Shown here in pieces: positions 1 through 64,000 of a stretch of 64,000 nt of DNA. Position numbers and translations under genes: made by a program. The stretch comes from an uncultured Rickettsiales bacterium (GTDB lineage Bacteria > Pseudomonadota > Alphaproteobacteria > RF32 > CAG-239): assembly GCA_900551865.1 (NCBI GenBank), contig URXV01000008.1, positions 1,415 to 65,414 of the forward strand, read 5' to 3'. The notes below the pieces were generated by a model. It saw nothing but the letters and a program-made list of their open reading frames with translations, made no database searches and had not been told where the DNA came from. Within the stretch, counting starts at the first letter, position 1; each line of letters begins with the position of its first letter.

Positions 1-359
1 ATCAATCCGATAACACTGCCGTAAGATGAAGATGTATCTCCGGAAATGGTAACCGTTACGTCTTTATTTTCTCCTTTGATTGCCTTAATCTTGTCAATAA
101 CCGTTTCCGGTTCGATTTGGCTTTGGCCGATGTAATAATGCCCGTCTTTGTCAACACTGATATTAATAGAGGTATCTTTGCCGTTCAGCGTACCTCCGCC
201 GACTTTCGGCAGGTCAAGCGGGATTCCTGACGTCATAAGCGGCGCCGCAACCATAAATACCACTAAAAGCACCATCATAACGTCCATAAGGTTTGTCATA
301 TTGATGTCGGCGTTGCGTCGGCTGCCCCGCCTTTGGATTCTTCCGTTAATAATTGCCAT
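1..359 (-). CDS. tolR: TolR/ExbD-family biopolymer transport protein (C-terminus runs off the window edge)
   Basis: Absent from the ORF track because it has no stop in the window. Manual minus-strand translation from ATG 359-357 gives MAIINGRIQRRGSRRNADINMTNLMDVMMVLLVVFMVAAPLMTSGIPLDLPK... This shows a basic N-terminus, a single TM and the L.L.LP motif typical of ExbD/TolR. It starts 4 nt after the tolQ stop. Confidence 0.8.
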   Translation of the reverse strand, partial: MAIINGRIQRRGSRRNADINMTNLMDVMMVLLVVFMVAAPLMTSGIPLDLPKVGGGTLNGKDTSINISVDKDGHYYIGQSQIEPETVIDKIKAIKGENKDVTVTISGDTSSSYGSVIGL

Positions 360-363
360 ATCT

Positions 364-1128
364 TTATTCTCCGGCCATTTCTGCTTTAATAGTCGTATCG
401 TCAATTTCCCGCGATAAAATGCTTGAAAATTCTGCCATAAAGTTTTCGAGCTTTTTGGCATAGCGGTCAATATCCGTGGTAATCATATTATAGGCAATAT
501 AAGCGGGAATTGCGGCAATCAAACCAAATGCGGTGGTAAACAGGGCTTCGGCAATACCCGGAGCAATAGAGGTCAGAGAGTTGCTTTGGGTAACTGCAAT
601 AGCATTAAAACATGAGATAATGCCCCAAACTGTTCCAAACAGCCCGACCAGCGGCGCCACCGAACCGGTAGAAGCCAAAAAGCCCAGATGATTGTCCATC
701 TCGTCAAGCTCTTTGTCCATGGAAACCATCATCGCCTTTTCGATTCTCTGCTGCAAAGAAACGCCGCGCAGCCCTCTGTCTGTTTTGGATTTCATAATGT
801 TCGTACGGCGCCATTCTTTCATCGCCGCAACAAACATAGCCGACATCGGATCCTGCGGATTGCCGATGGAATCGTACAGCTTGTCCAGCGAACCGCCGGA
901 CCAAAAACGCTCTTCAAACGTCTTGGACAGGCGTTTAACTTGGCGCAGCGTATTTATTTTTTCAAAAATAATCGCCCATGACCAGACCGAAGCGGCAATC
1001 AGCCCAATCATAACCGCTTTGGTAATCAGGTCGGATGACCATACCATATCCCACATCGAAAGTTGATTTACAACCTCGGCAGCAACCTCTGTTTCCATCT
1101 TTTTCCCCATTTTTTGATAATTTTTCAA
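364..1128 (-). CDS. tolQ: TolQ/ExbB-family proton channel protein
   Basis: 254 aa with MotA/TolQ/ExbB features: TM1 (VMIGLIAASVWSWAIIFEK) and C-terminal TM2-TM3 (GSVAPLVGLFGTVWGII ... APGIAEALFTTAFGLIAAIPA). Directly upstream of tolR. Several Met codons near the N-terminus make the start ambiguous. Confidence 0.85.
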   Translation of the reverse strand: MKNYQKMGKKMETEVAAEVVNQLSMWDMVWSSDLITKAVMIGLIAASVWSWAIIFEKINTLRQVKRLSKTFEERFWSGGSLDKLYDSIGNPQDPMSAMFVAAMKEWRRTNIMKSKTDRGLRGVSLQQRIEKAMMVSMDKELDEMDNHLGFLASTGSVAPLVGLFGTVWGIISCFNAIAVTQSNSLTSIAPGIAEALFTTAFGLIAAIPAYIAYNMITTDIDRYAKKLENFMAEFSSILSREIDDTTIKAEMAGE

Positions 1129-1171
1129 ACTTCTTTGCTAAGCTTTAACATATAATTGTAAAAAATCAACT

Positions 1172-1226
1172 AATCAAAAAGAAAAAAGAGTTGTTCTTAA
1201 GATTTAACTCTTAAAAACAACTCTTT
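1172..1226 (-). terminator. Rho-independent-type terminator after the 107-aa membrane protein gene
   Basis: Inverted repeat aaagagttgtt (1185-1195) / aacaactcttt (1216-1226). On the minus strand it is followed by ttttctttttg. Confidence 0.5.
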
Positions 1227-1229
1227 CTC

Positions 1230-1553
1230 TCAAATGCATGTTACCAGCCATGATACAAACCAATAACCGGCAACAATGAATGCAGCGGCAAATACCAGAA
1301 GGACTGTCCATCCGATAAGTGCCAAAATGCCGTTTCCGAATAATTTGTGTATTCCAGTAACCCAGTAAACTAGGTATAAACTGAAAAATAGCACCTTTCT
1401 AACTGACCACCCCCAACTATGGATTGTATCCACAATAGAGGGGAAGAAATAATCGTTAGAAAAACCGATTTTGGCGTCGACATATAGTACGAGCCAAACG
1501 CTCAAAAGGGCGCAAATGCCAGCCCAAATGAACGAGAAGATACCTTCCTTCAT
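1230..1553 (-). CDS. Hypothetical small integral membrane protein
   Basis: 107 aa with three to four hydrophobic helices (IWAGICALLSVWLVLYV, VLFFSLYLVYWVTGI, ILALIGWTVLLVFAAAFIVAGYWFV). No recognisable family motif. Confidence 0.5.
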   Translation of the reverse strand: MKEGIFSFIWAGICALLSVWLVLYVDAKIGFSNDYFFPSIVDTIHSWGWSVRKVLFFSLYLVYWVTGIHKLFGNGILALIGWTVLLVFAAAFIVAGYWFVSWLVTCI

Positions 1554-1752
1554 AACATATCTATATTTAAATTATATTTTTCTAGACAAAACTATACCAC
1601 ATTTTTAGACTTTTTGCAAGCTTTTTACACCAGAGAGCCTGCTTTTTGCAGCTTTTGCCTCAAAAAAAGAAACCGTTTTCGGCTTCTTTTTATATTTTTT
1701 CGAAAATCCGGAAATTTCCTGGAAATATCTGTATTCAAACTATCGTTATTTC

Positions 1753-2430
1753 TTAATATGGATTTTTAGACGGGTCTGGAGATTCCAAATCGTTGCTCCA
1801 TTTAATGCGTTTGGCGCATTCATTGTCCGCTGCATTTTTAATCCGGCACAAATTGACCTCAATATCCGGTACGCCCGCCAAATTATAACAAATGTCTCCG
1901 GTTGTCGTAATAAACCGTTCCTGAGAACCTTTTTCGGCAACGTTCCTGAAAATAAAAGCGAAAACACGATGCGGATAGACCAATTGCAGCCCCATAGTCT
2001 TTAATTCCCGGTCAAGATTAGATTTTAACGTAACGCCGAAAGTGCAGTTAGTCCGCCCTGTCATATCCTGAAATACCTTAAAGCTCCCTTTACTGACTCC
2101 GATAAGCATATCGCCGTTTAAAGGCTTGAGAATGCCATCTGCCGATACAGACGGAGCCGTCGCGCCGGTTTGCTTTATTCTTTCGGCAGCCTTTTGAGCT
2201 GTATTCTCAAAGTTTCCCGTATTTTCAGCATCTTCTCGAATTTCCGGGTGGTCTCCGAACATTTCATTAAACAAAGCTTCGTTTTTATCGGTTTCGTCAA
2301 AGGACAGTCCGGCTGGGGCGGGAGCGGCGGCATCTGGTGCTTCCTCTGCATCCAGAACCTGCGCCTGCACCGGAAGTATAAGGCTGAAAGTTAAAAGCAA
2401 ACTGCAAATGCCAAAACTGAATTTACTCAT
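1753..2430 (-). CDS. Hypothetical secreted protein (Cys-containing; paralog of 2515-3282)
   Basis: Signal peptide MSKFSFGICSLLLTFSLILPVQAQ. Its C-terminal domain shares a block with the neighbouring gene (NCTFGVTLKSNLDRELKTMGLQLVYP versus GCNYMITLYNRTSINFRTFTVNLDWP). Confidence 0.6.
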   Translation of the reverse strand: MSKFSFGICSLLLTFSLILPVQAQVLDAEEAPDAAAPAPAGLSFDETDKNEALFNEMFGDHPEIREDAENTGNFENTAQKAAERIKQTGATAPSVSADGILKPLNGDMLIGVSKGSFKVFQDMTGRTNCTFGVTLKSNLDRELKTMGLQLVYPHRVFAFIFRNVAEKGSQERFITTTGDICYNLAGVPDIEVNLCRIKNAADNECAKRIKWSNDLESPDPSKNPY

Positions 2431-2514
2431 TTTTCATCTCTCCTTTAAAATTCGGGCAGCCTTCTGTTTCGAAAACCGCCCGTATCCTGCTGTGATATCC
2501 GATAATGGCTTTTT

Positions 2515-3282
2515 CTAATAGATGTTTGTCAGCGTCTTGTCAGATGTTCCCATATTGTCGACAATTTTGCCGATAATCATATCAATGTCCGAAAGTTCGC
2601 GGCTTTCTGCCGATTCGCTCATTGCGGCTTCTTCAGTTGCCGAAATGCGTTTAAACTCGCCGAAATATTCCGGATTCTTCGTGCTGACAAATTGGAATAA
2701 ATCCGTGCAATCGCTTTTATCCGCGCTCATTCCAAAACTGCCGATGGTTTCCGTATTGCGTGCGATATCGCACGGCGTTACCGTGTAATGCGCATCGCTT
2801 AACATCAGATAACATTTTTCATTATCCATATAAGACCGCAGGGAAATCTGTTTATCGGCACCGAAAGCGTTCACCGTTACCGATGTTTGTACTGGTTTTG
2901 AAACAGTTTCTTTGCTAAACAGCGATTTCTGCTTCTCTGCCTCTTCAACGCCCAGCAAGGACTCGACATAACGGTCAAATTTAAAACGCTCGTCGACGAC
3001 ATCCGGCCAGTCAAGGTTTACGGTAAATGTTCTGAAGTTAATAGAAGTTCTGTTGTATAGGGTAATCATATAATTGCACCCTTTGACAACGCCGTCTTCC
3101 AGAACCGGATCAATGTCATGAATCTTAAAAATGACGGCATCAGGCCTGGTAGACGGTTCGCCGGATTTTGCCGTGGTCTTCGCCGCCGGTGCCGGAGCTT
3201 TTTCTGCAGCCTGAAGCGCTGTCGGCGCCGCCATAACAGCCCCTAAAAGGAAAACAGCCAGAAACTTTATTGATTTTTTCAT
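2515..3282 (-). CDS. Hypothetical secreted protein (Cys-containing; paralog of 1753-2430)
   Basis: Signal peptide MKKSIKFLAVFLLGAVMAAPTALQAA. Shares the conserved block and several Cys with the upstream-encoded paralog. Confidence 0.6.
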   Translation of the reverse strand: MKKSIKFLAVFLLGAVMAAPTALQAAEKAPAPAAKTTAKSGEPSTRPDAVIFKIHDIDPVLEDGVVKGCNYMITLYNRTSINFRTFTVNLDWPDVVDERFKFDRYVESLLGVEEAEKQKSLFSKETVSKPVQTSVTVNAFGADKQISLRSYMDNEKCYLMLSDAHYTVTPCDIARNTETIGSFGMSADKSDCTDLFQFVSTKNPEYFGEFKRISATEEAAMSESAESRELSDIDMIIGKIVDNMGTSDKTLTNIY

Positions 3283-3391
3283 TTTAAAACCTCATAACTT
3301 CTTATGTATGACTGTATCATACGCACAGAGTGTTTAATTTTTATTAATTGCGTCGAAAAAAATAACAGCGCAAAATTTACTCGTCAGGCTG

Positions 3392-4264
3392 CTAAATATT
3401 TTCTTCGTCCATCTTTTTCTTTAAACGCAGTAAATCGGCCCAGACTTTTGATTTTTGTGAGGAACTCCGTAACAGGTAAGACGGGTGGTATGTTGCAAGA
3501 ACATGTGCTTTCTTTTTTTCATTAATCTGATATTCCAACCATTTTCCTCGTGTCCGGGAAATAGAGTCAGATACATCCATCACTGATTTTAAGGCAATTC
3601 CTCCCAGCAACAACAAATAATCCGGTTCAATCAGTTCAATTTGCCTCTTAAGAAATGGCAGGCAGACAGCGATTTCTTCATCGGTTGGCGTTCTGTTCCC
3701 CGGTGGTCTCCATGGCAAAACATTGGTGATATAGCAGTCTGGCCTGTTGACATGAATTGCAGCCAGCATTTTATCTAACAATTTTCCGCATCTGCCGACA
3801 AAGGGTCTTCCTATGCGGTCTTCATCTGCGCCGGGAGCTTCTCCGATAAGCAGCAGTTTTGCTTTAGGTGCCCCGTCGCCGAAAACGGTGGAAGCTGCCG
3901 TATTTTTCAGGTTGCAGCCGTCAAAATTCTGCACGATGTTTCGCAGTTCGTCCAGAGAAGATGCTTTGGCACAAATATCGCGTGCATTTTTTGTAGCAGC
4001 GGCATAAGGCTGCATGGTCTGAGCCGTCGGCACAAAACTGCGAGGTTCAGAGGAAGAAAAGTTCCCTCCCCGGCCGGTTGGCTGTCCGCTTGCCGGTTTG
4101 CCGGAAAGAGCTTGTGCCGGAACACTTTTAGTTGTAGCCTGAGAGAAAAACTTTTCGGTCTCACCGGTCAGGCACGGCAAATCGCCGCAGGTTTCATTGA
4201 CACCTGCCCACAAATACCAGTCGAGAGCTTCCCGTATGTTAATTTGTTTATTCATTGCTGCCAA
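3392..4264 (-). CDS. Uracil-DNA glycosylase, family 4, with N-terminal extension
   Basis: Family-4 UDG motif A (LLLIGEAPGADEDRIGRPFVGRCGKLLDKML) and motif B region (ATYHPSYLLR). About 110 aa of low-complexity N-terminal extension. Confidence 0.8.
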   Translation of the reverse strand: MAAMNKQINIREALDWYLWAGVNETCGDLPCLTGETEKFFSQATTKSVPAQALSGKPASGQPTGRGGNFSSSEPRSFVPTAQTMQPYAAATKNARDICAKASSLDELRNIVQNFDGCNLKNTAASTVFGDGAPKAKLLLIGEAPGADEDRIGRPFVGRCGKLLDKMLAAIHVNRPDCYITNVLPWRPPGNRTPTDEEIAVCLPFLKRQIELIEPDYLLLLGGIALKSVMDVSDSISRTRGKWLEYQINEKKKAHVLATYHPSYLLRSSSQKSKVWADLLRLKKKMDEENI

Positions 4265-4354
4265 TTATATATATTATACTTTTTATTGCAATATAAAGCA
4301 ATTATTTACACAAATATAATAAATTTAGTTTAAAATTAAGAGCAAATTGATAAT

Positions 4355-6175
4355 ATGAAACGGCAAACTACGGGAATTTTTAAACATATGTTAAAAGCGA
4401 GCTACATTATCACCCTGTTAAGCGGGATAGGGATATTCAATTCCTGCACCGGCAATTTTATTAATATGCCCGAATATCAGCAGGAGCAGGCATATCTTTT
4501 GCAAAAGGATACTGCATACGGCAATTATTTAGCCGGCAGAGTTGCCCATATACGGCAAGATTATGATAATGCGGCGCGTTATTATGTACGGACGATAGAA
4601 AAGGGAATGGTTAATGAAGATTTGCTCGGTAAAACATATATCATTCTGGCATCACAGGGGAAAATTGACCAAGCGGTAAAATATGCCGGAATAGCCCGCA
4701 AAAATGGGGATAAAAACAATTTTATCGACGTTATTAATGCCGTTTATGCGTTTAAGCATGGTGATTATAAGTCTTCCCGAGTTGCTTTGAACAGCATAAA
4801 TGAAAAAACATACAAAAAACTGATTGCCCCGTTGTTCAACGCATGGAGTTATGTCGGAGAAAATAATTACGAACAGGCTGTAACAGAGCTGCAGAAACTG
4901 TCAGGCATGGAAGAAATGAAAACAGTCTATAGCCTGCATAGCGGTCTGATTTCCGAATATTTCGGTAAAATGAAAGATGCGCAAAAATATTATGATATCG
5001 TCATTAATGACAAAGCGAATGATATGTCGTTCCGGGCGCTGCAGATTATTTCAAATTTTCTGGTTCGCAACGGAGAAAAAGAAAAAGCACTTAATTTGGT
5101 AGCCAAATATTATGGTTCCAGCAATATAAAGGAAATGCTTGCCAGCCTTCGGGAAAAAATAAGCCAGGGCAACGCGGCATCTCCCCGGCTGGTAAATACT
5201 CCTGACGAAGGGGCGGGGGAAGTCTTTTTGGAAATTGCCCTGTTATTCAAATCTGTGCCGGTTGGTCACGATTATGCCCAGATGTATATGGCTGTGTCAG
5301 AATATTTTAATCCCGACAATGATATCGCCAAAATAGCTATGGCGGATTTGTTTGAAGAGCGGTTGATGCTTAATGATGCCAATAAGTATTACGATTCGAT
5401 TGGTAAAAAATCAGAGATGTATTATCCGGCGCAAATGAAAAAAGCCAATAATTTGTCTGCCGAGAAAAAATACAGCGAGGCGATAAAAGTATTAAAACGG
5501 CTGCTTCGGGAAAATCCTGGTAATTTTCAGGTATTGTTTAATCTGGGCGATGTTTTGCGTGTAAGCAATAATCAGCCGGATGCTATTAAATATTACAATA
5601 AAGCCATAAATTCCATATTTTATGAGAGTGAAAAATATTGGCCGGTATACTATGCGTTGGCTGTTTCTTATGATAAAAACAATGAATGGGGCAAAGCCGA
5701 AGAAAGTCTTGAAAAAGCTCTGAAATTAAGCAACCGTCATCCGCAGGTGCTCAACTATCTTGGATACAGCTGGCTTAAATATAATATGAATACGGACAAA
5801 GCCGCGGCTATGATTTTGGAAGCTTATGAAAAAGACCCGAATGATGGTGTGATAATGGATAGTCTTGGATGGGTCTATTTTAAAACCGGAGATTATGATA
5901 ACGCCATTTTATATTTGGAAAAGGCATCTGAACTTAATCCTCAAAATGCCATTATCAGTGATCATCTCGGCGATGCATACTGGTTTGGCGGGCGTAAAAA
6001 TGAAGCAGTATTTCAGTGGAAGCAGGCTTTGTCCCAAAAAGAGGAACAAGAAGAGTTAAATGCAAAACAGGTAAAAAATAAAATAGAAAACGGATTAAAA
6101 AATATAAAAAAGCTTTCAATCCAAGATGAAAAAATCAAGAAAAACCTGCATAGTCTGAATGATATAACCGAATGA
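4355..6175 (+). CDS. TPR-repeat protein, probable lipoprotein/periplasmic
   Basis: 606 aa. N-terminal hydrophobic segment ending in a lipobox-like GIFNSC. Multiple TPR-like repeats (for example GNFQVLFNLGDVLRVSNNQPDAIKYYNKAI, PQVLNYLGYSWL, GDYDNAILYLEKASELNPQNA). Confidence 0.75.
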   Translation: MKRQTTGIFKHMLKASYIITLLSGIGIFNSCTGNFINMPEYQQEQAYLLQKDTAYGNYLAGRVAHIRQDYDNAARYYVRTIEKGMVNEDLLGKTYIILASQGKIDQAVKYAGIARKNGDKNNFIDVINAVYAFKHGDYKSSRVALNSINEKTYKKLIAPLFNAWSYVGENNYEQAVTELQKLSGMEEMKTVYSLHSGLISEYFGKMKDAQKYYDIVINDKANDMSFRALQIISNFLVRNGEKEKALNLVAKYYGSSNIKEMLASLREKISQGNAASPRLVNTPDEGAGEVFLEIALLFKSVPVGHDYAQMYMAVSEYFNPDNDIAKIAMADLFEERLMLNDANKYYDSIGKKSEMYYPAQMKKANNLSAEKKYSEAIKVLKRLLRENPGNFQVLFNLGDVLRVSNNQPDAIKYYNKAINSIFYESEKYWPVYYALAVSYDKNNEWGKAEESLEKALKLSNRHPQVLNYLGYSWLKYNMNTDKAAAMILEAYEKDPNDGVIMDSLGWVYFKTGDYDNAILYLEKASELNPQNAIISDHLGDAYWFGGRKNEAVFQWKQALSQKEEQEELNAKQVKNKIENGLKNIKKLSIQDEKIKKNLHSLNDITE

Positions 6176-6179
6176 TTCC

Positions 6180-6218
6180 AGAATTGCCGCAAATATACAA
6201 AATATTTGCGGCAATTCT
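6180..6218. terminator. Bidirectional terminator hairpin between convergent TPR gene and glmM
   Basis: Perfect 16-17 bp inverted repeat (a)gaattgccgcaaatat / atatttgcggcaattc(t) with a 5-nt loop, located between two convergent stops. Confidence 0.6.
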
Positions 6219-6289
6219 CTGATTATCATAAATAACGCTCATGTTTATAGAAGAAGAGTATTGGTTGCAAGTATAAGCGTGGGATAAAA

Positions 6290-7654
6290 TTATTTTTGAT
6301 ATTGTAAAATAAGCTGTTTTAAATGTTTTGCAAGTCTGGCAACCGTTTGTTCGTCCTTTCCTTCAATCCGGAGTTTGATAACCGGTTCGGTGCCGGATTT
6401 TCTCGCAATCAAATTGCTGTTTTCGCCCAAAACTTTCTTTGCGTCATTTAAGGCTGTTTGGACATCATCATGTTCAAGGCTTTGCTGCATAAATTCTTTG
6501 GTTGAAAACCGGATATTTTCGATTAAACAGGGATAGGGGGAGAATATCGGAAAAATTTCATTCATAGGCTTGGCTGCTTCCAAATAGGCCAAAGCCAAAA
6601 TAATGGCTACGGCCAAAGCGTCGCCGCTTTTTGCGTATTGTGAAAGAACAATATGTCCCACAGGTTCTCCGCCTAGCGAGGAAAACTTTTCTTTCATTAA
6701 ATCAATAACGTATCTTTCTCCGACCTTGCTTTGAAAATAAATAAAACCGTTTTTGCGCAAATATTCCCCCAGTCCCAGATTGGACCATTCCGTACTGACG
6801 ACAGTATTATTGTTGAGTTGTCCGTGTGCTTTAAGATATTGTGCCAAAAAACAGAGCAGCTGGTCTCCGTCAATAACTGCTCCCGTATTGTCGACAAGAA
6901 TAATCCGGTCACCATCCCCGTCAACGGCAATGCCAAAATGGGCATGGGCATCTTTAACGGTTTGAGCCAGCTGTTTTGTGTGCTGGGAACCGCAGTTTTG
7001 ATTAATATTATATCCGTCCGGTTGATTATTGATTGAGATAACGCCGGCACCCAAATCCTTGAATGTCTGGGGAAGAATATAAGAGTAAGCGCCGTTTGCA
7101 CAGTCAATAACCACCCGGAGCCCTTGCAGGGCTTTATAATTAGGCGCAATTTTGCGCATGCTTTCGATATAATCTTCAATTATTTCGTCTTTTTTTAAAA
7201 TTTTTCCGAAACGCGTCTGTTTTAATACTGGCGGTGTTTCTTCGGCTAAACGACGCTGTTCTAAGAGCTTTTCAATTTTTGCATAAAAGTCGTCGGAAAA
7301 TTTGTCGCCGCTCTGGTCGATAAGCTTTATGCCGTTGTCTTGATAAGGGTTATGTGATGCCGTAATCATTAAAGACATATCCACGCCGAGTTCCGGTGTT
7401 TTCAATGTAACCAATGGTGTAGGAACAATGCCCAGCAAAATAACGTCAATTCCGTTTGCCGTAAACCCGGCGCTTAGTGCTGCTTCAATCATATCTCCGG
7501 ATATGCGTGTATCTTTGCCAATGGCTATTTTCTTTTTATCCGTGCACACCGTTTGGCTTAATATTTCTGCCAGTTTAAATGCAAAGTCCGCCGTCATCGG
7601 ATAGAAACCGGCAACGCCTCTGACACCGTCCGTGCCGAATAATTTATTTGTCAT
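6290..7654 (-). CDS. glmM: Phosphoglucosamine mutase
   Basis: N-terminus LFGTDGVRG, active-site serine loop TASHNPYQDNGIK, Mg-binding GIAVDGDGDR, and C-terminal RKSGTEPVIKLRIEG. Confidence 0.95.
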   Translation of the reverse strand: MTNKLFGTDGVRGVAGFYPMTADFAFKLAEILSQTVCTDKKKIAIGKDTRISGDMIEAALSAGFTANGIDVILLGIVPTPLVTLKTPELGVDMSLMITASHNPYQDNGIKLIDQSGDKFSDDFYAKIEKLLEQRRLAEETPPVLKQTRFGKILKKDEIIEDYIESMRKIAPNYKALQGLRVVIDCANGAYSYILPQTFKDLGAGVISINNQPDGYNINQNCGSQHTKQLAQTVKDAHAHFGIAVDGDGDRIILVDNTGAVIDGDQLLCFLAQYLKAHGQLNNNTVVSTEWSNLGLGEYLRKNGFIYFQSKVGERYVIDLMKEKFSSLGGEPVGHIVLSQYAKSGDALAVAIILALAYLEAAKPMNEIFPIFSPYPCLIENIRFSTKEFMQQSLEHDDVQTALNDAKKVLGENSNLIARKSGTEPVIKLRIEGKDEQTVARLAKHLKQLILQYQK

Positions 7655-7755
7655 TATATTGCTCCATATTGCACCGCATTAAATTTTCCTGCCTGCTAAG
7701 CTAAAGCTATAAACGGCATAATGCAAGCATATTGTACATTGTGCTGAAAATAAAT

Positions 7756-7785
7756 TGCCGCGGCATATAAGAACCAGCCGCGGCA
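7756..7785 (-). terminator. Hairpin downstream of the OMP gene
   Basis: Arms tgccgcggc (7756-7764) / gccgcggca (7777-7785). On the minus strand it is followed by a moderately T-rich tract (aatttatttt). Confidence 0.4.
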
Positions 7786-7810
7786 GCAAAAAGCAAAATT
7801 TACAAAAAGC

Positions 7811-8425
7811 TTATAAAACGTATCTGACGCCAACGTAAACTTCTTGGTCGGTTACGCTTGTCTTTCCGTTAAATTCGTCTAAATCGCCCATGTCGTAATA
7901 GCGGTACCCAACATCAAGATTCAGTCTGTTTGTCAGCTTTGCTGATATACCGGCGCCCAGTGACCAGGTAAAACTGTCATCATCCATCTTAAATTTAACG
8001 CCTGAAACAGGATAACTCATTGTCAGCTTATGGTTAGTCCAGCCGATACCGGCATCAACAAACGGCGTAAACCAGGAATACGGAAAAAAGTCATAATAAA
8101 CGATGAACATGTATGATTGTGATCTGAATTTCCCTTTTGCATAGCTTGAGATATTCTCGCTGTTGGCTTTTCTCCACATATATTCTATTTCGGTTCTGAA
8201 ATGCTCGTGTCTGTAGCCAATTCCGCCGGAAGCAATAAATCTTTTCTTGTCAACGATATAGTGGGAAAAACCGTTTCCGACTCCGCTTCTGTCATCATCA
8301 ACTTCATACTCTGCATATCCGGCGCGCCCGGCCAGATAAAATCCGTCACATTCGGCAGCAGCTTTTCCTGCCGTGAAAATAAAGGCCAAAGCCAGAATTG
8401 CCGTAAAAATTTTATTGTTTGTCAT
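7811..8425 (-). CDS. Small outer-membrane beta-barrel protein (OmpA-like/Omp25-like barrel family)
   Basis: Signal peptide ending AAA-E. Alternating aromatic/hydrophilic beta-strand pattern throughout (GIGYRHEHFRTEIEYMW, SWSLGAGISAKL, NLDVGYRYYDMG, VYVGVRYVL). Confidence 0.7.
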   Translation of the reverse strand: MTNNKIFTAILALAFIFTAGKAAAECDGFYLAGRAGYAEYEVDDDRSGVGNGFSHYIVDKKRFIASGGIGYRHEHFRTEIEYMWRKANSENISSYAKGKFRSQSYMFIVYYDFFPYSWFTPFVDAGIGWTNHKLTMSYPVSGVKFKMDDDSFTWSLGAGISAKLTNRLNLDVGYRYYDMGDLDEFNGKTSVTDQEVYVGVRYVL

Positions 8426-8599
8426 TAAAGAAACTCCGTTTCACTAGTCCTGAATTTAATTCGTGGACAAAATAACACAAAATTTAAACAAAACAAGCAA
8501 AAAATTAACAAAAGGTAAATTTTTTTTATAAAAGCATATTTTTTTCTATTTTTCCCTCAAAAGCGTTGATTTTATAATAATATGTGTTAAACCTTAGAA

Positions 8600-8993
8600 C
8601 CAAGGTGGTTGGATAGCTGCGCCGGGATTTTTCCGGTGAGGAAAGTCCGAGCGTCATGGAAACGGGGCACCGGATAACGTCCGGCTGGAGAAATCCAAGG
8701 GAAAGTGCCACAGAAAATTACCGCCAAAATTATTTTGGTAAGGTTGAAAAGGCGAGGTAAGAGCTCACCGCAAAGATAGTAATATCCTTTGGCAAGGCAA
8801 ACCCTGCCCGACGCAAGACCAAATTAGGAGGGCGGCTTTAAGCCGTTGCATGGGGCGTTTCCACCCTGCTCCAGAGGTAGGTCGCTCGAACCGGATGGCG
8901 ACATTCGGTCCAGATGAATAGCTATCGCTTTGAATCTTTGCCTTCGGGTAAAGCAAATGACAAGTACAGAACTCGGCTTACAGACCACCTTTG
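8600..8993 (+). ncRNA. rnpB: RNase P RNA, bacterial type A
   Basis: Conserved blocks on the plus strand: GAGGAAAGTCCGAGC (8638-8652), GGTAAGGTTGAAAAGGCGAGGTAAGAGCTCACCG (about 8737-8771), and ACAGAACTCGGCTTACAG (about 8966-8983). P1 pairing is aaggtggtt (8602-8610) with agaccacctt (8982-8991). Ends are approximate to about 5 nt. Confidence 0.9.
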
Positions 8994-9013
8994 ATTTTTT
9001 ATGGGAGAGAATA

Positions 9014-9868
9014 ATGCAGTATCAGCACACGTTAAAAAATGCTATTGAAATAAAGGGGATAGGACTGCATTCCGGTTGCGACGCCGTAATGGCGATAGAG
9101 CCTGCGCCGGAAAATCACGGTATTCGGTTTCAACGGACTGATATTGCGGGGGCTGAAACGATTCCCGCGTTGTATTCCAACGTTGTTGATACGAGGAATT
9201 GCACCTGCCTGGGAACGTCTCCGCAGAATATCGTCAGCACGATAGAGCACATTATGTCGGTTTTTTATGTTCTCGGCATAGATAACGCGCTGGTTAAAGT
9301 TAATAATCCCGAAGTTCCGATTCTTGATGGCAGCGGGCGTGAATTTCTGCGTATTTTGCAATTGGCGGAACTGGTTGCCCAAAATGCCCCGCGCCGTATT
9401 TTGAAAGTTTCCCGCGAGGTCAGGTTTGAAGATGGCAAAGGCGCAAGCATAACGCTGCTGCCGGCAGAAACGTTGCACATTTGTTTTGATATAGAATTTC
9501 CGTCCAAAATCGTCGGGCATCAGAATTTTGATAAAGACATAACAGAGGAAGTCTTTGCCGCGGAAATTGCGCCGTGCCGGACTTTCTGCGAAAAATATCA
9601 GGTGGACTATCTGCAGTCAATCGGGCTGATAAAAGGCGGTTCGCTGGACAATGCGGTGGTTTTGGACGGCGAAACGATATTGAATCCCGGAGGTTTCCGC
9701 GTGCCGAATGAATGTGTAAACCACAAAGTAATGGATACCATTGGTGATTTATATACTTCGGGGTATTATATATTGGCAAAAGTTGTTGCCAACAAAAGCG
9801 GACACTATCATAATAACGAAATCCTGAAAAAGCTTTTTGCTTCTGCGGATAATTATGAAATACTGTAA
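9014..9868 (+). CDS. lpxC: UDP-3-O-acyl-N-acetylglucosamine deacetylase
   Basis: MQYQHTLKNAIEIKGIGLHSG is a canonical LpxC N-terminus. Also present are TIEHIMSV, PILDGSG and HKVMDTIGDL motifs. The track ORF start at 8930 lies inside rnpB, so I moved the start to ATG 9014. Confidence 0.95.
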   Translation: MQYQHTLKNAIEIKGIGLHSGCDAVMAIEPAPENHGIRFQRTDIAGAETIPALYSNVVDTRNCTCLGTSPQNIVSTIEHIMSVFYVLGIDNALVKVNNPEVPILDGSGREFLRILQLAELVAQNAPRRILKVSREVRFEDGKGASITLLPAETLHICFDIEFPSKIVGHQNFDKDITEEVFAAEIAPCRTFCEKYQVDYLQSIGLIKGGSLDNAVVLDGETILNPGGFRVPNECVNHKVMDTIGDLYTSGYYILAKVVANKSGHYHNNEILKKLFASADNYEIL

Positions 9869-9883
9869 GAGAGGGAAAAGAGG

Positions 9884-10633
9884 ATGAAAAAGATTCTGTA
9901 TGTACTGCCGGTCGTCGGGTTGATGTTCCTTTCCGCCTGCGCTTCAACGGAAGATCCTGTCAATGACGAAGACAAAAGCGCGGAAACCCTGTATAACGAA
10001 GCTTATAACTATCTGAACAAAACCTCCTATCAGAAAGCCGCGGAAACGTTTGATAAGGTGGAAATGGAACACCCTTATTCCAAATGGGCGACCAAGTCCA
10101 AGCTGATGAGCGCGTATTCCTATTATAAGGACGAAAAATACGACGACGCCATTGCTGCGCTGGACCGTTATATCCGTCTGCACCCCGGCAACAAAGACGT
10201 TGCCTATGCTTTTTATCTCAAAGGCGTCTGCTATTATGACCAGATTGCGCCATCCCAAAAGGAACAGTCGGCGACCCGCGACGCGTACGAAACTTTTTCT
10301 CAGGTTATCGCAATGTTTCCGGACAGCGAATATGCTGCCGACGCCAAAGCCAAAATGGCACTGATAGAAGACCATCTTGCCGGGCACGAGATGAGCGTCG
10401 GGCGCTACTATCTGGAAAATAAGGAATATATTTCCGCACTGAACCGTTTTTCTACCGTAACCGACGTTTACCAGACCACCAGCCAGATAGAGGAAGCCCT
10501 GTATCGTGAAATAGAAATATATACAATCCTCGGTCTGGATGACGAGGCGGTAAAAAAAGAAGAAATCTTGCGTCGCAACTATCCTGACGGCAAATGGACG
10601 GCAATGGCGGCAAAGTTAATCACAAAGGACTGA
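9884..10633 (+). CDS. bamD: Outer membrane protein assembly factor BamD (YfiO-like lipoprotein)
   Basis: Lipobox FLSAC, then TPR-like helical repeats (AETLYNEAYNYLNKTSYQKAAETFDKVEMEHPYSKWA...). Position between lpxC and recN matches my recollection of alphaproteobacterial gene order. Confidence 0.85.
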   Translation: MKKILYVLPVVGLMFLSACASTEDPVNDEDKSAETLYNEAYNYLNKTSYQKAAETFDKVEMEHPYSKWATKSKLMSAYSYYKDEKYDDAIAALDRYIRLHPGNKDVAYAFYLKGVCYYDQIAPSQKEQSATRDAYETFSQVIAMFPDSEYAADAKAKMALIEDHLAGHEMSVGRYYLENKEYISALNRFSTVTDVYQTTSQIEEALYREIEIYTILGLDDEAVKKEEILRRNYPDGKWTAMAAKLITKD

Positions 10634-10642
10634 TTTTCGCTG

Positions 10643-12325
10643 ATGCTCAAAGCCCTATCCATAAGAAACGTCGTCTTGATAGACAGTCTGGACATAGATT
10701 TTTCCGGCGGTCTGACGGTTTTGAGCGGCGAAACCGGCGCCGGCAAGTCCATTCTGCTGGATTCGCTGGGACTTTTGCTGGGCAGCCGTTCCGAGTCGTC
10801 GCTTGTGCGAACCGGGGCGGACAAGCTGTCCGTAACCGGCGTTTTTGAAGTCCGCCCGGACAATAAAATTTATGACATTGCCGCGGAATATGACTTGGAG
10901 ATGGACGGCGACATTATCATCAAACGGACGATTTCCGCTGACGGGCGCGGTAAAATACTTTTCAATGACCAGATAATCACCTTAAAGCTGTTGCGGGAAT
11001 TAAGCCGCTGCCTGATAGAAATTCACGGTCAGCACGATAATCAGGGGTTGCTGAATCCTGCGACCCATTGCGATATTCTGGACAGCTGCGGCAGCTGCGA
11101 AAAAGAGCTTGCCGCCGCCGGAGAGGCTTTTTCCGCTTATAAAACCGCCGCCGCCGCGCTTCGCAGCCGGGAAGAAGCCCTCAACAAGGCGAAAGAGGAT
11201 GAAGAAAACCTGAAACACTGGGTGCAGGAACTAAATCGGCTCGCCCCGAAGAAAGGCGAGGAAGAAACCCTGCGCGCCCGTCGCAGCGAACTGATGAATG
11301 CCGAAAAGATAATAGAAAAGCTGAACGCCGCCTATGCGTATTTAAATGGCAGCAGCTCCGTATTGGACAGTATAGCCAAAGCGCAGAACGCCATTTCCCG
11401 CGTCAACGAAATTGTAAATAACAAATACGCTGATATTGAGCAGAATCTGGAAACGGCGCTTTACAGCCTCAACGACGCGGTAGAGCGCATAGAAGCCGGT
11501 TCGGCGGACGTTTCGCTGAACCAGAATGAGATTGACGATATAGAAACGCGGCTGTTTGCGTTGCGCAGCGTCGCCAAAAAGCACCGGACGGAAATAGATA
11601 TGCTGCCTGAAAAGCAGGAAGAATTATCTGCCGCCCTGCAAAATCTGCAAAACGGTGAGGACAGCCTGCGCGAATTGCAGGAAAAAGTCAGATGCCTGCG
11701 CGAAGCCTATATGACCGCGGCGTCAAAGTTGAGCGAAAAGCGCGTTAAAACCGCTGCCAGACTGGATAAGAGCATTATGCGCGAACTTCCGCCGCTGAAA
11801 ATGGAAAAAGCCGTTTTCAGAACTTCCGTAACTCCCAAAGAAGAAAGCCAGTGGTCGGAAAAAGGCTGGGATTCCGTTTGTTTTGAGGTGTCAACCAACC
11901 CCAATACTCCGATGGGCGCGTTGAATAAGATAGCTTCCGGCGGTGAACTGTCGCGTTTTATGCTGGCGTTAAAGGTAAACCTTGCGCAGACTTCCAGTCA
12001 GGAAACGCTGATTTTTGACGAGATAGATACCGGTATCGGCGGCGCTACGGCAGAGGCGGTAGGCGAGCGTCTGGCGCGTCTGGCAGAAAAGGTGCAGGTT
12101 ATGGTCGTAACCCATTCTCCGCAGGTTGCCGCGTTCGGCAGTGAACATTTTAAGGTGGAAAAAACGACTCAAAATGACGTTACGACGACCGGGCTGGAAA
12201 AATTGACCGCCGCAGGCAAGGTGGAAGAAATCGCCCGCATGCTTGCCGGAGAAAAGATTACCAAAGAGGCGCGCGCCGCGGCCCACGTTTTGTTAAATAA
12301 AGATAAAAATCCGGTATTGTTTTAA
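10643..12325 (+). CDS. recN: DNA repair protein RecN
   Basis: N-terminal Walker A (LSGETGAGKSILLDSL), long central coiled coil, C-terminal signature SGGELSRFMLALK and Walker B LIFDEIDTGIGG. Confidence 0.95.
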   Translation: MLKALSIRNVVLIDSLDIDFSGGLTVLSGETGAGKSILLDSLGLLLGSRSESSLVRTGADKLSVTGVFEVRPDNKIYDIAAEYDLEMDGDIIIKRTISADGRGKILFNDQIITLKLLRELSRCLIEIHGQHDNQGLLNPATHCDILDSCGSCEKELAAAGEAFSAYKTAAAALRSREEALNKAKEDEENLKHWVQELNRLAPKKGEEETLRARRSELMNAEKIIEKLNAAYAYLNGSSSVLDSIAKAQNAISRVNEIVNNKYADIEQNLETALYSLNDAVERIEAGSADVSLNQNEIDDIETRLFALRSVAKKHRTEIDMLPEKQEELSAALQNLQNGEDSLRELQEKVRCLREAYMTAASKLSEKRVKTAARLDKSIMRELPPLKMEKAVFRTSVTPKEESQWSEKGWDSVCFEVSTNPNTPMGALNKIASGGELSRFMLALKVNLAQTSSQETLIFDEIDTGIGGATAEAVGERLARLAEKVQVMVVTHSPQVAAFGSEHFKVEKTTQNDVTTTGLEKLTAAGKVEEIARMLAGEKITKEARAAAHVLLNKDKNPVLF

Positions 12326-12522
12326 TCGGTTTCAGCCCTTTCCATTATACTTTGCTGAGCTTACCCTGTTGCATTTTGCTTGTGTAGTCTTGACTATTCC
12401 AAATATCGCTATATGCATATCCAACACTGCATCGGAGCATTTATATTATAATTTTCACTGCTTCCGATGTAGCCGCTTCTTTTCTGTTGAATAACAAAAT
12501 TATAGTTCTGGCTGTCTGATGC

Positions 12523-13476
12523 CTATAACTTCCCCTGTCTTCGTTTTAAGCGCGACAGTTTATAGCTGACAACGGACGTATCTCTTCCTGTTTTGGCCAG
12601 CCGGTCGTACATGCGCTCAATTTCCTTTTCCAGATATGCGGTTTCAATCTCATTGTTTAAGGCTGCTTTTTCTTCAGCATTGCCCAGCCCCCGGATGCCG
12701 CAAACTTCCCGTATAATATCCACGACTTCCTTGCCGGAGTCTTGCCGGCGCCGGATAAAATACGGCAGCTCATAAACCAACTGGCGCGTATTGTCATAAA
12801 CTTTGTCGCCATCGCAGCATTTGTCGTATTTGTTTTTCAGCAGGCTGAACGCGACTTCCAGCTCAAAGTCATTGTCAACAACGACAAACGGTACCGGGTC
12901 GGAAAAGCCCTTGTTGGAAATAGACTTGAGAAATTCAAGCAAATGATGGAAAAAACCGCTGATGTTGTAGAGGATAAACGGCTTCCTCTGCAACAATCCG
13001 TCTTGCATGGCCACGCAGTCGTACGCCAGCTCGTCCAATGTTCCGACTCCGCCCGGCGCAAATACGACAAAATCAGCGTTCAGCAGCCTTTGCTTGCGCT
13101 CTTCCAGTGTCTTGGCAAAAATAACATTTATGTGTTTCAGCATAATGTCGTCTGAATCGTAAAGCTTGTAATATTCTTCAGTTGTGATACCCTGAATGGG
13201 AAATTCAGGTGCCGGACAATGTTGTTTTTCATTCCACGCATCCATCACGCCGCGGGCTACTGCTCCCATAATGCCCGAATTGGATAAGCCAAAATCAAGT
13301 TTAAATCCCATCTCGACAATTTTTTTGCCCAGAGTGTACGCTTCCTTGACATAAACCGGATTATGGCCGCCGCGCGAACCCCCGGCAACAAAAACCCTGA
13401 TACCGTCTTTCTCGTTTTCTTTAATAAATGCAGAAAGCAGTTCTTCGCTGTTGCTGCAGTCTCTCTTTGTCGTCAT
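12523..13476 (-). CDS. LOG-family (TIGR00730-like) nucleotide phosphoribohydrolase with C-terminal extension
   Basis: PGGVGTLDEL motif and Rossmann-like N-terminus (IRVFVAGGSRGG). I chose ATG 13476 (MTTKRD...) because it is preceded by GGAG (aagagaggagacggcgcaATG). The longer track ORF runs to 13542. Confidence 0.75.
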   Translation of the reverse strand: MTTKRDCSNSEELLSAFIKENEKDGIRVFVAGGSRGGHNPVYVKEAYTLGKKIVEMGFKLDFGLSNSGIMGAVARGVMDAWNEKQHCPAPEFPIQGITTEEYYKLYDSDDIMLKHINVIFAKTLEERKQRLLNADFVVFAPGGVGTLDELAYDCVAMQDGLLQRKPFILYNISGFFHHLLEFLKSISNKGFSDPVPFVVVDNDFELEVAFSLLKNKYDKCCDGDKVYDNTRQLVYELPYFIRRRQDSGKEVVDIIREVCGIRGLGNAEEKAALNNEIETAYLEKEIERMYDRLAKTGRDTSVVSYKLSRLKRRQGKL

Positions 13477-13559
13477 TGCGCCGTCTCCTCTCTTAAAAAT
13501 TTTGCCACCCTGAAAATTCTGCCGTTTGCCGTCCGGTGTCAATTCGGATTCGCACCCGT

Positions 13560-14717
<1,158 letters not shown>

Positions 14718-14729
14718 TTATCAGCTTTA

Positions 14730-15878
14730 TTATTCTTTATAAATCTTGCTCCATAAAGGGATTTCATTGCCGATTCCCCGCGCCAGTTTATCCGCTTCGA
14801 TAAAAGCCATTTCGCCGCTGTCAAACATAACTCGGTACCATTTTTTATCGGCGGTGTATCCGGTAAGCCGGACTGTTGTTCCCCGTTCAACGGTTGCAAA
14901 AACGTCAAAACTCCTGTCAGCCCCGTGCATCGCCTGCGTCGTATCCGTAACATGGTATAGCTGCAGTTTGTCATGTACGTCAACCGGAATGTCAAAAATC
15001 TTTGCAACGGCAACATCGCTGAAAATTTTCTGTCCGTTTTTGAAAATAACGACTTCCTTGACGTTGACCTTATTTTTGTTTTCAGCCTCTATTTTGCCGA
15101 GAAACAGTCCGCCGGCGATAAGAAACAATATTACCAGCAACATAAACGGATAAAAAAGCTGTATTCTTTTCAGCTTTCCGAAATTCCATTTTTTAACGCC
15201 GAGCGGCGCATAACTGCTTAATGACTGCTGATATTCGCTGATAAAAGGCAATTCGTCTTTGTCGGCATATTCCCTTGCTAGGGCGGCAAGCGTCGCCGCT
15301 TCCTCTTTCTTTCCCTCGGCGTTATAAGCCAAAGCGTTATGCAGCAAAAGGTTCAGGTTTTCTTTTCTGGCGTTGATACGGCTGATATTCTGGATAATTG
15401 CGGCGATATTTACAAAAAAAGCGCTGATTCCCCAGAAACCGTAAAGCCAGTTATGTCGGGTAATTCTGCCAATAACTCCTGCCGCTTCATAAAGGCTGCA
15501 ATAATAAATTTTATCAATTTTATTGTGTCCGAGTCCTTTTCCCGTTACTTCCGTCAGATGAAAAGCCCGCATATTCAAATCTTCCTGTCCGTGCATGTTT
15601 CGAAGGACGAGAAGGGCGCTCATATCAGGAAAGTTTTCCTTGTCGTAAATTATTGACAGGAGAATATAAGCCAGCCTTGTTTGGGGTTCTTTGAGAACGT
15701 CATATGCAGCGGAGATTTTTTGGAACATATCAACGGCATCAGGAGAGTTATTATGGTCTGGATGCCAGAATTTAGCCATATCCCGGTATTTTTGCCGCAG
15801 TTCTTCTTCTGGTGTTTCCGGAGAAACTCCCAAAACTTTATAATAGTCCAAACTGTCGTATTTAATTTCTTTCCCCAT
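14730..15878 (-). CDS. J-domain membrane protein with C-terminal SH3b-like domain
   Basis: J domain DYYKVLGVSPETPEEELRQKYRDMAKFWHPDHN with the HPD motif. Hydrophobic helices WLYGFWGISAFFVNIAAII and LFYPFMLLVILFLIAGGLFLG. C-terminal SH3b-like segment TVRLTGYTADKKWYRVMFDSGEMAFIEADKL. Start set to ATG 15878, which has an AGGAG 7 nt upstream. The track start at 15908 would overlap the upstream gene. Confidence 0.75.
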   Translation of the reverse strand: MGKEIKYDSLDYYKVLGVSPETPEEELRQKYRDMAKFWHPDHNNSPDAVDMFQKISAAYDVLKEPQTRLAYILLSIIYDKENFPDMSALLVLRNMHGQEDLNMRAFHLTEVTGKGLGHNKIDKIYYCSLYEAAGVIGRITRHNWLYGFWGISAFFVNIAAIIQNISRINARKENLNLLLHNALAYNAEGKKEEAATLAALAREYADKDELPFISEYQQSLSSYAPLGVKKWNFGKLKRIQLFYPFMLLVILFLIAGGLFLGKIEAENKNKVNVKEVVIFKNGQKIFSDVAVAKIFDIPVDVHDKLQLYHVTDTTQAMHGADRSFDVFATVERGTTVRLTGYTADKKWYRVMFDSGEMAFIEADKLARGIGNEIPLWSKIYKE

Positions 15879-15879
15879 G

Positions 15880-16716
15880 TTAAATCTCCTGACCAAGCTT
15901 TTTTGCAATATTGCAAATATCCAAAGCTGCCTCGGAAGTCGGGTAACGGGAAAGCAGAAGTTCTTTGTTTCTTATCGTATCCCGGATTCTCGTGTCAATT
16001 CTGACAATACCGAGCAAATCAGGACATTTCAACCCGTTTCGATCGGCGGCTTTGTTTAGCTCCTCATAAATTTTATATCCGTCTTCAAAAGAATTTACTT
16101 TGTTAATTATTAAATTATAATTAGCATCAATTTTCGTTTCATTCATAAATTTAATCAAATCAAACGTTTTAATCAGGTCGACGCTGTTTTCCGAACACAT
16201 AATCAGAATATTGTCGGCAATTTGGCATAAACTCAGGTTTTTGTCTGTCAGTTCAGTGCCGAGGTCGATAATCGTATGGTCATAATTTTCTGCCAGAATT
16301 TGCAAATCCTCGGCCATAATCTGAACCCGCCCCAGAGGTAGTTCCGCCAGATAATTGTTTCCTTGTTCGGCCGTCAGAATATGAAAATTTTTATTTTTGT
16401 ATGGCACCGTCAATTGGTTTAATGTTTTCTTTCCTTTAATATAATCTTCTAGGAAAGACGTATTTTGCAAAATAAGATAAGAGCTTATATTGGAAAAATT
16501 ACCATTGCCGTCAACCAGTAAGACACGCTTTTTTTCTGCATTCAAAGCGTGGGCAATGCTTAAAGCGCACCATGAAGTTCCGATTCGTTCGGCTCCCGAT
16601 ATCAGCACGGATAAGTTTCTGGGCGTTTCATGCTTCAAAAACAGATTGCTGTAAATTAAATCCCGGCTTTTATTCAAAATAACACCTGTAATAACCTGGT
16701 TTGGCAATAAAGACAC
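15880..16716 (-). CDS. ParA/MinD-fold protein with degenerate Walker A (probably non-catalytic)
   Basis: Overall MinD/ParA layout: P-loop position followed by ALSIAHALNAEKKRVLLVDGN, then a Walker B-like HTIIDLG. The P-loop itself reads GAERIGTS (16573-16596) instead of KGGxGK[ST]. Confidence 0.65.
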   Translation of the reverse strand: MSLLPNQVITGVILNKSRDLIYSNLFLKHETPRNLSVLISGAERIGTSWCALSIAHALNAEKKRVLLVDGNGNFSNISSYLILQNTSFLEDYIKGKKTLNQLTVPYKNKNFHILTAEQGNNYLAELPLGRVQIMAEDLQILAENYDHTIIDLGTELTDKNLSLCQIADNILIMCSENSVDLIKTFDLIKFMNETKIDANYNLIINKVNSFEDGYKIYEELNKAADRNGLKCPDLLGIVRIDTRIRDTIRNKELLLSRYPTSEAALDICNIAKKLGQEI

Positions 16717-16808
16717 ATCTCCGAAACAATGGGAGATAAATCATTTTTTAACATAATAACATTATACTTGTAAACATTCAAAGATTCTTTTTTTACTCAG
16801 GGGGAATT

Positions 16809-17813
16809 ATGAAAATAATCAGATTACTGGTATTATCTCTGTTATGTGTTTTTTGTGGTCAGGTACAGGCGGCTGACAACATTATTACCATGTTTGGCAA
16901 AGATTTAAACGGTTATAATCAGCCGCGATACTATAAGAGCAGTACGAGATATGACTGGCTGGACCGTTTTGATATTGTCGCTATTTCTGATCCGGATAAT
17001 TTTCCCTGGTCATCGGCAGAACAAGGGTCTGTCTTTGTAAAAATTTTTGAAGATTTGGCTCAAAAGGAACATATTGTAGTTGTTTTCTATTATCCGGGTG
17101 AGGGGTATGAACAAAGCGTCGACGATTTTGAAAAAGGCAAAGTAAAGTTTATGACTAAAACAAACGCCATTTTTGGAACATATTATGAAAACATTCCGTA
17201 CTCAAAAAATGAATATATCTATCCGGCTTTTTTTGAAAATAATGTTCATATTATCACATCTGCCCGCAATAACATTGCTGTTAAAACCAAAGAAGATCTC
17301 AAAAATTTCAAAGGGGTATATTCGACAGACGATCGCTTTTCCAGTTTCGTTCTTAAAGATTTTAAGTCTTTGGGAATTAAAGAAGCAAAAGATTATCCTG
17401 AAGCTTACAGGCAGCTGTTAAGCGGAGAAGCCGACTATGTCGTGGGAACTTATTATCCCAGCCAGATAGAGCTGTATAAGCTTGGAATTCGTGATTATGT
17501 TGTTTACAGCAAAGCGCCTGTCTGGAAAATGCCGATGTTTATCCGGGCAATGCCGGGGCTGGCGGAGCATCCGCGTATGGAATATTTGAAAAAATATTTG
17601 CGCAGTTCAAGGTATAAACAGGTTCGTGATGAAGCATTGCAGGAACTTTTAGATATTTACAGGGAAAACACCAAGGGTATTGTCCCGCCGACATATGTAA
17701 ATACGGCTCCGGATAAGCCGGAACCGGCAGAAGACACTCCTGCTGTCGGAAAAAATACGGACACTCTGATACCGGATTCGGCCATGCCGCTGTCTATAAA
17801 TGAGAAAAAGTAA
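16809..17813 (+). CDS. Secreted protein, possibly periplasmic substrate-binding (SBP family 3-like) fold
   Basis: Signal peptide MKIIRLLVLSLLCVFCGQVQAA. The central region resembles solute-binding proteins (LKNFKGVYSTDDRFSSFVLKD...AYRQLLSGEADYVVG). The assignment is tentative. Confidence 0.45.
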   Translation: MKIIRLLVLSLLCVFCGQVQAADNIITMFGKDLNGYNQPRYYKSSTRYDWLDRFDIVAISDPDNFPWSSAEQGSVFVKIFEDLAQKEHIVVVFYYPGEGYEQSVDDFEKGKVKFMTKTNAIFGTYYENIPYSKNEYIYPAFFENNVHIITSARNNIAVKTKEDLKNFKGVYSTDDRFSSFVLKDFKSLGIKEAKDYPEAYRQLLSGEADYVVGTYYPSQIELYKLGIRDYVVYSKAPVWKMPMFIRAMPGLAEHPRMEYLKKYLRSSRYKQVRDEALQELLDIYRENTKGIVPPTYVNTAPDKPEPAEDTPAVGKNTDTLIPDSAMPLSINEKK

Positions 17814-17878
17814 TAAATGCTTGAAAAAAATAAATTTAGATTATAATATGCCTCGTATCGTTTAGGAGAAAAACAACC

Positions 17879-18544
17879 ATGGTTCTTTTAGTTCACCACA
17901 GCATCTCGCCGCAATCTCGCAAAGTTCGCCTGATTATGGCAGAAAAGAAAATGCTTTTTGTATTAAAAGAAGAAGAACCATGGAAACTTTCACAGGACAT
18001 ATTAGATATAAATCCTTCGGGAGATTTGCCCGTGTTGGTTTTTGACGGTAAGGTTGTTGCCGGAAATTATGCCGTAACCGAATATTTGGAAGAAAGCAAT
18101 CCCCAGTATAAGCTGCTTCCTGAAGAGCCGGTTGCCCGGGCAGAAGTGCGCAGGATTATGGATTGGTTTGACACAAAATTTTTTAACGAAGTCTATAAAT
18201 ATATTGTTGCAGAAAAAATTATAAAACGGTTTCAGTTGAAACAGGCACCAAACTCCAAAATTTTAAAAGCCGGATTGAATAATTTGAAATTTCATATGGA
18301 ATATATAGATTATCTGGCCGACCGAAACAATTACCTTGCCGGGAAAAACCTGACATTGGCCGATTTGACCGTAGCGGCGCACTTGTCAATCATAGACTAT
18401 TTAGGCGATATTCCGTGGAATGATTATAAAAATGCCAAATTATGGTACGCAAAAATAAAATCGCGTCCGAGTTTTAAAGATATTTTGAAAGACAATATCC
18501 GCGGCATATCTCCGTCAGCGAACTATTCAAATCTGGATTTTTGA
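17879..18544 (+). CDS. Glutathione S-transferase family protein
   Basis: Thioredoxin-like N-domain (HHSISPQSRKVRLIMAEK, LPVLVFDGKVVAGNYAVTEYLEE) and helical C-domain (LTLADLTVAAHLS, WYAKIKSRPSF). Confidence 0.8.
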   Translation: MVLLVHHSISPQSRKVRLIMAEKKMLFVLKEEEPWKLSQDILDINPSGDLPVLVFDGKVVAGNYAVTEYLEESNPQYKLLPEEPVARAEVRRIMDWFDTKFFNEVYKYIVAEKIIKRFQLKQAPNSKILKAGLNNLKFHMEYIDYLADRNNYLAGKNLTLADLTVAAHLSIIDYLGDIPWNDYKNAKLWYAKIKSRPSFKDILKDNIRGISPSANYSNLDF

Positions 18545-18545
18545 A

Positions 18546-19001
18546 ATGAGAAAGCTCAGTTTGACATTGTTGGTTCTTCTGCTGGCCGCTTGTGGCAGTA
18601 CGACAAGGGGGCAGGTTGTGTTCCACTGGGATCGCTATAATACCGGCGGGCTTAAATTTGCCCGGGATCATTCCGAATGTATGCGGGAAGCGGAAGCCTT
18701 CAAGCTCTTACCGAATTTTAAAAGCTGGTTTTATACGGAAGAACAGAGATACAATATTGTTGTAAAATGGCATAAAGAACATGGAATTTGGGCAAGCTTT
18801 GTTCCGTATCCGGGAGCAATGCCGGTGATGGTCAATTCCGTTCGGGATGATACGGACGCCAGCCCTCGTAAATATCAGAAATGTATGTTGCGCAAAGGAT
18901 ATGTCGAACGGACGACCGATATTCCGGAGGCCAGCAACTTATTTGTTTATAAGCCTCAAAGCGTAAATCAGGATGCTCCGTTGGACAGTACCTATCCGTA
19001 A
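18546..19001 (+). CDS. Hypothetical lipoprotein
   Basis: Lipobox LLLAAC after a short basic N-terminus. The ATG lies 1 nt after the GST stop. Confidence 0.6.
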   Translation: MRKLSLTLLVLLLAACGSTTRGQVVFHWDRYNTGGLKFARDHSECMREAEAFKLLPNFKSWFYTEEQRYNIVVKWHKEHGIWASFVPYPGAMPVMVNSVRDDTDASPRKYQKCMLRKGYVERTTDIPEASNLFVYKPQSVNQDAPLDSTYP

Positions 19002-19087
19002 TAATATAACAGTGTTTTGGCAAAAACCGTATAAAAAGTTTGCAGGTGGTTGTAAATCCAGGTCTGATGGAGAGGCTGCCGCGAAGA

Positions 19088-20497
19088 TTAATAGCATGTT
19101 TCTAAATTATATCCTCCGCCGGTGGCTTTATAAAATGCCGTAATATATTGCAAAATTTCGGCATTGCTGGCAGCTAATGCGGTTTGTGCATTCAAAAGGT
19201 TCTGTTCGGCGGTGGCAACGTCGGTAAAATCAACCAGTCCGTTTTCGTATTTTTCACGGGTAAGATTCATAACGTTGCGCATTTTATAATACGAATTTTT
19301 ACGGTAAGCATTTGTTTTATACGCCTGTTCTGTTGCTGTAATGGCATTTTTGATTTCCGAAACGGCTGTAAGCATGGCTTCGTTATAATTTAAGATATAT
19401 TCTTCTTTAATATGTTTTTGCAGTTCTATATTGTTTGTCAACTGTCCCCAGTGCCAGATTGGCAGACTTAATCCCGGAGTATAACCGTAAACCTGGCTGT
19501 CTTTATTGAAAAGGGAATTGCCGCTTGAAGAAATAAAGCCAAAAGTTGCGCTGAGGCTGACAGTTGGGTACAAGTTTGTTATGGCTTCGCTGACAACTGC
19601 ATTTTGCGCCCGGATAGTCGCCTCGGAGGCCATAATGTCAGGACGGGAGCGGATAATGCTGAGCGGCAGGTCATATAGCTTTTTGGTGTTATAATTAAAA
19701 GTCGTTGCCGTGATGTTTTTCTTATATTTGTCAAGATTTATCGGCAGATTGCTGGGAAGAACACCCAATAAAACGGCAATAGCGTTTTTATAGCTTTCAA
19801 TTTGCTGTTTTAATGGCGGAATACTGGATTTTGTCGTTTCTACGGCATATTCAGCCTGATTTAGAGCCAGTTCGTCGGCAATTCCTGCTGTATATTTATC
19901 TCGGACAGTTTGCAGAATATCTTGTTGTAATGCCAGATTCTTTTGTGCAATAAACAGTTTTTCCTGAGCTTCCCGCAGTCCGATGTAATTGCCGGTAACC
20001 TCTGCGGTAATGGAAACTTTTAAATCTAGCAGAGTATACTGGTAATTATGCATAAGCTCATAATATTGTTCGGTAATATATTTCCCTTTTCCCCAGATAT
20101 CCAGTTCCCAGGAAGCGTCCAATCCGACTTTAAAGGCATTTATGTCATACGAATAATCCTGATTGTCACTGGCCTTGCTGAAATTATATTCACCGTTTGC
20201 ATCAATCATGGGGTAATTGGTTTTGGCATTAATCATCAGGGAGTAGCGGGATTGTTGCAGGCGCTCTATTCCCTGCCGTATCGTGAAGTTATTATTTAAA
20301 GCGTGATTAATCAGTGTATTTAAATCACTGTCTTTAAAAATCTCATACCAGGCAGAACTGACAGAATTTCCGTTTTTTTTCAGATTCAGATTTTTTTGAA
20401 CATCATACGGTGTAACAATTTCCGTATGGTGGTATTCTTCGCCGACATGGCAGGCTCCCAGCAAAACCGATAATAACAAAACGGGATATTTACGCAT
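19088..20497 (-). CDS. RND efflux outer-membrane factor lipoprotein (NodT/OprM family)
   Basis: Lipobox LLGAC, two OEP-type repeats, and C-terminal ATGGGY. Overlaps the RND pump stop by 8 nt. Confidence 0.85.
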
Positions 20498-23400
20498 TTG
20501 TTTTCTCCTCTGTTGTCTGCATATTCTCTTCCGTTGCCGGCAGATTGTTTTCGGGGCTTTTTTCGTCTTTGGTCGGGTAAAAATATTCTTTTATGCTTTC
20601 AAACAACGCAAATAATGCCGGAATAAATATAATGCCGACCAGAGTTGCCGCAATCATGCCGAAAAATACAGTAACACCGATTGATATTTGTGAGCTTGCA
20701 CCGGGGCCAGTGGCAATAACCATCGGAAAAACGCCGAGGATAAACGTCATTGCCGTCATCAGAACCGCGCGGAATCTTTCGCCGGCGCCTCTTTCCGAAG
20801 CCTCCAGAATACTAAGCCCCTGTTCTCGGTAATCTTTGGTAAATTCAACAATTAAAATAGCATTTTTCGCTGCTAGGCCGATAAGAAGAATAATGCCGAG
20901 CTGGGCATAAATACTGAGTGGAAGACCGAACAGGTGTAATCCGAGAAAAGCGCCGAGAACAGCGAAGACAGTGGAAAACATAACTGAAAATGCCAGCATC
21001 CAGCTTTCGTATAGTGCAACCAGGAACAAATAACAGAATATGACGGCCAGAGTAATCAATGCCCCCACCAGTCCGCGCGTTTCAGCCTCCTGCAAAGAAA
21101 GAGCCGTCCAGTCGATGGAAAAGCCTTGCGGCAAAACCTGTTCAGCCAGTTTCTCCATGGTATCCATTGCCTGTCCGCTGCTGATGCCTTCTGCAGCCTG
21201 CGCCGTGATGGCCGCGGCAGTATATAAATCATAGCGGTAGATGATTTTTGGCGAAATTTCCGTAGAAACATCGGCAAAACTGTCAATTTTTATCAAACTG
21301 CCGTTGTTGGATTTAACATAAAGATTTTTGATGTTTTCTATGCTGCGTCGATAATTGAAATCGGCCTGCAGGATAACCTTGTTGACTTGTCCGCTCAACG
21401 TAATGTTGTTAATATATGTTGCCCCTAAATTGCTTTGCAGTGTATTATAAAGGGCTGAAACCGGAATGTCGTAAGATTGCAGTTTCGTCCGGTCTATATT
21501 AAGATAAACATGCGGCGTATCTGCGGTAAATGTACTGAAAGCATAAGCCATCTCCGGGCTGCTGTTAGCCGCGTAGAGATATTGTTTTAACGCTTTATCC
21601 AAATCTTGAGGTGTAGCATCGGTATTGGTTGCCACCAATTCTAAGGACAAACCGTTACTTTGTCCGATTCCGGGGACGGACGGCGGGGCAAAAAAGTTAA
21701 GCTCGGCATTTTTATAAGAGCCGAATTTTTGGCTTAAAGAACCGGTGATGCCTTCAATAGAAAGAGCCCTGGTCGTGCGCTTGGACCAGTCTTCCAACCC
21801 TATGACGCCGAGGGCGACATTTTCCCCGCTGCCTCCCAGCAGGCTGTATCCGGCGACGGTAATAACATATTTAATTCCGTCCATCTGCAAAATTTTACGG
21901 CTCATATCAGCCAGAATCTCATTCGTCTGGTTAATGCTGGCGGTTGTGTCCAGCTGCACGTTTGCAAAAATAATGCCCTGATCTTCTTCCGGCAGAAAAG
22001 AAGTTGCCGTAAATTTAAAGTATAATCCGATAACGGCGATAACGGCCGTAATAATAAGAACCGTAAACAGCAGATAACGGGAAAAAAAGCCGACGACTTT
22101 AATATAAACGTTTTTGAATTTATCCAATCCGTCATTAAACAGTTTAAAAAAGCCGCGCCCCCGGCTTTCCTTTTCATTTTTAAGAAAAATGGAACATAAA
22201 GCCGGACTGAGTGTCAAGGCATTGAATGCGGAAAAAACGACCGATGTACCAATGGCAACGGCAAATTGCTGATAAATTTTTCCCGTAATGCCCGCCATCA
22301 ATCCGACCGGAACAAAAATGGCAAGCAGAACGAAAGTTGTCGCGACAATGGCGCTTCCTATTTGTTGCATGGCTTTTACTGAAGCCTCATAAGCCGGAAG
22401 GTTTTCGTTAAGCATAAGATATTGTACGCGTTCAACCACGATAATGGCATCATCGACAACCAGTCCGATAACCAAAATCATGGCAAATAGCGTTAAGATG
22501 TTAATATCAAATCCAAGAATATAAATAATAACAAATGTGGCGATTAAAGAAACTGGAATTGTTATCAGCGGGATTAACGTGGTTTTTATTTTCTGCAAAA
22601 AAAGAAACGTAACCAGAATAACCAGCCCGAAAGTGATAAACAGCGTTTCTACAATGGCAGATATGGACGCCCGGACATAATCCGTTGAATCATAAGCAAC
22701 TTTTATCTCCATATCTTTGGGAAAAGTTTGAGCAAGTTCATCAATTTCCTTTTGTACGGCATCCATCGTTTGCAGGGCGTTGGTGTTCGGCGTTTGGTTC
22801 AAGGCTATAATAACCGCCGGAGCGTTGTCATATTTTGAGTTAATGTTGTAGGAATCCCGTCCCAGTTCAATCCGCGCAACGTCTTTCAAATATGTAACTC
22901 CGCCGCTTTCAGAGGTTGCAATGACAATATTGGAGAAGTTTTCAACGCTGTTGAGCAGCCCCTGCGCAGTCAGAGTCAAAACAAGATTGGTATCTTTGCT
23001 GCTGGGCGCCGAACCTATGCTTCCGACCGCAGCCTGAACGTTTTGATTTTGCACGGCAGCAATAACATCGGTACTGCTCAGGCCTAACGCCGTTATTTTA
23101 TCAACGTCAAGCCAGATGCGCATGCTGTATTGCGGGCCGAATATCTGTACCTGTCCGATGCCGTAAAGTCTGGACAGCGGGTTTTTTATATTGGTATAAG
23201 CATAATTGCTTAAAAACAAATCATCATATGAATTATTTGGTGAACGCAGGGCAATCAGGGCCAGTATGTCTGCATTTTCCGTCGAAACGTCAAGCCCTTC
23301 TTTGGTAACTTCGGCAGGAAGTTCGCTGTTAACCTGTTGCAGGCGGTTTTGTACTTTAACCTGCGCAATATCCGGATCTGTTCCTATGTCAAACGTAACC

Positions 23401-23675
23401 GTAAGCGTATAGGAACCGTTATCGTCAGAAGTAGATGACATATACAGCATATCTTCAACGCCGTTCATCTGGTTTTCAATCGGTATGGCGACCGTATCGG
23501 TCAAAACTTGGGCATTTGCGCCGAGGTAGGTTGTTTTAACGGTAACCTGTGGCGGAGTAATGCTTGGGAATTGTGAAATCGGCAGAATTTTAATTGCCAG
23601 GACACCGAGAATAATCATAATGATTGAGATAACCATGGCAAAACGAGGTCTGTCTATAAAAAATTTAGAAAACAT
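20490..23675 (-). CDS. RND multidrug efflux permease (AcrB/HAE1 family)
   Basis: 1061 aa. N-terminus [24 protein letters not shown], 12-TM architecture with two large periplasmic loops, and conserved [12 protein letters not shown] and [13 protein letters not shown]. Confidence 0.95.
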
Positions 23676-23699
23676 GGCCGTAAACTCCCGTGTCGGAAA

Positions 23700-24833
23700 T
23701 TAATTAATAATGTCAAAATGGATGTTCGCACCGTTTTTTATGTTTGAAACATCGTCCAATATCAGCAAGTCGCCGGCATTAAAAGTATTCTTAAGGACAT
23801 ATTGGTTATTTTTATCGGCAATAATATCAACTTTGACTTTTGTAATGGCGTTGTTTCTTGCTATGACGACAAAATTTCCCGTTGTTTCCATTTTTATAAA
23901 GTTCTTGTCGAGAATAACGCTGTCTTTAAAAATTTTTTCGACTTCCACCGTTACAAAAGAGTTTGGCAGAAGTTCATTTTTGTCGTTTTTAAAATAAGTG
24001 TAAACAGCCAGAGAGTTGGTAGTTTTATTGATTTCATTGTCAGTGTATTTAAATTCTCCGGGATAGGGAAAAATTTGGCCGTTTGCCGTCTTCAGCCGGA
24101 TAATACTGTCATTGAACAAGTTTTTTTCACTCTGTGCCATATTAAGGTATTCTGCGTCAGTCAGGGAAAAAACAACCCGTATAGGATCTGTTTGAACGAT
24201 GTTTAACAAAGTCCCGTTTCCCGGAGAAACATAGTCTCCGGGGCTTAGCGTAAAGTTTCCGACAAGTCCGGAGATGGGAGCTTTAATTTTTGTGTATCCG
24301 TAATTAACCTCCGCCAAAGCGCGATTGGCTTCTGCATTTTTTAATGTCGCCTGCGACTGCAGAAAATTATTTCTGGCATTGTCTATTTCAATTTCGGAAA
24401 AAGCTTTCTTGCCAGACTTTTGAACCCTGTCGTAGTAATTTTGATTGTAAGCAAAAGCTGCTTCCGCCTGTAAGACTGAAGCTTCTGCGGCGTCAAGTTT
24501 CGCTTTGTACTCATTGGGTTCAATGGTAATAAGAAGTTCTCCTTCTCTGACAAACTGTCCTGCTTTCACGGGGATTTCTTGCAGATAACCGCTGATGTAA
24601 GGGATAATCTGCACCTGATTGATAGCCTCGGCATAGCCGACATAGCTGTTTGTTACCGTAACGTCGCCCGGCATAATCGGCTTGGCGTTTAAAGTAATGC
24701 TGTCGTTAACGGGAACCGGCCTGGCTTCTTTGGCATCAGACATTTTAAACATATAAAATCCTAATCCGAAAGAAGCCAGACATAATATTAATAACAATAA
24801 TATATAAACAAAACGTTCGTTTTTATTCTCCAT
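23700..24833 (-). CDS. RND efflux periplasmic adaptor (membrane fusion protein)
   Basis: N-terminal anchor, lipoyl/alpha-hairpin pattern (GYLQEIPVKAGQFVREGELLITIEP ... YTKIKAPISGLVG). First gene of the MFP-RND-OMF operon. Confidence 0.85.
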   Translation of the reverse strand: MENKNERFVYILLLLILCLASFGLGFYMFKMSDAKEARPVPVNDSITLNAKPIMPGDVTVTNSYVGYAEAINQVQIIPYISGYLQEIPVKAGQFVREGELLITIEPNEYKAKLDAAEASVLQAEAAFAYNQNYYDRVQKSGKKAFSEIEIDNARNNFLQSQATLKNAEANRALAEVNYGYTKIKAPISGLVGNFTLSPGDYVSPGNGTLLNIVQTDPIRVVFSLTDAEYLNMAQSEKNLFNDSIIRLKTANGQIFPYPGEFKYTDNEINKTTNSLAVYTYFKNDKNELLPNSFVTVEVEKIFKDSVILDKNFIKMETTGNFVVIARNNAITKVKVDIIADKNNQYVLKNTFNAGDLLILDDVSNIKNGANIHFDIIN

Positions 24834-24901
24834 CGCCCTCTATCCTTATTTCCTGATTAGGTTTGCAAAATAGATAATAAGCAATGGATGACTTTCAAGA
24901 C

Positions 24902-25777
24902 TTATTGCATTAGTTCTATAGCCTTTGTAATCTTTTTTATGGAGTTAAGTTCAATCTGCCTGACCCTTTCTTTTGAAATATTGTAGGTCTTGCTTAAATC
25001 GTCAAGCGTAATGGTTTTTTCGTATAAACGCCGTTTGAACAAAATGTCTTTTTCGCGTTTGTTAAGGACATAAAGCGCTTGATTAAACATTTGCCGGCGG
25101 TATTTGACGGTTTCGGAGTGGGCAAGGCTTTCTTCCTGATTTGGCTTATTGTCTGAAATAAAATCCAGCCACTCGGTTGTTCCGTCGGAGTCTCCGTCAA
25201 TAATGGCATTTAAAGAGCCGTCATGCGATTTCAGGCGCATATTCATATCGGTTACGTCCTGAACGCTGACGTCGAGAGATTTGGCGATATCTTTCAAAAC
25301 ATGCTGCGACAGTTCTCTGTCGTCAATTAAATTCAGGCGGTTTTTTATTTTTCTGAGATTGAAAAAAAGTTTTTTCTGAGCCGCTGTTGTACCTAATTTG
25401 ACCAGCGACCAGGAATTAAGAATGTATTTTTGTACGGAAGCTTTAATCCACCATAGGGCATAAGTGGAAAAGCGAAAGCCTTTTTCAGGAGCAAATTTGT
25501 CGATAGCATACATCAGGCCGATATTGCCTTCGGAAATCATTTCGCCGACAGGCAAACCATAGCCCCGGTATTTTGAAACGACCTTAACCACCAGCCGCAA
25601 ATGTGATGTGATTAATTTGTAGGCGATTTCCTTGTCTTTGCTTTGTTGATATCTTAGTGCTAAATCGTATTCTTCTTCGGATGATAAAATGGGAAATTTT
25701 TTGATAGATTGCAGATAACGGGAAAGGTTTTCTTCGGGTGAAAAGTCAAGTCCATTTAGAGTAAGTTGTTCTTTCAT
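24902..25777 (-). CDS. rpoH: RNA polymerase sigma-32 (heat-shock sigma factor)
   Basis: Sigma-70 regions 2-4 (SEGNIGLMYAIDKFAPEKGFRFSTYALWWIKA) plus an RpoH-box-like QKKLFFNLRKIK. Confidence 0.9.
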   Translation of the reverse strand: MKEQLTLNGLDFSPEENLSRYLQSIKKFPILSSEEEYDLALRYQQSKDKEIAYKLITSHLRLVVKVVSKYRGYGLPVGEMISEGNIGLMYAIDKFAPEKGFRFSTYALWWIKASVQKYILNSWSLVKLGTTAAQKKLFFNLRKIKNRLNLIDDRELSQHVLKDIAKSLDVSVQDVTDMNMRLKSHDGSLNAIIDGDSDGTTEWLDFISDNKPNQEESLAHSETVKYRRQMFNQALYVLNKREKDILFKRRLYEKTITLDDLSKTYNISKERVRQIELNSIKKITKAIELMQ

Positions 25778-25930
25778 GATTCTTCTCCTAAAAGTTGACT
25801 GACGCGAGTTTATAACCGTAAAATTTTTTCCACAACCTAGACAATAGTTTTATTGTTTTTAATAATTTATTAAGTAATTTTAAGGGGTTGCTAAACTAAA
25901 AGATATATGCCCTGCGTTCTGAAGACGCTG

Positions 25931-26935
25931 TTAAAAAGCTCTCAGATTTTCTATAAGATTTTGCATATCTTCGGGAAAATCGGCTGTAAACGACAGGCAC
26001 TGGTGGTTTATCGGATGTTCAAACCCGAGAGAATAGGCGTGAAGAGCCTGCCTCGGAAAAGTATTGACAAAGGATTTTAATGGTTCAGGCAAATTAATGG
26101 TGCTTTTTTTTGCTTTCGTATATACATCGTCACCAACCAAATTACAACCGATCGAAGACATATGGACGCGTATTTGGTGTGTCCGCCCTGTTTCCAGATT
26201 GCATTGCACTAGGGCTGCCGCCTTTTTATAAGTTTCAATGGTTTTGTAATGGGTTGTTGCTGTTTTGCCGCCATTTTGCACAATGGCCATTTTTTTACGG
26301 TCATAAGGGCTTCGGGCGATATTGCCCGTAATTGTTCCCTGTTCGGGTACAGGAACGCCGTAAACGACAGCATAATAAGTCCGCTCAATGGTATGGTAAA
26401 AAAATTGTTCGGCCAAACCGCGATGGGCAATGTCGTTTTTTGCCGCAACCAGAATACCGCTCGTGTTTCTGTCAATACGATGGACAATTCCGGGTCTTGC
26501 TACGCCGCCGATTCCGGATAGAGAATCCCGGCAATGATACAAAAGGGCATTAACCAATGTGCCCGTATAAATGCCTGCAGCCGGATGAACCGTCATTCCT
26601 GCCGGTTTGTTCACGACAATCAGGTCACTGTCTTCATAGAGAATGTTGAGCGGTATGTTTTCTGCCTGCGGTGCCGCTTCTCTGGGTTCCGGAAGGTTTA
26701 TCTGATAGACGTCTCCAATCCGGGTTTTGTGGTTTTTATCCAAGATAACGTCGTCATCTGCAAAAACGAATCCCTCTTCAATCAGCCTCTGCACCTGAGC
26801 GCGCGAAAAATCCCGGATTTCACCGGCTATATATTTGTCAATACGGAGAGAAGCTTGTGAAGCATCAACCGGATTTGTATAAAAAACTTTATTATTTTCG
26901 CTGTCCATAGGGGTTCTTGTTAAATATATTTTCAC
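25931..26935 (-). CDS. rluD: 23S rRNA pseudouridine synthase, RluA/RluD family
   Basis: S4-like N-domain (RIDKYIAGEI...SRAQVQRLI) and catalytic motif GIVHRIDRNTSGILVAAK, followed by GRTHQIRVHM. The start codon is ambiguous (M1 versus M10). Confidence 0.9.
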   Translation of the reverse strand: MKIYLTRTPMDSENNKVFYTNPVDASQASLRIDKYIAGEIRDFSRAQVQRLIEEGFVFADDDVILDKNHKTRIGDVYQINLPEPREAAPQAENIPLNILYEDSDLIVVNKPAGMTVHPAAGIYTGTLVNALLYHCRDSLSGIGGVARPGIVHRIDRNTSGILVAAKNDIAHRGLAEQFFYHTIERTYYAVVYGVPVPEQGTITGNIARSPYDRKKMAIVQNGGKTATTHYKTIETYKKAAALVQCNLETGRTHQIRVHMSSIGCNLVGDDVYTKAKKSTINLPEPLKSFVNTFPRQALHAYSLGFEHPINHQCLSFTADFPEDMQNLIENLRAF

Positions 26936-26986
26936 ATATACTGCCTAAAATAAACCATAAGGTAAGATAAAATCAAGGGTATAATA

Positions 26987-27289
26987 ATGTCAAACGTTAA
27001 AATAGCCAAATATATTGCCATATTGCTGGGTGCCGGCATCGTTTTGTGCACTTATTTTGTGTTTTTGAAAATCCTGAATAAGAAAACGGGTATTTCCGGT
27101 GCTCCGGTTTCTGCCGAAATGGTGCTGAAAGTTCCTGAAAATGCTGAAGTAAAAGATATCAGGATAACTGAGAGGAAAATTTATTTCTTAATGACATCGC
27201 CTCAGGAAGAGAATTTAATAATCGTTGACGAAAATACCCGGCAGGAGATTTTGAAAATTGTTCTGAAAAAGGAGAAAACCCATGAGTAA
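26987..27289 (+). CDS. Hypothetical N-terminally anchored small protein (first gene of the T4CP-containing operon)
   Basis: 100 aa with a single TM (YIAILLGAGIVLCTYFVFLKIL). Its stop overlaps the next ATG (ATGAGTAA, 8-nt overlap). Confidence 0.5.
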   Translation: MSNVKIAKYIAILLGAGIVLCTYFVFLKILNKKTGISGAPVSAEMVLKVPENAEVKDIRITERKIYFLMTSPQEENLIIVDENTRQEILKIVLKKEKTHE

Positions 27290-28376
27290 TGATGATTCTC
27301 TTGATGCTTTTTTAACTGCGGATATGCCGGCTGATGAAAAGAAAAAAAACAAAGACACAAGTTTGGAAGATGAATTTGCCAAGCTTTTGAATGATTTTAT
27401 AAATCAGGATAAACCGGCAACAAAATCTGGTAATAAAAAAACGGAAGAAAGTCTGGACAGCTTTCTGGAAAGTTCGGGCAGCGGCCTTGACAGTTTCTTG
27501 ACTTCGTCGGTTGTTTCGTCCGAAAATACACCGGCTGCACAGCCGCAGCAGGTTTCTTCCAAAGCGGAATTAGTGGAAAATGCCGCACAGCCGACAGAGG
27601 AGGAGGATTTGTCCGGCCTCATAACTCAGCCTGTTGCCGCTCCCGAAATCACGCCGGAAAATATTCAGGCCGACGATACTGCCGCAAACAGGCTGAAACA
27701 GGAAGAGCAGGAATTGGCGCGTGCCGTTGCCAATTTTCAGGATGGCATAGTTGCAATGGCTGACAAAAAAAATCTCAAAGTTCCCGATACCGATTACAAG
27801 GAAGATATGCTGTATCCGAACTATAAGCCCAGTATTGGCAAAAAAATTGCCCAATATCTGCTGGCATGCTGGGATATTATGAATAAATATGATCCTGAAA
27901 ATATGAAACGGCTTTCCAAAGATGCCGGAGATGAAGAATATCTCGCTTTTGCCGAAACACTGAACGATACGGATATGCAGCTCGCCATAATATCATACGT
28001 TGAAATTCTTATAAATCTGGAAATTTGCGAAGTCGGCTATGAGCAAAAAAAGGAAATTTTGCAAAAAAACCGGATAAAGCGGGAATTGTATGAAGAATAT
28101 ATGGAACTTCAGGAACGAAAAGCCTTGTTTATCAAAAAATTAAAAGAAAAAGATTTTCCGGTAGATGCGGAACGTCTGATAGGAAATTACTTTCGGGTTG
28201 CACAAAAAGATCCCGACGGCTCATTTAATGCCCTGGTAAAGAATCCGGCCATGTTTTCTCCGATAGAATTTGAAAAAATTCGGCCCAAGTTCTTTGGGTT
28301 GATAAAAGTAACGCCGGAAGACGGGATAAAAGCAAATCAAAAAATCGGGCATTTTATAAAAAAACTTAAAGTTTAA
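27282..28376 (+). CDS. Hypothetical protein: acidic, disordered N-terminal half plus helical C-terminal domain
   Basis: 364 aa. The first ~150 aa are rich in D/E/S/T/P/Q (SLDAFLTADMPADEKKK..., SLDSFLESSGSGLDSFLTSS). The C-terminal ~200 aa look helical. No family motif recognised. Confidence 0.55.
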   Translation: MSNDDSLDAFLTADMPADEKKKNKDTSLEDEFAKLLNDFINQDKPATKSGNKKTEESLDSFLESSGSGLDSFLTSSVVSSENTPAAQPQQVSSKAELVENAAQPTEEEDLSGLITQPVAAPEITPENIQADDTAANRLKQEEQELARAVANFQDGIVAMADKKNLKVPDTDYKEDMLYPNYKPSIGKKIAQYLLACWDIMNKYDPENMKRLSKDAGDEEYLAFAETLNDTDMQLAIISYVEILINLEICEVGYEQKKEILQKNRIKRELYEEYMELQERKALFIKKLKEKDFPVDAERLIGNYFRVAQKDPDGSFNALVKNPAMFSPIEFEKIRPKFFGLIKVTPEDGIKANQKIGHFIKKLKV

Positions 28377-28467
28377 TAAAATTTGCCTGATGGCGGAACG
28401 GTTTAAAGTAGACAACCTGCGGATTTTATGCTAATATGACATAAAAGCATAAAAATCGGAGGCAAAA

Positions 28468-30099
28468 ATGGCTGAACAATCCCAAATAAACGAATTGGAC
28501 CGGTTGCTAAAGCAAAATATTGAAGAGATAGATAAGGCAACAAATGCTAATTTAGTTGGTGTTCCTCCCCGAGCCGGGGCGGAATCCGGAAACGGCAGTA
28601 CGCCGTCTGGAGCACGGTCGGAAAGCGGGGCGTCGTCTTCCTCTGCGGATAACACGGAAACAAGCGGAAACAATGCGGGGGAAAACGATGGAAACAGGCA
28701 GGATACTCCGACATCGGCAGAATCGGAAAACAGGCAGGATACGCCGGAACCTCGCCGTCCTGAGAGGATTCCCGATGGCGTTTCGCGCGCGTATGACGAT
28801 GTGTCTTTAGGCGAATTTGATACCAAAGCCCCGAAAGAAAAAACGGAAACCAAGGGTTCAAAACCTAAGGGCGGCATAACGCCTCCCAAACGCGACCGTG
28901 GTGGAACCAAGGGAAAATCCGGCGGCGATGATATTATGGAAGTTTTTTGGAATGACTGTATTATGGCTTTTTATGCCTGGACAATAGATACGGTTGTCGA
29001 CAATACGTTGGATTTTGCCGAATGGGTACTGTTTTCGCCATATAAATCCGGCGGCGGCACGGTTGAAACTACGACTGAAAAAAAGCCGAAAACCATATAT
29101 ATGTTGGGCGAAGAATTGTATAAAAGCCGTATGGAAAACTTTGCCAAAGAAAAAGATAAGCTGATAGAGTTAAACGAAAATCTGGAAAAAAGCGCAAACG
29201 GAATCCAACCCGAATGGAGACTTTGGGGGAAAATGCCGGCATTTTATCCCAAATTGCAGCAAATTCATGCCAAGGCAATAGAAAATCCCAATTCGGAAGA
29301 AGCCAAATTTATGCATAAGTACGGTTTGGGAAGCAGTGCCGAAACCGTTAAAGGGCGTTTTGCCAAAGAGGAAAAACTGTTTATGCTCGCTGTTCGTTTG
29401 GCTACGGTAGAAGAAGTCGTCAGCGATACAAAAAATACGATTTCTCCTGAATTTTCCCAAAAATTGGCAGAATTGGATGAAACGTTGAAAAAGAATAATT
29501 GCAGCAAGCAGGAGGTAACGGGGAAAATCAATGCCCTGTCAGAAGAAATCGGGGGAGACAGCACTGTTTGCAAAGACGTTTCTGCAAAAATACAAGAAAT
29601 AAATGCTCTTCTTGAAAAAGACGGAGATATTTCGAAAGTAAAAAAAGATATCATAAAAAAAGCCAAGGAACTTCGCAAGGTTTCCGAGGGTGCCGGCCAC
29701 GACGAAGACATCATAAAAGAACATATCAGAAAACGCGGCCAGGAAAAATATAAGAGGCTTATGGAAAATATTGATAAAATTCATGAAGCTTATGCGGATG
29801 ACCCGGAAAAGGTCAAGGAAACCATTAAAGAATACCTTGTTTCGGTAAATAATGCCGGCAAGGAGGCCAAGCAAGCGACGGATAAAGTTATAGAAGAAGG
29901 CCTGAAAGGCAAAATAAATGCCGGAGAAAAACGTAAAAAAGCCAAAGCATCTGTAGAAAAAATTGATACGGCGATAAATGATTTTATGCTTGAAGGCGAA
30001 AAAATTTCATCAAAAGCTCCGGCAGCTCAAAAAGATGAATTCGTATTAACCGAAAAACAATTTTCTAAAGCTATAAAAGATTATCGGTTAGGTCGCTAA
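28468..30099 (+). CDS. Hypothetical protein: disordered N-terminus, hydrophobic segment, long K/E-rich coiled-coil C-terminus
   Basis: 543 aa, strong SD (ggaggcaaaaATG). Low-complexity residues ~30-160 contain the repeat xNRQDTP twice. Hydrophobic patch FWNDCIMAFYAWTIDTVV. The remainder is helical and K/E-rich. Confidence 0.6.
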   Translation: MAEQSQINELDRLLKQNIEEIDKATNANLVGVPPRAGAESGNGSTPSGARSESGASSSSADNTETSGNNAGENDGNRQDTPTSAESENRQDTPEPRRPERIPDGVSRAYDDVSLGEFDTKAPKEKTETKGSKPKGGITPPKRDRGGTKGKSGGDDIMEVFWNDCIMAFYAWTIDTVVDNTLDFAEWVLFSPYKSGGGTVETTTEKKPKTIYMLGEELYKSRMENFAKEKDKLIELNENLEKSANGIQPEWRLWGKMPAFYPKLQQIHAKAIENPNSEEAKFMHKYGLGSSAETVKGRFAKEEKLFMLAVRLATVEEVVSDTKNTISPEFSQKLAELDETLKKNNCSKQEVTGKINALSEEIGGDSTVCKDVSAKIQEINALLEKDGDISKVKKDIIKKAKELRKVSEGAGHDEDIIKEHIRKRGQEKYKRLMENIDKIHEAYADDPEKVKETIKEYLVSVNNAGKEAKQATDKVIEEGLKGKINAGEKRKKAKASVEKIDTAINDFMLEGEKISSKAPAAQKDEFVLTEKQFSKAIKDYRLGR

Positions 30100-30110
30100 G
30101 GAGAAGATGA

Positions 30111-30602
30111 ATGGCAAAAGTGGAAAAATTGATAAAATTTTTTACGGTTTGTGCAGTTGTTTTTGTCGTTTTGGGGTATATTTGCCGGGAATTGTTTAAA
30201 TTTATCTGGAATTTTGATGTTTTCAATCGGGAATCTTACCGGATTTTGTATGATTACTGGGAAAACGGCGGCGTATTTAATACGTTTCGGGATTGCAGCT
30301 TGGGGCTGTTTTTGTTTTTAATGCCCGTAATATGGCTGGTTTTAAGTTATAAGCTGTATAAGTACGGGCTGGTGAAGTTTTTGCTTAATCCGTTGGTTAA
30401 ACTGTACCGCCGTATAACCCGTCCTAAAACTATGGAAGTAGAACACGTTTCAATCAAAAATCTTGGCGGGAAAGATAAAACGCTGGATGAGATTATCGCC
30501 GAAAAAGTGGAAAAGCAGGGAGGGAACAAAAACGTTGGCCATGCCTCGCAAAATCTGCGCCGGCAGATAGCTGCAAAAATTGAAGAAAATGAAAAACAAT
30601 AA
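30111..30602 (+). CDS. Hypothetical 2-TM membrane protein (paralogous to the N-terminus of 30657-31979)
   Basis: 163 aa, SD aaggag. TM1 FFTVCAVVFVVLGYICRELF and TM2 LGLFLFLMPVIWLVLSY. Shares a W.FD.F..E..R.L...W..G block with the next gene. Confidence 0.6.
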   Translation: MAKVEKLIKFFTVCAVVFVVLGYICRELFKFIWNFDVFNRESYRILYDYWENGGVFNTFRDCSLGLFLFLMPVIWLVLSYKLYKYGLVKFLLNPLVKLYRRITRPKTMEVEHVSIKNLGGKDKTLDEIIAEKVEKQGGNKNVGHASQNLRRQIAAKIEENEKQ

Positions 30603-30656
30603 TTACTTGTTAACCAATCAATGGATATAATGGGAAAATAAAAGCCGGAGAAGAAC

Positions 30657-31979
30657 TTGAAACCGCTGATAATAATACTAAAAACGCTGATAGTCGGCTA
30701 TTTATGGAGTATCGTCTTCATAGATGGCATCAGGGTGGTTTTGCTTATAAACTGGCATTTTGACATCTTTTTATCCGAACACTGGCGCCTTTTAAGTTAT
30801 AAATGGAACAGCGGAGCGCCTATGACAAATTCAGAACTGGGCTTTTTTATGATTATAGCCAGCTCAATTCCGCTGTGGCTTGCCGGCTGGGTAGGGTTGT
30901 GCCTTGTAAAGTGGGAGCGCCTGCTGAAAAAAGTATTCTTAAGCCCGCTGTATCTTTTCCGTAAAATAACCCTGAAAACCAAACCGCCGGTTGTCGTTAA
31001 GAAAAAATCCATTGCCGAAGAAACGAAAGTCGTTAAAAAGACGCCGATAATCAAAAAAGCCCCGGTCAAACGTCCGCCGTTGCCGTCGGCGACTTTAATG
31101 CAGTCAAATATAAACAGTAATTTGATGGCGTCGCCTGCCGGACGTACTTCTTCCTATACGCCAGGCAAAAAAGAGCCGGAAGCGCCGATTAACCATGCTC
31201 TGTTTAATTTTGACGATGATGATTTTGACTTGGATTTTGATTTTGAAAAGAAAGACAAGAAGCCGGATATCGACGATTCCATCCCGTCTGCGCTTATGGT
31301 TGACGAGCCGAAAACGATTGAAACCGTTCCTGCGGCAGTTATTGAAGAAAAGCCTAAAAACACCCCTGCGCCTTCAAAAAATCAGGAAAAACCTGCGCCG
31401 CAGAATAAAAAAGACAATGCCCAGCCCAGGAACAAATCCGCAGATATGCCTGCCGCTCAGGCAATGCCGATTAAGGAATCCCATACTCCGGTTTTGGATG
31501 TTCTTAATCAAAAGGGGTTTGACGTTATTCCGTCTGCCATTATCAAAAATACAACAATCGATTATATCGGCGTTTCCAAAAATCAGCTCTTTTTATGCCT
31601 GATTGATAAAGAAGCCGGAGACTGGCTGGCGGATGAAGAAAAGTTCAATGATGAAGAGCCGTTATGGTTTTCGGAAAGCAGCCACCGCATTTCTCCGGTA
31701 CGAAAGATTGATGTGGCCAGAGATATTTTAAAAACCAAACTGGCTGTCGGAGATATGAATTTTGAAATCATCGCGTATGTTATCATACAGGCCGGCAATA
31801 TTATTAACGCCGAGGATATGTTTGAAATCTGGAACAACATGAACGTAAATGTAACGCGTATAAACCGGGGGAGCCCGAAAGAAATCCGCCTGTTTTCCAA
31901 ATCATTAGATAATTGTGAGGAAAAAACAGATAAAAACACGCTTGAAAAACTTAAGAAACTTATTCGCAGTCTGGCATAA
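30657..31979 (+). CDS. Hypothetical membrane protein: 2-TM module, K/P-rich and acidic linker, C-terminal alpha/beta domain (possibly NERD/PD-(D/E)xK-like)
   Basis: 440 aa. TTG start with GGAG 6 nt upstream. The N-terminal 2-TM module is paralogous to the previous gene. The linker contains KKKSIAEETKVVKKTPIIKKAPVKRPP and FDDDDFDLDFDFEKKD. It lies immediately upstream of the coupling protein. Confidence 0.6.
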   Translation: MKPLIIILKTLIVGYLWSIVFIDGIRVVLLINWHFDIFLSEHWRLLSYKWNSGAPMTNSELGFFMIIASSIPLWLAGWVGLCLVKWERLLKKVFLSPLYLFRKITLKTKPPVVVKKKSIAEETKVVKKTPIIKKAPVKRPPLPSATLMQSNINSNLMASPAGRTSSYTPGKKEPEAPINHALFNFDDDDFDLDFDFEKKDKKPDIDDSIPSALMVDEPKTIETVPAAVIEEKPKNTPAPSKNQEKPAPQNKKDNAQPRNKSADMPAAQAMPIKESHTPVLDVLNQKGFDVIPSAIIKNTTIDYIGVSKNQLFLCLIDKEAGDWLADEEKFNDEEPLWFSESSHRISPVRKIDVARDILKTKLAVGDMNFEIIAYVIIQAGNIINAEDMFEIWNNMNVNVTRINRGSPKEIRLFSKSLDNCEEKTDKNTLEKLKKLIRSLA

Positions 31980-32003
31980 TTGTTATTATTGAGGTAAGAA
32001 AAA

Positions 32004-34223
32004 ATGGCAAAAGAAAGAGGAAAAGAATGGGAAGAATATGACAACGCCGTCCGGTGGATGACAATAACGTTCGCCATCGCGGTCGTTGTAACGGTTGTTT
32101 TCATGTATATCGCCCCGATTCTGGCATTTTTTATGCAAAACGGTATTTCCAAAAAGAGTGTGGAAATAGCTGGTTTGTTTTTGAAAAAGTCTTTTGCGGA
32201 CTTTGGTTTTTTGTGGGACTGGTATCTGAAATGGTTCAAAAAGGTTTATCGCTACAGCGGCGAGTTTAAAATAAGTTTATGGCCGCCGATTCTGCCGTTT
32301 ATTTCTTTTCCGTTGATTTTAATTGTCGGCGGCATAAAGTGTCCGTATAAATTCCAATCGAATATTCACGGGTCGGCGCACATTGCTACTTTGCGCGATA
32401 TTGAAAAAATGCCGCTGCTCGGATTTGACGGTTTTTGTATGGTGGTCGGTAAGTTTCAGGGTAAAATGCTGAAACTGAAAGAAACGCTGTCAACCCTGTG
32501 TTGTGCGCCTCCGGGAACCGGTAAAACTGCCGGTGTCGTTATTCCGACAATTTTTAATTCCGAGGGGCTTAGCATTATCGTAAACGACCCGAAACCAGAG
32601 TTGTGCTACCAGACGACGGGTGCGAGAAACAAGGTTGGCCCTGTATTTGTCATCAACTGGGGTAAGGAAGACAATCCGGCAACTGGAGAATACTATCCGA
32701 GTTGGAATCCGCTGTCTCCGGGAGCGCTCCCTGCACCGGGGCCGGAACGCGACCTGTATGTCGATTCTATGTGCAACACGCTGGTGGAAGACCCCAAGGG
32801 CGGCGCTGATCCGCACTGGTCAAAAACCGGTCGAAGCGCGCTCTGCGGCTTTATTCACTTCATTTCTTCCAAATGCGAAAGGGCTTTGGCCAATGAACGC
32901 TTTATTCAGAAGATTTATGAAGGCTCAATGACAGCCGAAGACAAAGCCGAGTTGATAAAGCTTTACGATGAAATGAGCATCGGCGGTTTGCGGGCTAATG
33001 CCGCGCGTGCAATTCAGGATTTGCAGAACGGAAATCTGACGATTGAAAATTATCTGCCTGTCGGAACCTGGAACCTGCTGCCGGAAAAATGGATTAACCA
33101 CGAGCCCTGTCTGGCAATGATTCTGGAATGGATTACTTCGTCCCAGATTGAACAGAGCAATGAAATTAAACGCCGTCTGGAAGAAGGCGACCAAATGGCC
33201 GCTATGGCAGACCCGATGCGCGATTTGCTTGACGCCGCGGTGGAAGAGGCCAACAATTATGGATATTCCCGCCGTTGCGTAACTGAATTGAGCGCCTTGA
33301 GCGCGATGCCGGATAAAGAGCGGGGATCCGTCCTTTCCACCGGTCTCACCGGTATCGGTATTTTCAAAAACTCGGCAGTTGTGGCTCGTACCAGCTTTTC
33401 CGATATTCAGTTTAAAGATTTGCGCGGTATGAAAGACCCGGTAACCGGCGAATGGAAACCGATTTCCGTTTACCTCTCGGTTAACCAAACGGACGCTCAG
33501 GCGTTGAACCCGATTAGCGCAACGTTTGTTGACCTGATGAGCGCTTATCTGATTTCAAATCCGCCAAATTCTGTTAACCGTACCGATGGTAAAATGGGGC
33601 CTTTCCCGACTTTGTTTGTGCTTGACGAGTTTCCGCAGATGCCGAAGCTGAAAGCGGTTATTGACGGGCCGGCGGTCGGCCGCGGGCAAAAAGTGTCATA
33701 TCTGTTGATTGGGCAAGATTTGGGTCAGATTTCCGGCAAATACGGCAAGGACGATTTGGAAACGGTTATATCTACGACTGCTTGCAAAGTTATTCTGTCA
33801 CAGAACAACGAACAGACAGCACAGCGTTTTTCCAAAATGATTGGCAATAAAACGGTGCAGACTACGTCCTACAGCCGAAACGAAGGCAGCCTTGCCAAAG
33901 AATATAATCCGTTTGCCAAAAACGTCAGCTATCAGCTGCAGGGTGTTTCAGCCATCAGTGCCAATGACCTGTTAAGCTTGCCGATGCTGAAGCAGGTCGT
34001 GCTGATGCAAGGCTCGATTGATACGCCGATTATGGCAGACGCGCCGCGTTTTTATCTGGACAAGAAAATGCTGGCAATGTCAAAGCTCCCGCATTCCCCA
34101 TGGGTGCCGGACTGGATTGTTGCCCAGCGTACTGATGAAAATGAGGATATCCTATCTAAATTAGGTATAGATTATGACCCGAATGCAGAAGAAGAGGAAG
34201 GTTTTGAAGAAGACGAAGCTTAA
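32004..34223 (+). CDS. Type IV secretion/conjugation coupling protein (VirD4/TraG family ATPase)
   Basis: 739 aa with two N-terminal TMs. HGSAHIATLRDI resembles the T4CP HGSARWA block. Walker A CCAPPGTGKTAGVVIPT, then VNDPKPEL, Walker B TLFVLDEFPQMPKL, and the C-terminal conserved block GRGQKVSYLLIGQDLGQISGKYGKDDLETVISTTACKVILSQNNEQTAQRFSKMIGNKTV. Acidic tail NAEEEEGFEEDEA. Confidence 0.85.
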   Translation: MAKERGKEWEEYDNAVRWMTITFAIAVVVTVVFMYIAPILAFFMQNGISKKSVEIAGLFLKKSFADFGFLWDWYLKWFKKVYRYSGEFKISLWPPILPFISFPLILIVGGIKCPYKFQSNIHGSAHIATLRDIEKMPLLGFDGFCMVVGKFQGKMLKLKETLSTLCCAPPGTGKTAGVVIPTIFNSEGLSIIVNDPKPELCYQTTGARNKVGPVFVINWGKEDNPATGEYYPSWNPLSPGALPAPGPERDLYVDSMCNTLVEDPKGGADPHWSKTGRSALCGFIHFISSKCERALANERFIQKIYEGSMTAEDKAELIKLYDEMSIGGLRANAARAIQDLQNGNLTIENYLPVGTWNLLPEKWINHEPCLAMILEWITSSQIEQSNEIKRRLEEGDQMAAMADPMRDLLDAAVEEANNYGYSRRCVTELSALSAMPDKERGSVLSTGLTGIGIFKNSAVVARTSFSDIQFKDLRGMKDPVTGEWKPISVYLSVNQTDAQALNPISATFVDLMSAYLISNPPNSVNRTDGKMGPFPTLFVLDEFPQMPKLKAVIDGPAVGRGQKVSYLLIGQDLGQISGKYGKDDLETVISTTACKVILSQNNEQTAQRFSKMIGNKTVQTTSYSRNEGSLAKEYNPFAKNVSYQLQGVSAISANDLLSLPMLKQVVLMQGSIDTPIMADAPRFYLDKKMLAMSKLPHSPWVPDWIVAQRTDENEDILSKLGIDYDPNAEEEEGFEEDEA

Positions 34224-34239
34224 ATCTGCCGCTGCGGAA

Positions 34240-34962
34240 ATGAGAAGTTTTTCTCTGTGGTGCGTTTTGAAGAGCAGTATAAAATTTATATTGCTCTTCA
34301 AGCGTACATTTTTATTGTGGTGTTTGGCAAATTTTGCTTTTCTGGTTGTCTTTAGGCAGATTCCAAATGGCTGGACCAATTCGCTGAGCATCCTGTGGCT
34401 TGTTGCCTACTATGTGTTTTGGTGCGTGTTTGTCCGTCATATTCAGCAGCATCCGCCTTATTTTTCCCTGATTCGCATTTTTAACGGTTTGATTCCCGCC
34501 AGCAAAATTATGTTTATTAACATTATAATCTATTTGGTTTTGGTAATTGCTCCATACATTCCGTTATTTATGGGTTTTAGGGAGAAATATCTGGAATTTT
34601 TTGAGCAATATATGGCTGTTCTGCAAAGCCACAATTCCCTGCCGGGGAAAACGCTGTTTTATGTGTTAATGCTGCTGTTGTCTCCGTATACGATAAGCCG
34701 GCCGTATCTTGCCTGGTTGTCATCGCTGATAGGAAAAAGCCGCTCAATCATAGATGCTTACAAAAAGACGCAAGGCAACTACTGGAATTTTGTCTTTTGC
34801 GCGGTTGTTATGAGCGGGCTGTTTGCTCTGTCATATTTTATTGACGTTACTTATAAAACAAGCTCTCTGATTTTTGTAATGTCAGTCCTGCCGATATTTT
34901 TCAATGTCGTCTTTATTGATATTTACAAAGTATTTTACAAGCGTAGAAAAAATATCAAATAA
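34240..34962 (+). CDS. Hypothetical polytopic membrane protein (last gene of the operon)
   Basis: About 6 predicted TMs (for example LSILWLVAYYVFWCVFV, IMFINIIIYLVLVIAPYIPLF, FVFCAVVMSGLFALSYFI). The track ORF starts at 34174, overlapping the T4CP by 50 nt. ATG 34240 is 16 nt after the T4CP stop. The start is unresolved. Confidence 0.55.
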   Translation: MRSFSLWCVLKSSIKFILLFKRTFLLWCLANFAFLVVFRQIPNGWTNSLSILWLVAYYVFWCVFVRHIQQHPPYFSLIRIFNGLIPASKIMFINIIIYLVLVIAPYIPLFMGFREKYLEFFEQYMAVLQSHNSLPGKTLFYVLMLLLSPYTISRPYLAWLSSLIGKSRSIIDAYKKTQGNYWNFVFCAVVMSGLFALSYFIDVTYKTSSLIFVMSVLPIFFNVVFIDIYKVFYKRRKNIK

Positions 34963-35032
34963 CTCTTTTTATCCGAAACTGCTCGCTTTTAGCCAGGCAG
35001 TGAATTTCGCCGTTAAATTTTATCCGGTTTAG

Positions 35033-37123
<2,091 letters not shown>

Positions 37124-37304
37124 TCAGTTCACTATACAAAATCATTGACAAACTGTCATATGTGAAATAAATTATCCGCAACTTTTTGAGGAAATATAAT
37201 GTCTGCAAATATAAATACAAAGCTGTTGAAGATAAAACGCCGGAAAAATAATATTCCGCCGTTGGTTTTGTGTTGTTAATTTGATATGACAATATAAATG
37301 GAAA

Positions 37305-38204
37305 ATGAGCGGGATTATGTCCCGCTTTTTTTATGAAGTGAGAAAAATGGCAACAGAAATTAAAGTTTATCGGATAAACGAAACGGAAATTTGGCAGGGA
37401 AAACTGCATAAAGTGAACGGAGAAAACGTTGAAAAAGCCGTGCGCTTTATCCTGCGGCCTCTGAATCCTGCAGATGCCGAAGCAATGGGAAAGCTTTCGG
37501 AAAGCATTTATCGGCATCTGCGTAAAGGTGAGGAATGTTTTATTCACAAACATTCGGGAGAGTACTTTTATAACGTATTTGATAACCCTCATCTTCGTTA
37601 CACGGGAATTTTTGTCGGAGATACGCTGATAGGTATGTCATATTTGAAAATATGTGAAAATTTTCAGGAATTGCAGGAAGAATTGCCGAATGCCGAATAT
37701 GATTTTTTTCAGGCGGAACGTAATGGAGGAAAAAACCGGATAGCTTCTTTCGGGGCAGATTCTGTTTTGCCTGAATATCGCGGCAATGCCTTAAATTCCG
37801 TTATGGTGAACTATCGTCTCAAATTGGCTGAACAAATGGGATGTACAGACTGTACCTCTATTGTCGACAGGAAAAACAAATGGAATATGGCACCATATTT
37901 TTCTGGGCGGTTTAATCTTTTTGCGACGGCAGTAGATCCATCCGATGGAGGGAAAATATCTTTGTTGCACCGCCCCCTCGGGAAAGAAACGGTTCTTTCC
38001 TGTTTTAAGCCGAGAATTATGCTCCCTTTTGACCGCTTTGAACTGATTGACGGGTTAATCGGCCGGGGGTTCATCGGCATAGATTTTAATCGGGAAACAG
38101 GCGGGGTTTTGTTTGCCCATTCCTCATATTATACAAACAAGGGGCGCACGATAGACGGTATTCAGCTGTTACAGCAAAGAAAAATGGCCGGAATGTCTTT
38201 ATAG
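37305..38204 (+). CDS. Hypothetical protein with GNAT-like acetyltransferase core (tentative)
   Basis: FGADSVLPEYRGNALNSVMVNYRLKLAEQMG resembles GNAT motif A (R/Q-x-x-G-x-G/A). The start is uncertain, with an alternative ATG at 37347. Confidence 0.45.
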   Translation: MSGIMSRFFYEVRKMATEIKVYRINETEIWQGKLHKVNGENVEKAVRFILRPLNPADAEAMGKLSESIYRHLRKGEECFIHKHSGEYFYNVFDNPHLRYTGIFVGDTLIGMSYLKICENFQELQEELPNAEYDFFQAERNGGKNRIASFGADSVLPEYRGNALNSVMVNYRLKLAEQMGCTDCTSIVDRKNKWNMAPYFSGRFNLFATAVDPSDGGKISLLHRPLGKETVLSCFKPRIMLPFDRFELIDGLIGRGFIGIDFNRETGGVLFAHSSYYTNKGRTIDGIQLLQQRKMAGMSL

Positions 38205-38304
38205 CAGAAAGTTTTTTAGCGATTCCCGAAAAGATTTTTCTTGCGAACTGGAATAAGTTACATTATCATATTATATGTAACATCAATTTTAATTGGAGGC
38301 AACC

Positions 38305-38844
38305 ATAGCTACAGAAAACACGAATGCGCCAGTACGTGAGAATGACGGGCCGCGCATTAACAGAGAAATTAAAGCCAAAGAAGTTCGTTTAATTAATTAT
38401 AACGGGGAAAACGCAGGTGTAGTTTCCTTGGCGGAAGCTTTAAAAATAGCTCAGGAGGTAGGGCTTGATTTGATTGAGATTTCGCCTCAGGTAACCCCGC
38501 CGGTCTGCAAGGTTCTTGACTATGGCAAATATAAATATGAAATGCAGAAGAAGAAGAACGAAGCCAAAAAGAACCAAAAGGTCGTGAGCATAAAAGAGTT
38601 GAAATTACGCCCGATGATTGATACGCATGATTATGAAGTCAAGGTTAAACAGGCAAAAAAATTTTTAGCCCAAGGTGACAAAGTTAAATTTACCATGCGT
38701 TATAAAGGGCGCGAAATGAGCGCAAATGATTTGGGAAAAGAAATTTTAAATAAGCTTTTGGAAGATTTGGACGGATTGTGCAAAGTCGATTCTGCTCCTA
38801 AGATGGAAGGCAAGCAGATGTTTATGATTGTATCTCCGGCCTGA
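38305..38844 (+). CDS. infC: Translation initiation factor IF-3
   Basis: INREIKAKEVRLINYNGENAGVVSLAEALKIAQEVGLDLIEISPQVTPPVCKVLDYGKYKYE is typical IF-3. The C-domain motif KELKLRP...D...K is also present. I propose an ATA start at 38305, 5 nt after GGAGG (38295-38299). The track used a TTG at 38293 that overlaps the SD. Confidence 0.9.
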   Translation: MATENTNAPVRENDGPRINREIKAKEVRLINYNGENAGVVSLAEALKIAQEVGLDLIEISPQVTPPVCKVLDYGKYKYEMQKKKNEAKKNQKVVSIKELKLRPMIDTHDYEVKVKQAKKFLAQGDKVKFTMRYKGREMSANDLGKEILNKLLEDLDGLCKVDSAPKMEGKQMFMIVSPA

Positions 38845-38861
38845 TGGCTACCCGCAGGATT

Positions 38862-38899
38862 AAAAGAAGCACCGCTAAAGAACGGTGCTTCTTTTGTAT
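38862..38899 (+). terminator. Rho-independent terminator after infC
   Basis: 13-bp stem aaaagaagcaccg / cggtgcttctttt with an 8-nt loop, ending in a T tract. Confidence 0.7.
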
Positions 38900-39290
38900 T
38901 ATCTTTTGATTTGTCAAAATGTTTATGAAAAGACTCAAATAAATATTATAATATCTTCCGCATTAATGGACGAAGCCAAATCGTTAGTCCCTCAATTGAT
39001 TAATTGCGGTTTGTTAAAAAGTTTCAATTATTTTTTATAGCAGGCTGCCAAAGGTTAATAAATAAAGTCAACGCATAATATTAACTGTTTTTTATAGAAT
39101 TTGATATAGACTACACACAATATACGGAAAATAGTTTCGTATAGAGTGCCTGAAATACAGGTGCGGAGCCTTGAACAGCTCTTTCTAACAGCCAGTGTTG
39201 ATATAGCACTGCAAACAACTATATCCCCGACTACGGTCGGGGAGCTTTAGGTGTATGTACAAGAGCTATGCTCTAAAGACCTAAAGGATT

Positions 39291-40034
39291 ATGCTGTTAG
39301 TAATTGTTCAACTCCCTGACCGCCTGTTTTTTAGGGTGGTTTTTTTTGAAGAATTAAACGGGAGCAAAATTTTATCACAAAAAATAGATGAGGCAGGGCG
39401 TTCTATGATAGAAATGCTGGGAGTCCTCGCCATTGTCGGTGTTTTATCTGTCGGTGGAATTGCCGGTTACTCAAAAGCGATGGCCAAAAACAAGAATATC
39501 AAGTTGATTGATCAGATTAATACTCTAAGCATGAATATAAGAACTTTGTTTTCCCCTCAAAGAAATTATAAAGGGTTGGATATTGAAACTATTGTAAATC
39601 TGGGAGGGGCGGCAAATATGCAAAATGCATCGGCAAATGGCAGCTCTATGACGCTGATTCATGCCTGGGGAGGAAAAATTGCTGTTGAAACGGTAACTCA
39701 AAAGAAAGCAGGCGATGACCAGGCTTTTTTAATTTTTGCCGACAATATTCCTCAGGAGACCTGCATGGCGATTATTACTTCAAATTGGGGAGAAGGGGGA
39801 GGGCAAACAGACTTAGTTGCGATGATGGTCATTAATAATAAACGCGATACGGCTATAGTGTATGAAAAATTGAATATCCCAAACATCGAAATTTCCGGTA
39901 ACAAATCCAATGGCCGTTGGGGAATTTTTTCGCAAAACAGTTCAAAAAAATGGCGTCTGCCAGCCGCCATGGAAACAGCATACGAAGTATGTAATTATGA
40001 TGATATGGCACTCATTGCATGGAAATATAATTAA
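39291..40034 (+). CDS. Type IV pilin / pseudopilin-like protein (start codon uncertain)
   Basis: Class III signal-like motif EAG|RSMIEMLGVLAIVGVLSVGGIAGY: Gly, then Glu at +5, then a ~20-residue hydrophobic helix. The globular C-terminal part has two Cys. The first ~30 codons of the track ORF overlap a terminator-like hairpin and are probably not coding. Confidence 0.55.
   Translation: MLLVIVQLPDRLFFRVVFFEELNGSKILSQKIDEAGRSMIEMLGVLAIVGVLSVGGIAGYSKAMAKNKNIKLIDQINTLSMNIRTLFSPQRNYKGLDIETIVNLGGAANMQNASANGSSMTLIHAWGGKIAVETVTQKKAGDDQAFLIFADNIPQETCMAIITSNWGEGGGQTDLVAMMVINNKRDTAIVYEKLNIPNIEISGNKSNGRWGIFSQNSSKKWRLPAAMETAYEVCNYDDMALIAWKYN
39318..39348 (+). terminator. Terminator- or attenuator-like hairpin plus T8 tract inside the 5' end of the track ORF 39291-40034
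   Basis: accgcc (39318-39323) pairs with ggtggt (39334-39339), including one G-U pair, and is followed by about 8 T. The stem is weak. Confidence 0.35.
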
Positions 40035-40066
40035 AAAAGCTTGATTGGGATTTTTACCATACAAAA

Positions 40067-40089
40067 AAGGGCTTGAAACCCAAGCCCTT
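40067..40089 (-). terminator. Rho-independent terminator after the aldolase gene
   Basis: aagggcttg / caagccctt stem. On the minus strand it is followed by ttttttg. Confidence 0.6.
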
Positions 40090-40110
40090 CGCTGTATTTA
40101 AAGCAGAAAA

Positions 40111-41157
40111 TTATTTCCCGTCAGCATATCTTTTTGCCATAGCCGACAACGGAACCGGTTTGATTTTATCGGCATTTCCCGCAGCGCCAAAGGCAACATA
40201 ACGGTCAATGCAGACTTTCTTCATTTCTTCGATTGCCGGTTTCAGATATTTGCGCGGGTCAAATTCTTTCGGATTTTCCGCAAACAGTCTTCTGATAGCG
40301 CCCGTAATGGCCATACGGCAGTCTGTATCGACGTTAACTTTGCGAACGCCGGATTTAATGCCGCGTACGATTTCTTCGACCGGAACGCCGAAAGTCTGCG
40401 GAATAGCGCCGCCATAAGCATTGATTAAATCTTGCAGTTCCTGCGGAACGGAAGAGGAACCGTGCATAACCATATGCGTATTCGGCAGTTTCGCATGGAT
40501 TTTTTCAATAACGTCAATTGCCAGAATATCTCCTGTCGGCTTGCGTGTAAACTTATATGCGCCGTGAGAAGTCCCGACAGCGACGGCCAAAGCATCAATG
40601 TTGGTTTCTGCTACAAATTTAGCCGCTTCGTCCGGATCCGTTACCAGACGTTTCTTATCAATAACACCTTCTGCGCCGTGTCCGTCTTCTTTATCCCCTT
40701 TGCCGGTTTCCAAAGAGCCGATAACGCCGAGTTCGCCTTCGACGGAAGCGCCGACGGCATGGGCGCGGGCAACGACTTCCTTGGTAACATGAACATTATA
40801 TTCAAAGGAAGAAGGAGTCTTGCCGTCAGCTTCCAACGAACCGTCCATCATAACCGAAGAATATCCGTTAACCAAAGCTGATTGGCAAATGTCGACAGAT
40901 GAACCATGATCCTGGTGCAAACAAATCGGCAATTCCGGATACATTTCAATTCCGGCCGCAATCATGTGGCGAATCATCGGGTCGCCGGCAAATTTTCTCG
41001 CCCCTGTAGACGTCTGGATAATAACCGGAGCGTTAACTTCTTTGGCCGCTTCCAAAACGGCGATAATTTGCTCCATGTCATTAATGTTGAATGCCGGAAC
41101 ACCGTAATTGTTTTCGGCAGCATGGTCTAGTATTTGACGCATAGAAACTAAAGGCAT
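40111..41157 (-). CDS. fba: Fructose-bisphosphate aldolase, class II
   Basis: PLVSMRQILDHAAENNYGVPAFNINDMEQ, LHQDHG, MMDGS, GTSHGAYKF and MHGSSSVPQE motifs of class II (zinc) FBP aldolases. Confidence 0.9.
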   Translation of the reverse strand: MPLVSMRQILDHAAENNYGVPAFNINDMEQIIAVLEAAKEVNAPVIIQTSTGARKFAGDPMIRHMIAAGIEMYPELPICLHQDHGSSVDICQSALVNGYSSVMMDGSLEADGKTPSSFEYNVHVTKEVVARAHAVGASVEGELGVIGSLETGKGDKEDGHGAEGVIDKKRLVTDPDEAAKFVAETNIDALAVAVGTSHGAYKFTRKPTGDILAIDVIEKIHAKLPNTHMVMHGSSSVPQELQDLINAYGGAIPQTFGVPVEEIVRGIKSGVRKVNVDTDCRMAITGAIRRLFAENPKEFDPRKYLKPAIEEMKKVCIDRYVAFGAAGNADKIKPVPLSAMAKRYADGK

Positions 41158-41299
41158 TATATTCTCCTTATTAAATATTAATTCTCATCAGTAAATATAT
41201 AAATTTGCCGTACATTTGCAAGCAATTTTTCATAAATTAAGCGGCCGGTGAATTTTTCCCGCCGGGTGATGGTCTTATCCCAAAAGGCGGGGATACAAA

Positions 41300-41331
41300 A
41301 AAGCAAAGAAAAAGCCCGGTCAATCGGGCTC
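41300..41331 (-). terminator. Terminator hairpin after the small 72-aa gene
   Basis: agcccg (41312-41317) / cgggct (41325-41330). On the minus strand it is followed by ttttctttgctttttt. Confidence 0.5.
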
Positions 41332-41360
41332 TTGCATATTTTGAAAACTGATTTTTATGT

Positions 41361-41579
41361 TTAAGCGACTTCTTTTTGCTTTTTAAACAGGATAACATTG
41401 TTAAGGTCGTGCTTTATCGCTTTATCGGAACAAATACCTGTCGCTAATGTTTTGTAATTGCTTATAACCAAACCGCGTACAGCTGCTTTGCTGACGCAGA
41501 TTCCGCCGGCAATCTTTTTGCCGCCGGCTTTGGCAAAAGCATTCCTCTTCGTCTCGTTGTTAATTGTTGCCTTAATCAT
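41361..41579 (-). CDS. Hypothetical small basic protein
   Basis: 72 aa from ATG 41579 (AGGA about 8 nt upstream): MIKATINNETKRNAFAKAGGKKIAGGICVSKAAVRGL...TGICSDKAIKHDL. Contains an internal GIC..KA repeat. No family recognised. Confidence 0.4.
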   Translation of the reverse strand: MIKATINNETKRNAFAKAGGKKIAGGICVSKAAVRGLVISNYKTLATGICSDKAIKHDLNNVILFKKQKEVA

Positions 41580-41881
41580 ATTTGTTTCCTTTCTTATTAT
41601 TGACATAATAAATGACACCTTTAATTATTTTTGTCAATACTTATTTTGCGCATCTTGCAAAAATAAAAAAATAACTTCCCACAACTATATATAGCGGCAA
41701 AAACTTAAATTAAAGTAAAGAAAGTTAAATATTTTTGTCTAAATAAGAACCATAGAAACATATCCGCATTTGAAATATCGGTGGCAGCGTCTGCATAAAT
41801 TGGAAAAGCGTTGACAGCATTATCTCTCTATAAGCGAAAATAAGGTACAAAAAAAGCCTGCTTTCACAGCAGGCCTTTAAC

Positions 41882-41969
41882 TGGCGGAGTGTACAGGACT
41901 CGAACCTGTGCATCCTTATTCGGGATGACGGATTAGCAATCCGCTGCATTACCTCTCTGCCAACACTCC
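41882..41969 (-). tRNA. tRNA-Ser (anticodon GCU)
   Basis: Manual fold of the reverse complement GGAGTGTTGGCAGAGAGGTAATGCAGCGGATTGCTAATCCGTCATCCCGAATAAGGATGCACAGGTTCGAGTCCTGTACACTCCGCCA. It has a 7-bp acceptor stem (GGAGTGT/ACACTCC), anticodon loop TTGCTAA, a long variable arm, a T arm ACAGG-TTCGAGT-CCTGT, and an encoded CCA. Confidence 0.9.
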
Positions 41970-42123
41970 GTAACTTGATTTTGTTTACATTATGTTTTTA
42001 TTCGCGTCAACATATTTTTTTCAGATTATGCATTTTATTAGATATGCACCGTTTTCATTTATTTACTGCATTTTAAACAAATTGCTATATAGTACAGCCA
42101 ATAAAAAGCTATGGAGAAAAAAT

Positions 42124-42555
42124 ATGAATCAGGAATATGAGTATATTGCAACCCTTAGTCCAGAAGAAAAAAAGATTTTCGTAGAGAGCTTTTGTTGTAT
42201 GGTCTGCTCAGATAAAAAGGTAGCGAAAGAAGAGATAGATTTTTTGAAAAATATCGGCAAAATGTATGAAATTCCCGAAAAAGACATTGTTGCCATCATG
42301 AAAAATCTGAATCGCGAAGAGGTTTTGGCAAAGGTCAGCACGATTACGGAACGTAAAAAAGCGTTGCAGCTGATAAAAGAATTATGTTATTTAGCAAATT
42401 CTGACAGAGGTCTGGATGATGAGGAAATAGATTTCATCATTGATATGGCCGAACGCCTGAATGTCGAAAATGAGAAAATAAAACAAATTAACAAATGGGT
42501 ATTAGACAAGATTGTCCTTCTTAAAACGGGGGATATCATACTCGAAAACGAGTAA
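42124..42555 (+). CDS. TerB-like / DjlA-N-terminal-like domain protein
   Basis: Two repeats of the TerB-type pattern (FCCMVCSDKKVAKEEIDFLKNIGKMYEI and LCYLANSDRGLDDEEIDFIIDMAERLNV). Start set at ATG 42124 (MNQEYEY...). Confidence 0.55.
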   Translation: MNQEYEYIATLSPEEKKIFVESFCCMVCSDKKVAKEEIDFLKNIGKMYEIPEKDIVAIMKNLNREEVLAKVSTITERKKALQLIKELCYLANSDRGLDDEEIDFIIDMAERLNVENEKIKQINKWVLDKIVLLKTGDIILENE

Positions 42556-42593
42556 ATTCTCGAAAACGGGTAATATTATTTTGTAACATATCA

Positions 42594-42629
42594 ACGCCGG
42601 CCCCTGCCTTATAGCCGGCGTATTTTTTT
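42594..42629 (+). terminator. Rho-independent terminator after the TerB-like gene
   Basis: acgccggc / gccggcgt 8-bp GC-rich stem followed by attttttt. Confidence 0.7.
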
Positions 42630-42817
42630 GCTGCGTCGAAATCTTTTTGCAGCGGAAGCCGTATTCAGAATAAATTGGTGCCGTCTGTCCCAATTTATTG
42701 CCGTTTGTTCCCAATATCTCCCCGCTGGATACAGATTGCCGTTTTTCGCAAATTTTCTTTGCAAAAGCGGGATGTTTGTGTTATAGTATAAAAAATAATG
42801 CAGCAGAGGGCAAATCA

Positions 42818-43777
42818 ATGGGTGAGAATATCAGTCATGCGGAGCTTTTTCGGATTATAAACCGTGCTGTTGCCGGCTGTGCAAATCATAAAAATATTCC
42901 TGTAAATACTGAAATTTCCATTTTCCGTGAACGTTATGCCTATCGTCTGGGACAAAACCGGCAGCTGGATATTTTTGAAGCAACGCTTCCTCAAAATAAA
43001 GAATTGGCAGATGCCGTAGATTTCTGTGATAACCTTGAAGCCTATAGGCAGGCAACGGATATTGATGCCAAAGAGAACGATGAACTTGAAGAATGGCAAT
43101 GCCGCCGCATATACAAGGGGATAGAGCGGTATCGCCGGCATATTTCACCCGAAAACCTTGCAATGTTAAACATCTTGGAATACAACATCAAACGCCGCCT
43201 TCCGGAATATCGGGAATTGCTGCTGCTTGAAGAATACAATCGGGAAGCATGCCGCATACATGATCTTAAATTGGGGTATAACCGTCGCCGTCGTCAAAAC
43301 CAAAGTGCCTCAAAAGACTATGAATGGGCAGCTTTCGGTTTCTTCAAAGAGGTCTTGCACGATGAAAATCTGAAAAAAATTAAAGGCTGTCCGGAAAAGC
43401 TGGCACTGTATATGAACAGTTTAAGAATAGTTGACTGCCTGCCTGCCGAAAAATATAATCGTACTGCCAAGTTTAAATTAAAATATGATTTAAATTATGC
43501 CGTAAAAATAACGGCTGAAACGCTAAGCCGAGCCGAGTCGGATTCCCAACAAGCCCAAATGTATACAGAATTGGCTCAAAAAGCCGGATATGAGCAAAAG
43601 CGTTATTTAACGGCAATAGAACGCATAAATTTCTTTAAAGAAAATAAAGGCGCACACGATTCGTCTGTTGCGGGAGGAACTTCCTCTCCTGCCGGAAATA
43701 AAAACTTTAGGGGGAAACAGGAGATGTCCGTAGCTGCAAGAAATAAACGGGCATATGAGGAATGGCTTTATCGGTAA
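42818..43777 (+). CDS. Hypothetical helical protein
   Basis: About 320 aa from ATG 42818 (MGENISHAELF...). Charged and helical, with no signal peptide or motif recognised. The track ORF extends upstream to 42698. Confidence 0.5.
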   Translation: MGENISHAELFRIINRAVAGCANHKNIPVNTEISIFRERYAYRLGQNRQLDIFEATLPQNKELADAVDFCDNLEAYRQATDIDAKENDELEEWQCRRIYKGIERYRRHISPENLAMLNILEYNIKRRLPEYRELLLLEEYNREACRIHDLKLGYNRRRRQNQSASKDYEWAAFGFFKEVLHDENLKKIKGCPEKLALYMNSLRIVDCLPAEKYNRTAKFKLKYDLNYAVKITAETLSRAESDSQQAQMYTELAQKAGYEQKRYLTAIERINFFKENKGAHDSSVAGGTSSPAGNKNFRGKQEMSVAARNKRAYEEWLYR

Positions 43778-43877
43778 ACCTGCCGGATATTGCTGATGTT
43801 GCAGCCTAAATGTTGCACCTAAAACATTTTTTTATTAAAAGCTTGTTTGCCATAGATTTGAGTATCGATAACAAAAA

Positions 43878-43907
43878 AAGAGTTCCAAGCATATGCTCGG
43901 AACTCTT
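43878..43907. terminator. Bidirectional terminator hairpin between convergent genes
   Basis: aagagttcc / ggaactctt stem, flanked by an A tract upstream and a T-rich tract downstream. Confidence 0.55.
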
Positions 43908-43923
43908 CTTAATTTTGATGCGG

Positions 43924-44823
43924 TTAGCGAAGAACTGCGTTTCCTTCTTCCAGCCACTCCTCCTCATTGTACTCTACCCAGTAGTCGTACTCTGAGTTCA
44001 TCTTCTCGGTCAGACCGAAGTCTTCGCAAGAAAATTTCACGGTGCAAATGATAGGGTAGCGGAGATATTCCTTTTCCCCTTCCTTTGCTGAAACTCCGCT
44101 TTGGGTGTTATCACCATTGTCCCAAGGACGATCCAGCCAAAGGCCGGTTTCACTATCATAACGATAGCTGTTGTCCTTGTGATGTTTAATGGAAAAACCA
44201 TTAAACTTCATGGTGATATTCACCGGATCCATCTGGATTTCTCCCAGATGTTCGTCGGTGAAATATCCGGCGAAAGAGTTGCAGCTTCCCGTTGGATCAA
44301 ATGCATCTTCGGAATTGCTCTCGGAGATGATGTTGAAGTGGAATTCACCGGATGTACGAGTGATTGTCCATCCGCCTTCAACGACTGTAGAGTCGTTAGA
44401 AATTTCATACGAATTGCGTTTCAGCTGTTTCGTATGGTTTGTGAACTCTTTCTGATAGAGTTTATATCCCTTGGACATAGCCAAAGAAATATTTCTCCAT
44501 TCAGCGGGCATCACCTCGCTGAAGTTGTAAGTCCGAACAGAATCTTTGTAATGGGTTTGCCCCATATATTCTGCTTCGTACTTGTCATTGATAACCAAGT
44601 GGAAATCAACGATACCGTCTTCAGAGAGTGTAGTCTTCTTTTCTACAATTGTAGAAAACGAAAACTTCCAGTCAATGAACTCCTCGTCCTCATCCGGGAT
44701 TTCCGGTTTTTCCGCAGGAGTTTCCGGCATGGAAGCCGTTAATAAACTTTCCTCACCAGAACATGCTGACAAGAAAACGACACTTAATAAAACTGCGACA
44801 AAGAAGAATAAATTTTTCTTCAT
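43924..44823 (-). CDS. Hypothetical lipoprotein
   Basis: Lipobox VFLSAC after MKKNLFFFVAVLLSV. Acidic linker (PEIPDEDEEF), then a beta-rich domain. No family recognised. Confidence 0.6.
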   Translation of the reverse strand: MKKNLFFFVAVLLSVVFLSACSGEESLLTASMPETPAEKPEIPDEDEEFIDWKFSFSTIVEKKTTLSEDGIVDFHLVINDKYEAEYMGQTHYKDSVRTYNFSEVMPAEWRNISLAMSKGYKLYQKEFTNHTKQLKRNSYEISNDSTVVEGGWTITRTSGEFHFNIISESNSEDAFDPTGSCNSFAGYFTDEHLGEIQMDPVNITMKFNGFSIKHHKDNSYRYDSETGLWLDRPWDNGDNTQSGVSAKEGEKEYLRYPIICTVKFSCEDFGLTEKMNSEYDYWVEYNEEEWLEEGNAVLR

Positions 44824-45260
44824 AATGCCACGCCATCCTCAAACTGTTTCCAGTTATCTACTATGACGTTATAATTTGAATAGCATCTGACTATTGGGGG
44901 CAATTTCAATAGAATTTTTCAATCGGTTAACCTGAGGTACTGTGCTTCGCTCGCGGTGGCTCTTGTCGTATGGCTCTTCGATTAAAATATCTCTTCATTG
45001 CTTTCCGGTACTTCCAGATGCGTCTGTTAATAATCATTTTAAAAAGTGAACTAAAGCCGCATCAAGTTTATAATAATAAAAAATAAAACTTAGAAACAGA
45101 ATAATTCACTTTAGGATTTTAATATACCATATTTTTAACCTTTCGTCAAGCCTTTGCCGATTCGTTTTTTGGCATTTTCTGCTAAAAAAAGCAAAAAAAT
45201 ACATTTTTTTTATTCTTTCTGTATTTTTTTTCCGGAGGCCTGATTTGTTTCCTGAACCAT

Positions 45261-45293
45261 AAAAAAACGCCCGGAACCGTAAAATTCCGGGCG
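45261..45293 (-). terminator. Rho-independent terminator after glgP
   Basis: cgcccggaa (45268-45276) / ttccgggcg (45285-45293). On the minus strand it is followed by ttttttt (45261-45267). Confidence 0.7.
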
Positions 45294-45312
45294 GGTGGAT
45301 TCAGAAGCCTTT

Positions 45313-47835
45313 TTATGCGGATTTTGCTTCCTGTTCAGGTTCAAAAGCATCATCAGAATCAACGCTTTTAACGTGCCATATCTTGTCGGCGTATTCGGCA
45401 ACAGCTCTGTCGCTTGAAAAATAACCGACTTTTGCAACGTTATAAATGGCTTTTTTCGCCCATTCATCCTGCTTAAGATACGCTTTTTCTGCCTCTTTCA
45501 TGGCATTGTTGAATGCTTCCAAATCAGCCAAAACAAAGAAATAATCGCGGTTCAGCAATTCGTCAAAAATAGGCTTAAACAGCGACGGCGCGTCTTTTTC
45601 GCAGAAGAGGTTTGAGTTAATTGCATTCAAAATGCGCTTGATATACTCAGACTCTTCATAAATTTTGCGCGGATTATATGTCGGGCGCATTTCCTGAATT
45701 TCATGCTCCCGCAGGCCGAACAGGAAGAAATTGTCTTCGCCGACGGCTTCGCGGATTTCAATATTCGCACCGTCGTATGTTCCGACCGTCAAAGCGCCGT
45801 TTAAGGCAAATTTCATATTGCCCGTGCCGGAAGCTTCAAAACCGGCCGTTGAAATCTGCAGGCTGACGTCTGCCGCCGGAATAAGAACTTCCGCAACGGA
45901 AACCTTATAGTCCGGGATAAAGACGACTTTCAGCGAGTCGCCGACCTTTGCATCATTATTGACGACTTGAGCCACATTATTTATCAGTTTGATGATAAGC
46001 TTGGCAAAAGTATAGGACGGTGCCGCTTTTCCCGCAAAAATGTATGTCTTGGGGCAAATCGGCCGTACGTTATCGCGCACAATCGCCAGATAATCGCCGA
46101 TAACCTGCAAAATAGCCATCAACTGCCGTTTGTATTCATGAATACGCTTGGCCTGCACCACAAACATGCTGTTTGTCGTAACGGCAACGTTCGTACGTTT
46201 GAAGATCTCATGGCGCAGCAGCTCTTTGTTGGTTTTCTTAATTTTCATAAAACGCTTAACAAAATCTGCATCGTCCGCAAAATCGGCAATTTTACTCAGC
46301 AGTTCCAAATGGGAAATCCAGTCTTTGCCGATTTTGTCGGAGATAAGAGTCGCCAAATTCGTATTAGCATGCAAAAGCCAGCGTCTCGGCGTGATGCCGT
46401 TGGTAATATTGGTGAATTTTTCCGGCCAGAGTTCATAAAATTCCGGTACCAGCGAGGTCTTAATCAGCTCGGAGTGGATTTTGGCAACGCCGTTGACCGA
46501 GAAGGACCCGACGATAGACAGGTTTGCCATACGGATAATCTGTGCATCGCCTTCGCCGGAAACAATGGAAACTTTAGCCAGTTTTTCGCTCGTTTCGCCG
46601 AATTTTGTTTTCGCAAATTCAATAAATCTGCGGTTTATTTCATAAATAATCTGCAAATGGCGCGGCAGCATATGCTGGAAATACTTGACCGGCCAGGTTT
46701 CCAGCGCTTCTGGAAGCAGGGTGTGGTTCGTATAGGCAAAGACTTTGGTTACAATGTTCCAGGCCGATTCCCAGTCTTGTCCGTAAACGTCGACCAGCAA
46801 ACGCATCATTTCCACAATGGCAAGCGCCGGGTGGGTGTCGTTCAGCTGAATACATACCGAGTCGGGAAGCTTGTCAAAGTCGTTGCTCTTTTCCAAAAAT
46901 CTTCTGAAAATATCCTGAACAGCGCAGGAAACAAAGAAATATTGCTGTGAAAGCCGGAGCGCTTTGCCCGATTCGATTGCATCAGACGGATAAAGTACTT
47001 TTGAAATGGCTTCAGTTTTGATTTTGTCTTCCACCGCTTCAATGTAGCCGCCGTTATTAAAGATATCAATGTCAAATTCGTCGTCGGTTTTTGCTGAAAA
47101 AAGCCGTAAATAATTAACCGATTTGCCGTCGTATCCGACTATCGGGAAATCATACGGAACGCCGTACAGCGTATGCGTATTGGCCCAAACGTAAGTGTCT
47201 TTGCCGCTGGCGTCTTTGTAGGTTTCAACATTGCCGAACATCGGAATGGTTACCTGTCTGTCTGGGCGAGCCAGTTCCCAGGGAGAAAAGTCGGAAAACC
47301 AGTCGTCGGCCTGTTCCACTTGCCAGCCGTTTTCAAATTTTTGCTTAAACAACCCGAACTGATAATTAATCCCATAGCCAAATCCCGGAAGGCCGAGCGA
47401 CGCCATCGAGTCCAAATAACAGGCAGCCAGCCTGCCCAATCCGCCGTTACCCAAAGCCGGATCATATTCGGTGTCAAAAATCTCTTCCATGGAAATATCC
47501 GGAAAACCGTCAATTTTGATGTCTTTTAACAAGTCATAAAGACCGAGGTTATGCAGGTTGTTTTCCAACGAACGGCCGATAAGGTATTCAATGGAGAGGT
47601 AATACACTCTTTTGGCCGACTTTTCATTATAGCGGGCCATTGTGTTGTACATTTCATCCATGGCAAATTCCCGAACCGCCAGAGAAATGGCGTACAAAGC
47701 CTCTTCTTTGGTAACTTCGCAGGTTCTTTTGCCGATAAAATATTTGATATAATGCTCAATAGAAAGCTTCAGCCGTGCTTTTTTCATTTCATCGCTGATT
47801 TCTAATTTACCTTTTTTCAATACACAATCTCCCAA
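45313..47835 (-). CDS. glgP: Glycogen/maltodextrin phosphorylase
   Basis: 840 aa. PLP-lysine region EASGTGNMKFALNGALTVGTYDGANIEI, plus YLSIEYLIGR, GNGGLGRLAAC and RIHEYKRQ blocks. The start is ambiguous (M1 versus M17). Confidence 0.95.
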   Translation of the reverse strand: MGDCVLKKGKLEISDEMKKARLKLSIEHYIKYFIGKRTCEVTKEEALYAISLAVREFAMDEMYNTMARYNEKSAKRVYYLSIEYLIGRSLENNLHNLGLYDLLKDIKIDGFPDISMEEIFDTEYDPALGNGGLGRLAACYLDSMASLGLPGFGYGINYQFGLFKQKFENGWQVEQADDWFSDFSPWELARPDRQVTIPMFGNVETYKDASGKDTYVWANTHTLYGVPYDFPIVGYDGKSVNYLRLFSAKTDDEFDIDIFNNGGYIEAVEDKIKTEAISKVLYPSDAIESGKALRLSQQYFFVSCAVQDIFRRFLEKSNDFDKLPDSVCIQLNDTHPALAIVEMMRLLVDVYGQDWESAWNIVTKVFAYTNHTLLPEALETWPVKYFQHMLPRHLQIIYEINRRFIEFAKTKFGETSEKLAKVSIVSGEGDAQIIRMANLSIVGSFSVNGVAKIHSELIKTSLVPEFYELWPEKFTNITNGITPRRWLLHANTNLATLISDKIGKDWISHLELLSKIADFADDADFVKRFMKIKKTNKELLRHEIFKRTNVAVTTNSMFVVQAKRIHEYKRQLMAILQVIGDYLAIVRDNVRPICPKTYIFAGKAAPSYTFAKLIIKLINNVAQVVNNDAKVGDSLKVVFIPDYKVSVAEVLIPAADVSLQISTAGFEASGTGNMKFALNGALTVGTYDGANIEIREAVGEDNFFLFGLREHEIQEMRPTYNPRKIYEESEYIKRILNAINSNLFCEKDAPSLFKPIFDELLNRDYFFVLADLEAFNNAMKEAEKAYLKQDEWAKKAIYNVAKVGYFSSDRAVAEYADKIWHVKSVDSDDAFEPEQEAKSA

Positions 47836-48006
47836 ATAAACATACTTTACTATTCACAAAACTATAGTGAAATAGTTTGAATTTTCGTTAATAATATAAG
47901 ATTATTTTATAAAATAAAAACCGGGATTGGCGTTTTTTTAACAATTATGTGCTAAAGAGAAAACGAACGAATCTTTTTTGATATGGATAAAAAGGAAAAC
48001 TTAACG

Positions 48007-49383
48007 ATGAAAAAGCTTAGTCTTCTTGCGCTGGTTCTTACTGTTTCAACCGCGCTTTCTGCAAATGCGGATACACTGGAAACAGCCTTGGCCAAAGCGT
48101 ACGAATATAATCCTGCGCTTAAAGCCGCCCGCGCTGCAACGGGAGCCGTTGATGAAAACGTAGCGATTGCAAAATCAGGATATCGCCCGACATTGACCGT
48201 AGAAGGCGGATATTCAGATTCGAAAATAAATACAAATAGTACGGTCAACGGAGTTGCGCAGCGTCCGGTAGACGGTTATGAAAGAACCTTGGCCGCAAAG
48301 GTGTCGCAGCCGATTTTCAGCGGTTTTAAAACCGTCAATTCCGTCAGTTCTGCCAAAAGTTCTGTAAAAGCGGCGCAGGCTAGTCTTTTGGCAACCGAGC
48401 AGGATATTTTGCTCAATGCGGCAACTGCGTATCTGAACGTAATGCGCGACGAGGCGATTGTAAAACTGCAAAAAAATAACGAAAAACTTTTGAAAAAAGA
48501 GTTGGATGAAACTCGCGAACGTTTCAAGGTTGGTGAAGTTACCACAACCGACGTATCTCAAGCTGAGGCAAGTTACGCGTCCGCCCAATCCCAGCGCATT
48601 TCGGCGGAAGGCGATTTGGAAGCGTCAAAAGCCGTTTACAAACAGATAATCGGCGAAGAGCCAAAAGGAACGGAAGATCCTAAAGCAATTGAAAGAATGT
48701 TTCCGAAAAGTATGGATGAAGCGCTGAATTATGCCAGAATTCACAATTATGACCTGAATGCGGCCAAACATAACCTGAAAGCAAAAAAATATGATGTCAA
48801 AACCAATCAGGGGGATTTGCTGCCGTCTGTAAATGCTTATGCAATGGCCGGACGCATCAAAACTCAGGATTATCAATACGATAAAAATCCGACTAACAAT
48901 TCGGTTGAGCTTGGCGTAAATTTCTCGATTCCGCTCTATAATGCGGGTTCCAGCCGGGCGAAAATCCGCCAGAGCAAGTATTATCGCTGGCAGGCTCAGG
49001 AAGACCTGCTGAATACACAGGACGCCCTGTATTCCGATATTACCAGCTATTGGGAATATTTGAGTGCGAATAAAGCCAAAATTAAATCTGTAAAAGCACA
49101 GATTAAGGCGTATCAGGTTGCCTTGAACGGCGTACGGGAAGAGGAAGCCCTAGGCAATCGTACTGTTCTTGATGTATTGAACCAATATCAGTACCTGTTA
49201 AACTCTGAAGTGGAAGAGGTTACAACCCGGCATGACTATTATGTTTCCGGTTTGGGCTTGCTGCAGGCCATGGGCAAGTTGACGGCTAAAGACCTGAATT
49301 TAAAAGTTGATTTATATGACGCTGATGCTAAATATGAAGAAACATCGGGGAAGTGGCTTTCCACCAGCATAAATAAAGAATAA
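48007..49383 (+). CDS. tolC: TolC-family outer membrane channel
   Basis: Signal peptide MKKLSLLALVLTVSTALSANA, two OEP repeats, and N-terminal LETALAKAYEYNPALKAARA typical of the TolC family. Start moved to ATG 48007. Confidence 0.85.
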   Translation: MKKLSLLALVLTVSTALSANADTLETALAKAYEYNPALKAARAATGAVDENVAIAKSGYRPTLTVEGGYSDSKINTNSTVNGVAQRPVDGYERTLAAKVSQPIFSGFKTVNSVSSAKSSVKAAQASLLATEQDILLNAATAYLNVMRDEAIVKLQKNNEKLLKKELDETRERFKVGEVTTTDVSQAEASYASAQSQRISAEGDLEASKAVYKQIIGEEPKGTEDPKAIERMFPKSMDEALNYARIHNYDLNAAKHNLKAKKYDVKTNQGDLLPSVNAYAMAGRIKTQDYQYDKNPTNNSVELGVNFSIPLYNAGSSRAKIRQSKYYRWQAQEDLLNTQDALYSDITSYWEYLSANKAKIKSVKAQIKAYQVALNGVREEEALGNRTVLDVLNQYQYLLNSEVEEVTTRHDYYVSGLGLLQAMGKLTAKDLNLKVDLYDADAKYEETSGKWLSTSINKE

Positions 49384-49394
49384 CGGAGAAATAA

Positions 49395-49625
49395 ATGTCA
49401 GAACGCGAAGATATTGACGATGCAACGGCAACGCTTCGCCAGAGCGTTATTGAAGCAAAAAGCAACAAGCACTGCCTGCGGGATTTCAGCGGGGAGGTTT
49501 TTGAACTGACGCCGGATATGCTTGTCAGCGAAAACAGTTTTAATCCGGAAGAAAAATCTGAATTAGCTGGAGTCGCAGAATGTATTTTGCATAAATACGC
49601 AAAATTGCTTTCTATTGCAAAGTAA
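49395..49625 (+). CDS. Hypothetical small acidic protein
   Basis: 76 aa, 11 nt after the tolC stop and followed by a terminator. No motif recognised. Confidence 0.4.
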   Translation: MSEREDIDDATATLRQSVIEAKSNKHCLRDFSGEVFELTPDMLVSENSFNPEEKSELAGVAECILHKYAKLLSIAK

Positions 49626-49651
49626 GAACAGTCCTGTTGAAGCGAATTGTT

Positions 49652-49690
49652 AAAAGCAGGTGCGACCGCACCTGCTTTTATTTATGTTTT
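49652..49690 (+). terminator. Rho-independent terminator after the tolC / small-ORF unit
   Basis: aaaagcaggt / acctgctttt stem with a gcgaccgc loop, followed by a T-rich tract. Confidence 0.65.
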
Positions 49691-49749
49691 CAAATTCGCC
49701 GTTGCGTTTCAGGCAAGAAAATATGGCGGCATAAAAATATGGCAATATA

Positions 49750-50466
49750 TCACCGGCAGACTCTTGCCACAGTCAAAGCGTCAACAGATTTTGCTCCTGC
49801 TTTTTTTAAGGCTTTGGCGCATTCTTTCAGGGTTGAGCCTGTTGTAAACACGTCATCAATAAGAACAATGCGCTTTCCTTTGATGTTTTCGGGATGGGCA
49901 ACTTCAAAGGCATTTCGAACGTTTTTCAGCCGTTGTTTGCCGCTGCAATGAACCTGCGGCAGCGTGTGGCGGGTTTTCTTCAGCGATTTGTAATCGGCAG
50001 GAATACCGCATAATTTGGATAAGCCGGCGCTTAAAACGGCAGATTGATTATATTTTCTTTTAAACATGCGGGTATAATGCAACGGAACAGGAATAATCAG
50101 GTCGACTCCGGTATTAAAAATATCTTTTCCAGCCATATACAGCCACCGCGCCAATAACATTTTATTTTCTACATGATCAAAAAACTTAAAGTCCAAAATT
50201 AATTTTTTTGAATGGTCATTGTATTCAACGGCCGCCCGGCACAGACGAAAAGGAGTTCTTTTACTGAGGCATTCCGCACAGTAATAAGTGCCGTTAACCG
50301 TTTCGGGAAAAGGTCTGCCGCATTTCTTGCAGTAAGGCCTGCTGATAAAGTCGATTTTAGTAAAACAGTCGGAACATAAGCTATTATCGGAGTGAATTTC
50401 TTTTCCGCACAATAAACAACGCGGCGGCAGCAAGATATCTAACAGTAAACGCAGCCACTTCGTCAT
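49750..50466 (-). CDS. comF: ComF-family phosphoribosyltransferase-domain protein
   Basis: N-terminal double zinc ribbon (PPRCLLCG...CSDC...CKKCGRPF...YCAEC). C-terminal PRTase motif RIVLIDDVFTTGSTL. Confidence 0.8.
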   Translation of the reverse strand: MTKWLRLLLDILLPPRCLLCGKEIHSDNSLCSDCFTKIDFISRPYCKKCGRPFPETVNGTYYCAECLSKRTPFRLCRAAVEYNDHSKKLILDFKFFDHVENKMLLARWLYMAGKDIFNTGVDLIIPVPLHYTRMFKRKYNQSAVLSAGLSKLCGIPADYKSLKKTRHTLPQVHCSGKQRLKNVRNAFEVAHPENIKGKRIVLIDDVFTTGSTLKECAKALKKAGAKSVDALTVARVCR

Positions 50467-51329
50467 AACTGCATAAGTTCATTTTTTAGCAAATTGATAT
50501 CGTCGACGACAATCATGCCGGCTTTCTGGAGAATGCTTTTTTTATCCTCGGCCGTAGTTATGCCGCGGCATAAAATTTCCGGAGCCAGGCCTTTGTTATC
50601 GGACAAAGGCGTCGGGTCATCAAGAATTAGGGCAATTATCGGCTTTTTCTTATTTTGCGCCATATAAAATTCTGCCGCTTCAATTTCATAATTTCCGCCG
50701 ATTCCACCAATTAAGATAATTGCTTTGGTATCCTCATCGTTGTTGAACTGTTTGATTATTTCAACAAAACTCGTTCCCAGAATAACATCATCGCCCAAAC
50801 CAATAACGGTAGATTCGCCAAATCCGGCTTTGTTTATTTCGAGAACAACTTCATAAGTCAAAGTTGACGAACGGGATATGATGCCAATATTGCCGCCTTT
50901 ATGGATACTGTCGGGAAAAATACCCATGTATGCTTCCTGTGGTGTAATAACCCCCGGCGTATTGGGGCCGATAAGAATGGTAGGTGATTGCTGGAGCTCA
51001 TGTTTTATCTCCATCATATCGCTGACGGGAATACCGGAAGTAATCACAACGACCAGTTTTAATCCGGCGTGGATAGCCTCCAAAATAGCGGTTTTGGCAT
51101 ATTTTGCCGGCACAAACACAATCGACGCCTCAGCACCGGTTTTGTCTTTCGCCTCTTGTACGGTTCCGAACAAGGGAACGCCCAGATAAGAGCTTTCATT
51201 CTTATTCGGAACAACGCCTGCCACAATTTGTGTGCCATACTTCATCGCCCTTTGAATGTGGAAAGAAGCCTGTGTTCCGGTAATGCCCTGAACCATTATT
51301 TTCGTGTTTTTGCTAACGAGTACCGCCAT
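50463..51329 (-). CDS. Succinyl-CoA synthetase alpha-subunit homolog lacking the catalytic histidine
   Basis: Colinear with SucD: NTKIMVQGITGTQ, GPNTPGVITP, ISRSSTLTYE. The GHAGA phosphohistidine loop reads KGLAPEIL (Leu248, codon 50586-50588), and GEIGG reads GGIGG. Confidence 0.8.
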   Translation of the reverse strand: MAVLVSKNTKIMVQGITGTQASFHIQRAMKYGTQIVAGVVPNKNESSYLGVPLFGTVQEAKDKTGAEASIVFVPAKYAKTAILEAIHAGLKLVVVITSGIPVSDMMEIKHELQQSPTILIGPNTPGVITPQEAYMGIFPDSIHKGGNIGIISRSSTLTYEVVLEINKAGFGESTVIGLGDDVILGTSFVEIIKQFNNDEDTKAIILIGGIGGNYEIEAAEFYMAQNKKKPIIALILDDPTPLSDNKGLAPEILCRGITTAEDKKSILQKAGMIVVDDINLLKNELMQL

Positions 51330-52537
51330 TACAAATCCTCCTCAATAGCACTTTTTAAGAGTGTAAGTCCTTCAAGCGTATCAGAAGCAATAGACAAAGG
51401 CAGTCCGGATTTTTGTAAAATTTCAGTAGCCTCGTTTTTATTTGTCCCTTCAAAACGTACAACCAGAGGAATGTTAAGCCCTAAATCGTTTGCAACGGTA
51501 ATTATGCCGTCCGCAATAAGATTGCAGCGTAAAAAACCGCCGAGAATGTTTATAAGGATGCCGTCAACTTTGGGATTTGTCATAATAAGTTTTATACTTG
51601 CGGCGATTTTATCCCTGTCAACGCCGCCTTTTAAATTAAGAAAACATGCTGTTTCCATGCCCATTTTTTGAGCTTGATTGATTGTACTTAATGCGAGTCC
51701 GTCGCCATTGACGATGATACCTATGCCGCTTTCCAGTTCTTTATATTGAAAACCGTATTTTGCAGCAGTCAACTCTCTTTCTTCCGTTTCAGAATCGTCC
51801 GACATCTTTACAATATCCGGATGTCTGTATAAAGCATTGCCGTCAAAGATGATTTTGGCATCGAGTGCCCAGATGTCCCCGTTCTTGCTGATGCCAATCG
51901 GATTAATCTCAAGCATGGTCGCGTCATAACTGTAAAATACTTTCAGCATTCTGTTCAAAAACGCTTTTAAACCGGTTGTATTAAGCTGGGTTTGCATAAA
52001 ATCCGTAATTAAGGATAACTGCTCATGTTTTATTTCCTTCTGCAGCCCCAGATTTATTTTTAATAATTTGTCAGGATGGTCAATAGCCAGTTTGACAATG
52101 TCGTCATCATCTTTCTCTGTAACCGGCGCTATCAACAGGACAGTTGATGCTGCTACCCAGTCCACAACAAGCCCCAGATAAAATTTTTTCACGGTTTTTA
52201 TAAATTCTTCAACATACACTCTGCTGACAAGTCGTCCCTTGGCGCCGGTTTGGTTCGTAACCAAAAGGTTTTCCAACATTTCATCGGCATTTTCATAAAC
52301 CTCATCCAAAGTTTTGGAAAGTCTGATTCCTCCCTTGCGTCCGGCTCTCTTGTCTGAAAACTTCCCTACATCACGGGAACCGGCCTGAATTTGTGCTTTA
52401 ACAACCCACGGACCGAACTCTGATATCTTTTCTGCTGCACTTTTGGCTTCCGCAGGCGTATACGCCACCAAACCGTATGGAACGTTAATTCCGGCTTTCT
52501 TAAAAATCTTTTTGGCCTGATATTCGTGAATATTCAT
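51329..52537 (-). CDS. Succinyl-CoA synthetase beta-subunit (ATP-grasp) homolog, divergent
   Basis: MNIHEYQAKKIF, GPWVVKAQ, MLEINP, NGDGLAL and NILGGFLRCNLIADGI are colinear with SucC. There is an insertion in the glycine-rich loop (AGSRDVGKFSDKRAGRKGG). TAATG stop/start overlap with the alpha homolog. Confidence 0.8.
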   Translation of the reverse strand: MNIHEYQAKKIFKKAGINVPYGLVAYTPAEAKSAAEKISEFGPWVVKAQIQAGSRDVGKFSDKRAGRKGGIRLSKTLDEVYENADEMLENLLVTNQTGAKGRLVSRVYVEEFIKTVKKFYLGLVVDWVAASTVLLIAPVTEKDDDDIVKLAIDHPDKLLKINLGLQKEIKHEQLSLITDFMQTQLNTTGLKAFLNRMLKVFYSYDATMLEINPIGISKNGDIWALDAKIIFDGNALYRHPDIVKMSDDSETEERELTAAKYGFQYKELESGIGIIVNGDGLALSTINQAQKMGMETACFLNLKGGVDRDKIAASIKLIMTNPKVDGILINILGGFLRCNLIADGIITVANDLGLNIPLVVRFEGTNKNEATEILQKSGLPLSIASDTLEGLTLLKSAIEEDL

Positions 52538-52946
52538 TCTGTCCCTTTAGTGCTTGTGCGGCATAATATTTAATCTTGTCTACCATTGAAAGCATACCGC
52601 TGCGCCGATTGGGCGTAATATGCTCTCTCAATCCCATTTTATCAAAAATTTCTTCAACATCAATATCTAAAATTTCTTGTGCAGACTTATCTTTAAATAT
52701 TTCCAGAACGACGGCAATAATTCCGCGGACGATAATGGCATCGCTGTCACCTTCAAAACTGATGCCGTTTTCACTATAATGAGGGATAATCCAAACCTGG
52801 GATTGGCAGCCGGGAACTTTCCATTCGTCTTTTTTTTGCTCATCGCTGAAACGGGGAAGCTGGTTGCCAAGTTCTATAAGATATTTATAGCGGTCTTCCC
52901 AGCCATCCAAAAATGAAAAATCGTCAATTAAGCTTTCAATACTCAT
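52500..52946 (-). CDS. sufE: Cysteine desulfuration protein SufE
   Basis: SufE/CsdE pattern: FLDGWEDRYKYLIELGNQLP...VPGCQSQVWI (active-site Cys). The 3' end overlaps the sucC-like start by 38 nt. Confidence 0.85.
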   Translation of the reverse strand: MSIESLIDDFSFLDGWEDRYKYLIELGNQLPRFSDEQKKDEWKVPGCQSQVWIIPHYSENGISFEGDSDAIIVRGIIAVVLEIFKDKSAQEILDIDVEEIFDKMGLREHITPNRRSGMLSMVDKIKYYAAQALKGQNEYSRISGQKDF

Positions 52947-52961
52947 CTGCCGTATCCTTTG

Positions 52962-53387
52962 CTAAATCATTTCCAACATCATTCTGGCATCATCACTCAG
53001 TCTTTCAAGCGTCCATGCCGGTTCCCAGACAACTTCGACCTCCACTTTCCCGACTCCGGGAATTCCGGCAGTTGCATCGGCAACCTGTTGCGGTAAAATT
53101 CCGGCAACAGGGCAGCCGGGAGCAGTCAGGGACATATCTATATGCAAATTGCCGCAGTCTTCTTGATTTATTTTATAAATAAGCCCGAGGTCATAAACAT
53201 TGATTGGTATTTCGGGGTCAAATACGGTTTTTATTGCTTCTACGATATCGTACATCTTCGCTTTTGTTTGGCCAACGGCAAGTTCTTGTCCTGCGTATGC
53301 CTTATAAACAGGCAGTTCTTCAATACTCATCGCATCAAGGAGCTGTGCTTCGGTTTCGTCAATCAGTTCTTCGGTATTATCAGTCAT
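52962..53387 (-). CDS. DUF59/MIP18-family Fe-S assembly protein (SufT-like)
   Basis: IVEAIKTVFDPEIPINVYDLGLIY...MSLTAPGCPVAG is a typical DUF59 core. The ATG at 53387 is preferred. The track used a TTG at 53405. Confidence 0.8.
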   Translation of the reverse strand: MTDNTEELIDETEAQLLDAMSIEELPVYKAYAGQELAVGQTKAKMYDIVEAIKTVFDPEIPINVYDLGLIYKINQEDCGNLHIDMSLTAPGCPVAGILPQQVADATAGIPGVGKVEVEVVWEPAWTLERLSDDARMMLEMI

Positions 53388-53397
53388 CGTTTTTCTT

Positions 53398-54615
53398 TTA
53401 ACCAAAAAATTCCTTTGCTTTGTACAAAGCTTTTATAAATTCATCAATATCTTCTTTTATGGTATAAATGCCCAAAGAGGCTCTGGCAAGAGAGGTGTAT
53501 CCCAGATAATTGACCAGCGGTTCGGCACAAAAATGCCCTGTCCGGATTGCAATTCCCTCTTTTCCTAAAATAAAAGCCAAATCCTGCGGGTGTATACCAT
53601 CTATGGCGAATGAAAAAACACCGCCCTTTTCTTTTGCCGTTCCTAAAATCTTAAGCCCGTTTATTTCTGACATTCGCCTTGTTGCATAATCCGTCAGATT
53701 GTTTTCATATTCTTCAATCTCACTAAAGTCAAACTGCATAAGATAGTTTAATGAAGCACCTAAGCCGATAGCCTGTACGATAGCAGGAGTTCCGGCTTCA
53801 AAACGGGCAGGAGGGTTTGTAAAAGATGTTTTTTCATAGCTGACATGTTCAATCATATCACCGCCGTACTGATAAGGCGGCATATCGGCGAGCAAATCAT
53901 ATTTGCCGTAAAGGATGCCGATACCCGTAGGTCCGTATACCTTATGTCCGGAAAATGCCAGAAAATCACAGTTAAAATCTTTCACGTCTATTTTTTTATG
54001 TACCGCAAATTGACAGGCGTCTATTAATACCTTTGCGCCGATATTATGCGCTGCAGTACAAATCTTTTTTACCGGGAAAACTGTTCCCAAAACATTAGAC
54101 ATTGCTGTAACGGCGACAATTTTGGTATTTTCATGCAGCGAGTCGGTAAATTTATTCCACGAAAAACTTCCGTCTTCTTCCAAATCAAAATAAACCAGTT
54201 TTGCGCCGGTCTTGGCTGCCCATTGCTGCCACGTTACCAGATTGGCATGATGCTCGGCACGGGAGAGGAGAATTTCGTCGCCCGGTTTTAATGTCATTGC
54301 CCCGAAAGTCGCTGCAACCAAGTTAATTCCTTCCGTTGCGCTGCGGGTAAAAATAATTTCTTCAGGTTTTTCCGCATTAATGAAACGTGCGGCAGATTTT
54401 CTGGCATCTTCATAATTCTCGGTTGCTTTTTCTGAAAGCCAGTAGCTTCCGCGGTGAACGTTTGCATATTCGTCTAAATACGCCTTTCGGATTTCTTCCA
54501 GCATCACTAATGGCTTTTGCGCCGATGCTGCCGTGTCCAGATATGTATTGCGTTTCCCTTCTATCAGTCTGTCCAGAATGGGAAAATCTTTTCTGATTTT
54601 ATATGCATCAAACAT
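53398..54615 (-). CDS. sufS: Cysteine desulfurase SufS (class V aminotransferase, group II)
   Basis: IRKDFPIL, YLDTAASAQKP, PLP-lysine FSGHKVYGPTGIGILYG, and active-site RTGHFCAEP. Start moved to ATG 54615 (MFDAYK...). Confidence 0.9.
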   Translation of the reverse strand: MFDAYKIRKDFPILDRLIEGKRNTYLDTAASAQKPLVMLEEIRKAYLDEYANVHRGSYWLSEKATENYEDARKSAARFINAEKPEEIIFTRSATEGINLVAATFGAMTLKPGDEILLSRAEHHANLVTWQQWAAKTGAKLVYFDLEEDGSFSWNKFTDSLHENTKIVAVTAMSNVLGTVFPVKKICTAAHNIGAKVLIDACQFAVHKKIDVKDFNCDFLAFSGHKVYGPTGIGILYGKYDLLADMPPYQYGGDMIEHVSYEKTSFTNPPARFEAGTPAIVQAIGLGASLNYLMQFDFSEIEEYENNLTDYATRRMSEINGLKILGTAKEKGGVFSFAIDGIHPQDLAFILGKEGIAIRTGHFCAEPLVNYLGYTSLARASLGIYTIKEDIDEFIKALYKAKEFFG

Positions 54616-54695
54616 GTTATTACCCCAAAAAATTAGAGATAAGATAAATCCTATCTCTAATTTTTTCAACCTCAAAACTATTTAAAACGAACTAA

Positions 54696-55148
54696 TTATT
54701 CAATAATCATTGCCGTTAATTCTGCTTCTGAGGCAACCTGCCCGTCAACCATGGCTGTTCCCTTGAATACAAAGATATTCCGGCGGGCTTTAATCTTTTC
54801 TACATGGATTCTCAACTGGTCTCCCGGTTTTACCTGTTTTCTGAATTTAACCCCGTCAATACCCATAAACAAAACCGAGCGCTTGGATTCGGCGTAATTT
54901 TCATCTTTCGATATAACCGCAATGCCTGCTGCCTGTGCCATTGCTTCAATCTGCAAAACGCCCGGCATAATCGGATTTCCCGGAAAATGCCCTTGGAAAA
55001 ATTCTTCGTTCATTGTAACGTTTTTAATACCGACGCCTTTTTCTCCCGGTACCTCTACCTCAAAACGGTCAACCAGCAAAAAGGGATATCTGTGCGGCAG
55101 CATTTTCATAATTTCTTCAATATGATAAACTTTCACGATTTCTGACAT
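54696..55148 (-). CDS. fabZ: 3-hydroxyacyl-ACP dehydratase FabZ
   Basis: LPHRYPFLLVDR, FFQGHFPGNPIMPGVLQIEAMAQ. ATG 55148 is preceded by AAGGAG. The longer track ORF overlaps lpxD and is rejected. Confidence 0.95.
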   Translation of the reverse strand: MSEIVKVYHIEEIMKMLPHRYPFLLVDRFEVEVPGEKGVGIKNVTMNEEFFQGHFPGNPIMPGVLQIEAMAQAAGIAVISKDENYAESKRSVLFMGIDGVKFRKQVKPGDQLRIHVEKIKARRNIFVFKGTAMVDGQVASEAELTAMIIE

Positions 55149-55164
55149 AATGTAGTCTCCTTTG

Positions 55165-56178
55165 TTATTTTTTACTGTTTTTTTGCAAAAATGCGACCTG
55201 ACGCATAAAATCTTTAAAAGGCACTGTTGGCGTTCCCATAACAATTGCACCGGGCTCAATATCCCGCATAACGCCGGATTGCGCTCCGATTTGTGCCCCG
55301 CTGCCGACATTCAGGTGGTCGGCAAAACCCGTCTGTCCTCCGCACACGACATAATCGCCAAACGTGCAGCTTCCTGCAATTCCCGTTTGGGCAACCAGTA
55401 TGCAGTAATTTCCGATTTTGTCATTATGCGCAATTTGCACCAGATTATCGACACGGCAGCCGTTTCCGATAATCGTGTCGTCTAAAGCACCCCGGTCAAT
55501 ACAGGTGTTTGCGCCGATTTCAACGTCATTGCCGATGATAACGCGTCCGATTTGTGGGATTCTCTTATGCTGCCCGTCAACAACAGAAAAACCAAATCCG
55601 TCTTGTCCGATTCGTGCCCCCGTATAAATATAACAGTCGTTTCCCATCAGGCAGTAAGCTATACTCGCATTATTGCCGATTCGGCAGTTGTTGCCAATCT
55701 TACAGCCTCTGGAAATAACCGCATTAGCTTCTATGATACAGTCATCGCCGATAGTCACGTCGTCTTCAATAACGGCATGCGGACCGATAAAACAACCCTT
55801 GCCTATTTTTGCCGTTTTGGCGATTACGGCACTTTCTGCGATACCGGGAGCAGGCTTGTGCTCGGAATAAAAAGCGCTGACTAACCGGATAAACGAAAGT
55901 TTGGGATTGCTGCTGGTCAGAACAATAACGCCTTCGGGAATGAGGTGCGCCAGCTCTTCTGTCGAAATACAGGCTTTCGCCTTAATTCCGGCTGCTTTAT
56001 CCTTATTTTTCCTGTCATAAAAGAAACACAAATCTTCACTGCCGGCGCTTTCAATGGAGCAGATATTTTCAATAAGCTCATTTTCTTTTCCGGCGGTTAC
56101 CAGTTCTGCCTCGGCAATCCGGGCAATTTCCCTAATGCTTTTTTTGCCGCTGTAATTATAAAAAACAGTATCAGCCAT
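55165..56178 (-). CDS. lpxD: UDP-3-O-acylglucosamine N-acyltransferase
   Basis: 337 aa. N-terminal LpxD domain, then a long hexapeptide-repeat LbH region ([13 protein letters not shown]..., [16 protein letters not shown]). Located between bamA and fabZ. Confidence 0.9.
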
Positions 56179-56192
56179 TATTTATTCCTTCA

Positions 56193-58445
56193 TTACAAAC
56201 TTGTACCAAAGTTCAAACGGAATACTTCTGTTTCATCGTAATCCTGCTTAACAATCGGGAAACCGAAGTCGATATCGATTTTACCCATCGGTGATGTCCA
56301 CTCGAAACCAAAACCAATGGCAACACGCGGGCTGGAGGAATAGTCGACATCGGAAGTGTTAATGTTGTCCGGCTTGCCTGTTGTACCGACGTCAACAAAT
56401 GTCCGGCCTCTGATGCCGAGTTCATCCAATCCCATCGGGAAAGCCAATTCGGCACCTCCGTACAGCATCCAGTTGCCGCCCAATGCGTCTTTGGTAACTT
56501 TATCGCGTGCACTGATACCGCCGGTTTCAAAACCGCGCATTGTATTGCCGCCGAGGAAATAACGCTGTGCCAGACGGACGTCTTCCCCGCCGTAACCGGC
56601 AATATATCCGCCGTTGATGAAGAACTTAAAGGTGTAATAGTCAGACAACGTATAGAATTTATATGCTTTCGCGTCAAATTTCAAATATTTGTCATCGCCG
56701 CCCAAGCCGGAAATATCGTTGCCGAATGAAAGGTAATAACCCTCACGCGGCTTCATAATATTGTCGCGTTTGTCATAAACGATAGTCTGCCCGATAACGG
56801 AGTCGATAGCGTCGCCTTCTTCTTCCTGAATATATTTGGACGCGCTGCTGACATTTTTAATTTTATCCTGTTTCAGGGTATAACGGACATACTGGCTTAA
56901 ATCGTCGGTATAATTCCAGCCGAAGCGTAATCTGCCGCCCATGGTATCCATATCGTAGTTGCTCTCGTCCTGATAATCTTCAGTCTGATAGAACAAGTCT
57001 GTACCTGCACTGAGACGGCGATCCATAAAGTACGGTTCGGTAAAGCTGAAACTGTAATCGGTCGAACGTTGTGAAACGCCCGCATTCAAACTGACCTGCT
57101 GACCTTTGCCGAGGAAGTTGTTTTCGGTAATTCCTGCGCGGATTAATGCCCCGTTAACGGTAGAATAGCCGACGCCGACATTGAAATAGCCCGTCGATTT
57201 TTCTTCGACATTAACATTAATGTCTGCTTTGTCGTAATCAACGCGTTCGGTATCAATGTCTACCTTGCTGAAATAATTCAGCCGTTCGACGTTTCTTCTC
57301 GATTCCCTTATCTTGGCGACGTTGAAAACATTGCCTTCGGAAATGCGAAATTCGCGTCTGATAACCTCGTCAAGCGTTCTGGTATTGCCTGTAATATTGA
57401 TTCTGTTTACGAAAACTTTTGCATTTTCTTTAATATCGAAAACAACACTGAGTTTTCCTGTTTCTCTGTCTTTGTAAATATTGGGAACAACCTCGACAAA
57501 AACAAAACCTTTGCGGGAAAGCTCCTCGGTCAGAGCATTGACTGTTTTTTCTATTTCATCGGAGTTGTACCAGTTTCCTGTTTTGAATGTAACATATTTG
57601 TACCATTGGTTGGCATCAATATCCGGTACTGTCGATTTAATCTGAATATCATTAATGGTATAACGCTTTCCTTCGTCAATCGTAAAGGTAAGGATAAAAG
57701 AAGTTTTATCTCTGGACAGTTCGGCGATTGCTGAAACAACGGCAAAATCGGCATATCCGTGCCGGTTGTAGAAACGCCGCAGCAATTCTTGGTCATAGTT
57801 CATTTTTTCACGGTCAAAATTTTCCGCATTTGAAAACAGTCTGTACCAGCGGCTTTCTTTGCTCATAATTTCGCTTTGCAGGTCTTTTCCCGTATAGTGC
57901 TTGTTGCCGATAAAGTTAATGGTGTCAATTTTTGCTTCCGGGCCTTCTTCAATCTCAAAAATCAAATCTACGCGGTTTTCTGATTTTTTAATAATTTTCG
58001 GCTCAACAGATACGCCATATCTCCCGGCACGCTTATAGACGTCCAAAATTCTCTGAACGTCTTGTTGAACTTTGGCTTTGCTGAAAACTGAGCGGGGAGC
58101 GGACTGGACTTCCGATTCAAGAATTTTATCGTCAATCTTGTCATTGCCGTCAAAGGCCATGACGCCGATTACCGGATTCTCCTTAACGTTAATGACAAGC
58201 GTATTGCCTTTGGTGTCGAAACTGATGTCGCTGAACAGGCCCGTATCATATAACCGTTTCAAAGCCTCGTTAAGCTCTTCGGTCGAAACCGGCTTGTTTG
58301 TATTGATGCCCGCATAAGACAAGGCCGTTTCTTTCTCTACGCGTTGAAGTCCGTTAATGTTAATGTTGCTGATAACTCCCTGCGCCATGGCATTAGAACA
58401 AACGGCCAGTGCCAGCAACGAAATCCCCGCTAATTTAAACTTCAT
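56193..58445 (-). CDS. bamA: Outer membrane protein assembly factor BamA
   Basis: 750 aa. Signal peptide, POTRA repeats (I..I.I.GN......I), and a C-terminal Omp85 barrel ending FRLNFGTSL. Confidence 0.95.
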   Translation of the reverse strand: MKFKLAGISLLALAVCSNAMAQGVISNININGLQRVEKETALSYAGINTNKPVSTEELNEALKRLYDTGLFSDISFDTKGNTLVINVKENPVIGVMAFDGNDKIDDKILESEVQSAPRSVFSKAKVQQDVQRILDVYKRAGRYGVSVEPKIIKKSENRVDLIFEIEEGPEAKIDTINFIGNKHYTGKDLQSEIMSKESRWYRLFSNAENFDREKMNYDQELLRRFYNRHGYADFAVVSAIAELSRDKTSFILTFTIDEGKRYTINDIQIKSTVPDIDANQWYKYVTFKTGNWYNSDEIEKTVNALTEELSRKGFVFVEVVPNIYKDRETGKLSVVFDIKENAKVFVNRINITGNTRTLDEVIRREFRISEGNVFNVAKIRESRRNVERLNYFSKVDIDTERVDYDKADINVNVEEKSTGYFNVGVGYSTVNGALIRAGITENNFLGKGQQVSLNAGVSQRSTDYSFSFTEPYFMDRRLSAGTDLFYQTEDYQDESNYDMDTMGGRLRFGWNYTDDLSQYVRYTLKQDKIKNVSSASKYIQEEEGDAIDSVIGQTIVYDKRDNIMKPREGYYLSFGNDISGLGGDDKYLKFDAKAYKFYTLSDYYTFKFFINGGYIAGYGGEDVRLAQRYFLGGNTMRGFETGGISARDKVTKDALGGNWMLYGGAELAFPMGLDELGIRGRTFVDVGTTGKPDNINTSDVDYSSSPRVAIGFGFEWTSPMGKIDIDFGFPIVKQDYDETEVFRLNFGTSL

Positions 58446-58462
58446 TTTTTAATCCTTACAAG

Positions 58463-59599
58463 CTATTCAAACCATCTTGTTATGAGGTGCTTAATATCAT
58501 TCCAGGTTGCAAACACCATCAAAAACAAAATAAAACCAAGGCCTATCTTAAACAAATAATCTCTGAACTTTGTATTAAGCTCCCGCCTTGAAACTATTTC
58601 TAACAAATAAATTACAACATGTCCACCATCTAATACGGGGATTGGGAATAAGTTGATAAGCCCCAGATTAATGGACAACAGCGCCATAAAATATAAAAAG
58701 TCCAATATGCCGCGTGTACGGGATATGTCACCCGACATTTCCGCAATGCGGATAATGCCGCCGACATCTTCGCCGGATCGTTCTCCCGTTATCATCTGCC
58801 CGACGCCCCGTAAAGTCATATCTGTAACGTTGTAGACTTCTTCGGCCGCTTTTTTTACGGAGGCGCCGAAGTTGAAATTATCCTTGATAATTTTAAACTG
58901 CTTTGCTTCTCCCTTAATGCCTATCATTCGGCGCTTAACCGGCTTTTCAGATTCGTCAAAGGCGTATTCCATATCAACCAACGGGACGGTAACGGTAATC
59001 TCTTCGCTGTTTCTCTCAATCTTCATGTTGACATTGTCAATGGCAATACTGACTTCTTTGCTGATGTCCGACCAGTCATTGATTTTGTTGCCGTTGATTT
59101 CAAGAATTTTGTCGCCCTTTATAATGCCGGCCTTTTCCGCAGGGCTTTCTTTGATGACTTCGGAAACAACCGGCGGAATGTCGTAGCTTCCGACAAAATA
59201 AAACAGACCGAAAAAAGTAATAAATGCAAAGAGATAATTAAACAAAGGTCCTGCAATGGCAATCGCCAGTTTTTTATACGGCGTTTGAGTTGCAAAAAGG
59301 TGTTTTTGTTCTTCCTCTGTGTACTTGCTCAAATCGACGTCGGATGTTGACGAGGATTCGTCTGCATCGCCTAAAAACTGGCAATATCCGCCTAACGGTA
59401 TTGCTGAGATTTTCCATACAGTACCTTTTTTGTCCGTGCGGCTCCATAATTCTTTGCCAAACCCGATGGAGAAAGCGCTGACGCTGACCCCCAGGGAACG
59501 GGCAACGATAAAATGGCCGAATTCATGTACAAAAACCAAAACGCCGAGAAGGACAAGAAAGGGGATGACATAATGAATAATATTTAATATCCACTCCAT
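58463..59599 (-). CDS. rseP: RIP metalloprotease RseP (site-2 protease)
   Basis: HEFGHF zinc motif in TM1, a PDZ domain (SPAEKAGIIKGDKILEING), and C-terminal NLFPIPVLDGGH. Confidence 0.9.
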   Translation of the reverse strand: MEWILNIIHYVIPFLVLLGVLVFVHEFGHFIVARSLGVSVSAFSIGFGKELWSRTDKKGTVWKISAIPLGGYCQFLGDADESSSTSDVDLSKYTEEEQKHLFATQTPYKKLAIAIAGPLFNYLFAFITFFGLFYFVGSYDIPPVVSEVIKESPAEKAGIIKGDKILEINGNKINDWSDISKEVSIAIDNVNMKIERNSEEITVTVPLVDMEYAFDESEKPVKRRMIGIKGEAKQFKIIKDNFNFGASVKKAAEEVYNVTDMTLRGVGQMITGERSGEDVGGIIRIAEMSGDISRTRGILDFLYFMALLSINLGLINLFPIPVLDGGHVVIYLLEIVSRRELNTKFRDYLFKIGLGFILFLMVFATWNDIKHLITRWFE

Positions 59600-59612
59600 A
59601 ATTTTGTTCCTT

Positions 59613-60455
59613 TTAATTGCTAAGTGAAACTAAGGTAAAGTAACAATAGACAATCGGTGCGGCAAATATCAGGCCGTCAATTCTGTCGAATACGCCGCCG
59701 TGTCCCGGAATCAGAGAACTGCTGTCTTTTACGCCCAGATGTCTTTTTATGGCGGATTCTGCAAGGTCGCCGATTTGAGCCACAATTGCAATCATGGCAC
59801 CGAGCTGAGCAAATTTAAGCTGTTCGCTTAGCGGCATCGGCAGGTTAAAAATATTTTTAACGGTAAACATATAAATAAAACTGACAGCAACAGCTAGGAC
59901 AACCCCGCCGACAAGTCCAGACCAGGTTTTGTTTGGGCTTATTTTCGGAGCCAGCTTCGGTCCCTTTAGGGATGAGCCGACAATGTATCCGCCGATATCA
60001 ACCCCCCAAACCATCAGCATAAACCATAATGTCATGACAAAGCTTCCCTTTTCTCCGGGGATACTGCCGAAAGTGTCAAACAGATAATATATCCAGTAGA
60101 GGGCGCCGACGCCGATAGAAATATAGGGAACACCGAGTGTGAGGAGCTTGCGGTGCTGCTCTTCTGTGGCTTTGATAAAAACAAAAAGCGTCGTTAATGC
60201 AATTGTCGCAATGAGCACCCAGCGGTTAAATACCAACAGGGAACACCCCATTGCAAAAGTATAGCATACGGCATAAACGCTTGATTTCTTGTTGGGCACC
60301 ATTGAAGCCCATTCCCAGGAAAGCATTGCGCCGACAATAAAGACAAGAATATCGACATACGGATGCCCGGACTGTAGTGCACCGATAACAATCGGAATCA
60401 TTATAAGTGACGTCAGTATCCTCTTTTGCAATGATGTCAGTTCAGTTTTTGCCAT
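59613..60455 (-). CDS. cdsA: Phosphatidate cytidylyltransferase
   Basis: CTP-transferase signature SAIKRHLGVKDSSSLIPGHGGVFDRIDG. ATG 60455 is preceded by GGGAGAGAAGG. The track ORF extends further into uppS. Confidence 0.85.
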   Translation of the reverse strand: MAKTELTSLQKRILTSLIMIPIVIGALQSGHPYVDILVFIVGAMLSWEWASMVPNKKSSVYAVCYTFAMGCSLLVFNRWVLIATIALTTLFVFIKATEEQHRKLLTLGVPYISIGVGALYWIYYLFDTFGSIPGEKGSFVMTLWFMLMVWGVDIGGYIVGSSLKGPKLAPKISPNKTWSGLVGGVVLAVAVSFIYMFTVKNIFNLPMPLSEQLKFAQLGAMIAIVAQIGDLAESAIKRHLGVKDSSSLIPGHGGVFDRIDGLIFAAPIVYCYFTLVSLSN

Positions 60456-61149
60456 ACCTTCTCTCCCTTTGATTGAATTTATTAATAATGTCCCAAAGCT
60501 CGTCTTTGCCAAAGTCAGGCCATAAAGTGTTTGTAAAAAACAACTCTGTATATGCTGACTGCCAGAGCAGATAATTGCTGATCCTTTGCTCTCCACTGGT
60601 TCTGATTAAAACGTCCGGATCCGGAATTTCTTTTGTATACAATTCTTCGGAAAAGACGTCTTGTGTAATTTGGCTGATGTCCATGCTCCCTTCTTTTACT
60701 TTTGCGGCGATTTTTTTGACCGCAGACAAAATTTCCTGCCGCGAACCGTAAGACAGGGCTATGCATAATGTCAGGTCTGTATTCTTCTCGGATTCTTTTT
60801 CAAGAAAAGTCATCTTTGCCTGAATGCTGTCGGACAGCATATATCTTTCTCCGATGAAAACAATGCGGACATTATTATCCATGATTTCTTTCAACTCTTT
60901 ATCCAGATATTCGTTCAACAGCTGCATCAAGGCATCGACTTCATCTTTGGAACGTTGCCAGTTTTCTGTGGAAAAAGCGTACAATGTCAAATATTTTACG
61001 CCGGACTCTTTCATTGCTCGGGTAATTTTAACAACGTTTTCCGCTCCTTTTTTATGCCCAAAAGTTCTGGGCATCCCTCTCTTTTTTGCCCAGCGGCCGT
61101 TGCCGTCCATGATAATGGCAATATGCCTGCATGTATTATTGGTATCCAT
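60442..61149 (-). CDS. uppS: Undecaprenyl-diphosphate synthase (cis-prenyltransferase)
   Basis: HIAIIMDGNGRWA, TLYAFSTENW, LIRTSGEQRISNYLLWQSAYTELFF. Confidence 0.95.
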   Translation of the reverse strand: MDTNNTCRHIAIIMDGNGRWAKKRGMPRTFGHKKGAENVVKITRAMKESGVKYLTLYAFSTENWQRSKDEVDALMQLLNEYLDKELKEIMDNNVRIVFIGERYMLSDSIQAKMTFLEKESEKNTDLTLCIALSYGSRQEILSAVKKIAAKVKEGSMDISQITQDVFSEELYTKEIPDPDVLIRTSGEQRISNYLLWQSAYTELFFTNTLWPDFGKDELWDIINKFNQRERRYGKN

Positions 61150-61155
61150 CGTTAT

Positions 61156-61719
61156 TTAGACTTGTAAAATATCTTTTTCTTTTTGATCCAGCATATCATC
61201 GATTTTTTTGATGGAGTCGTCAGTCAGTTTCTGAATCTCGGTGCCATATCTCTTTTCGTCGTCTTCGGAAATCAAATTGTCTTTTTTCAACTTTTTTACT
61301 TCGTCAAGAGCATCTCTGCGGATATTCCTGATGGCGATTTTATTCTGTTCCGCATATTTTCCGGCAACTTTAACCAGTTCTTTTCTTCTTTCTTCGGAAA
61401 GTGGAGGGATAGGGATACGGATAAGCTGTCCGTCGGATACCGGGTTAAGTCCGAGGTCGGATTCTCTCAAGGCTTTTTCAACGGCTTTGGCGATTCCCTT
61501 GTCCCAGACGCTGACGGAAAGGGTGCGCGCATCCGGAACGCTGACTGTGCCGACTTGGGCTATCGGTGTCGGGGTTCCGTATGCTTCAACCATAATGTTG
61601 TCCAAAAGGCTGGCGTGAGCTCTTCCTGCTCTCAGACCGCCAAAATCATTACGCAATGTTTCCAGTGTCTTTTCCATGCGCTCTGTCGTATCGGTCTTTA
61701 TTTCATTAAAATCAGTCAT
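61156..61719 (-). CDS. frr: Ribosome recycling factor
   Basis: 187 aa. MEKTLETLRNDFGGLRAGRA and IPIPPLSEERRKELVK are typical RRF blocks. Confidence 0.95.
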   Translation of the reverse strand: MTDFNEIKTDTTERMEKTLETLRNDFGGLRAGRAHASLLDNIMVEAYGTPTPIAQVGTVSVPDARTLSVSVWDKGIAKAVEKALRESDLGLNPVSDGQLIRIPIPPLSEERRKELVKVAGKYAEQNKIAIRNIRRDALDEVKKLKKDNLISEDDEKRYGTEIQKLTDDSIKKIDDMLDQKEKDILQV

Positions 61720-61735
61720 GTTTCCTCGCTTTGTC

Positions 61736-62446
61736 TTATTTTATGATAGTGTAGTTGCCCTTGCTGTTTAATACGTTTGTCAGCGAATTTTCATTTTCCT
61801 GTTTAAAAACGATAATAGGCAGCTTGTTTTCTCTTGCCATGGATATTGCTGTCATGTCCATAACTTTAAGTTCTTTGGCGATAACATCGTCGTAAGAAAC
61901 TTCCGTATAGCGTTTTGCTTTCGGATTTTTCTTGGGGTCGCTGTCATAAACGCCGTCAACTTGAGTGGCTTTGAATAATGCGTCGCATTCGGCTTCCAGA
62001 GCACGCAGTGTTGCTCCGGTATCTGTTGTGAAATACGGATTCCCTGTTCCTCCTGCAAAAATAACCACGACACCGTCAGCAAGCATCTGTTGTGCGGCTC
62101 TGTAAGAATATGTTTCGGCAATTTGCGGTACGCTCAGTCCGGATAAAATCTCGGCGCGGATTCCTTTGCTGTTCAACGCACTTTTCAAAAACAGGGCATT
62201 AATGACTGTTGCCAGCATTCCGGCCTGATCGGCAACCGGGCGGCGGATGATTTCATTTGTATTGTTTACGCCGCGGTAAAAATTCCCTCCGCCGATAACG
62301 ATGCAGAGTTCAAGACCCGTATTGCGAATATTGCGTATGCTTTCCGAAACAGTGTTTAGAACATTTTCGTCAATGCCGAACGGTTGGTCGCCCATCAAGC
62401 CTTCGCCGGAAAGTTTCAAAAGAATTCTTTTAAATTTTTTTTTCAT
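61736..62446 (-). CDS. pyrH: UMP kinase
   Basis: KRILLKLSGE, VIGGGNFYRG, TTDTGATLRA, VDGVYDSDPKKNP. Start taken at ATG 62446. There is an alternative at 62464. Confidence 0.95.
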   Translation of the reverse strand: MKKKFKRILLKLSGEGLMGDQPFGIDENVLNTVSESIRNIRNTGLELCIVIGGGNFYRGVNNTNEIIRRPVADQAGMLATVINALFLKSALNSKGIRAEILSGLSVPQIAETYSYRAAQQMLADGVVVIFAGGTGNPYFTTDTGATLRALEAECDALFKATQVDGVYDSDPKKNPKAKRYTEVSYDDVIAKELKVMDMTAISMARENKLPIIVFKQENENSLTNVLNSKGNYTIIK

Positions 62447-62638
62447 AATCTCCCCATGATGCAATGTTTGGTATCATATTAAACAATTAAATCGCTTTGT
62501 CATTATTTTTTTATTCCTAATATACAAAAAGATAAAATATTCATAAGATTGCAAAAATACTCACCGGACTATAAAATAAGTTGAAATTTAAGCTCTTTTC
62601 TCTAACATAATACAAAATTAAATTACGGGAGATAAAAA

Positions 62639-63259
62639 ATGTCTGCAGGACTGATATATGGATTGAGTGCATTGTTTGGGTATTTTGTCGGCTCGATTCC
62701 TTTTGGACTTATTTTGACCAGGCTTGCAGGGTATGGCGATATTCGCAAAATCGGTTCGGGAAATATCGGGGCAACAAACGTGCTGCGTACGGGGAATAAA
62801 ACGCTTGCGCTTTTGACGGTTCTTTGCGATGCGTTTAAAGCAGGCGCGGCAGCAGCAATTGCCGGAGCCTTTGTCGGCGGCGATTCTTCCGAGGCGGTTA
62901 CGGCTTCCCTGACGGCCGGAGCATTCGGCGTTTTGGGGCATAACTTCCCCGTATGGCTGAAATTTAAAGGCGGAAAAGGTGTCGCCTCAACATTCGGTTT
63001 TATTCTTGTGACCTGCTGGCCGGTAGCTGTTATTGCTCTTGGTATCTGGCTGGTTATGGCGTTTGCGTTCAGGTATTCGTCCCTTTCGGCACTGACAGCG
63101 GCCGTATTTGTTCCGGTGGCGTCATATTTTCTGGCGCCGTCTTCAGAGTATACTGTTGTGTATGCACTGGTCGTATTGCTTGTCATTGTTCGGCACCATG
63201 GCAATATTCGCCGCCTTCTGAACGGGGAAGAAAGCAAAATTAAACTAAAGAAACAGTAA
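62639..63259 (+). CDS. plsY: Glycerol-3-phosphate acyltransferase PlsY
   Basis: GSIPFGLILTR, GSGNIGATNVLR, FKGGKGVAS, RHHGNIRRLLNGEE. Confidence 0.9.
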   Translation: MSAGLIYGLSALFGYFVGSIPFGLILTRLAGYGDIRKIGSGNIGATNVLRTGNKTLALLTVLCDAFKAGAAAAIAGAFVGGDSSEAVTASLTAGAFGVLGHNFPVWLKFKGGKGVASTFGFILVTCWPVAVIALGIWLVMAFAFRYSSLSALTAAVFVPVASYFLAPSSEYTVVYALVVLLVIVRHHGNIRRLLNGEESKIKLKKQ

Positions 63260-63277
63260 GCAGTAGAAGACAGGCCG

Positions 63278-64000
63278 GTGAACAGAGAAAATTTAATATC
63301 CTGCATTCAACTTATTAATACGTCGGGAATAGGCCCGATAGGGTTCAGAAAACTGTTGCGGCAGTTTGGTAGTGCGGAAAACGCGCTGTCTGCGCTTTCG
63401 CGGAAAAAAGAAGTCTTTTCGCGCCGAAAAGCCGAAGAAGAGATTATGACAGCGGAATTAAAGCGCGTTGAAATTATCACGGCAGAAGATGAGGCTTATC
63501 CCTATAATCTGAAACAGATTGAAGATTACCCGCCGATTCTCTATGCTAAAGGAAATATCGGGCTGCTTAAAAACGACAATATGCTGGCAGTGGTCGGCTC
63601 GCGAAGTGCTTCATTAAGTGCGTTAAAACTTGCCGGGAGAATTGCCGCGGATGTTGCCCGGAAAGGCGTGGTTGTCGTATCGGGAATGGCGCGCGGTATT
63701 GACGCGGCGGCACATCTGGGAGCCTTGGAAACCGACGGCGGGACGATAGCTGTGCTGGGAACGGGGATAGATGTCGTTTATCCTCTGGAAAATGAAAAAT
63801 TATATAATAAATTGGTTCAAGACGGATTGGTTTTGACAGAATATCCGTTTCATACCAAGCCGCAGGCAACGAATTTCCCTCGCCGCAATCGGATAGTTTC
63901 CGGGCTAAGCAAGGGGGTGTTAGTTATTGAAGCCGGGGTTCGTTCGGGCTCTCTGATAACGGCGCATCAGGCTTTGGAACAGGGACGGGATGTTTATGCC
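63278..64000 (+). CDS. dprA: DNA processing protein DprA (3' end beyond the window)
   Basis: Absent from the track because it has no stop. Manual translation from GTG 63278: VNRENLISCIQLINTSGIGPIGFRKLLRQFGSAENAL... then SGMARGIDAAAH...TGIDVVYP...NFPRRNRIVSGLS, the DprA Rossmann-fold signature. Confidence 0.85.
   Translation, partial: MNRENLISCIQLINTSGIGPIGFRKLLRQFGSAENALSALSRKKEVFSRRKAEEEIMTAELKRVEIITAEDEAYPYNLKQIEDYPPILYAKGNIGLLKNDNMLAVVGSRSASLSALKLAGRIAADVARKGVVVVSGMARGIDAAAHLGALETDGGTIAVLGTGIDVVYPLENEKLYNKLVQDGLVLTEYPFHTKPQATNFPRRNRIVSGLSKGVLVIEAGVRSGSLITAHQALEQGRDVYA

Follow-up and report, generated by a model that had tools for sequence, protein, structure and literature searches.

A conserved operon around a VirD4-type coupling protein in uncultured gut Alphaproteobacteria, a candidate coupling module of a scattered type IV secretion-like system

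Our analysis of a 64-kb window (the whole stretch of DNA under study) from an uncultured alphaproteobacterium of the RF32 lineage yielded an operon that, on balance, probably encodes the type IV coupling complex, specific to this lineage, of a T4SS-like system that is vertically inherited and scattered over several loci. Because related bacteria encode the same module beside VirB6-like genes, its most likely role is to load substrates for this as yet unstudied secretion system. The original prediction had left three alternatives, namely a substrate-recruitment module of a T4SS with channel genes elsewhere in the genome, a coupling complex peculiar to the lineage and equipped with membrane adaptors of its own, or a coupling protein repurposed into an undescribed membrane translocation system. 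Our data speak for a combination of the first two, since in sister lineages the module is physically linked to tandem VirB6/TrbL-like genes. The third, a T4SS-independent translocator, is less probable but keeps some weight, because VirB4 or VirB8-B11 was not found in any locus.

Seven open reading frames, g1 to g7, were called on the + strand of the window at exactly the positions originally predicted. Their spacings also agreed to the nucleotide: an 8-nt overlap, gaps of 91, 11, 54 and 24 nt, and then either a 16-nt gap or a 50-nt overlap. The flanking housekeeping genes are rluD (25931-26935), which is divergent from g1, and ligA (35033-37105), both confirmed on the - strand. The 51-nt divergent intergenic region between rluD and g1 (26936..26986) is the sole possible site of an operon promoter if the genes form a single transcript. 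A consensus scan found no + strand promoter match upstream of g1. The nearest one (26987-27016) begins at the g1 start codon, and the promoter-like matches straddling the spacer (26993-26964, 10/12, and 27009-26981) lie on the - strand, that of rluD; all of these are consensus matches only. The same scan detected a hairpin with a 17-bp stem followed by a T-rich tail (34266..34302, + strand), located 43 nt past the stop codon of the coupling protein gene and within the 5' end of g7. This element is possibly a partial terminator or attenuator. The proposed seven-gene unit had to be narrowed: the conserved core extends from g1/g2 to g6, and g7 is clade-specific and elsewhere replaced by a pair of genes encoding an HNH protein and a SUKH-like protein.

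The sixth gene, g6 (32004..34223, + strand), encodes a VirD4/TraG-type type IV coupling protein (T4CP) of 739 aa, as indicated by Pfam and NCBIfam matches and by alignment with plasmid VirD4 proteins. This assignment, already made from the bare sequence, was borne out by three Pfam models, T4SS-DNA_transf (7.4e-54, 183.8 bits, gathering score 20.1), TraG-D_C (2e-22, 79.8 bits, gathering score 22) and TrwB_AAD_bind (5e-18, 65.5 bits, gathering score 20.5), and by intact Walker motifs. An alignment of the T4CPs of RF32 and sister lineages with plasmid VirD4s shows no variation in Walker A (APPGTGKT, residues 168-175) or Walker B (D541-E542-F543). With two hydrophobic N-terminal segments (residues 25-43 and 90-108), a nucleotide-binding domain carrying these motifs, an all-alpha domain and an acidic C-terminal tail, g6 shows the full architecture of the VirB/D4 (type IVA) coupling proteins VirD4, TraG and TrwB. 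It differs from these in a conserved, lineage-specific insertion of ~55 aa in the all-alpha domain (residues ~298-352), in an identity of only 35-39% to its closest plasmid relatives, and in its chromosomal, vertically inherited location away from virB genes or a relaxase gene. Those plasmid relatives reside in canonical virB2-B11/D4 loci, the nearest sequences being the VirD4 proteins of the Erythrobacter aureus and Sphingosinicella megaplasmid T4SS loci, and the closest solved structure is that of H. pylori Cag-beta (8dol, 6.5e-7). Since its score falls below every NCBIfam equivalog cut-off, g6 belongs to no named NCBIfam subfamily.

The 440-aa product of g5 (30657..31979, + strand) consists of a 2-TM hairpin (residues 1-105), a disordered, acidic-aromatic linker of ~170 aa that harbours the invariant motif HALFNFDDDDFD, and a C-terminal domain (residues 277-440; nt 31485-31979, + strand) assigned to the NERD / PD-(D/E)XK fold by AF2, Foldseek and Pfam. 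Within this domain the block GDWLADEEKFNDEEPLWFSESSHRISPV and a 28-residue acidic loop are invariant. AF2 predicted an alpha-beta-beta-beta-alpha-beta order of elements with a pLDDT of 87-92 (H278-285, E289-296, E299-306, E310-317, H347-364 and E370-377), and according to this model the domain adopts the restriction-endonuclease core fold. The best-ranked Foldseek matches were mostly PD-(D/E)XK nucleases, at E-values of only 5e-3 to 0.5; NucS/EndoMS was on top (5e-3, probability 1.0), and N.BspD6I, the R2 RLE domain, Card1, Bax1 and Ecl18kI were among the other top matches. The Pfam NERD model (PF08378) matched 26 out of 47 g5 orthologues at E <= 1, all below threshold (best 8e-4), and is precomputed for the database relative P0090; the window's own copy gave no match to it. 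In the orthologue alignment E319 never varies, and D302 and D317 hardly do. The position of the lysine in the (D/E)xK motif is occupied by an invariant glutamate, resulting in a D...D-K-E pattern that we take to resemble the BamHI-type variant. Because of this replacement of the canonical lysine, nuclease activity of g5 is uncertain. The domain shares its predicted core, conserved acidic residues and weak but recurrent NERD matches with the NERD / PD-(D/E)XK superfamily, which includes the MOBC relaxases. It is set apart by its fusion to a 2-TM anchor through a long disordered linker, matches below the Pfam threshold, the invariant glutamate and the unique acidic loop.

The neighbouring g4 (30111..30602, + strand; 163 aa) encodes a 2-TM hairpin with a short cytoplasmic tail. 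The paralogy of the g4 and g5 hairpins, noticed from the outset, was upheld by hhalign of g4 against the g5 N-terminus (probability 98.8%, E 1.3e-16). By this comparison g4 is a truncated g5 paralogue without the nuclease-fold domain. Sister lineages carry a full-length g5 paralogue of 343-408 aa at the position of g4; the nuclease domain of this second paralogue is degenerate in the sister locus L092 and lost in g4.

A single-pass membrane protein of 100 aa with one hydrophobic segment (residues 4-30) is encoded by g1 (26987..27289, + strand), which overlaps g2 by 8 nt. Pfam DUF6476 was matched by 25 of 29 positional g1 orthologues (best E 1.4e-9) and is also precomputed in locus L089; the window's own g1 does not reach E 0.1. 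The g1 protein is a diverged member of DUF6476, a membership that rests on orthology because the window copy is too diverged to match. It also adjoins rluD in the distant locus L100. The soluble g2 protein (27282..28376, + strand; 364 aa) has an acidic, disordered N-terminus with LDSFLT-type repeats and a conserved helix, EDEFAKLLNDFI, followed by an all-helical domain (residues 140-364; AF2 pLDDT >90 over ~140-330). Neither the sequence, searched against Pfam and PDB, nor the predicted fold, searched against PDB (best E 0.8), produced a match. This helical domain is an undescribed family, and g2 homologues are very rare (128 clusters among 1.84 billion representatives). Every locus contains a positional orthologue of g3 (28468..30099, + strand; 543 aa), a soluble, fast-evolving protein of ~290-740 aa across lineages. 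It is composed of a disordered Gly/Ser/Pro-rich N-terminus and a long Lys/Glu-rich helical C-terminus, contains one conserved amphipathic motif, DDIMEVFWNDCIMAFYAW, and gave no TM segment and no family match. A polytopic membrane protein of ~240-262 aa with five hydrophobic segments is encoded by g7 (34240..34962, + strand). Its start is ambiguous (34174, 34204 or 34240): gene callers take 34204 (252 aa) and the orthologue alignment favours 34240. Found 3' of the T4CP gene in L001-L025 and ~7 more loci and replaced elsewhere, g7 is a clade-specific accessory gene outside the universal core. Membership of g7 in a TrbL/VirB6-like family was ruled out (hhalign probability 0.1%). The partner set around the T4CP is unusual, as originally described. 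The supposed lack of recognizable families among all six neighbours was not borne out, given the assignments of g1 (DUF6476) and g5 (NERD-like domain).

We found 413 relatives and examined 80 related species for gene order, all of them uncultured gut or rumen Alphaproteobacteria. Whether the block is conserved as a unit had been left to comparative synteny, and the answer is positive for g1-g6: their order next to rpoH-rluD is kept in all full-length loci of the 80 species, so this arrangement did not arise by chance. The T4CP is 69-95% identical across these species. Its median identity (72.5%) compares with 77.8% for rpoH and 61.5% for rluD, and its identity tracks that of both genes (Spearman 0.76 and 0.72, respectively). 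The exact T4CP protein is present in 884 blocks of a public assembly collection. No relative was found in IMG/VR and no compositional anomaly was seen at the locus. The operon belongs to the vertically inherited core genome and is not a mobile element; a known conjugative element, one of the findings that would have spoken against the prediction, was not encountered.

The view of the T4CP as locally orphan was confirmed. Tblastn detected no VirB2-B11 homologues in the 64-kb window, and Pfam annotation of its ~50 called genes returned housekeeping functions only, with no integrase, transposase or relaxase. The sole tRNA gene of the window, tRNA-Ser(GCT) at 41882-41969, lies 6.9 kb 3' of g7 and does not flank the operon. 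Within +-10 kb of the T4CP gene in 84 related loci there was likewise no VirB, relaxase or mobility gene. TrbL/VirB6-like genes were absent from the 64 kb and from the RF32 loci (+-10 kb) in HMM and tblastn searches. No VirB2-B5 or VirB8-B11 gene was found within +-10 kb in any of ~100 loci, among them the sister loci that have TrbL-like arrays, and VirB4 was not found in any locus examined.

Evidence for a link to a secretion channel came from the sister lineages. Among eight independent distant g2 contexts with flanking DNA, six (L092, L093, L095, L096, L097/L098 and L101-L103) place the gene divergently to a tandem array of 1-5 TrbL/VirB6-like genes. Several of these array genes carry a precomputed PF04610 assignment, and one scores 39 bits against a gathering score of 25.9. 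In sister lineages with the complete module, the TrbL/VirB6-like genes number 3-5. The whole module, comprising g2, g3, the second g5 paralogue, g5 and the T4CP gene, is present in L092, L097, L098 and L103, where the g5 HMM reaches E-values of 2e-84 to 2e-90 and the T4CPs share ~58-64% identity with those of the window and related RF32 members. Three distant lineages (L093, L099 and L100) carry the g2/g3(/g5) module without an adjacent T4CP gene, and therefore the partners may serve a role that does not strictly depend on the T4CP. Directly 3' of the T4CP gene, 13 RF32 loci as well as L092 and L097 encode an HNH-motif protein and a SUKH-like protein; in a 14th RF32 locus, L055, this pair is located ~3 kb downstream. 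The H-N-H spacing is invariant, the only PDB profile match of the HNH protein is the pyocin AP41 DNase (E 0.07), and SUKH matches of the partner reach 1.9e-4, below threshold. Polymorphism was not observed in the HNH family, all 109 clusters of which share one architecture. The left edges of the sister loci are assembly breaks inside a giant repeat gene.

The analysis establishes gene content, conservation, domain folds and, in relatives, the linkage to TrbL-like genes. From these data we infer a physical complex, a direction of transport, a cargo and the rest of a T4SS, a complete T4SS behind the coupling complex being assumed. The T4SS-like system would be chromosomal, vertically inherited, distributed over several loci and specific to a group of uncultured, mostly gut-associated Alphaproteobacteria, and the operon would specify its inner-membrane coupling complex. 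As judged from its family, the VirD4-type ATPase g6, whose ATPase motifs are intact, would serve as membrane-anchored motor and substrate receptor, and g5 and its truncated paralogue g4 would insert beside it via their shared 2-TM hairpins. The positive-inside rule suggests that the NERD / PD-(D/E)XK-fold domain and the acidic-aromatic linker of g5 face the cytoplasm. The soluble proteins g2, with its new helical domain and acidic tail, and g3, a variable coiled coil, may act as cargo-recruiting adaptors or tethers. Cargo would then pass to a channel containing VirB6/TrbL-like proteins, whose genes adjoin the module in sister lineages and presumably lie at another site in this genome. Candidate cargoes are a protein toxin, in view of the HNH nuclease and SUKH-like partner directly after the T4CP gene in sister clades, or else DNA or a nucleoprotein that the NERD domain would process.

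Several known systems resemble parts of this arrangement. In the Legionella Dot/Icm coupling complex (DotL with DotM, DotN, IcmS, IcmW, LvgA, DotY and DotZ) a T4CP is also encoded together with, and presumably surrounded by, several accessory subunits of its own, both membrane-bound and soluble. Further points of likeness are a 2-3-TM protein that bears a cytoplasmic domain and whose gene immediately precedes that of the T4CP, and acidic motifs possibly involved in recognition. An adaptor role of g2 and g3 would parallel that of DotM, DotN, IcmSW, DotY and DotZ around DotL without homology. Alignment profiles of g2, g4 and g5 searched against all PDB chains gave no Dot/Icm match at E <= 10, and g2-g5 showed no detectable homology to any known T4CP adaptor, DotM included. 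Furthermore, g6 is a VirD4-type rather than a DotL-type T4CP, and the cytoplasmic domain of g5 has a predicted nuclease fold whereas that of DotM is helical. In the bacteria-killing X-T4SS of Xanthomonadales, VirD4 recognizes XVIPCD toxins, which have cognate immunity proteins. The sister clades similarly encode a candidate nuclease toxin and a candidate immunity gene right after the coupling protein; in contrast to the X-T4SS, there is no XVIPCD domain, the HNH family is monomorphic, virB genes are not adjacent, and the pair is absent from this window. A precedent exists in Rickettsia, in which the T4SS is inherited vertically as scattered islets and VirB6 is represented by five paralogues in tandem (PMC2653234). 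Like this rvh system of the Rickettsiales, the operon is chromosomal, vertically inherited and set in a separate islet, and the arrays beside the g2 module in L092, L095, L096 and L097 recall the tandem enlarged VirB6/TrbL paralogues of rvh (PMC2653234). In rvh, however, virD4 follows virB8-B11 and the VirB6 array follows virB3-virB4, neither of which was seen here.

The lack of further VirB genes in the ~100 loci is also what would be expected of a reduced, T4SS-derived but T4SS-independent translocator, in which the VirD4 ATPase and g4/g5, with VirB6-like proteins where present, form a self-sufficient inner-membrane machine. Such a machine would need no VirB4, VirB11 or outer-membrane core complex and would carry protein or DNA between the cytoplasm and either the periplasm or the membrane. 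We regard this as possible, if rather unlikely. It draws on L092 and L097, in which a TrbL-like array, the T4CP gene and the partners form a compact divergent locus between housekeeping genes and the array heads its operon with no virB3/virB4 ahead, unlike in Rickettsia islet A, and on the lineage-specific insertion in the T4CP. On the other hand, we know of no T4CP in diderm bacteria that functions without a VirB4-type ATPase, the view around each gene spans only +-10 kb, the sister loci stop on their left at the assembly breaks, and scattered T4SS islets are the rule in Rickettsiales (PMC2653234). A bolder reading, to which we give limited credence, takes the operon and the VirB6-like arrays as an unrecognized minimal T4SS descendant composed of a VirD4 motor, a VirB6-like channel and membrane-anchored NERD-fold proteins. 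Such a descendant would work without VirB4, VirB11 or the VirB7-10 core complex and would fulfil a core cellular function, e.g. toxin or DNA delivery, in a widespread lineage of gut Alphaproteobacteria.

It is doubtful that the operon encodes a DNA-handling machine, in which the T4CP would be a membrane-anchored DNA pump and g5, joined in sister clades by the HNH protein, its DNA-cutting or processing partner, similar to restriction-endonuclease-fold MOBC relaxases and devoted to export, uptake or clearance of chromosomal DNA. T4CPs are DNA-dependent ATPases of the FtsK/HerA superfamily, and relaxases with a PD-(D/E)XK fold exist (MOBC). Two nuclease-type domains are tied to the T4CP, NERD in g5 of all lineages and HNH after the T4CP in many, and the acidic residues D302, D317 and E319 are conserved. 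These points are opposed by the glutamate in the (D/E)xK motif, the degenerate or lost nuclease domain of the second g5 paralogue, the absence of oriT, relaxase accessory and partition genes, and the SUKH-like partner of the HNH gene, a combination typical of toxin-immunity pairs. It is very improbable that an FtsK/HerA-type ATPase and a membrane nuclease here make up a system for anti-phage defence or abortive infection. Pairs of ATPase and PD-(D/E)XK nuclease are common in defence systems, and HerA-nuclease assemblies occur among the weak fold matches of g5 (Foldseek rank 45). However, PADLOC returned only chance-level, sub-significant matches for the seven proteins (mad8 1.7e-3 for g6; ZorA 0.014 and DruC 0.47 for g3), the locus holds a syntenic core-genome position across the lineage rather than lying in a variable defence island, and relatives show the TrbL/VirB6-like linkage. 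Equally improbable is an origin of the operon as the leftover of an integrated conjugative element in decay, with the T4CP as its orphan, although the nearest characterized T4CP relatives (35-39%) reside in conjugative virB/virD4 loci of alphaproteobacterial megaplasmids. Conservation effectively refutes it: locus and gene order are identical in at least 80 species, none of the ATPase motifs varies and the T4CP is conserved like rpoH. Moreover, there is no integrase, relaxase, repeat, flanking tRNA or compositional anomaly.

Coupling proteins determine what a type IV secretion system exports, and to our knowledge Legionella is the only case in which a multi-subunit coupling complex has been described in detail. 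As the candidate coupling module of a scattered T4SS-like system, the operon would provide a second, unrelated set of dedicated coupling-protein partners. Its VirD4-type ATPase, retained with the strictness of a housekeeping gene, is accompanied by a membrane-tethered domain of predicted nuclease fold and by three families not described before, namely g2, g3 and the g4/g5 hairpin module. The Pfam-less families thereby gain a testable functional context. The host organisms are uncultured, yet very common in the guts of humans and animals. Should a nuclease toxin or DNA be what the system delivers, it would bear on interbacterial competition and gene flow in the gut, and should it do without the remaining T4SS components, what a T4CP minimally requires to function would be redefined.

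Seven co-directional genes had been predicted between rluD (25931-26935) and ligA (35033-37105), both of which lie on the opposite strand, and our ORF check reproduced all their coordinates and spacings. On the plus strand these are g1 (26987-27289, 100 aa), g2 (27282-28376, 364 aa), g3 (28468-30099, 543 aa), g4 (30111-30602, 163 aa), g5 (30657-31979, 440 aa), g6 (32004-34223, 739 aa) and g7, which ends at 34962 and whose start codon is ambiguous (34174, 34204 or 34240). g1 and g2 overlap by 8 nt, the following gaps measure 91, 11, 54 and 24 nt, and g6 and g7 are either separated by 16 nt or overlap by 50 nt. The sequence of g6 bears out the original proposal of a type IV coupling protein (T4CP). 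It matches three Pfam T4CP models, T4SS-DNA_transf (7.4e-54), TraG-D_C (2e-22) and TrwB_AAD_bind (5e-18), alignments show no variation in Walker A (APPGTGKT) or Walker B (DEF), and two hydrophobic segments are present at the N-terminus.

g6 falls far below all NCBIfam equivalog cut-offs. Its closest solved relative, Cag-beta of H. pylori, was reached with a profile only, and a phmmer search of the T4CP against PDB gave no match at 1e-3. The nearest plasmid-borne T4CPs (35-39% identity) are encoded within ordinary virB2-B11/virD4 loci of Sphingomonadales megaplasmids. Relative to plasmid-borne T4CPs, the all-alpha (substrate-recognition) domain of the RF32 T4CP carries a conserved insertion of ~55 aa. 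The megaplasmid loci also differ in gene content: homologues of g1-g5 were considered for canonical plasmid virB/virD4 loci and none was found there.

A scan of one genome per species yielded 413 T4CP relatives. The 80 best show 69-95% identity and all belong to uncultured Alphaproteobacteria, presumably of GTDB order RF32, with human, chicken, ruminant and rabbit guts as sources. Every full-length locus shows the same order, rpoH, rluD, g1, g2, g3, g4, g5 and T4CP, with protein sizes of ~95-113, ~280-430, ~430-740, ~160-166 and ~404-510 aa for g1 to g5 and ~731-760 aa for the T4CP. This order holds even in loci whose g1 and g3 escape tblastn through divergence. Only the nearest clade and a small number of others have g7 and ligA 3' of the T4CP, and comparison of orthologous loci reduced the proposed unit of seven genes to a conserved core of six, with g7 outside. 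Among 66 loci, median identity to the window was 72.5% for the T4CP, 77.8% for rpoH, 61.5% for rluD, 45% for g2, 43.5% for g5 and 29% for g4, and divergence of the T4CP tracks that of rpoH (Spearman 0.76) and rluD (Spearman 0.72). The assembly collection lists an identical T4CP protein in 884 of its blocks, and no T4CP relatives were found in IMG/VR. The operon is not a mobile element.

The other window genes are housekeeping genes (MotA/ExbB, UDG, PGM, LpxC, BamD, RecN, TGT, an RND efflux pump, RpoH, IF3, FBA, glycogen phosphorylase, SucCD, Suf, LpxD, FabZ, BamA, RseP and others), and composition across the window shows no anomaly. The region 9000-15000 (lpxC-bamD-recN-tgt and neighbors) has a G+C content of 0.48-0.50, compared with a window mean of ~0.42-0.43; since the genes there are housekeeping genes, this is probably gene-specific composition and not foreign DNA. 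Between ligA and infC, a 299-aa ORF without Pfam match (37305-38204) is kept at the same place with 56-70% identity in the nearest 25 loci. Upstream of rpoH-rluD, the window carries an RND efflux operon (20490-24833); in several lineages this position is occupied by a ~665-713-aa protein with faint protein-kinase similarity and a ~160-aa protein (loci L099, 6384-8875; L100, 4969-7524; L089, 1-937). Some relatives carry type IV pilin-like genes, with PilS/Bundlin matches and a prepilin-type N-terminus, at a distance of a few kb from the T4CP operon (L089, 14082-14645; L064, 15059-15700); none was seen in the window. A hairpin with a 17-bp stem and a T-rich tail (34266-34302) lies 43 nt past the T4CP stop codon, among the first codons of g7, and might act as an attenuator of read-through into that gene.

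The original prediction had assigned no recognisable family to the partner proteins, which holds for g2 and g3 and had to be revised for g1 and g5. From sequence comparison, g1 is a diverged member of Pfam DUF6476, which was matched by 25 of 29 g1 orthologues (best 1.4e-9). g4 and g5 have in common a hairpin module of two transmembrane helices (hhalign probability 98.8%) with a conserved inter-helix loop, W-x-F-D ... W ... W-x-x-G. In g5 the hairpin is followed by a disordered linker of ~170 aa with the invariant motif HALFNFDDDDFD. Residues 277-440 were modeled as an alpha-beta-beta-beta-alpha-beta fold (pLDDT about 87-92) by AF2, whose models were built on alignments of database matches that are shallower than the locus-derived ones. 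The best Foldseek matches of this domain are mostly PD-(D/E)XK nucleases, with NucS/EndoMS at 5e-3 (probability 1.0) and further matches to N.BspD6I, the R2 restriction-like endonuclease, Card1, Bax1 and Ecl18kI. Pfam NERD was matched by 26 of 47 g5 orthologues, all below threshold, and PF08378 is precomputed in one database relative. Among the acidic residues, E319 is invariant and D302 and D317 nearly so, the canonical Lys is replaced by Glu, and a 28-residue acidic block, GDWLADEEKFNDEEPLWFSESSHRISPV, is invariant. According to the positive-inside rule, linker and nuclease-fold domain would be cytoplasmic. g2 is soluble, with an acidic, disordered N-terminus and a helical C-terminal domain (AF2 pLDDT >90). 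Its sequence gave no family match and its model no PDB fold match, and therefore no function can be read from the structure. g3 is likewise soluble; it evolves fast, varies in length and combines a single conserved amphipathic motif with a long, charged helical stretch. g7 was considered as a reduced VirB6 and rejected (hhalign probability 0.1%).

A g2 profile retrieved only 128 clusters from 1.84 billion representative proteins, and in the distant homologues similarity is limited to the last 90-130 residues. In one group of gut metagenome contigs (L092, L097/L098 and L101-L103, GC 46-57%), three tandem TrbL/VirB6-like polytopic genes, a double-HTH_3 regulator and a 1170-1370-aa repeat protein run in one direction, and g2, a g3-like gene, a full-length g5 paralogue, a g5 orthologue (g5 HMM E 2e-84 to 2e-90) and a T4CP in the other. 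The T4CPs of L092 and L097/L098 are ~58-64% identical to those of the window and related RF32 loci. In L093, L095 and L096 (GC 33-38%), one to five tandem TrbL-like genes divergently adjoin the g2 homologue, with no T4CP nearby. L099 and L100 (GC 36%) show rluD followed by (g1-)g2-g3(-g5'-g5), where g5' is a second g5 paralogue at the g4 position, and no T4CP by the g2-g3 module. Pfam TrbL matched one array member at 39 bits (gathering score 25.9) and several others carry the domain precomputed. A 4-sequence TrbL-like alignment, scanned against metagenomes, returned only three loci, all of the L092 lineage. From these contexts and matches we conclude that the g2-g5 module predates its present position and is repeatedly linked to the T4SS-specific VirB6/TrbL family, and that RF32 g4 is a g5 paralogue which has lost the nuclease-fold domain.

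The giant protein that comes after the TrbL-like array and regulator is a Gln/Ala-rich tandem-repeat protein (L092, 1-2995; L097, 1-2599; L103, 16999-20514; repeat 'AEQARVIAETQQ...') without signal peptide or Pfam match. Contig ends tend to fall within its gene in L092 and L097. Beyond it, L103 encodes two further proteins of no known family, one of 331 aa and a lipoprotein of 411 aa; a secretin assignment for the latter was rejected, as Pfam and PDB gave no support. L103 is a metagenome contig of 3x coverage. Its positions 1-3556, which cover ligA, g7 and one third of the T4CP gene (the 3' third), match window 33180-36734 at 92% identity, and its remainder matches the L092 lineage at 75-80%. 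L103 is probably a chimera whose two parts were joined during assembly within the conserved T4CP gene; a real recombinant is less likely. Because of this and the low coverage, its junction was discarded as a link of TrbL arrays to g7-ligA.

In 13 RF32 loci (L026, L032, L034, L036-L040, L050, L059, L061, L063 and L067; ~12.2-13.3 kb in each), g7 is replaced by an HNH and a SUKH-like gene directly 3' of the T4CP, and in a 14th, L055, the pair lies ~3 kb downstream (15.0-16.2 kb). Among the distant contexts, an HNH gene directly follows the T4CP in L092 and L097 and is followed by a SUKH-like gene (16541-18177 and 16895-18412, respectively); L098 also has an HNH-motif gene after the T4CP, and its contig ends inside the gene at this position. 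The T4CP-HNH gap is ~10-25 nt, larger in L067. The HNH protein (185-396 aa) invariably starts with MWEWS and carries a C-terminal H-N-H motif with pyocin-AP41-like spacing; its sole PDB match by profile was the pyocin AP41 DNase, on this motif (E 0.07). The next gene overlaps the HNH gene and gave sub-threshold SUKH/SMI1-KNR4 matches (1.9e-4). From these similarities, the pair looks like a nuclease toxin and its immunity protein, and thus candidate cargo; alternatively, it may be a nuclease and its regulator. An N-terminal domain with varied toxin tips, the polymorphic-toxin signature, was rejected, as the family is monomorphic: its 109 clusters show one architecture and are restricted to these lineages. 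Since the pair is in addition absent from the window, it is a lead only and not evidence for the window genome.

We favor, with modest confidence, a lineage-specific type IV coupling complex belonging to a chromosomal, vertically inherited T4SS-like system with other parts elsewhere. The complex would comprise a VirD4 motor, two hairpin-anchored partners, one presenting the nuclease-fold domain, and two soluble proteins serving as adaptors or tethers; the remaining parts, VirB6-like channel proteins at least, would be encoded elsewhere in the genome. It would work similarly to the DotL-DotM-... complex of Legionella, although the operon is not homologous to it, profiles of g2, g4 and g5 giving only low-complexity noise against PDB sequences. 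The rvh T4SS of Rickettsia is marked by vertical inheritance, by a layout in scattered islets and by enlarged VirB6 paralogues in tandem, with virD4 after virB8-B11 and the VirB6 array after virB3-virB4 (PMC2653234). In contrast to rvh, no VirB2-B5 or VirB8-B11 gene was found in any locus examined here.

TrbL-like genes are present in most of the distant contexts; none was found in the window or in the +-10 kb around the T4CP of RF32 loci. The main rival, a smaller but appreciable chance, is that no further T4SS exists, VirD4 and the hairpin proteins, perhaps with VirB6-like proteins, constituting a self-contained, reduced machine. As a third and rather unlikely option, the operon would process or pump DNA, with the NERD and HNH domains at the center of this role. 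No integrase or repeat occurs among the annotated genes beside tRNA-Ser(GCT) (41882-41969, minus strand), the sole tRNA of the window, 6.9 kb downstream of g7, and an ICE remnant is very improbable. Searches of g1-g7 with Pfam, NCBIfam, PADLOC and PHROGs returned the T4CP matches of g6 only, PADLOC and PHROGs giving nothing meaningful; a defense system can hardly be expected.

The original prediction of an operon around an orphan T4CP thus stands as to local orphanhood, the window containing no VirB2-B11 homologue, and as to the unusual partner set, which is real; partner families and gene count were corrected, and relatives show a VirB6-like link. Literature on T4SS in RF32, orphan VirD4, DUF6476 or NERD with a coupling protein yielded nothing relevant. 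The operon is a T4CP-centered module with undescribed accessory families. Its interest is solid, given that the host lineage abounds in guts, that the accessory proteins lack annotation and that dependence on a T4SS has now become sharply testable.

Follow-up and report, generated by a model that had tools for sequence, protein, structure and literature searches.

The window, i.e., the whole stretch of 64,000 nucleotides that was analysed, contains a minus-strand chain of six genes: sufS, a DUF59/SufT-type gene, sufE, homologs of the succinyl-CoA synthetase beta and alpha subunits (sucC' and sucD'), and a comF-family gene (Table 1). The earlier note had described this chain as unbroken, and inspection of the junctions revealed all of its overlaps. 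The last 38 nt of sufE overlap the start of sucC', the sucC' stop and sucD' start overlap as TAATG, and the sucD' stop and comF start overlap as ATGA. The ORF coordinates also bore out that both homologs are full length. The palindromic hairpin 3' of comF likely represents the end of the transcription unit. The SufE cysteine in the GCQSQ motif (Cys47) was intact. E. coli IscS and SufS queries matched the genome only at the sufS locus; SUF was the only Fe-S system and SufS the only desulfurase found, and no A-type carrier was found in the search. The listed TTG start of sufS is probably too far upstream.

Table 1. Coordinates of the genes, active-site positions and hairpin at the locus (positions are those of the window).
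Feature	Position	Strand	Basis or remark
sufS, type II cysteine desulfurase	53398-54675	-	TIGR01979, 543 bits, above cut-off
DUF59/SufT-type Fe-S assembly protein	52962-53405	-	PF01883, TIGR02945
sufE, persulfide carrier	52500-52946	-	PF02657, 1e-44; 43% identity to E. coli SufE
sucC', beta homolog, 402 aa	51329-52537	-	PF08442 (ATP-grasp), PF00549 (CoA-ligase)
Nucleotide-phosphate loop G53-S-R-D-V-G58 (canonical GGRGKG)	52364-52381	-	
Asp279, first residue of beta power helix (canonical Ala266 in NGAGLA)	51701-51703	-	predicted helix 279-291
C298-F-L-N-L-K-G-G-V306 (canonical N-F-L-D-V-G-G-G-A)	51620-51646	-	
sucD', alpha homolog, 288 aa	50463-51329	-	PF02629 (CoA-binding), PF00549 (CoA-ligase)
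Ser98, site of Glu97-alpha (human Glu105-alpha)	51036-51038	-	residue offset via chain 7msr_A alignment
Ser155, first residue of alpha power helix (canonical Gly154)	50865-50867	-	predicted helix 155-167
Asp180-Asp181 of GLGDD (canonical GIGGDP)	50787-50792	-	
Gly209, site of Glu208-alpha	50703-50705	-	alignment; GEIGG to GGIGG
Leu248, site of catalytic His246-alpha	50586-50588	-	HMMER alignment and codon read (CTG)
comF-family gene, double zinc ribbon and phosphoribosyltransferase domain	49750-50466	-	PF18912, PF00156
13-bp palindromic hairpin, 3' of comF	49651-49680		

The alpha homolog is colinear with SucD along its whole length, as had been proposed: besides its two Pfam domains, residues 3-276 could be aligned to residues 2-274 of E. 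coli SucD (HMMER; 1jkj, 2nu8; E 5e-78). Identity to the E. coli proteins was approximately 50% over the first 203 residues of alpha and 35% for beta. Both proteins scored below the cut-offs of the family models, sucD' with 333.8 against 353.2 (TIGR01019) and 331.6 against 336 (NF004230), and sucC' with 351.6 against 370 (NF001913) and 331 against 375.6 (TIGR01016). The AF2 model of sucD' (pLDDT 90.9) gave TM values of 0.90-0.92 to SCS alpha chains, and that of sucC' (pLDDT 86) gave 0.75-0.82 to SCS beta chains. Among the residues that we take, from the E. coli structure, to be the alpha CoA contacts, 14 of the 17 were kept, Glu97 being among those changed. The two genes sucC' and sucD' encode an intact pair of beta and alpha subunits that derives from succinyl-CoA synthetase.

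Succinyl-CoA synthetase and the related NDP-forming acyl-CoA synthetases catalyse via a phosphohistidine on the alpha subunit; the ATP and CoA sites in this family are approximately 30 Angstrom apart, and a carrier residue is needed. The same separation and the same need for a carrier are described in PMC11494057, according to which the catalytic histidine belongs to a swinging loop built from small residues and the phosphate or sulfate is gripped at the tips of two power helices, which are Gly/Ala. Across approximately 60 canonical SucD sequences, drawn from one archaeon and a diverse range of bacteria, the motifs GPNCPG, SRSGTLTYE, GIGGDP, IGEIGG and MGHAGAI were almost invariant, and the differences of the alpha active site from E. 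coli are not due to chance. The HMMER alignment placed G-L-A-P-E-I-L of sucD' on G-H-A-G-A-I-I of E. coli, with Leu248 at His246 and no histidine in the loop, in agreement with the earlier note, which had also read the assisting glutamate of GEIGG as glycine and the cysteine of GPNCPG as threonine. Both of these readings held (Gly209, and Thr124 where E. coli has Cys123). In the canonical enzyme Glu208-alpha, like Glu197-beta, serves in phosphorylating and dephosphorylating the histidine. That note had reported no histidine in the last 110 residues; the final histidine of sucD' is residue 143, and therefore none is present in the final 145 residues.

The beta subunit was also altered. Besides the replacements given in Table 1, NIFGGI has become NILGGF and Glu107-beta is Lys, while Lys46, Glu99, Asn199 and Asp213 of the nucleotide site and Glu197 (in LEINP) were kept. 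The ATP-grasp outline is retained, as had been claimed; the claimed insertion in the glycine-rich loop could be upheld only in comparison with E. coli. Canonical SucC from genomes of Rickettsiaceae and of the Hyphomicrobiales type (L063, L085, L097 and L098) has this 10-residue insert too (GRGKGKFKE..AG..GGVR); it is an ancestral trait of SucC in Alphaproteobacteria and mitochondria and is not new. What is unusual in the loop is the change of GGRGKG to GSRDVG, rather than the insert, and by this reading the nucleotide loop is degraded. Both helix N-termini that serve the phosphoryl group now begin with typical helix-cap side chains, Ser155 in alpha and Asp, Ser or Asn at position 279 in beta, the column being D, S or N across the clade.

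The loss of the histidine was shared by the relatives. One His-less ortholog was present in each of the other species genomes of the genus that were sampled (24/24), and the His246 column was occupied by L, I, V, F or M within this genus and by L, I, V, F, M, Y or S in the 120 nearest database proteins. At each of the 14 loci taken from other genera, the loop read MGYAGDI, with Tyr for His. A trajectory can be traced through these alignments, which would lead from His to Tyr across the order and then, in this genus, on to Phe, Leu or Ile. The Glu208-alpha site, Gly here, was Q, K, R or A in other genera, and alpha Gly154 was replaced by Ser in every clade sequence read. Cys298 and Lys303 of beta were present in every clade sequence examined, and the motifs GLGDD, NGDG, CFLN(L/V)KGGV, NILGGF and RCN were invariant or nearly so across genera at approximately 50% identity. 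One SucC-like gene (48-57% identity) was carried by 120 of the 121 genomes of the order, with 1 in-frame stop among these 120. Phylogenetic analysis revealed the His-less clade as monophyletic (support 1.0) with a stem of 0.52 substitutions per site. The dN/dS values, approximately 0.10 for alpha and 0.035 for beta, were like those of the adjoining sufE (0.11) and sufS (0.07), and the pair is under strong purifying selection. The earlier note had asked for such orthologs beside suf genes and for dN/dS, and had left a choice between a conserved pseudoenzyme and a very recent inactivation. The His-less state of all sampled species of the genus, the Tyr in the 14 loci from other genera and the low dN/dS refute recent inactivation; the conserved pseudoenzyme is supported.

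The replacement of His246 by Leu supports the view that the canonical phosphohistidine mechanism is impossible for this pair, and the argument is stronger because Glu208-alpha, Glu97-alpha, both helix tips and part of the beta loop are gone as well. The two-site phosphoryl relay is dismantled, and the pair very probably has a different job from succinyl-CoA synthetase. It can probably be described as a phosphohistidine-free SucCD derivative that is made with SufE and putatively still binds CoA. As a tentative best explanation, we propose that it is a ligand-binding, non-catalytic partner of SufS-SufE in which succinyl-CoA chemistry has been lost. The pair would no longer make or cleave succinyl-CoA and would survive as a ligand-binding module with a very conserved, re-modelled beta C-terminal domain. 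Since the N-terminal Rossmann domain of alpha is kept, binding of CoA or acyl-CoA is probably retained. The pair would be produced in fixed proportion with SufE: the end of sufE runs into the start of sucC', which in turn is coupled to sucD' through TAATG. Its most likely role would be that of a non-catalytic sensor or adaptor for sulfur mobilisation by SufS-SufE, by which the sulfur supply could be tied to the CoA or acyl-CoA state of the anaerobe, in which no glutathione synthetase (GshB) was found.

The link to Fe-S metabolism would rest on gene context, and this context is strong. The order sufE-sucC'-sucD'-comF was constant within the genus and also in other genera, with or without sufT and sufS upstream, and was likewise kept in L049, L056 and G025. 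All members belong to one monophyletic order, and therefore the association with sufE arose once. It could be an accident of a single ancestral rearrangement held by operon inertia, and the pair could then be a conserved binding or structural protein unrelated to Fe-S or sulfur, with a role linked to ComF or to neither neighbour. Overlapping genes, once formed, are hard to separate, sufE does not adjoin sucCD in canonical relatives, and comF is a neighbour of the pair as constantly as sufE, a constancy for which the SufS-SufE partner model leaves no account. However, the four-gene core persists despite changed surroundings (L049, L056 and L135-L148), and sufE and sucC' still overlap or directly abut in lineages sharing only approximately 50% protein identity. 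Moreover, in the distant relative L049 the unit faces sufB-sufC-sufD-sufS, which places the pair inside a complete suf cluster with sufT/sufE. A role outside sulfur metabolism is accordingly judged unlikely.

It is also rather improbable that the pair is a new enzyme, performing different chemistry at the re-modelled site near the predicted position of the CoA thiol. Candidates would be thiol or persulfide chemistry on CoA with SufE sulfur, or a metal-dependent reaction at the new acidic cluster in which the ATP-grasp domain is optional. The clade-wide motifs listed above are newly fixed and not relaxed, translation of the pair is coupled to that of a persulfide carrier, and the beta C-terminal domain was the most conserved part, with a mean column conservation of 0.88-0.93 in the clade compared to 0.72-0.82 in a canonical SucC set that is more diverse. 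The retained ATP-grasp residues (Lys46, Glu197, Asn199 and Asp213) and the newly fixed Asp, Asp, Asp/Glu, Lys and Asn fit a new catalytic or metal site and a dead site equally. On the other hand, the former His loop was the least conserved segment of the clade (0.56-0.58) and the least confident in the model (pLDDT 58-79), and positions 56 and 57 of the nucleotide loop were variable within the clade. Without a carrier residue no communication between the ATP and CoA sites is known, the context names no candidate substrate, and Cys298 is placed by the prediction at the centre of a beta strand (296-301), outside any loop.

A more specific form of the thiol chemistry, in which the former TCA enzyme has been exapted as a partner dedicated to SufE, with bound CoA serving as the thiol, is considered improbable to a greater degree. 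The re-modelled pocket at the CoA-thiol end, with its new Asp, Asp/Glu, Lys and Asn, would take the persulfide sulfur of SufE or accommodate an Fe or Fe-S species. Beta Cys338 and Cys298, the latter newly fixed, might be close to this pocket. The pair would then act in the trafficking of sulfur or Fe-S in anaerobes for which the searches gave a single cysteine desulfurase and neither an A-type carrier nor a glutathione synthetase.

The metabolic context bears on whether the pair is still a synthetase of succinyl-CoA or another acyl-CoA by a non-canonical route, such as a Tyr-linked intermediate or direct transfer. The hosts are small-genome gut Alphaproteobacteria. A search for a canonical sucCD elsewhere, which had been suggested, found none: sucD' was the only SucD-like gene of its genome, with no second SucD-like or ACD-like gene, and no citrate synthase (gltA), SdhA/B or SucA/B was found. 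OGDH E1, SdhA/FrdA, DapD and methylmalonyl-CoA mutase were not found in 12-16 sampled genomes of the genus and in G025. A KorA-type model gave mostly weak matches to ORFs of approximately 1180 aa, which are taken as probable PFOR, and one genome had a stronger partial match. Within the scope of these searches, the sampled genomes thus appear to be devoid of the enzymes searched that make or use succinyl-CoA. The databases label the protein succinate--CoA ligase, its scores are barely below the NCBIfam cut-offs, and most genera have the well-conserved MGYAGDI loop. However, the aliphatic, Phe or Met residue at the catalytic position in this genus, the loss of Glu208-alpha, Glu97-alpha and both phosphate-binding helix tips, the carrier needed between the distant sites and the failure of these searches to find producers or consumers of succinyl-CoA make such a route highly improbable. 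An explanation by gene decay, strain-specific lesion or sequencing error, for which the missing histidine itself is the sole argument, could be rejected as scarcely credible, considering the intact frames in this genome, the single in-frame stop among the 120 genomes of the order with a SucC' match, the dN/dS values and the identical substitutions common to all close relatives.

Compared to canonical SucCD (EC 6.2.1.5; E. coli 1SCU/2SCU/1CQI), the pair has the same gene order, TAATG coupling, domains and fold, and its CoA-domain motifs are kept; with alphaproteobacterial and mitochondrial SucC it shares the insert of the glycine-rich loop. It differs in having neither the phosphohistidine nor the two alpha glutamates, in the side-chain-capped tips of both power helices, in the fixed motifs that replace GIGGDP, NFLDVGGGA and NIFGGI, and in Lys at Glu107-beta. 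Moreover, it does not adjoin mdh or sucAB and is always located between sufE and comF. The SufE family is known for other partnerships, such as E. coli CsdE with the E1-like CsdL/TcdA, and plant SufE fused to BolA or NadA. As in these partnerships, a SufE-type carrier is here genetically tied to a nucleotide-binding protein outside the SufBCD scaffold. The catalytic histidine was likewise lost in the regulatory domain, similar to NDP-forming acyl-CoA synthetases, of the type I/II GNAT protein acetyltransferases Pat of Salmonella, PatZ of E. coli and PatA of Streptomyces; this domain belongs to the same superfamily. The His-less domain of Salmonella Pat binds acetyl-CoA tightly and serves as a non-catalytic sensor of metabolic state (PMC8556138), and it may be the best precedent for how the pair works. 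Pat-type domains are single-chain, of ACD type and fused to GNAT, whereas the pair is a free two-subunit SucCD type coupled to SufE, and the profile search revealed no GNAT domain in sucC', sucD' or the adjoining genes.

The literature search found no paper on a His-less SucCD pair beside sufE and no description of a SufE partner with the succinyl-CoA synthetase fold. The phosphohistidine of succinyl-CoA synthetase, a textbook enzyme, is regarded as universal, and an entire order of bacteria common in gut and rumen would retain a SucCD protein for another purpose. Because of the public label, metabolic models built for these abundant uncultured gut Alphaproteobacteria would erroneously include a TCA step and substrate-level phosphorylation. 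The pair may also offer a clear example from nature of an enzyme with two subunits that has become a pseudoenzyme or else a new enzyme, with both subunits remodelled in coordination. The fixed coupling to SufE is a concrete lead, open to testing, towards an accessory factor of anaerobes, so far undescribed, that would act in sulfur mobilisation or Fe-S assembly.

The SucC and SucD homologs of the window (beta, encoded by sucC', and alpha, encoded by sucD') form a conserved, intact derivative of SucCD that has lost the phosphohistidine relay. The six minus-strand genes form an unbroken chain from sufS to comF, and the junctions described in the earlier note were borne out: sufE and sucC' overlap by 38 nt, sucC' and sucD' are joined by TAATG, and sucD' and comF by ATGA. 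A palindromic hairpin (perfect over 13 bp, with T-runs; window 49651–49680), which is likely a bidirectional terminator, was located just downstream of comF and separates it from a convergent 76-aa ORF and a tolC-like gene. At the upstream end, translation from the TTG listed as the start of sufS yields a product of 425 aa, the first 20 of which form a hydrophobic leader (window 54616–54675); the SufS family model starts at residue 26 of this product, and the true start looks like the Met at residue 21 (MFDAYKIRKDF).

Genes of the sufS–comF chain in the window and suf genes found elsewhere in the same genome (G000)
Gene	Coordinates	Strand	Remarks
sufS	53398–54675	-	
DUF59/SufT	52962–53405	-	
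sufE	52500–52946	-	
sucC' (SucC homolog)	51329–52537	-	402 aa; Pfam: normal SucC domain pair
sucD' (SucD homolog)	50463–51329	-	288 aa; Pfam: normal SucD domain pair
ComF-family gene	49750–50466	-	
sufB	C8:69465–70868		same contig, approximately 4 kb past the window end
sufC-sufD	C11:21977–23989		another contig

The HMMER alignment of alpha with E. coli SucD was gap-free around the active site and placed GLAPEIL on GHAGAII. As had been claimed from the sequence alone, His246-alpha (E. coli numbering) is replaced by Leu248 (codon CTG, 50588–50586), Glu208-alpha by Gly209, and Cys123-alpha by Thr124, and the C-terminal part of alpha is devoid of histidine, residue 143 being the last His. The motifs GPNCPG, SRSGTLTYE, GIGGDP, IGEIGG, and MGHAGAI were almost invariant in approximately 60 canonical SucD sequences from diverse bacteria and one archaeon; alpha of the window differs at all five, and this is therefore not ordinary family variation. 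Gly154-alpha is Ser in all members read of the clade formed by the SucC'D'-type sequences of the source order, and GIGGDP has become GLGDD. Glu97-alpha, which by alignment offset equals human Glu105-alpha (mutated in the succinyl-phosphate complex 7MSR), has become Ser in the window; other clade members carry Asp or Tyr. Alpha scored 333.8 against the curated NCBIfam cut-off of 353.2, and only residues 231–260, the former phosphohistidine loop and also the least conserved stretch of the clade, were poorly modelled. The Cys123 to Thr change was not considered decisive for inactivation, since the best PDB sequence match was the C123-alpha-T mutant of E. coli, which reportedly retains activity. 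This best solved-structure match for 50463–51329 is 2nu8, an engineered succinyl-CoA synthetase (SCS) whose Thr is the residue fixed naturally in the clade. Cys254 of alpha, in the old His loop, was set aside as its conservation is limited to the source genus.

Beta scored 351.6 against a curated cut-off of 370. Its glycine-rich loop GGRGKG reads GSRDVG, with two positions variable inside the clade; Ala266-beta is replaced by Asp, Ser or Asn, NFLDVGGGA by CFLN(L/V)KGGV, NIFGGI by NILGGF, Glu107-beta by Lys, and RCD by RCN in most clade members. Lys46, Glu197, Asn199, and Asp213 are retained, and conservation within the pair is highest in the C-terminal domain of beta. The insertion noted earlier in the glycine-rich loop is one relative to E. 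coli only; the same 10 residues (GRGKGKFKE..AG..GGVR) occur in canonical SucC of Rickettsiaceae and Hyphomicrobiales-type genomes (L063, L085, L097, L098), and the feature was not retained as novel. Cys298 of beta, considered as a catalytic or sulfur-accepting residue, lies mid-strand in the predicted model and was not built on.

Enzymes of this superfamily use the Gly/Ala tips of two 'power helices' to hold the phosphoryl group, which is carried by a His that belongs to a swinging loop built of small residues (PMC11494057). In the predicted models of the pair, Ser155 begins helix 155–167 of alpha and Asp279 begins helix 279–291 of beta. Ser, Asp, and Asn commonly cap helix N-termini, and side chains have probably taken the place of the phosphate. 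Read from the sequences, the whole relay has been taken apart in both subunits. The SCS fold was kept in the AlphaFold models of alpha (pLDDT 90.9, TM 0.90–0.92) and beta (pLDDT 86, TM 0.75–0.82), and 14 of the 17 alpha residues that we take to be CoA contacts in the E. coli structure were retained. The changes look like remodelling under selection rather than decay. A new enzyme acting at this remodelled site could be imagined, and the altered pocket is compatible with it; the former His loop, being the least conserved stretch, sits less easily with it, and we consider this reading unlikely.

The whole bamA-to-glgP stretch is syntenic throughout the genus, and this synteny by itself says little about the linkage with sufE. 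In other genera, the sufE-sucC'-sucD'-comF core was retained with or without the upstream sufT and sufS, and it was also present in a rumen MAG (L056, 48% identity) and in a genome of the second family of the order (G025). In the distant relative L049 (52% identity), sufT-amidotransferase-sufE-sucC'-sucD'-comF converges on sufB-x-sufC-sufD-sufS, so that the SucC'D' pair lies within a complete suf cluster. The adjacency to suf genes, which the earlier note had proposed to check in relatives, was retained with sufE in all these genomes. The L049 locus also carries a large serine recombinase upstream of the suf block and a gene inserted between sufT and sufE (1748–3343 and 5452–6342, respectively), the latter encoding a class-I glutamine amidotransferase/peptidase C26.

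SUF was the sole Fe-S system found in the own genome, with SufS as the sole cysteine desulfurase and no matches to IscU, IscA or HscB; its suf genes are scattered over three places (sufB, sufC-sufD, and sufS-sufT-sufE). Neither A-type Fe-S carriers (PF01521: IscA, SufA, ErpA) nor glutathione synthetase GshB could be found in any sampled genus genome (G000–G016) or in G025, whereas comparison Alphaproteobacteria had A-type carriers in 8/9 genomes (2–3 copies each) and GshB matches in 7/9, five of them above the family cut-off. Absence of both is common in anaerobes, and it is only context here. That the pair acts outside SUF, its gene order being a frozen accident, would fit an association that arose once, in a single monophyletic clade; set beside the core retained across genera and families, it appears improbable.

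The own genome (1.3 Mb, 76% complete) contains one SucD-like gene, and each of the other species genomes of the genus (24/24) has exactly one, at 59–98% identity and never with the catalytic His. Neither a second, canonical sucCD nor an ACD-type paralog turned up in this or any other genus genome searched, and a histidine supplied in trans by such a paralog was rejected accordingly. A ligase of non-canonical type seems very improbable with the relay dismantled in both subunits. Among the nearest 120 proteins, drawn from a 5.8-billion-protein collection, the His column held L (92), I, V, F, M, Y or S; GPNTPG and G(L/M)GDD occurred in all and SRSSTLTYE in nearly all. One SucC' was found in 120 of 121 order genomes (19 genera, two families) at 48–57% identity, compared to only 35–41% for canonical SucC. 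The single exception, G057, was rejected as a natural knockout: it also lacks sufE and comF, and the block being missing or unassembled, this genome is uninformative. An in-frame TAA was seen within SucC' of one genus genome (L131, G147:C31:115812–117017), while all others were intact. Pairwise dN/dS (Nei-Gojobori) was 0.10 for alpha and 0.035 for beta, with 0.11 for sufE, 0.07 for sufS, and 0.10 for comF, at nearly saturated synonymous sites (dS approximately 1.1–1.4). The orthologs and dN/dS excluded the recent inactivation, strain lesion or sequencing error considered in the earlier note, and decay, for which the missing His would speak, can practically be dismissed.

At the 14 loci that were read from other genera, alpha carries the loop KMGYAGDI, which differs from the canonical sequence by a His-to-Tyr and an Ala-to-Asp exchange; probably, His first gave way to Tyr in the order's ancestor, and Tyr then to Phe, Leu or Ile within the source genus. 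The clade formed a monophyletic group (support 1.0) with a long stem (0.52 substitutions per site), with a root-to-tip distance of 2.21 against 1.47 for canonical sequences. Its long branch falls outside all canonical bacterial sequences included, which is compatible with vertical descent or transfer. The SucC'D' family is narrow: among 1.84 billion cluster representatives searched with a profile, only about four clade-type clusters were found. A few full-length SucD-like representatives outside the clade (P0165, P0166, P0172, P0237, P0255) also have no catalytic His; loops in such proteins include FSQNGAL, SDYTGSS, ISYAGTV, and MGNIGAI. The catalytic His may have been lost several times independently.

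E. coli queries for GltA, SdhA, SdhB, SucA, and SucB gave no match in the own genome. Family models for 2-oxoglutarate dehydrogenase E1, SdhA/FrdA, DapD, and methylmalonyl-CoA mutase found none in 12–16 genus genomes, many of them 97–100% complete, or in G025 of the second family, whereas the same searches detected these enzymes in most of the other Alphaproteobacteria covered. With DapD absent, lysine/DAP synthesis must proceed by another branch or be missing. The KorA-type model gave mostly weak matches to ORFs of approximately 1180 aa, which were taken to be pyruvate:ferredoxin oxidoreductases. NCBI records of close relatives are human-gut, deer-gut, and rumen MAGs, such as 'Acetobacter sp. 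46_36' (98% identity).

No publication on a His-less SucCD (SCS) or a SufE-SucCD link could be found, and literature on the metabolism of the source order yielded nothing relevant. In Pat/PatZ, a His-less acyl-CoA-synthetase domain acts as a sensor of acetyl-CoA (PMC8556138), and it offers an analog of the module proposed here. The adjoining TCA enzymes are missing from the sampled genomes of the order, in which SucC'D' always stands between sufE and comF, and we infer that succinyl-CoA is no longer made by the pair. The reading that we tentatively favour is that SucC'D' would be a non-catalytic module, still binding CoA or acyl-CoA, which may partner SufS-SufE.
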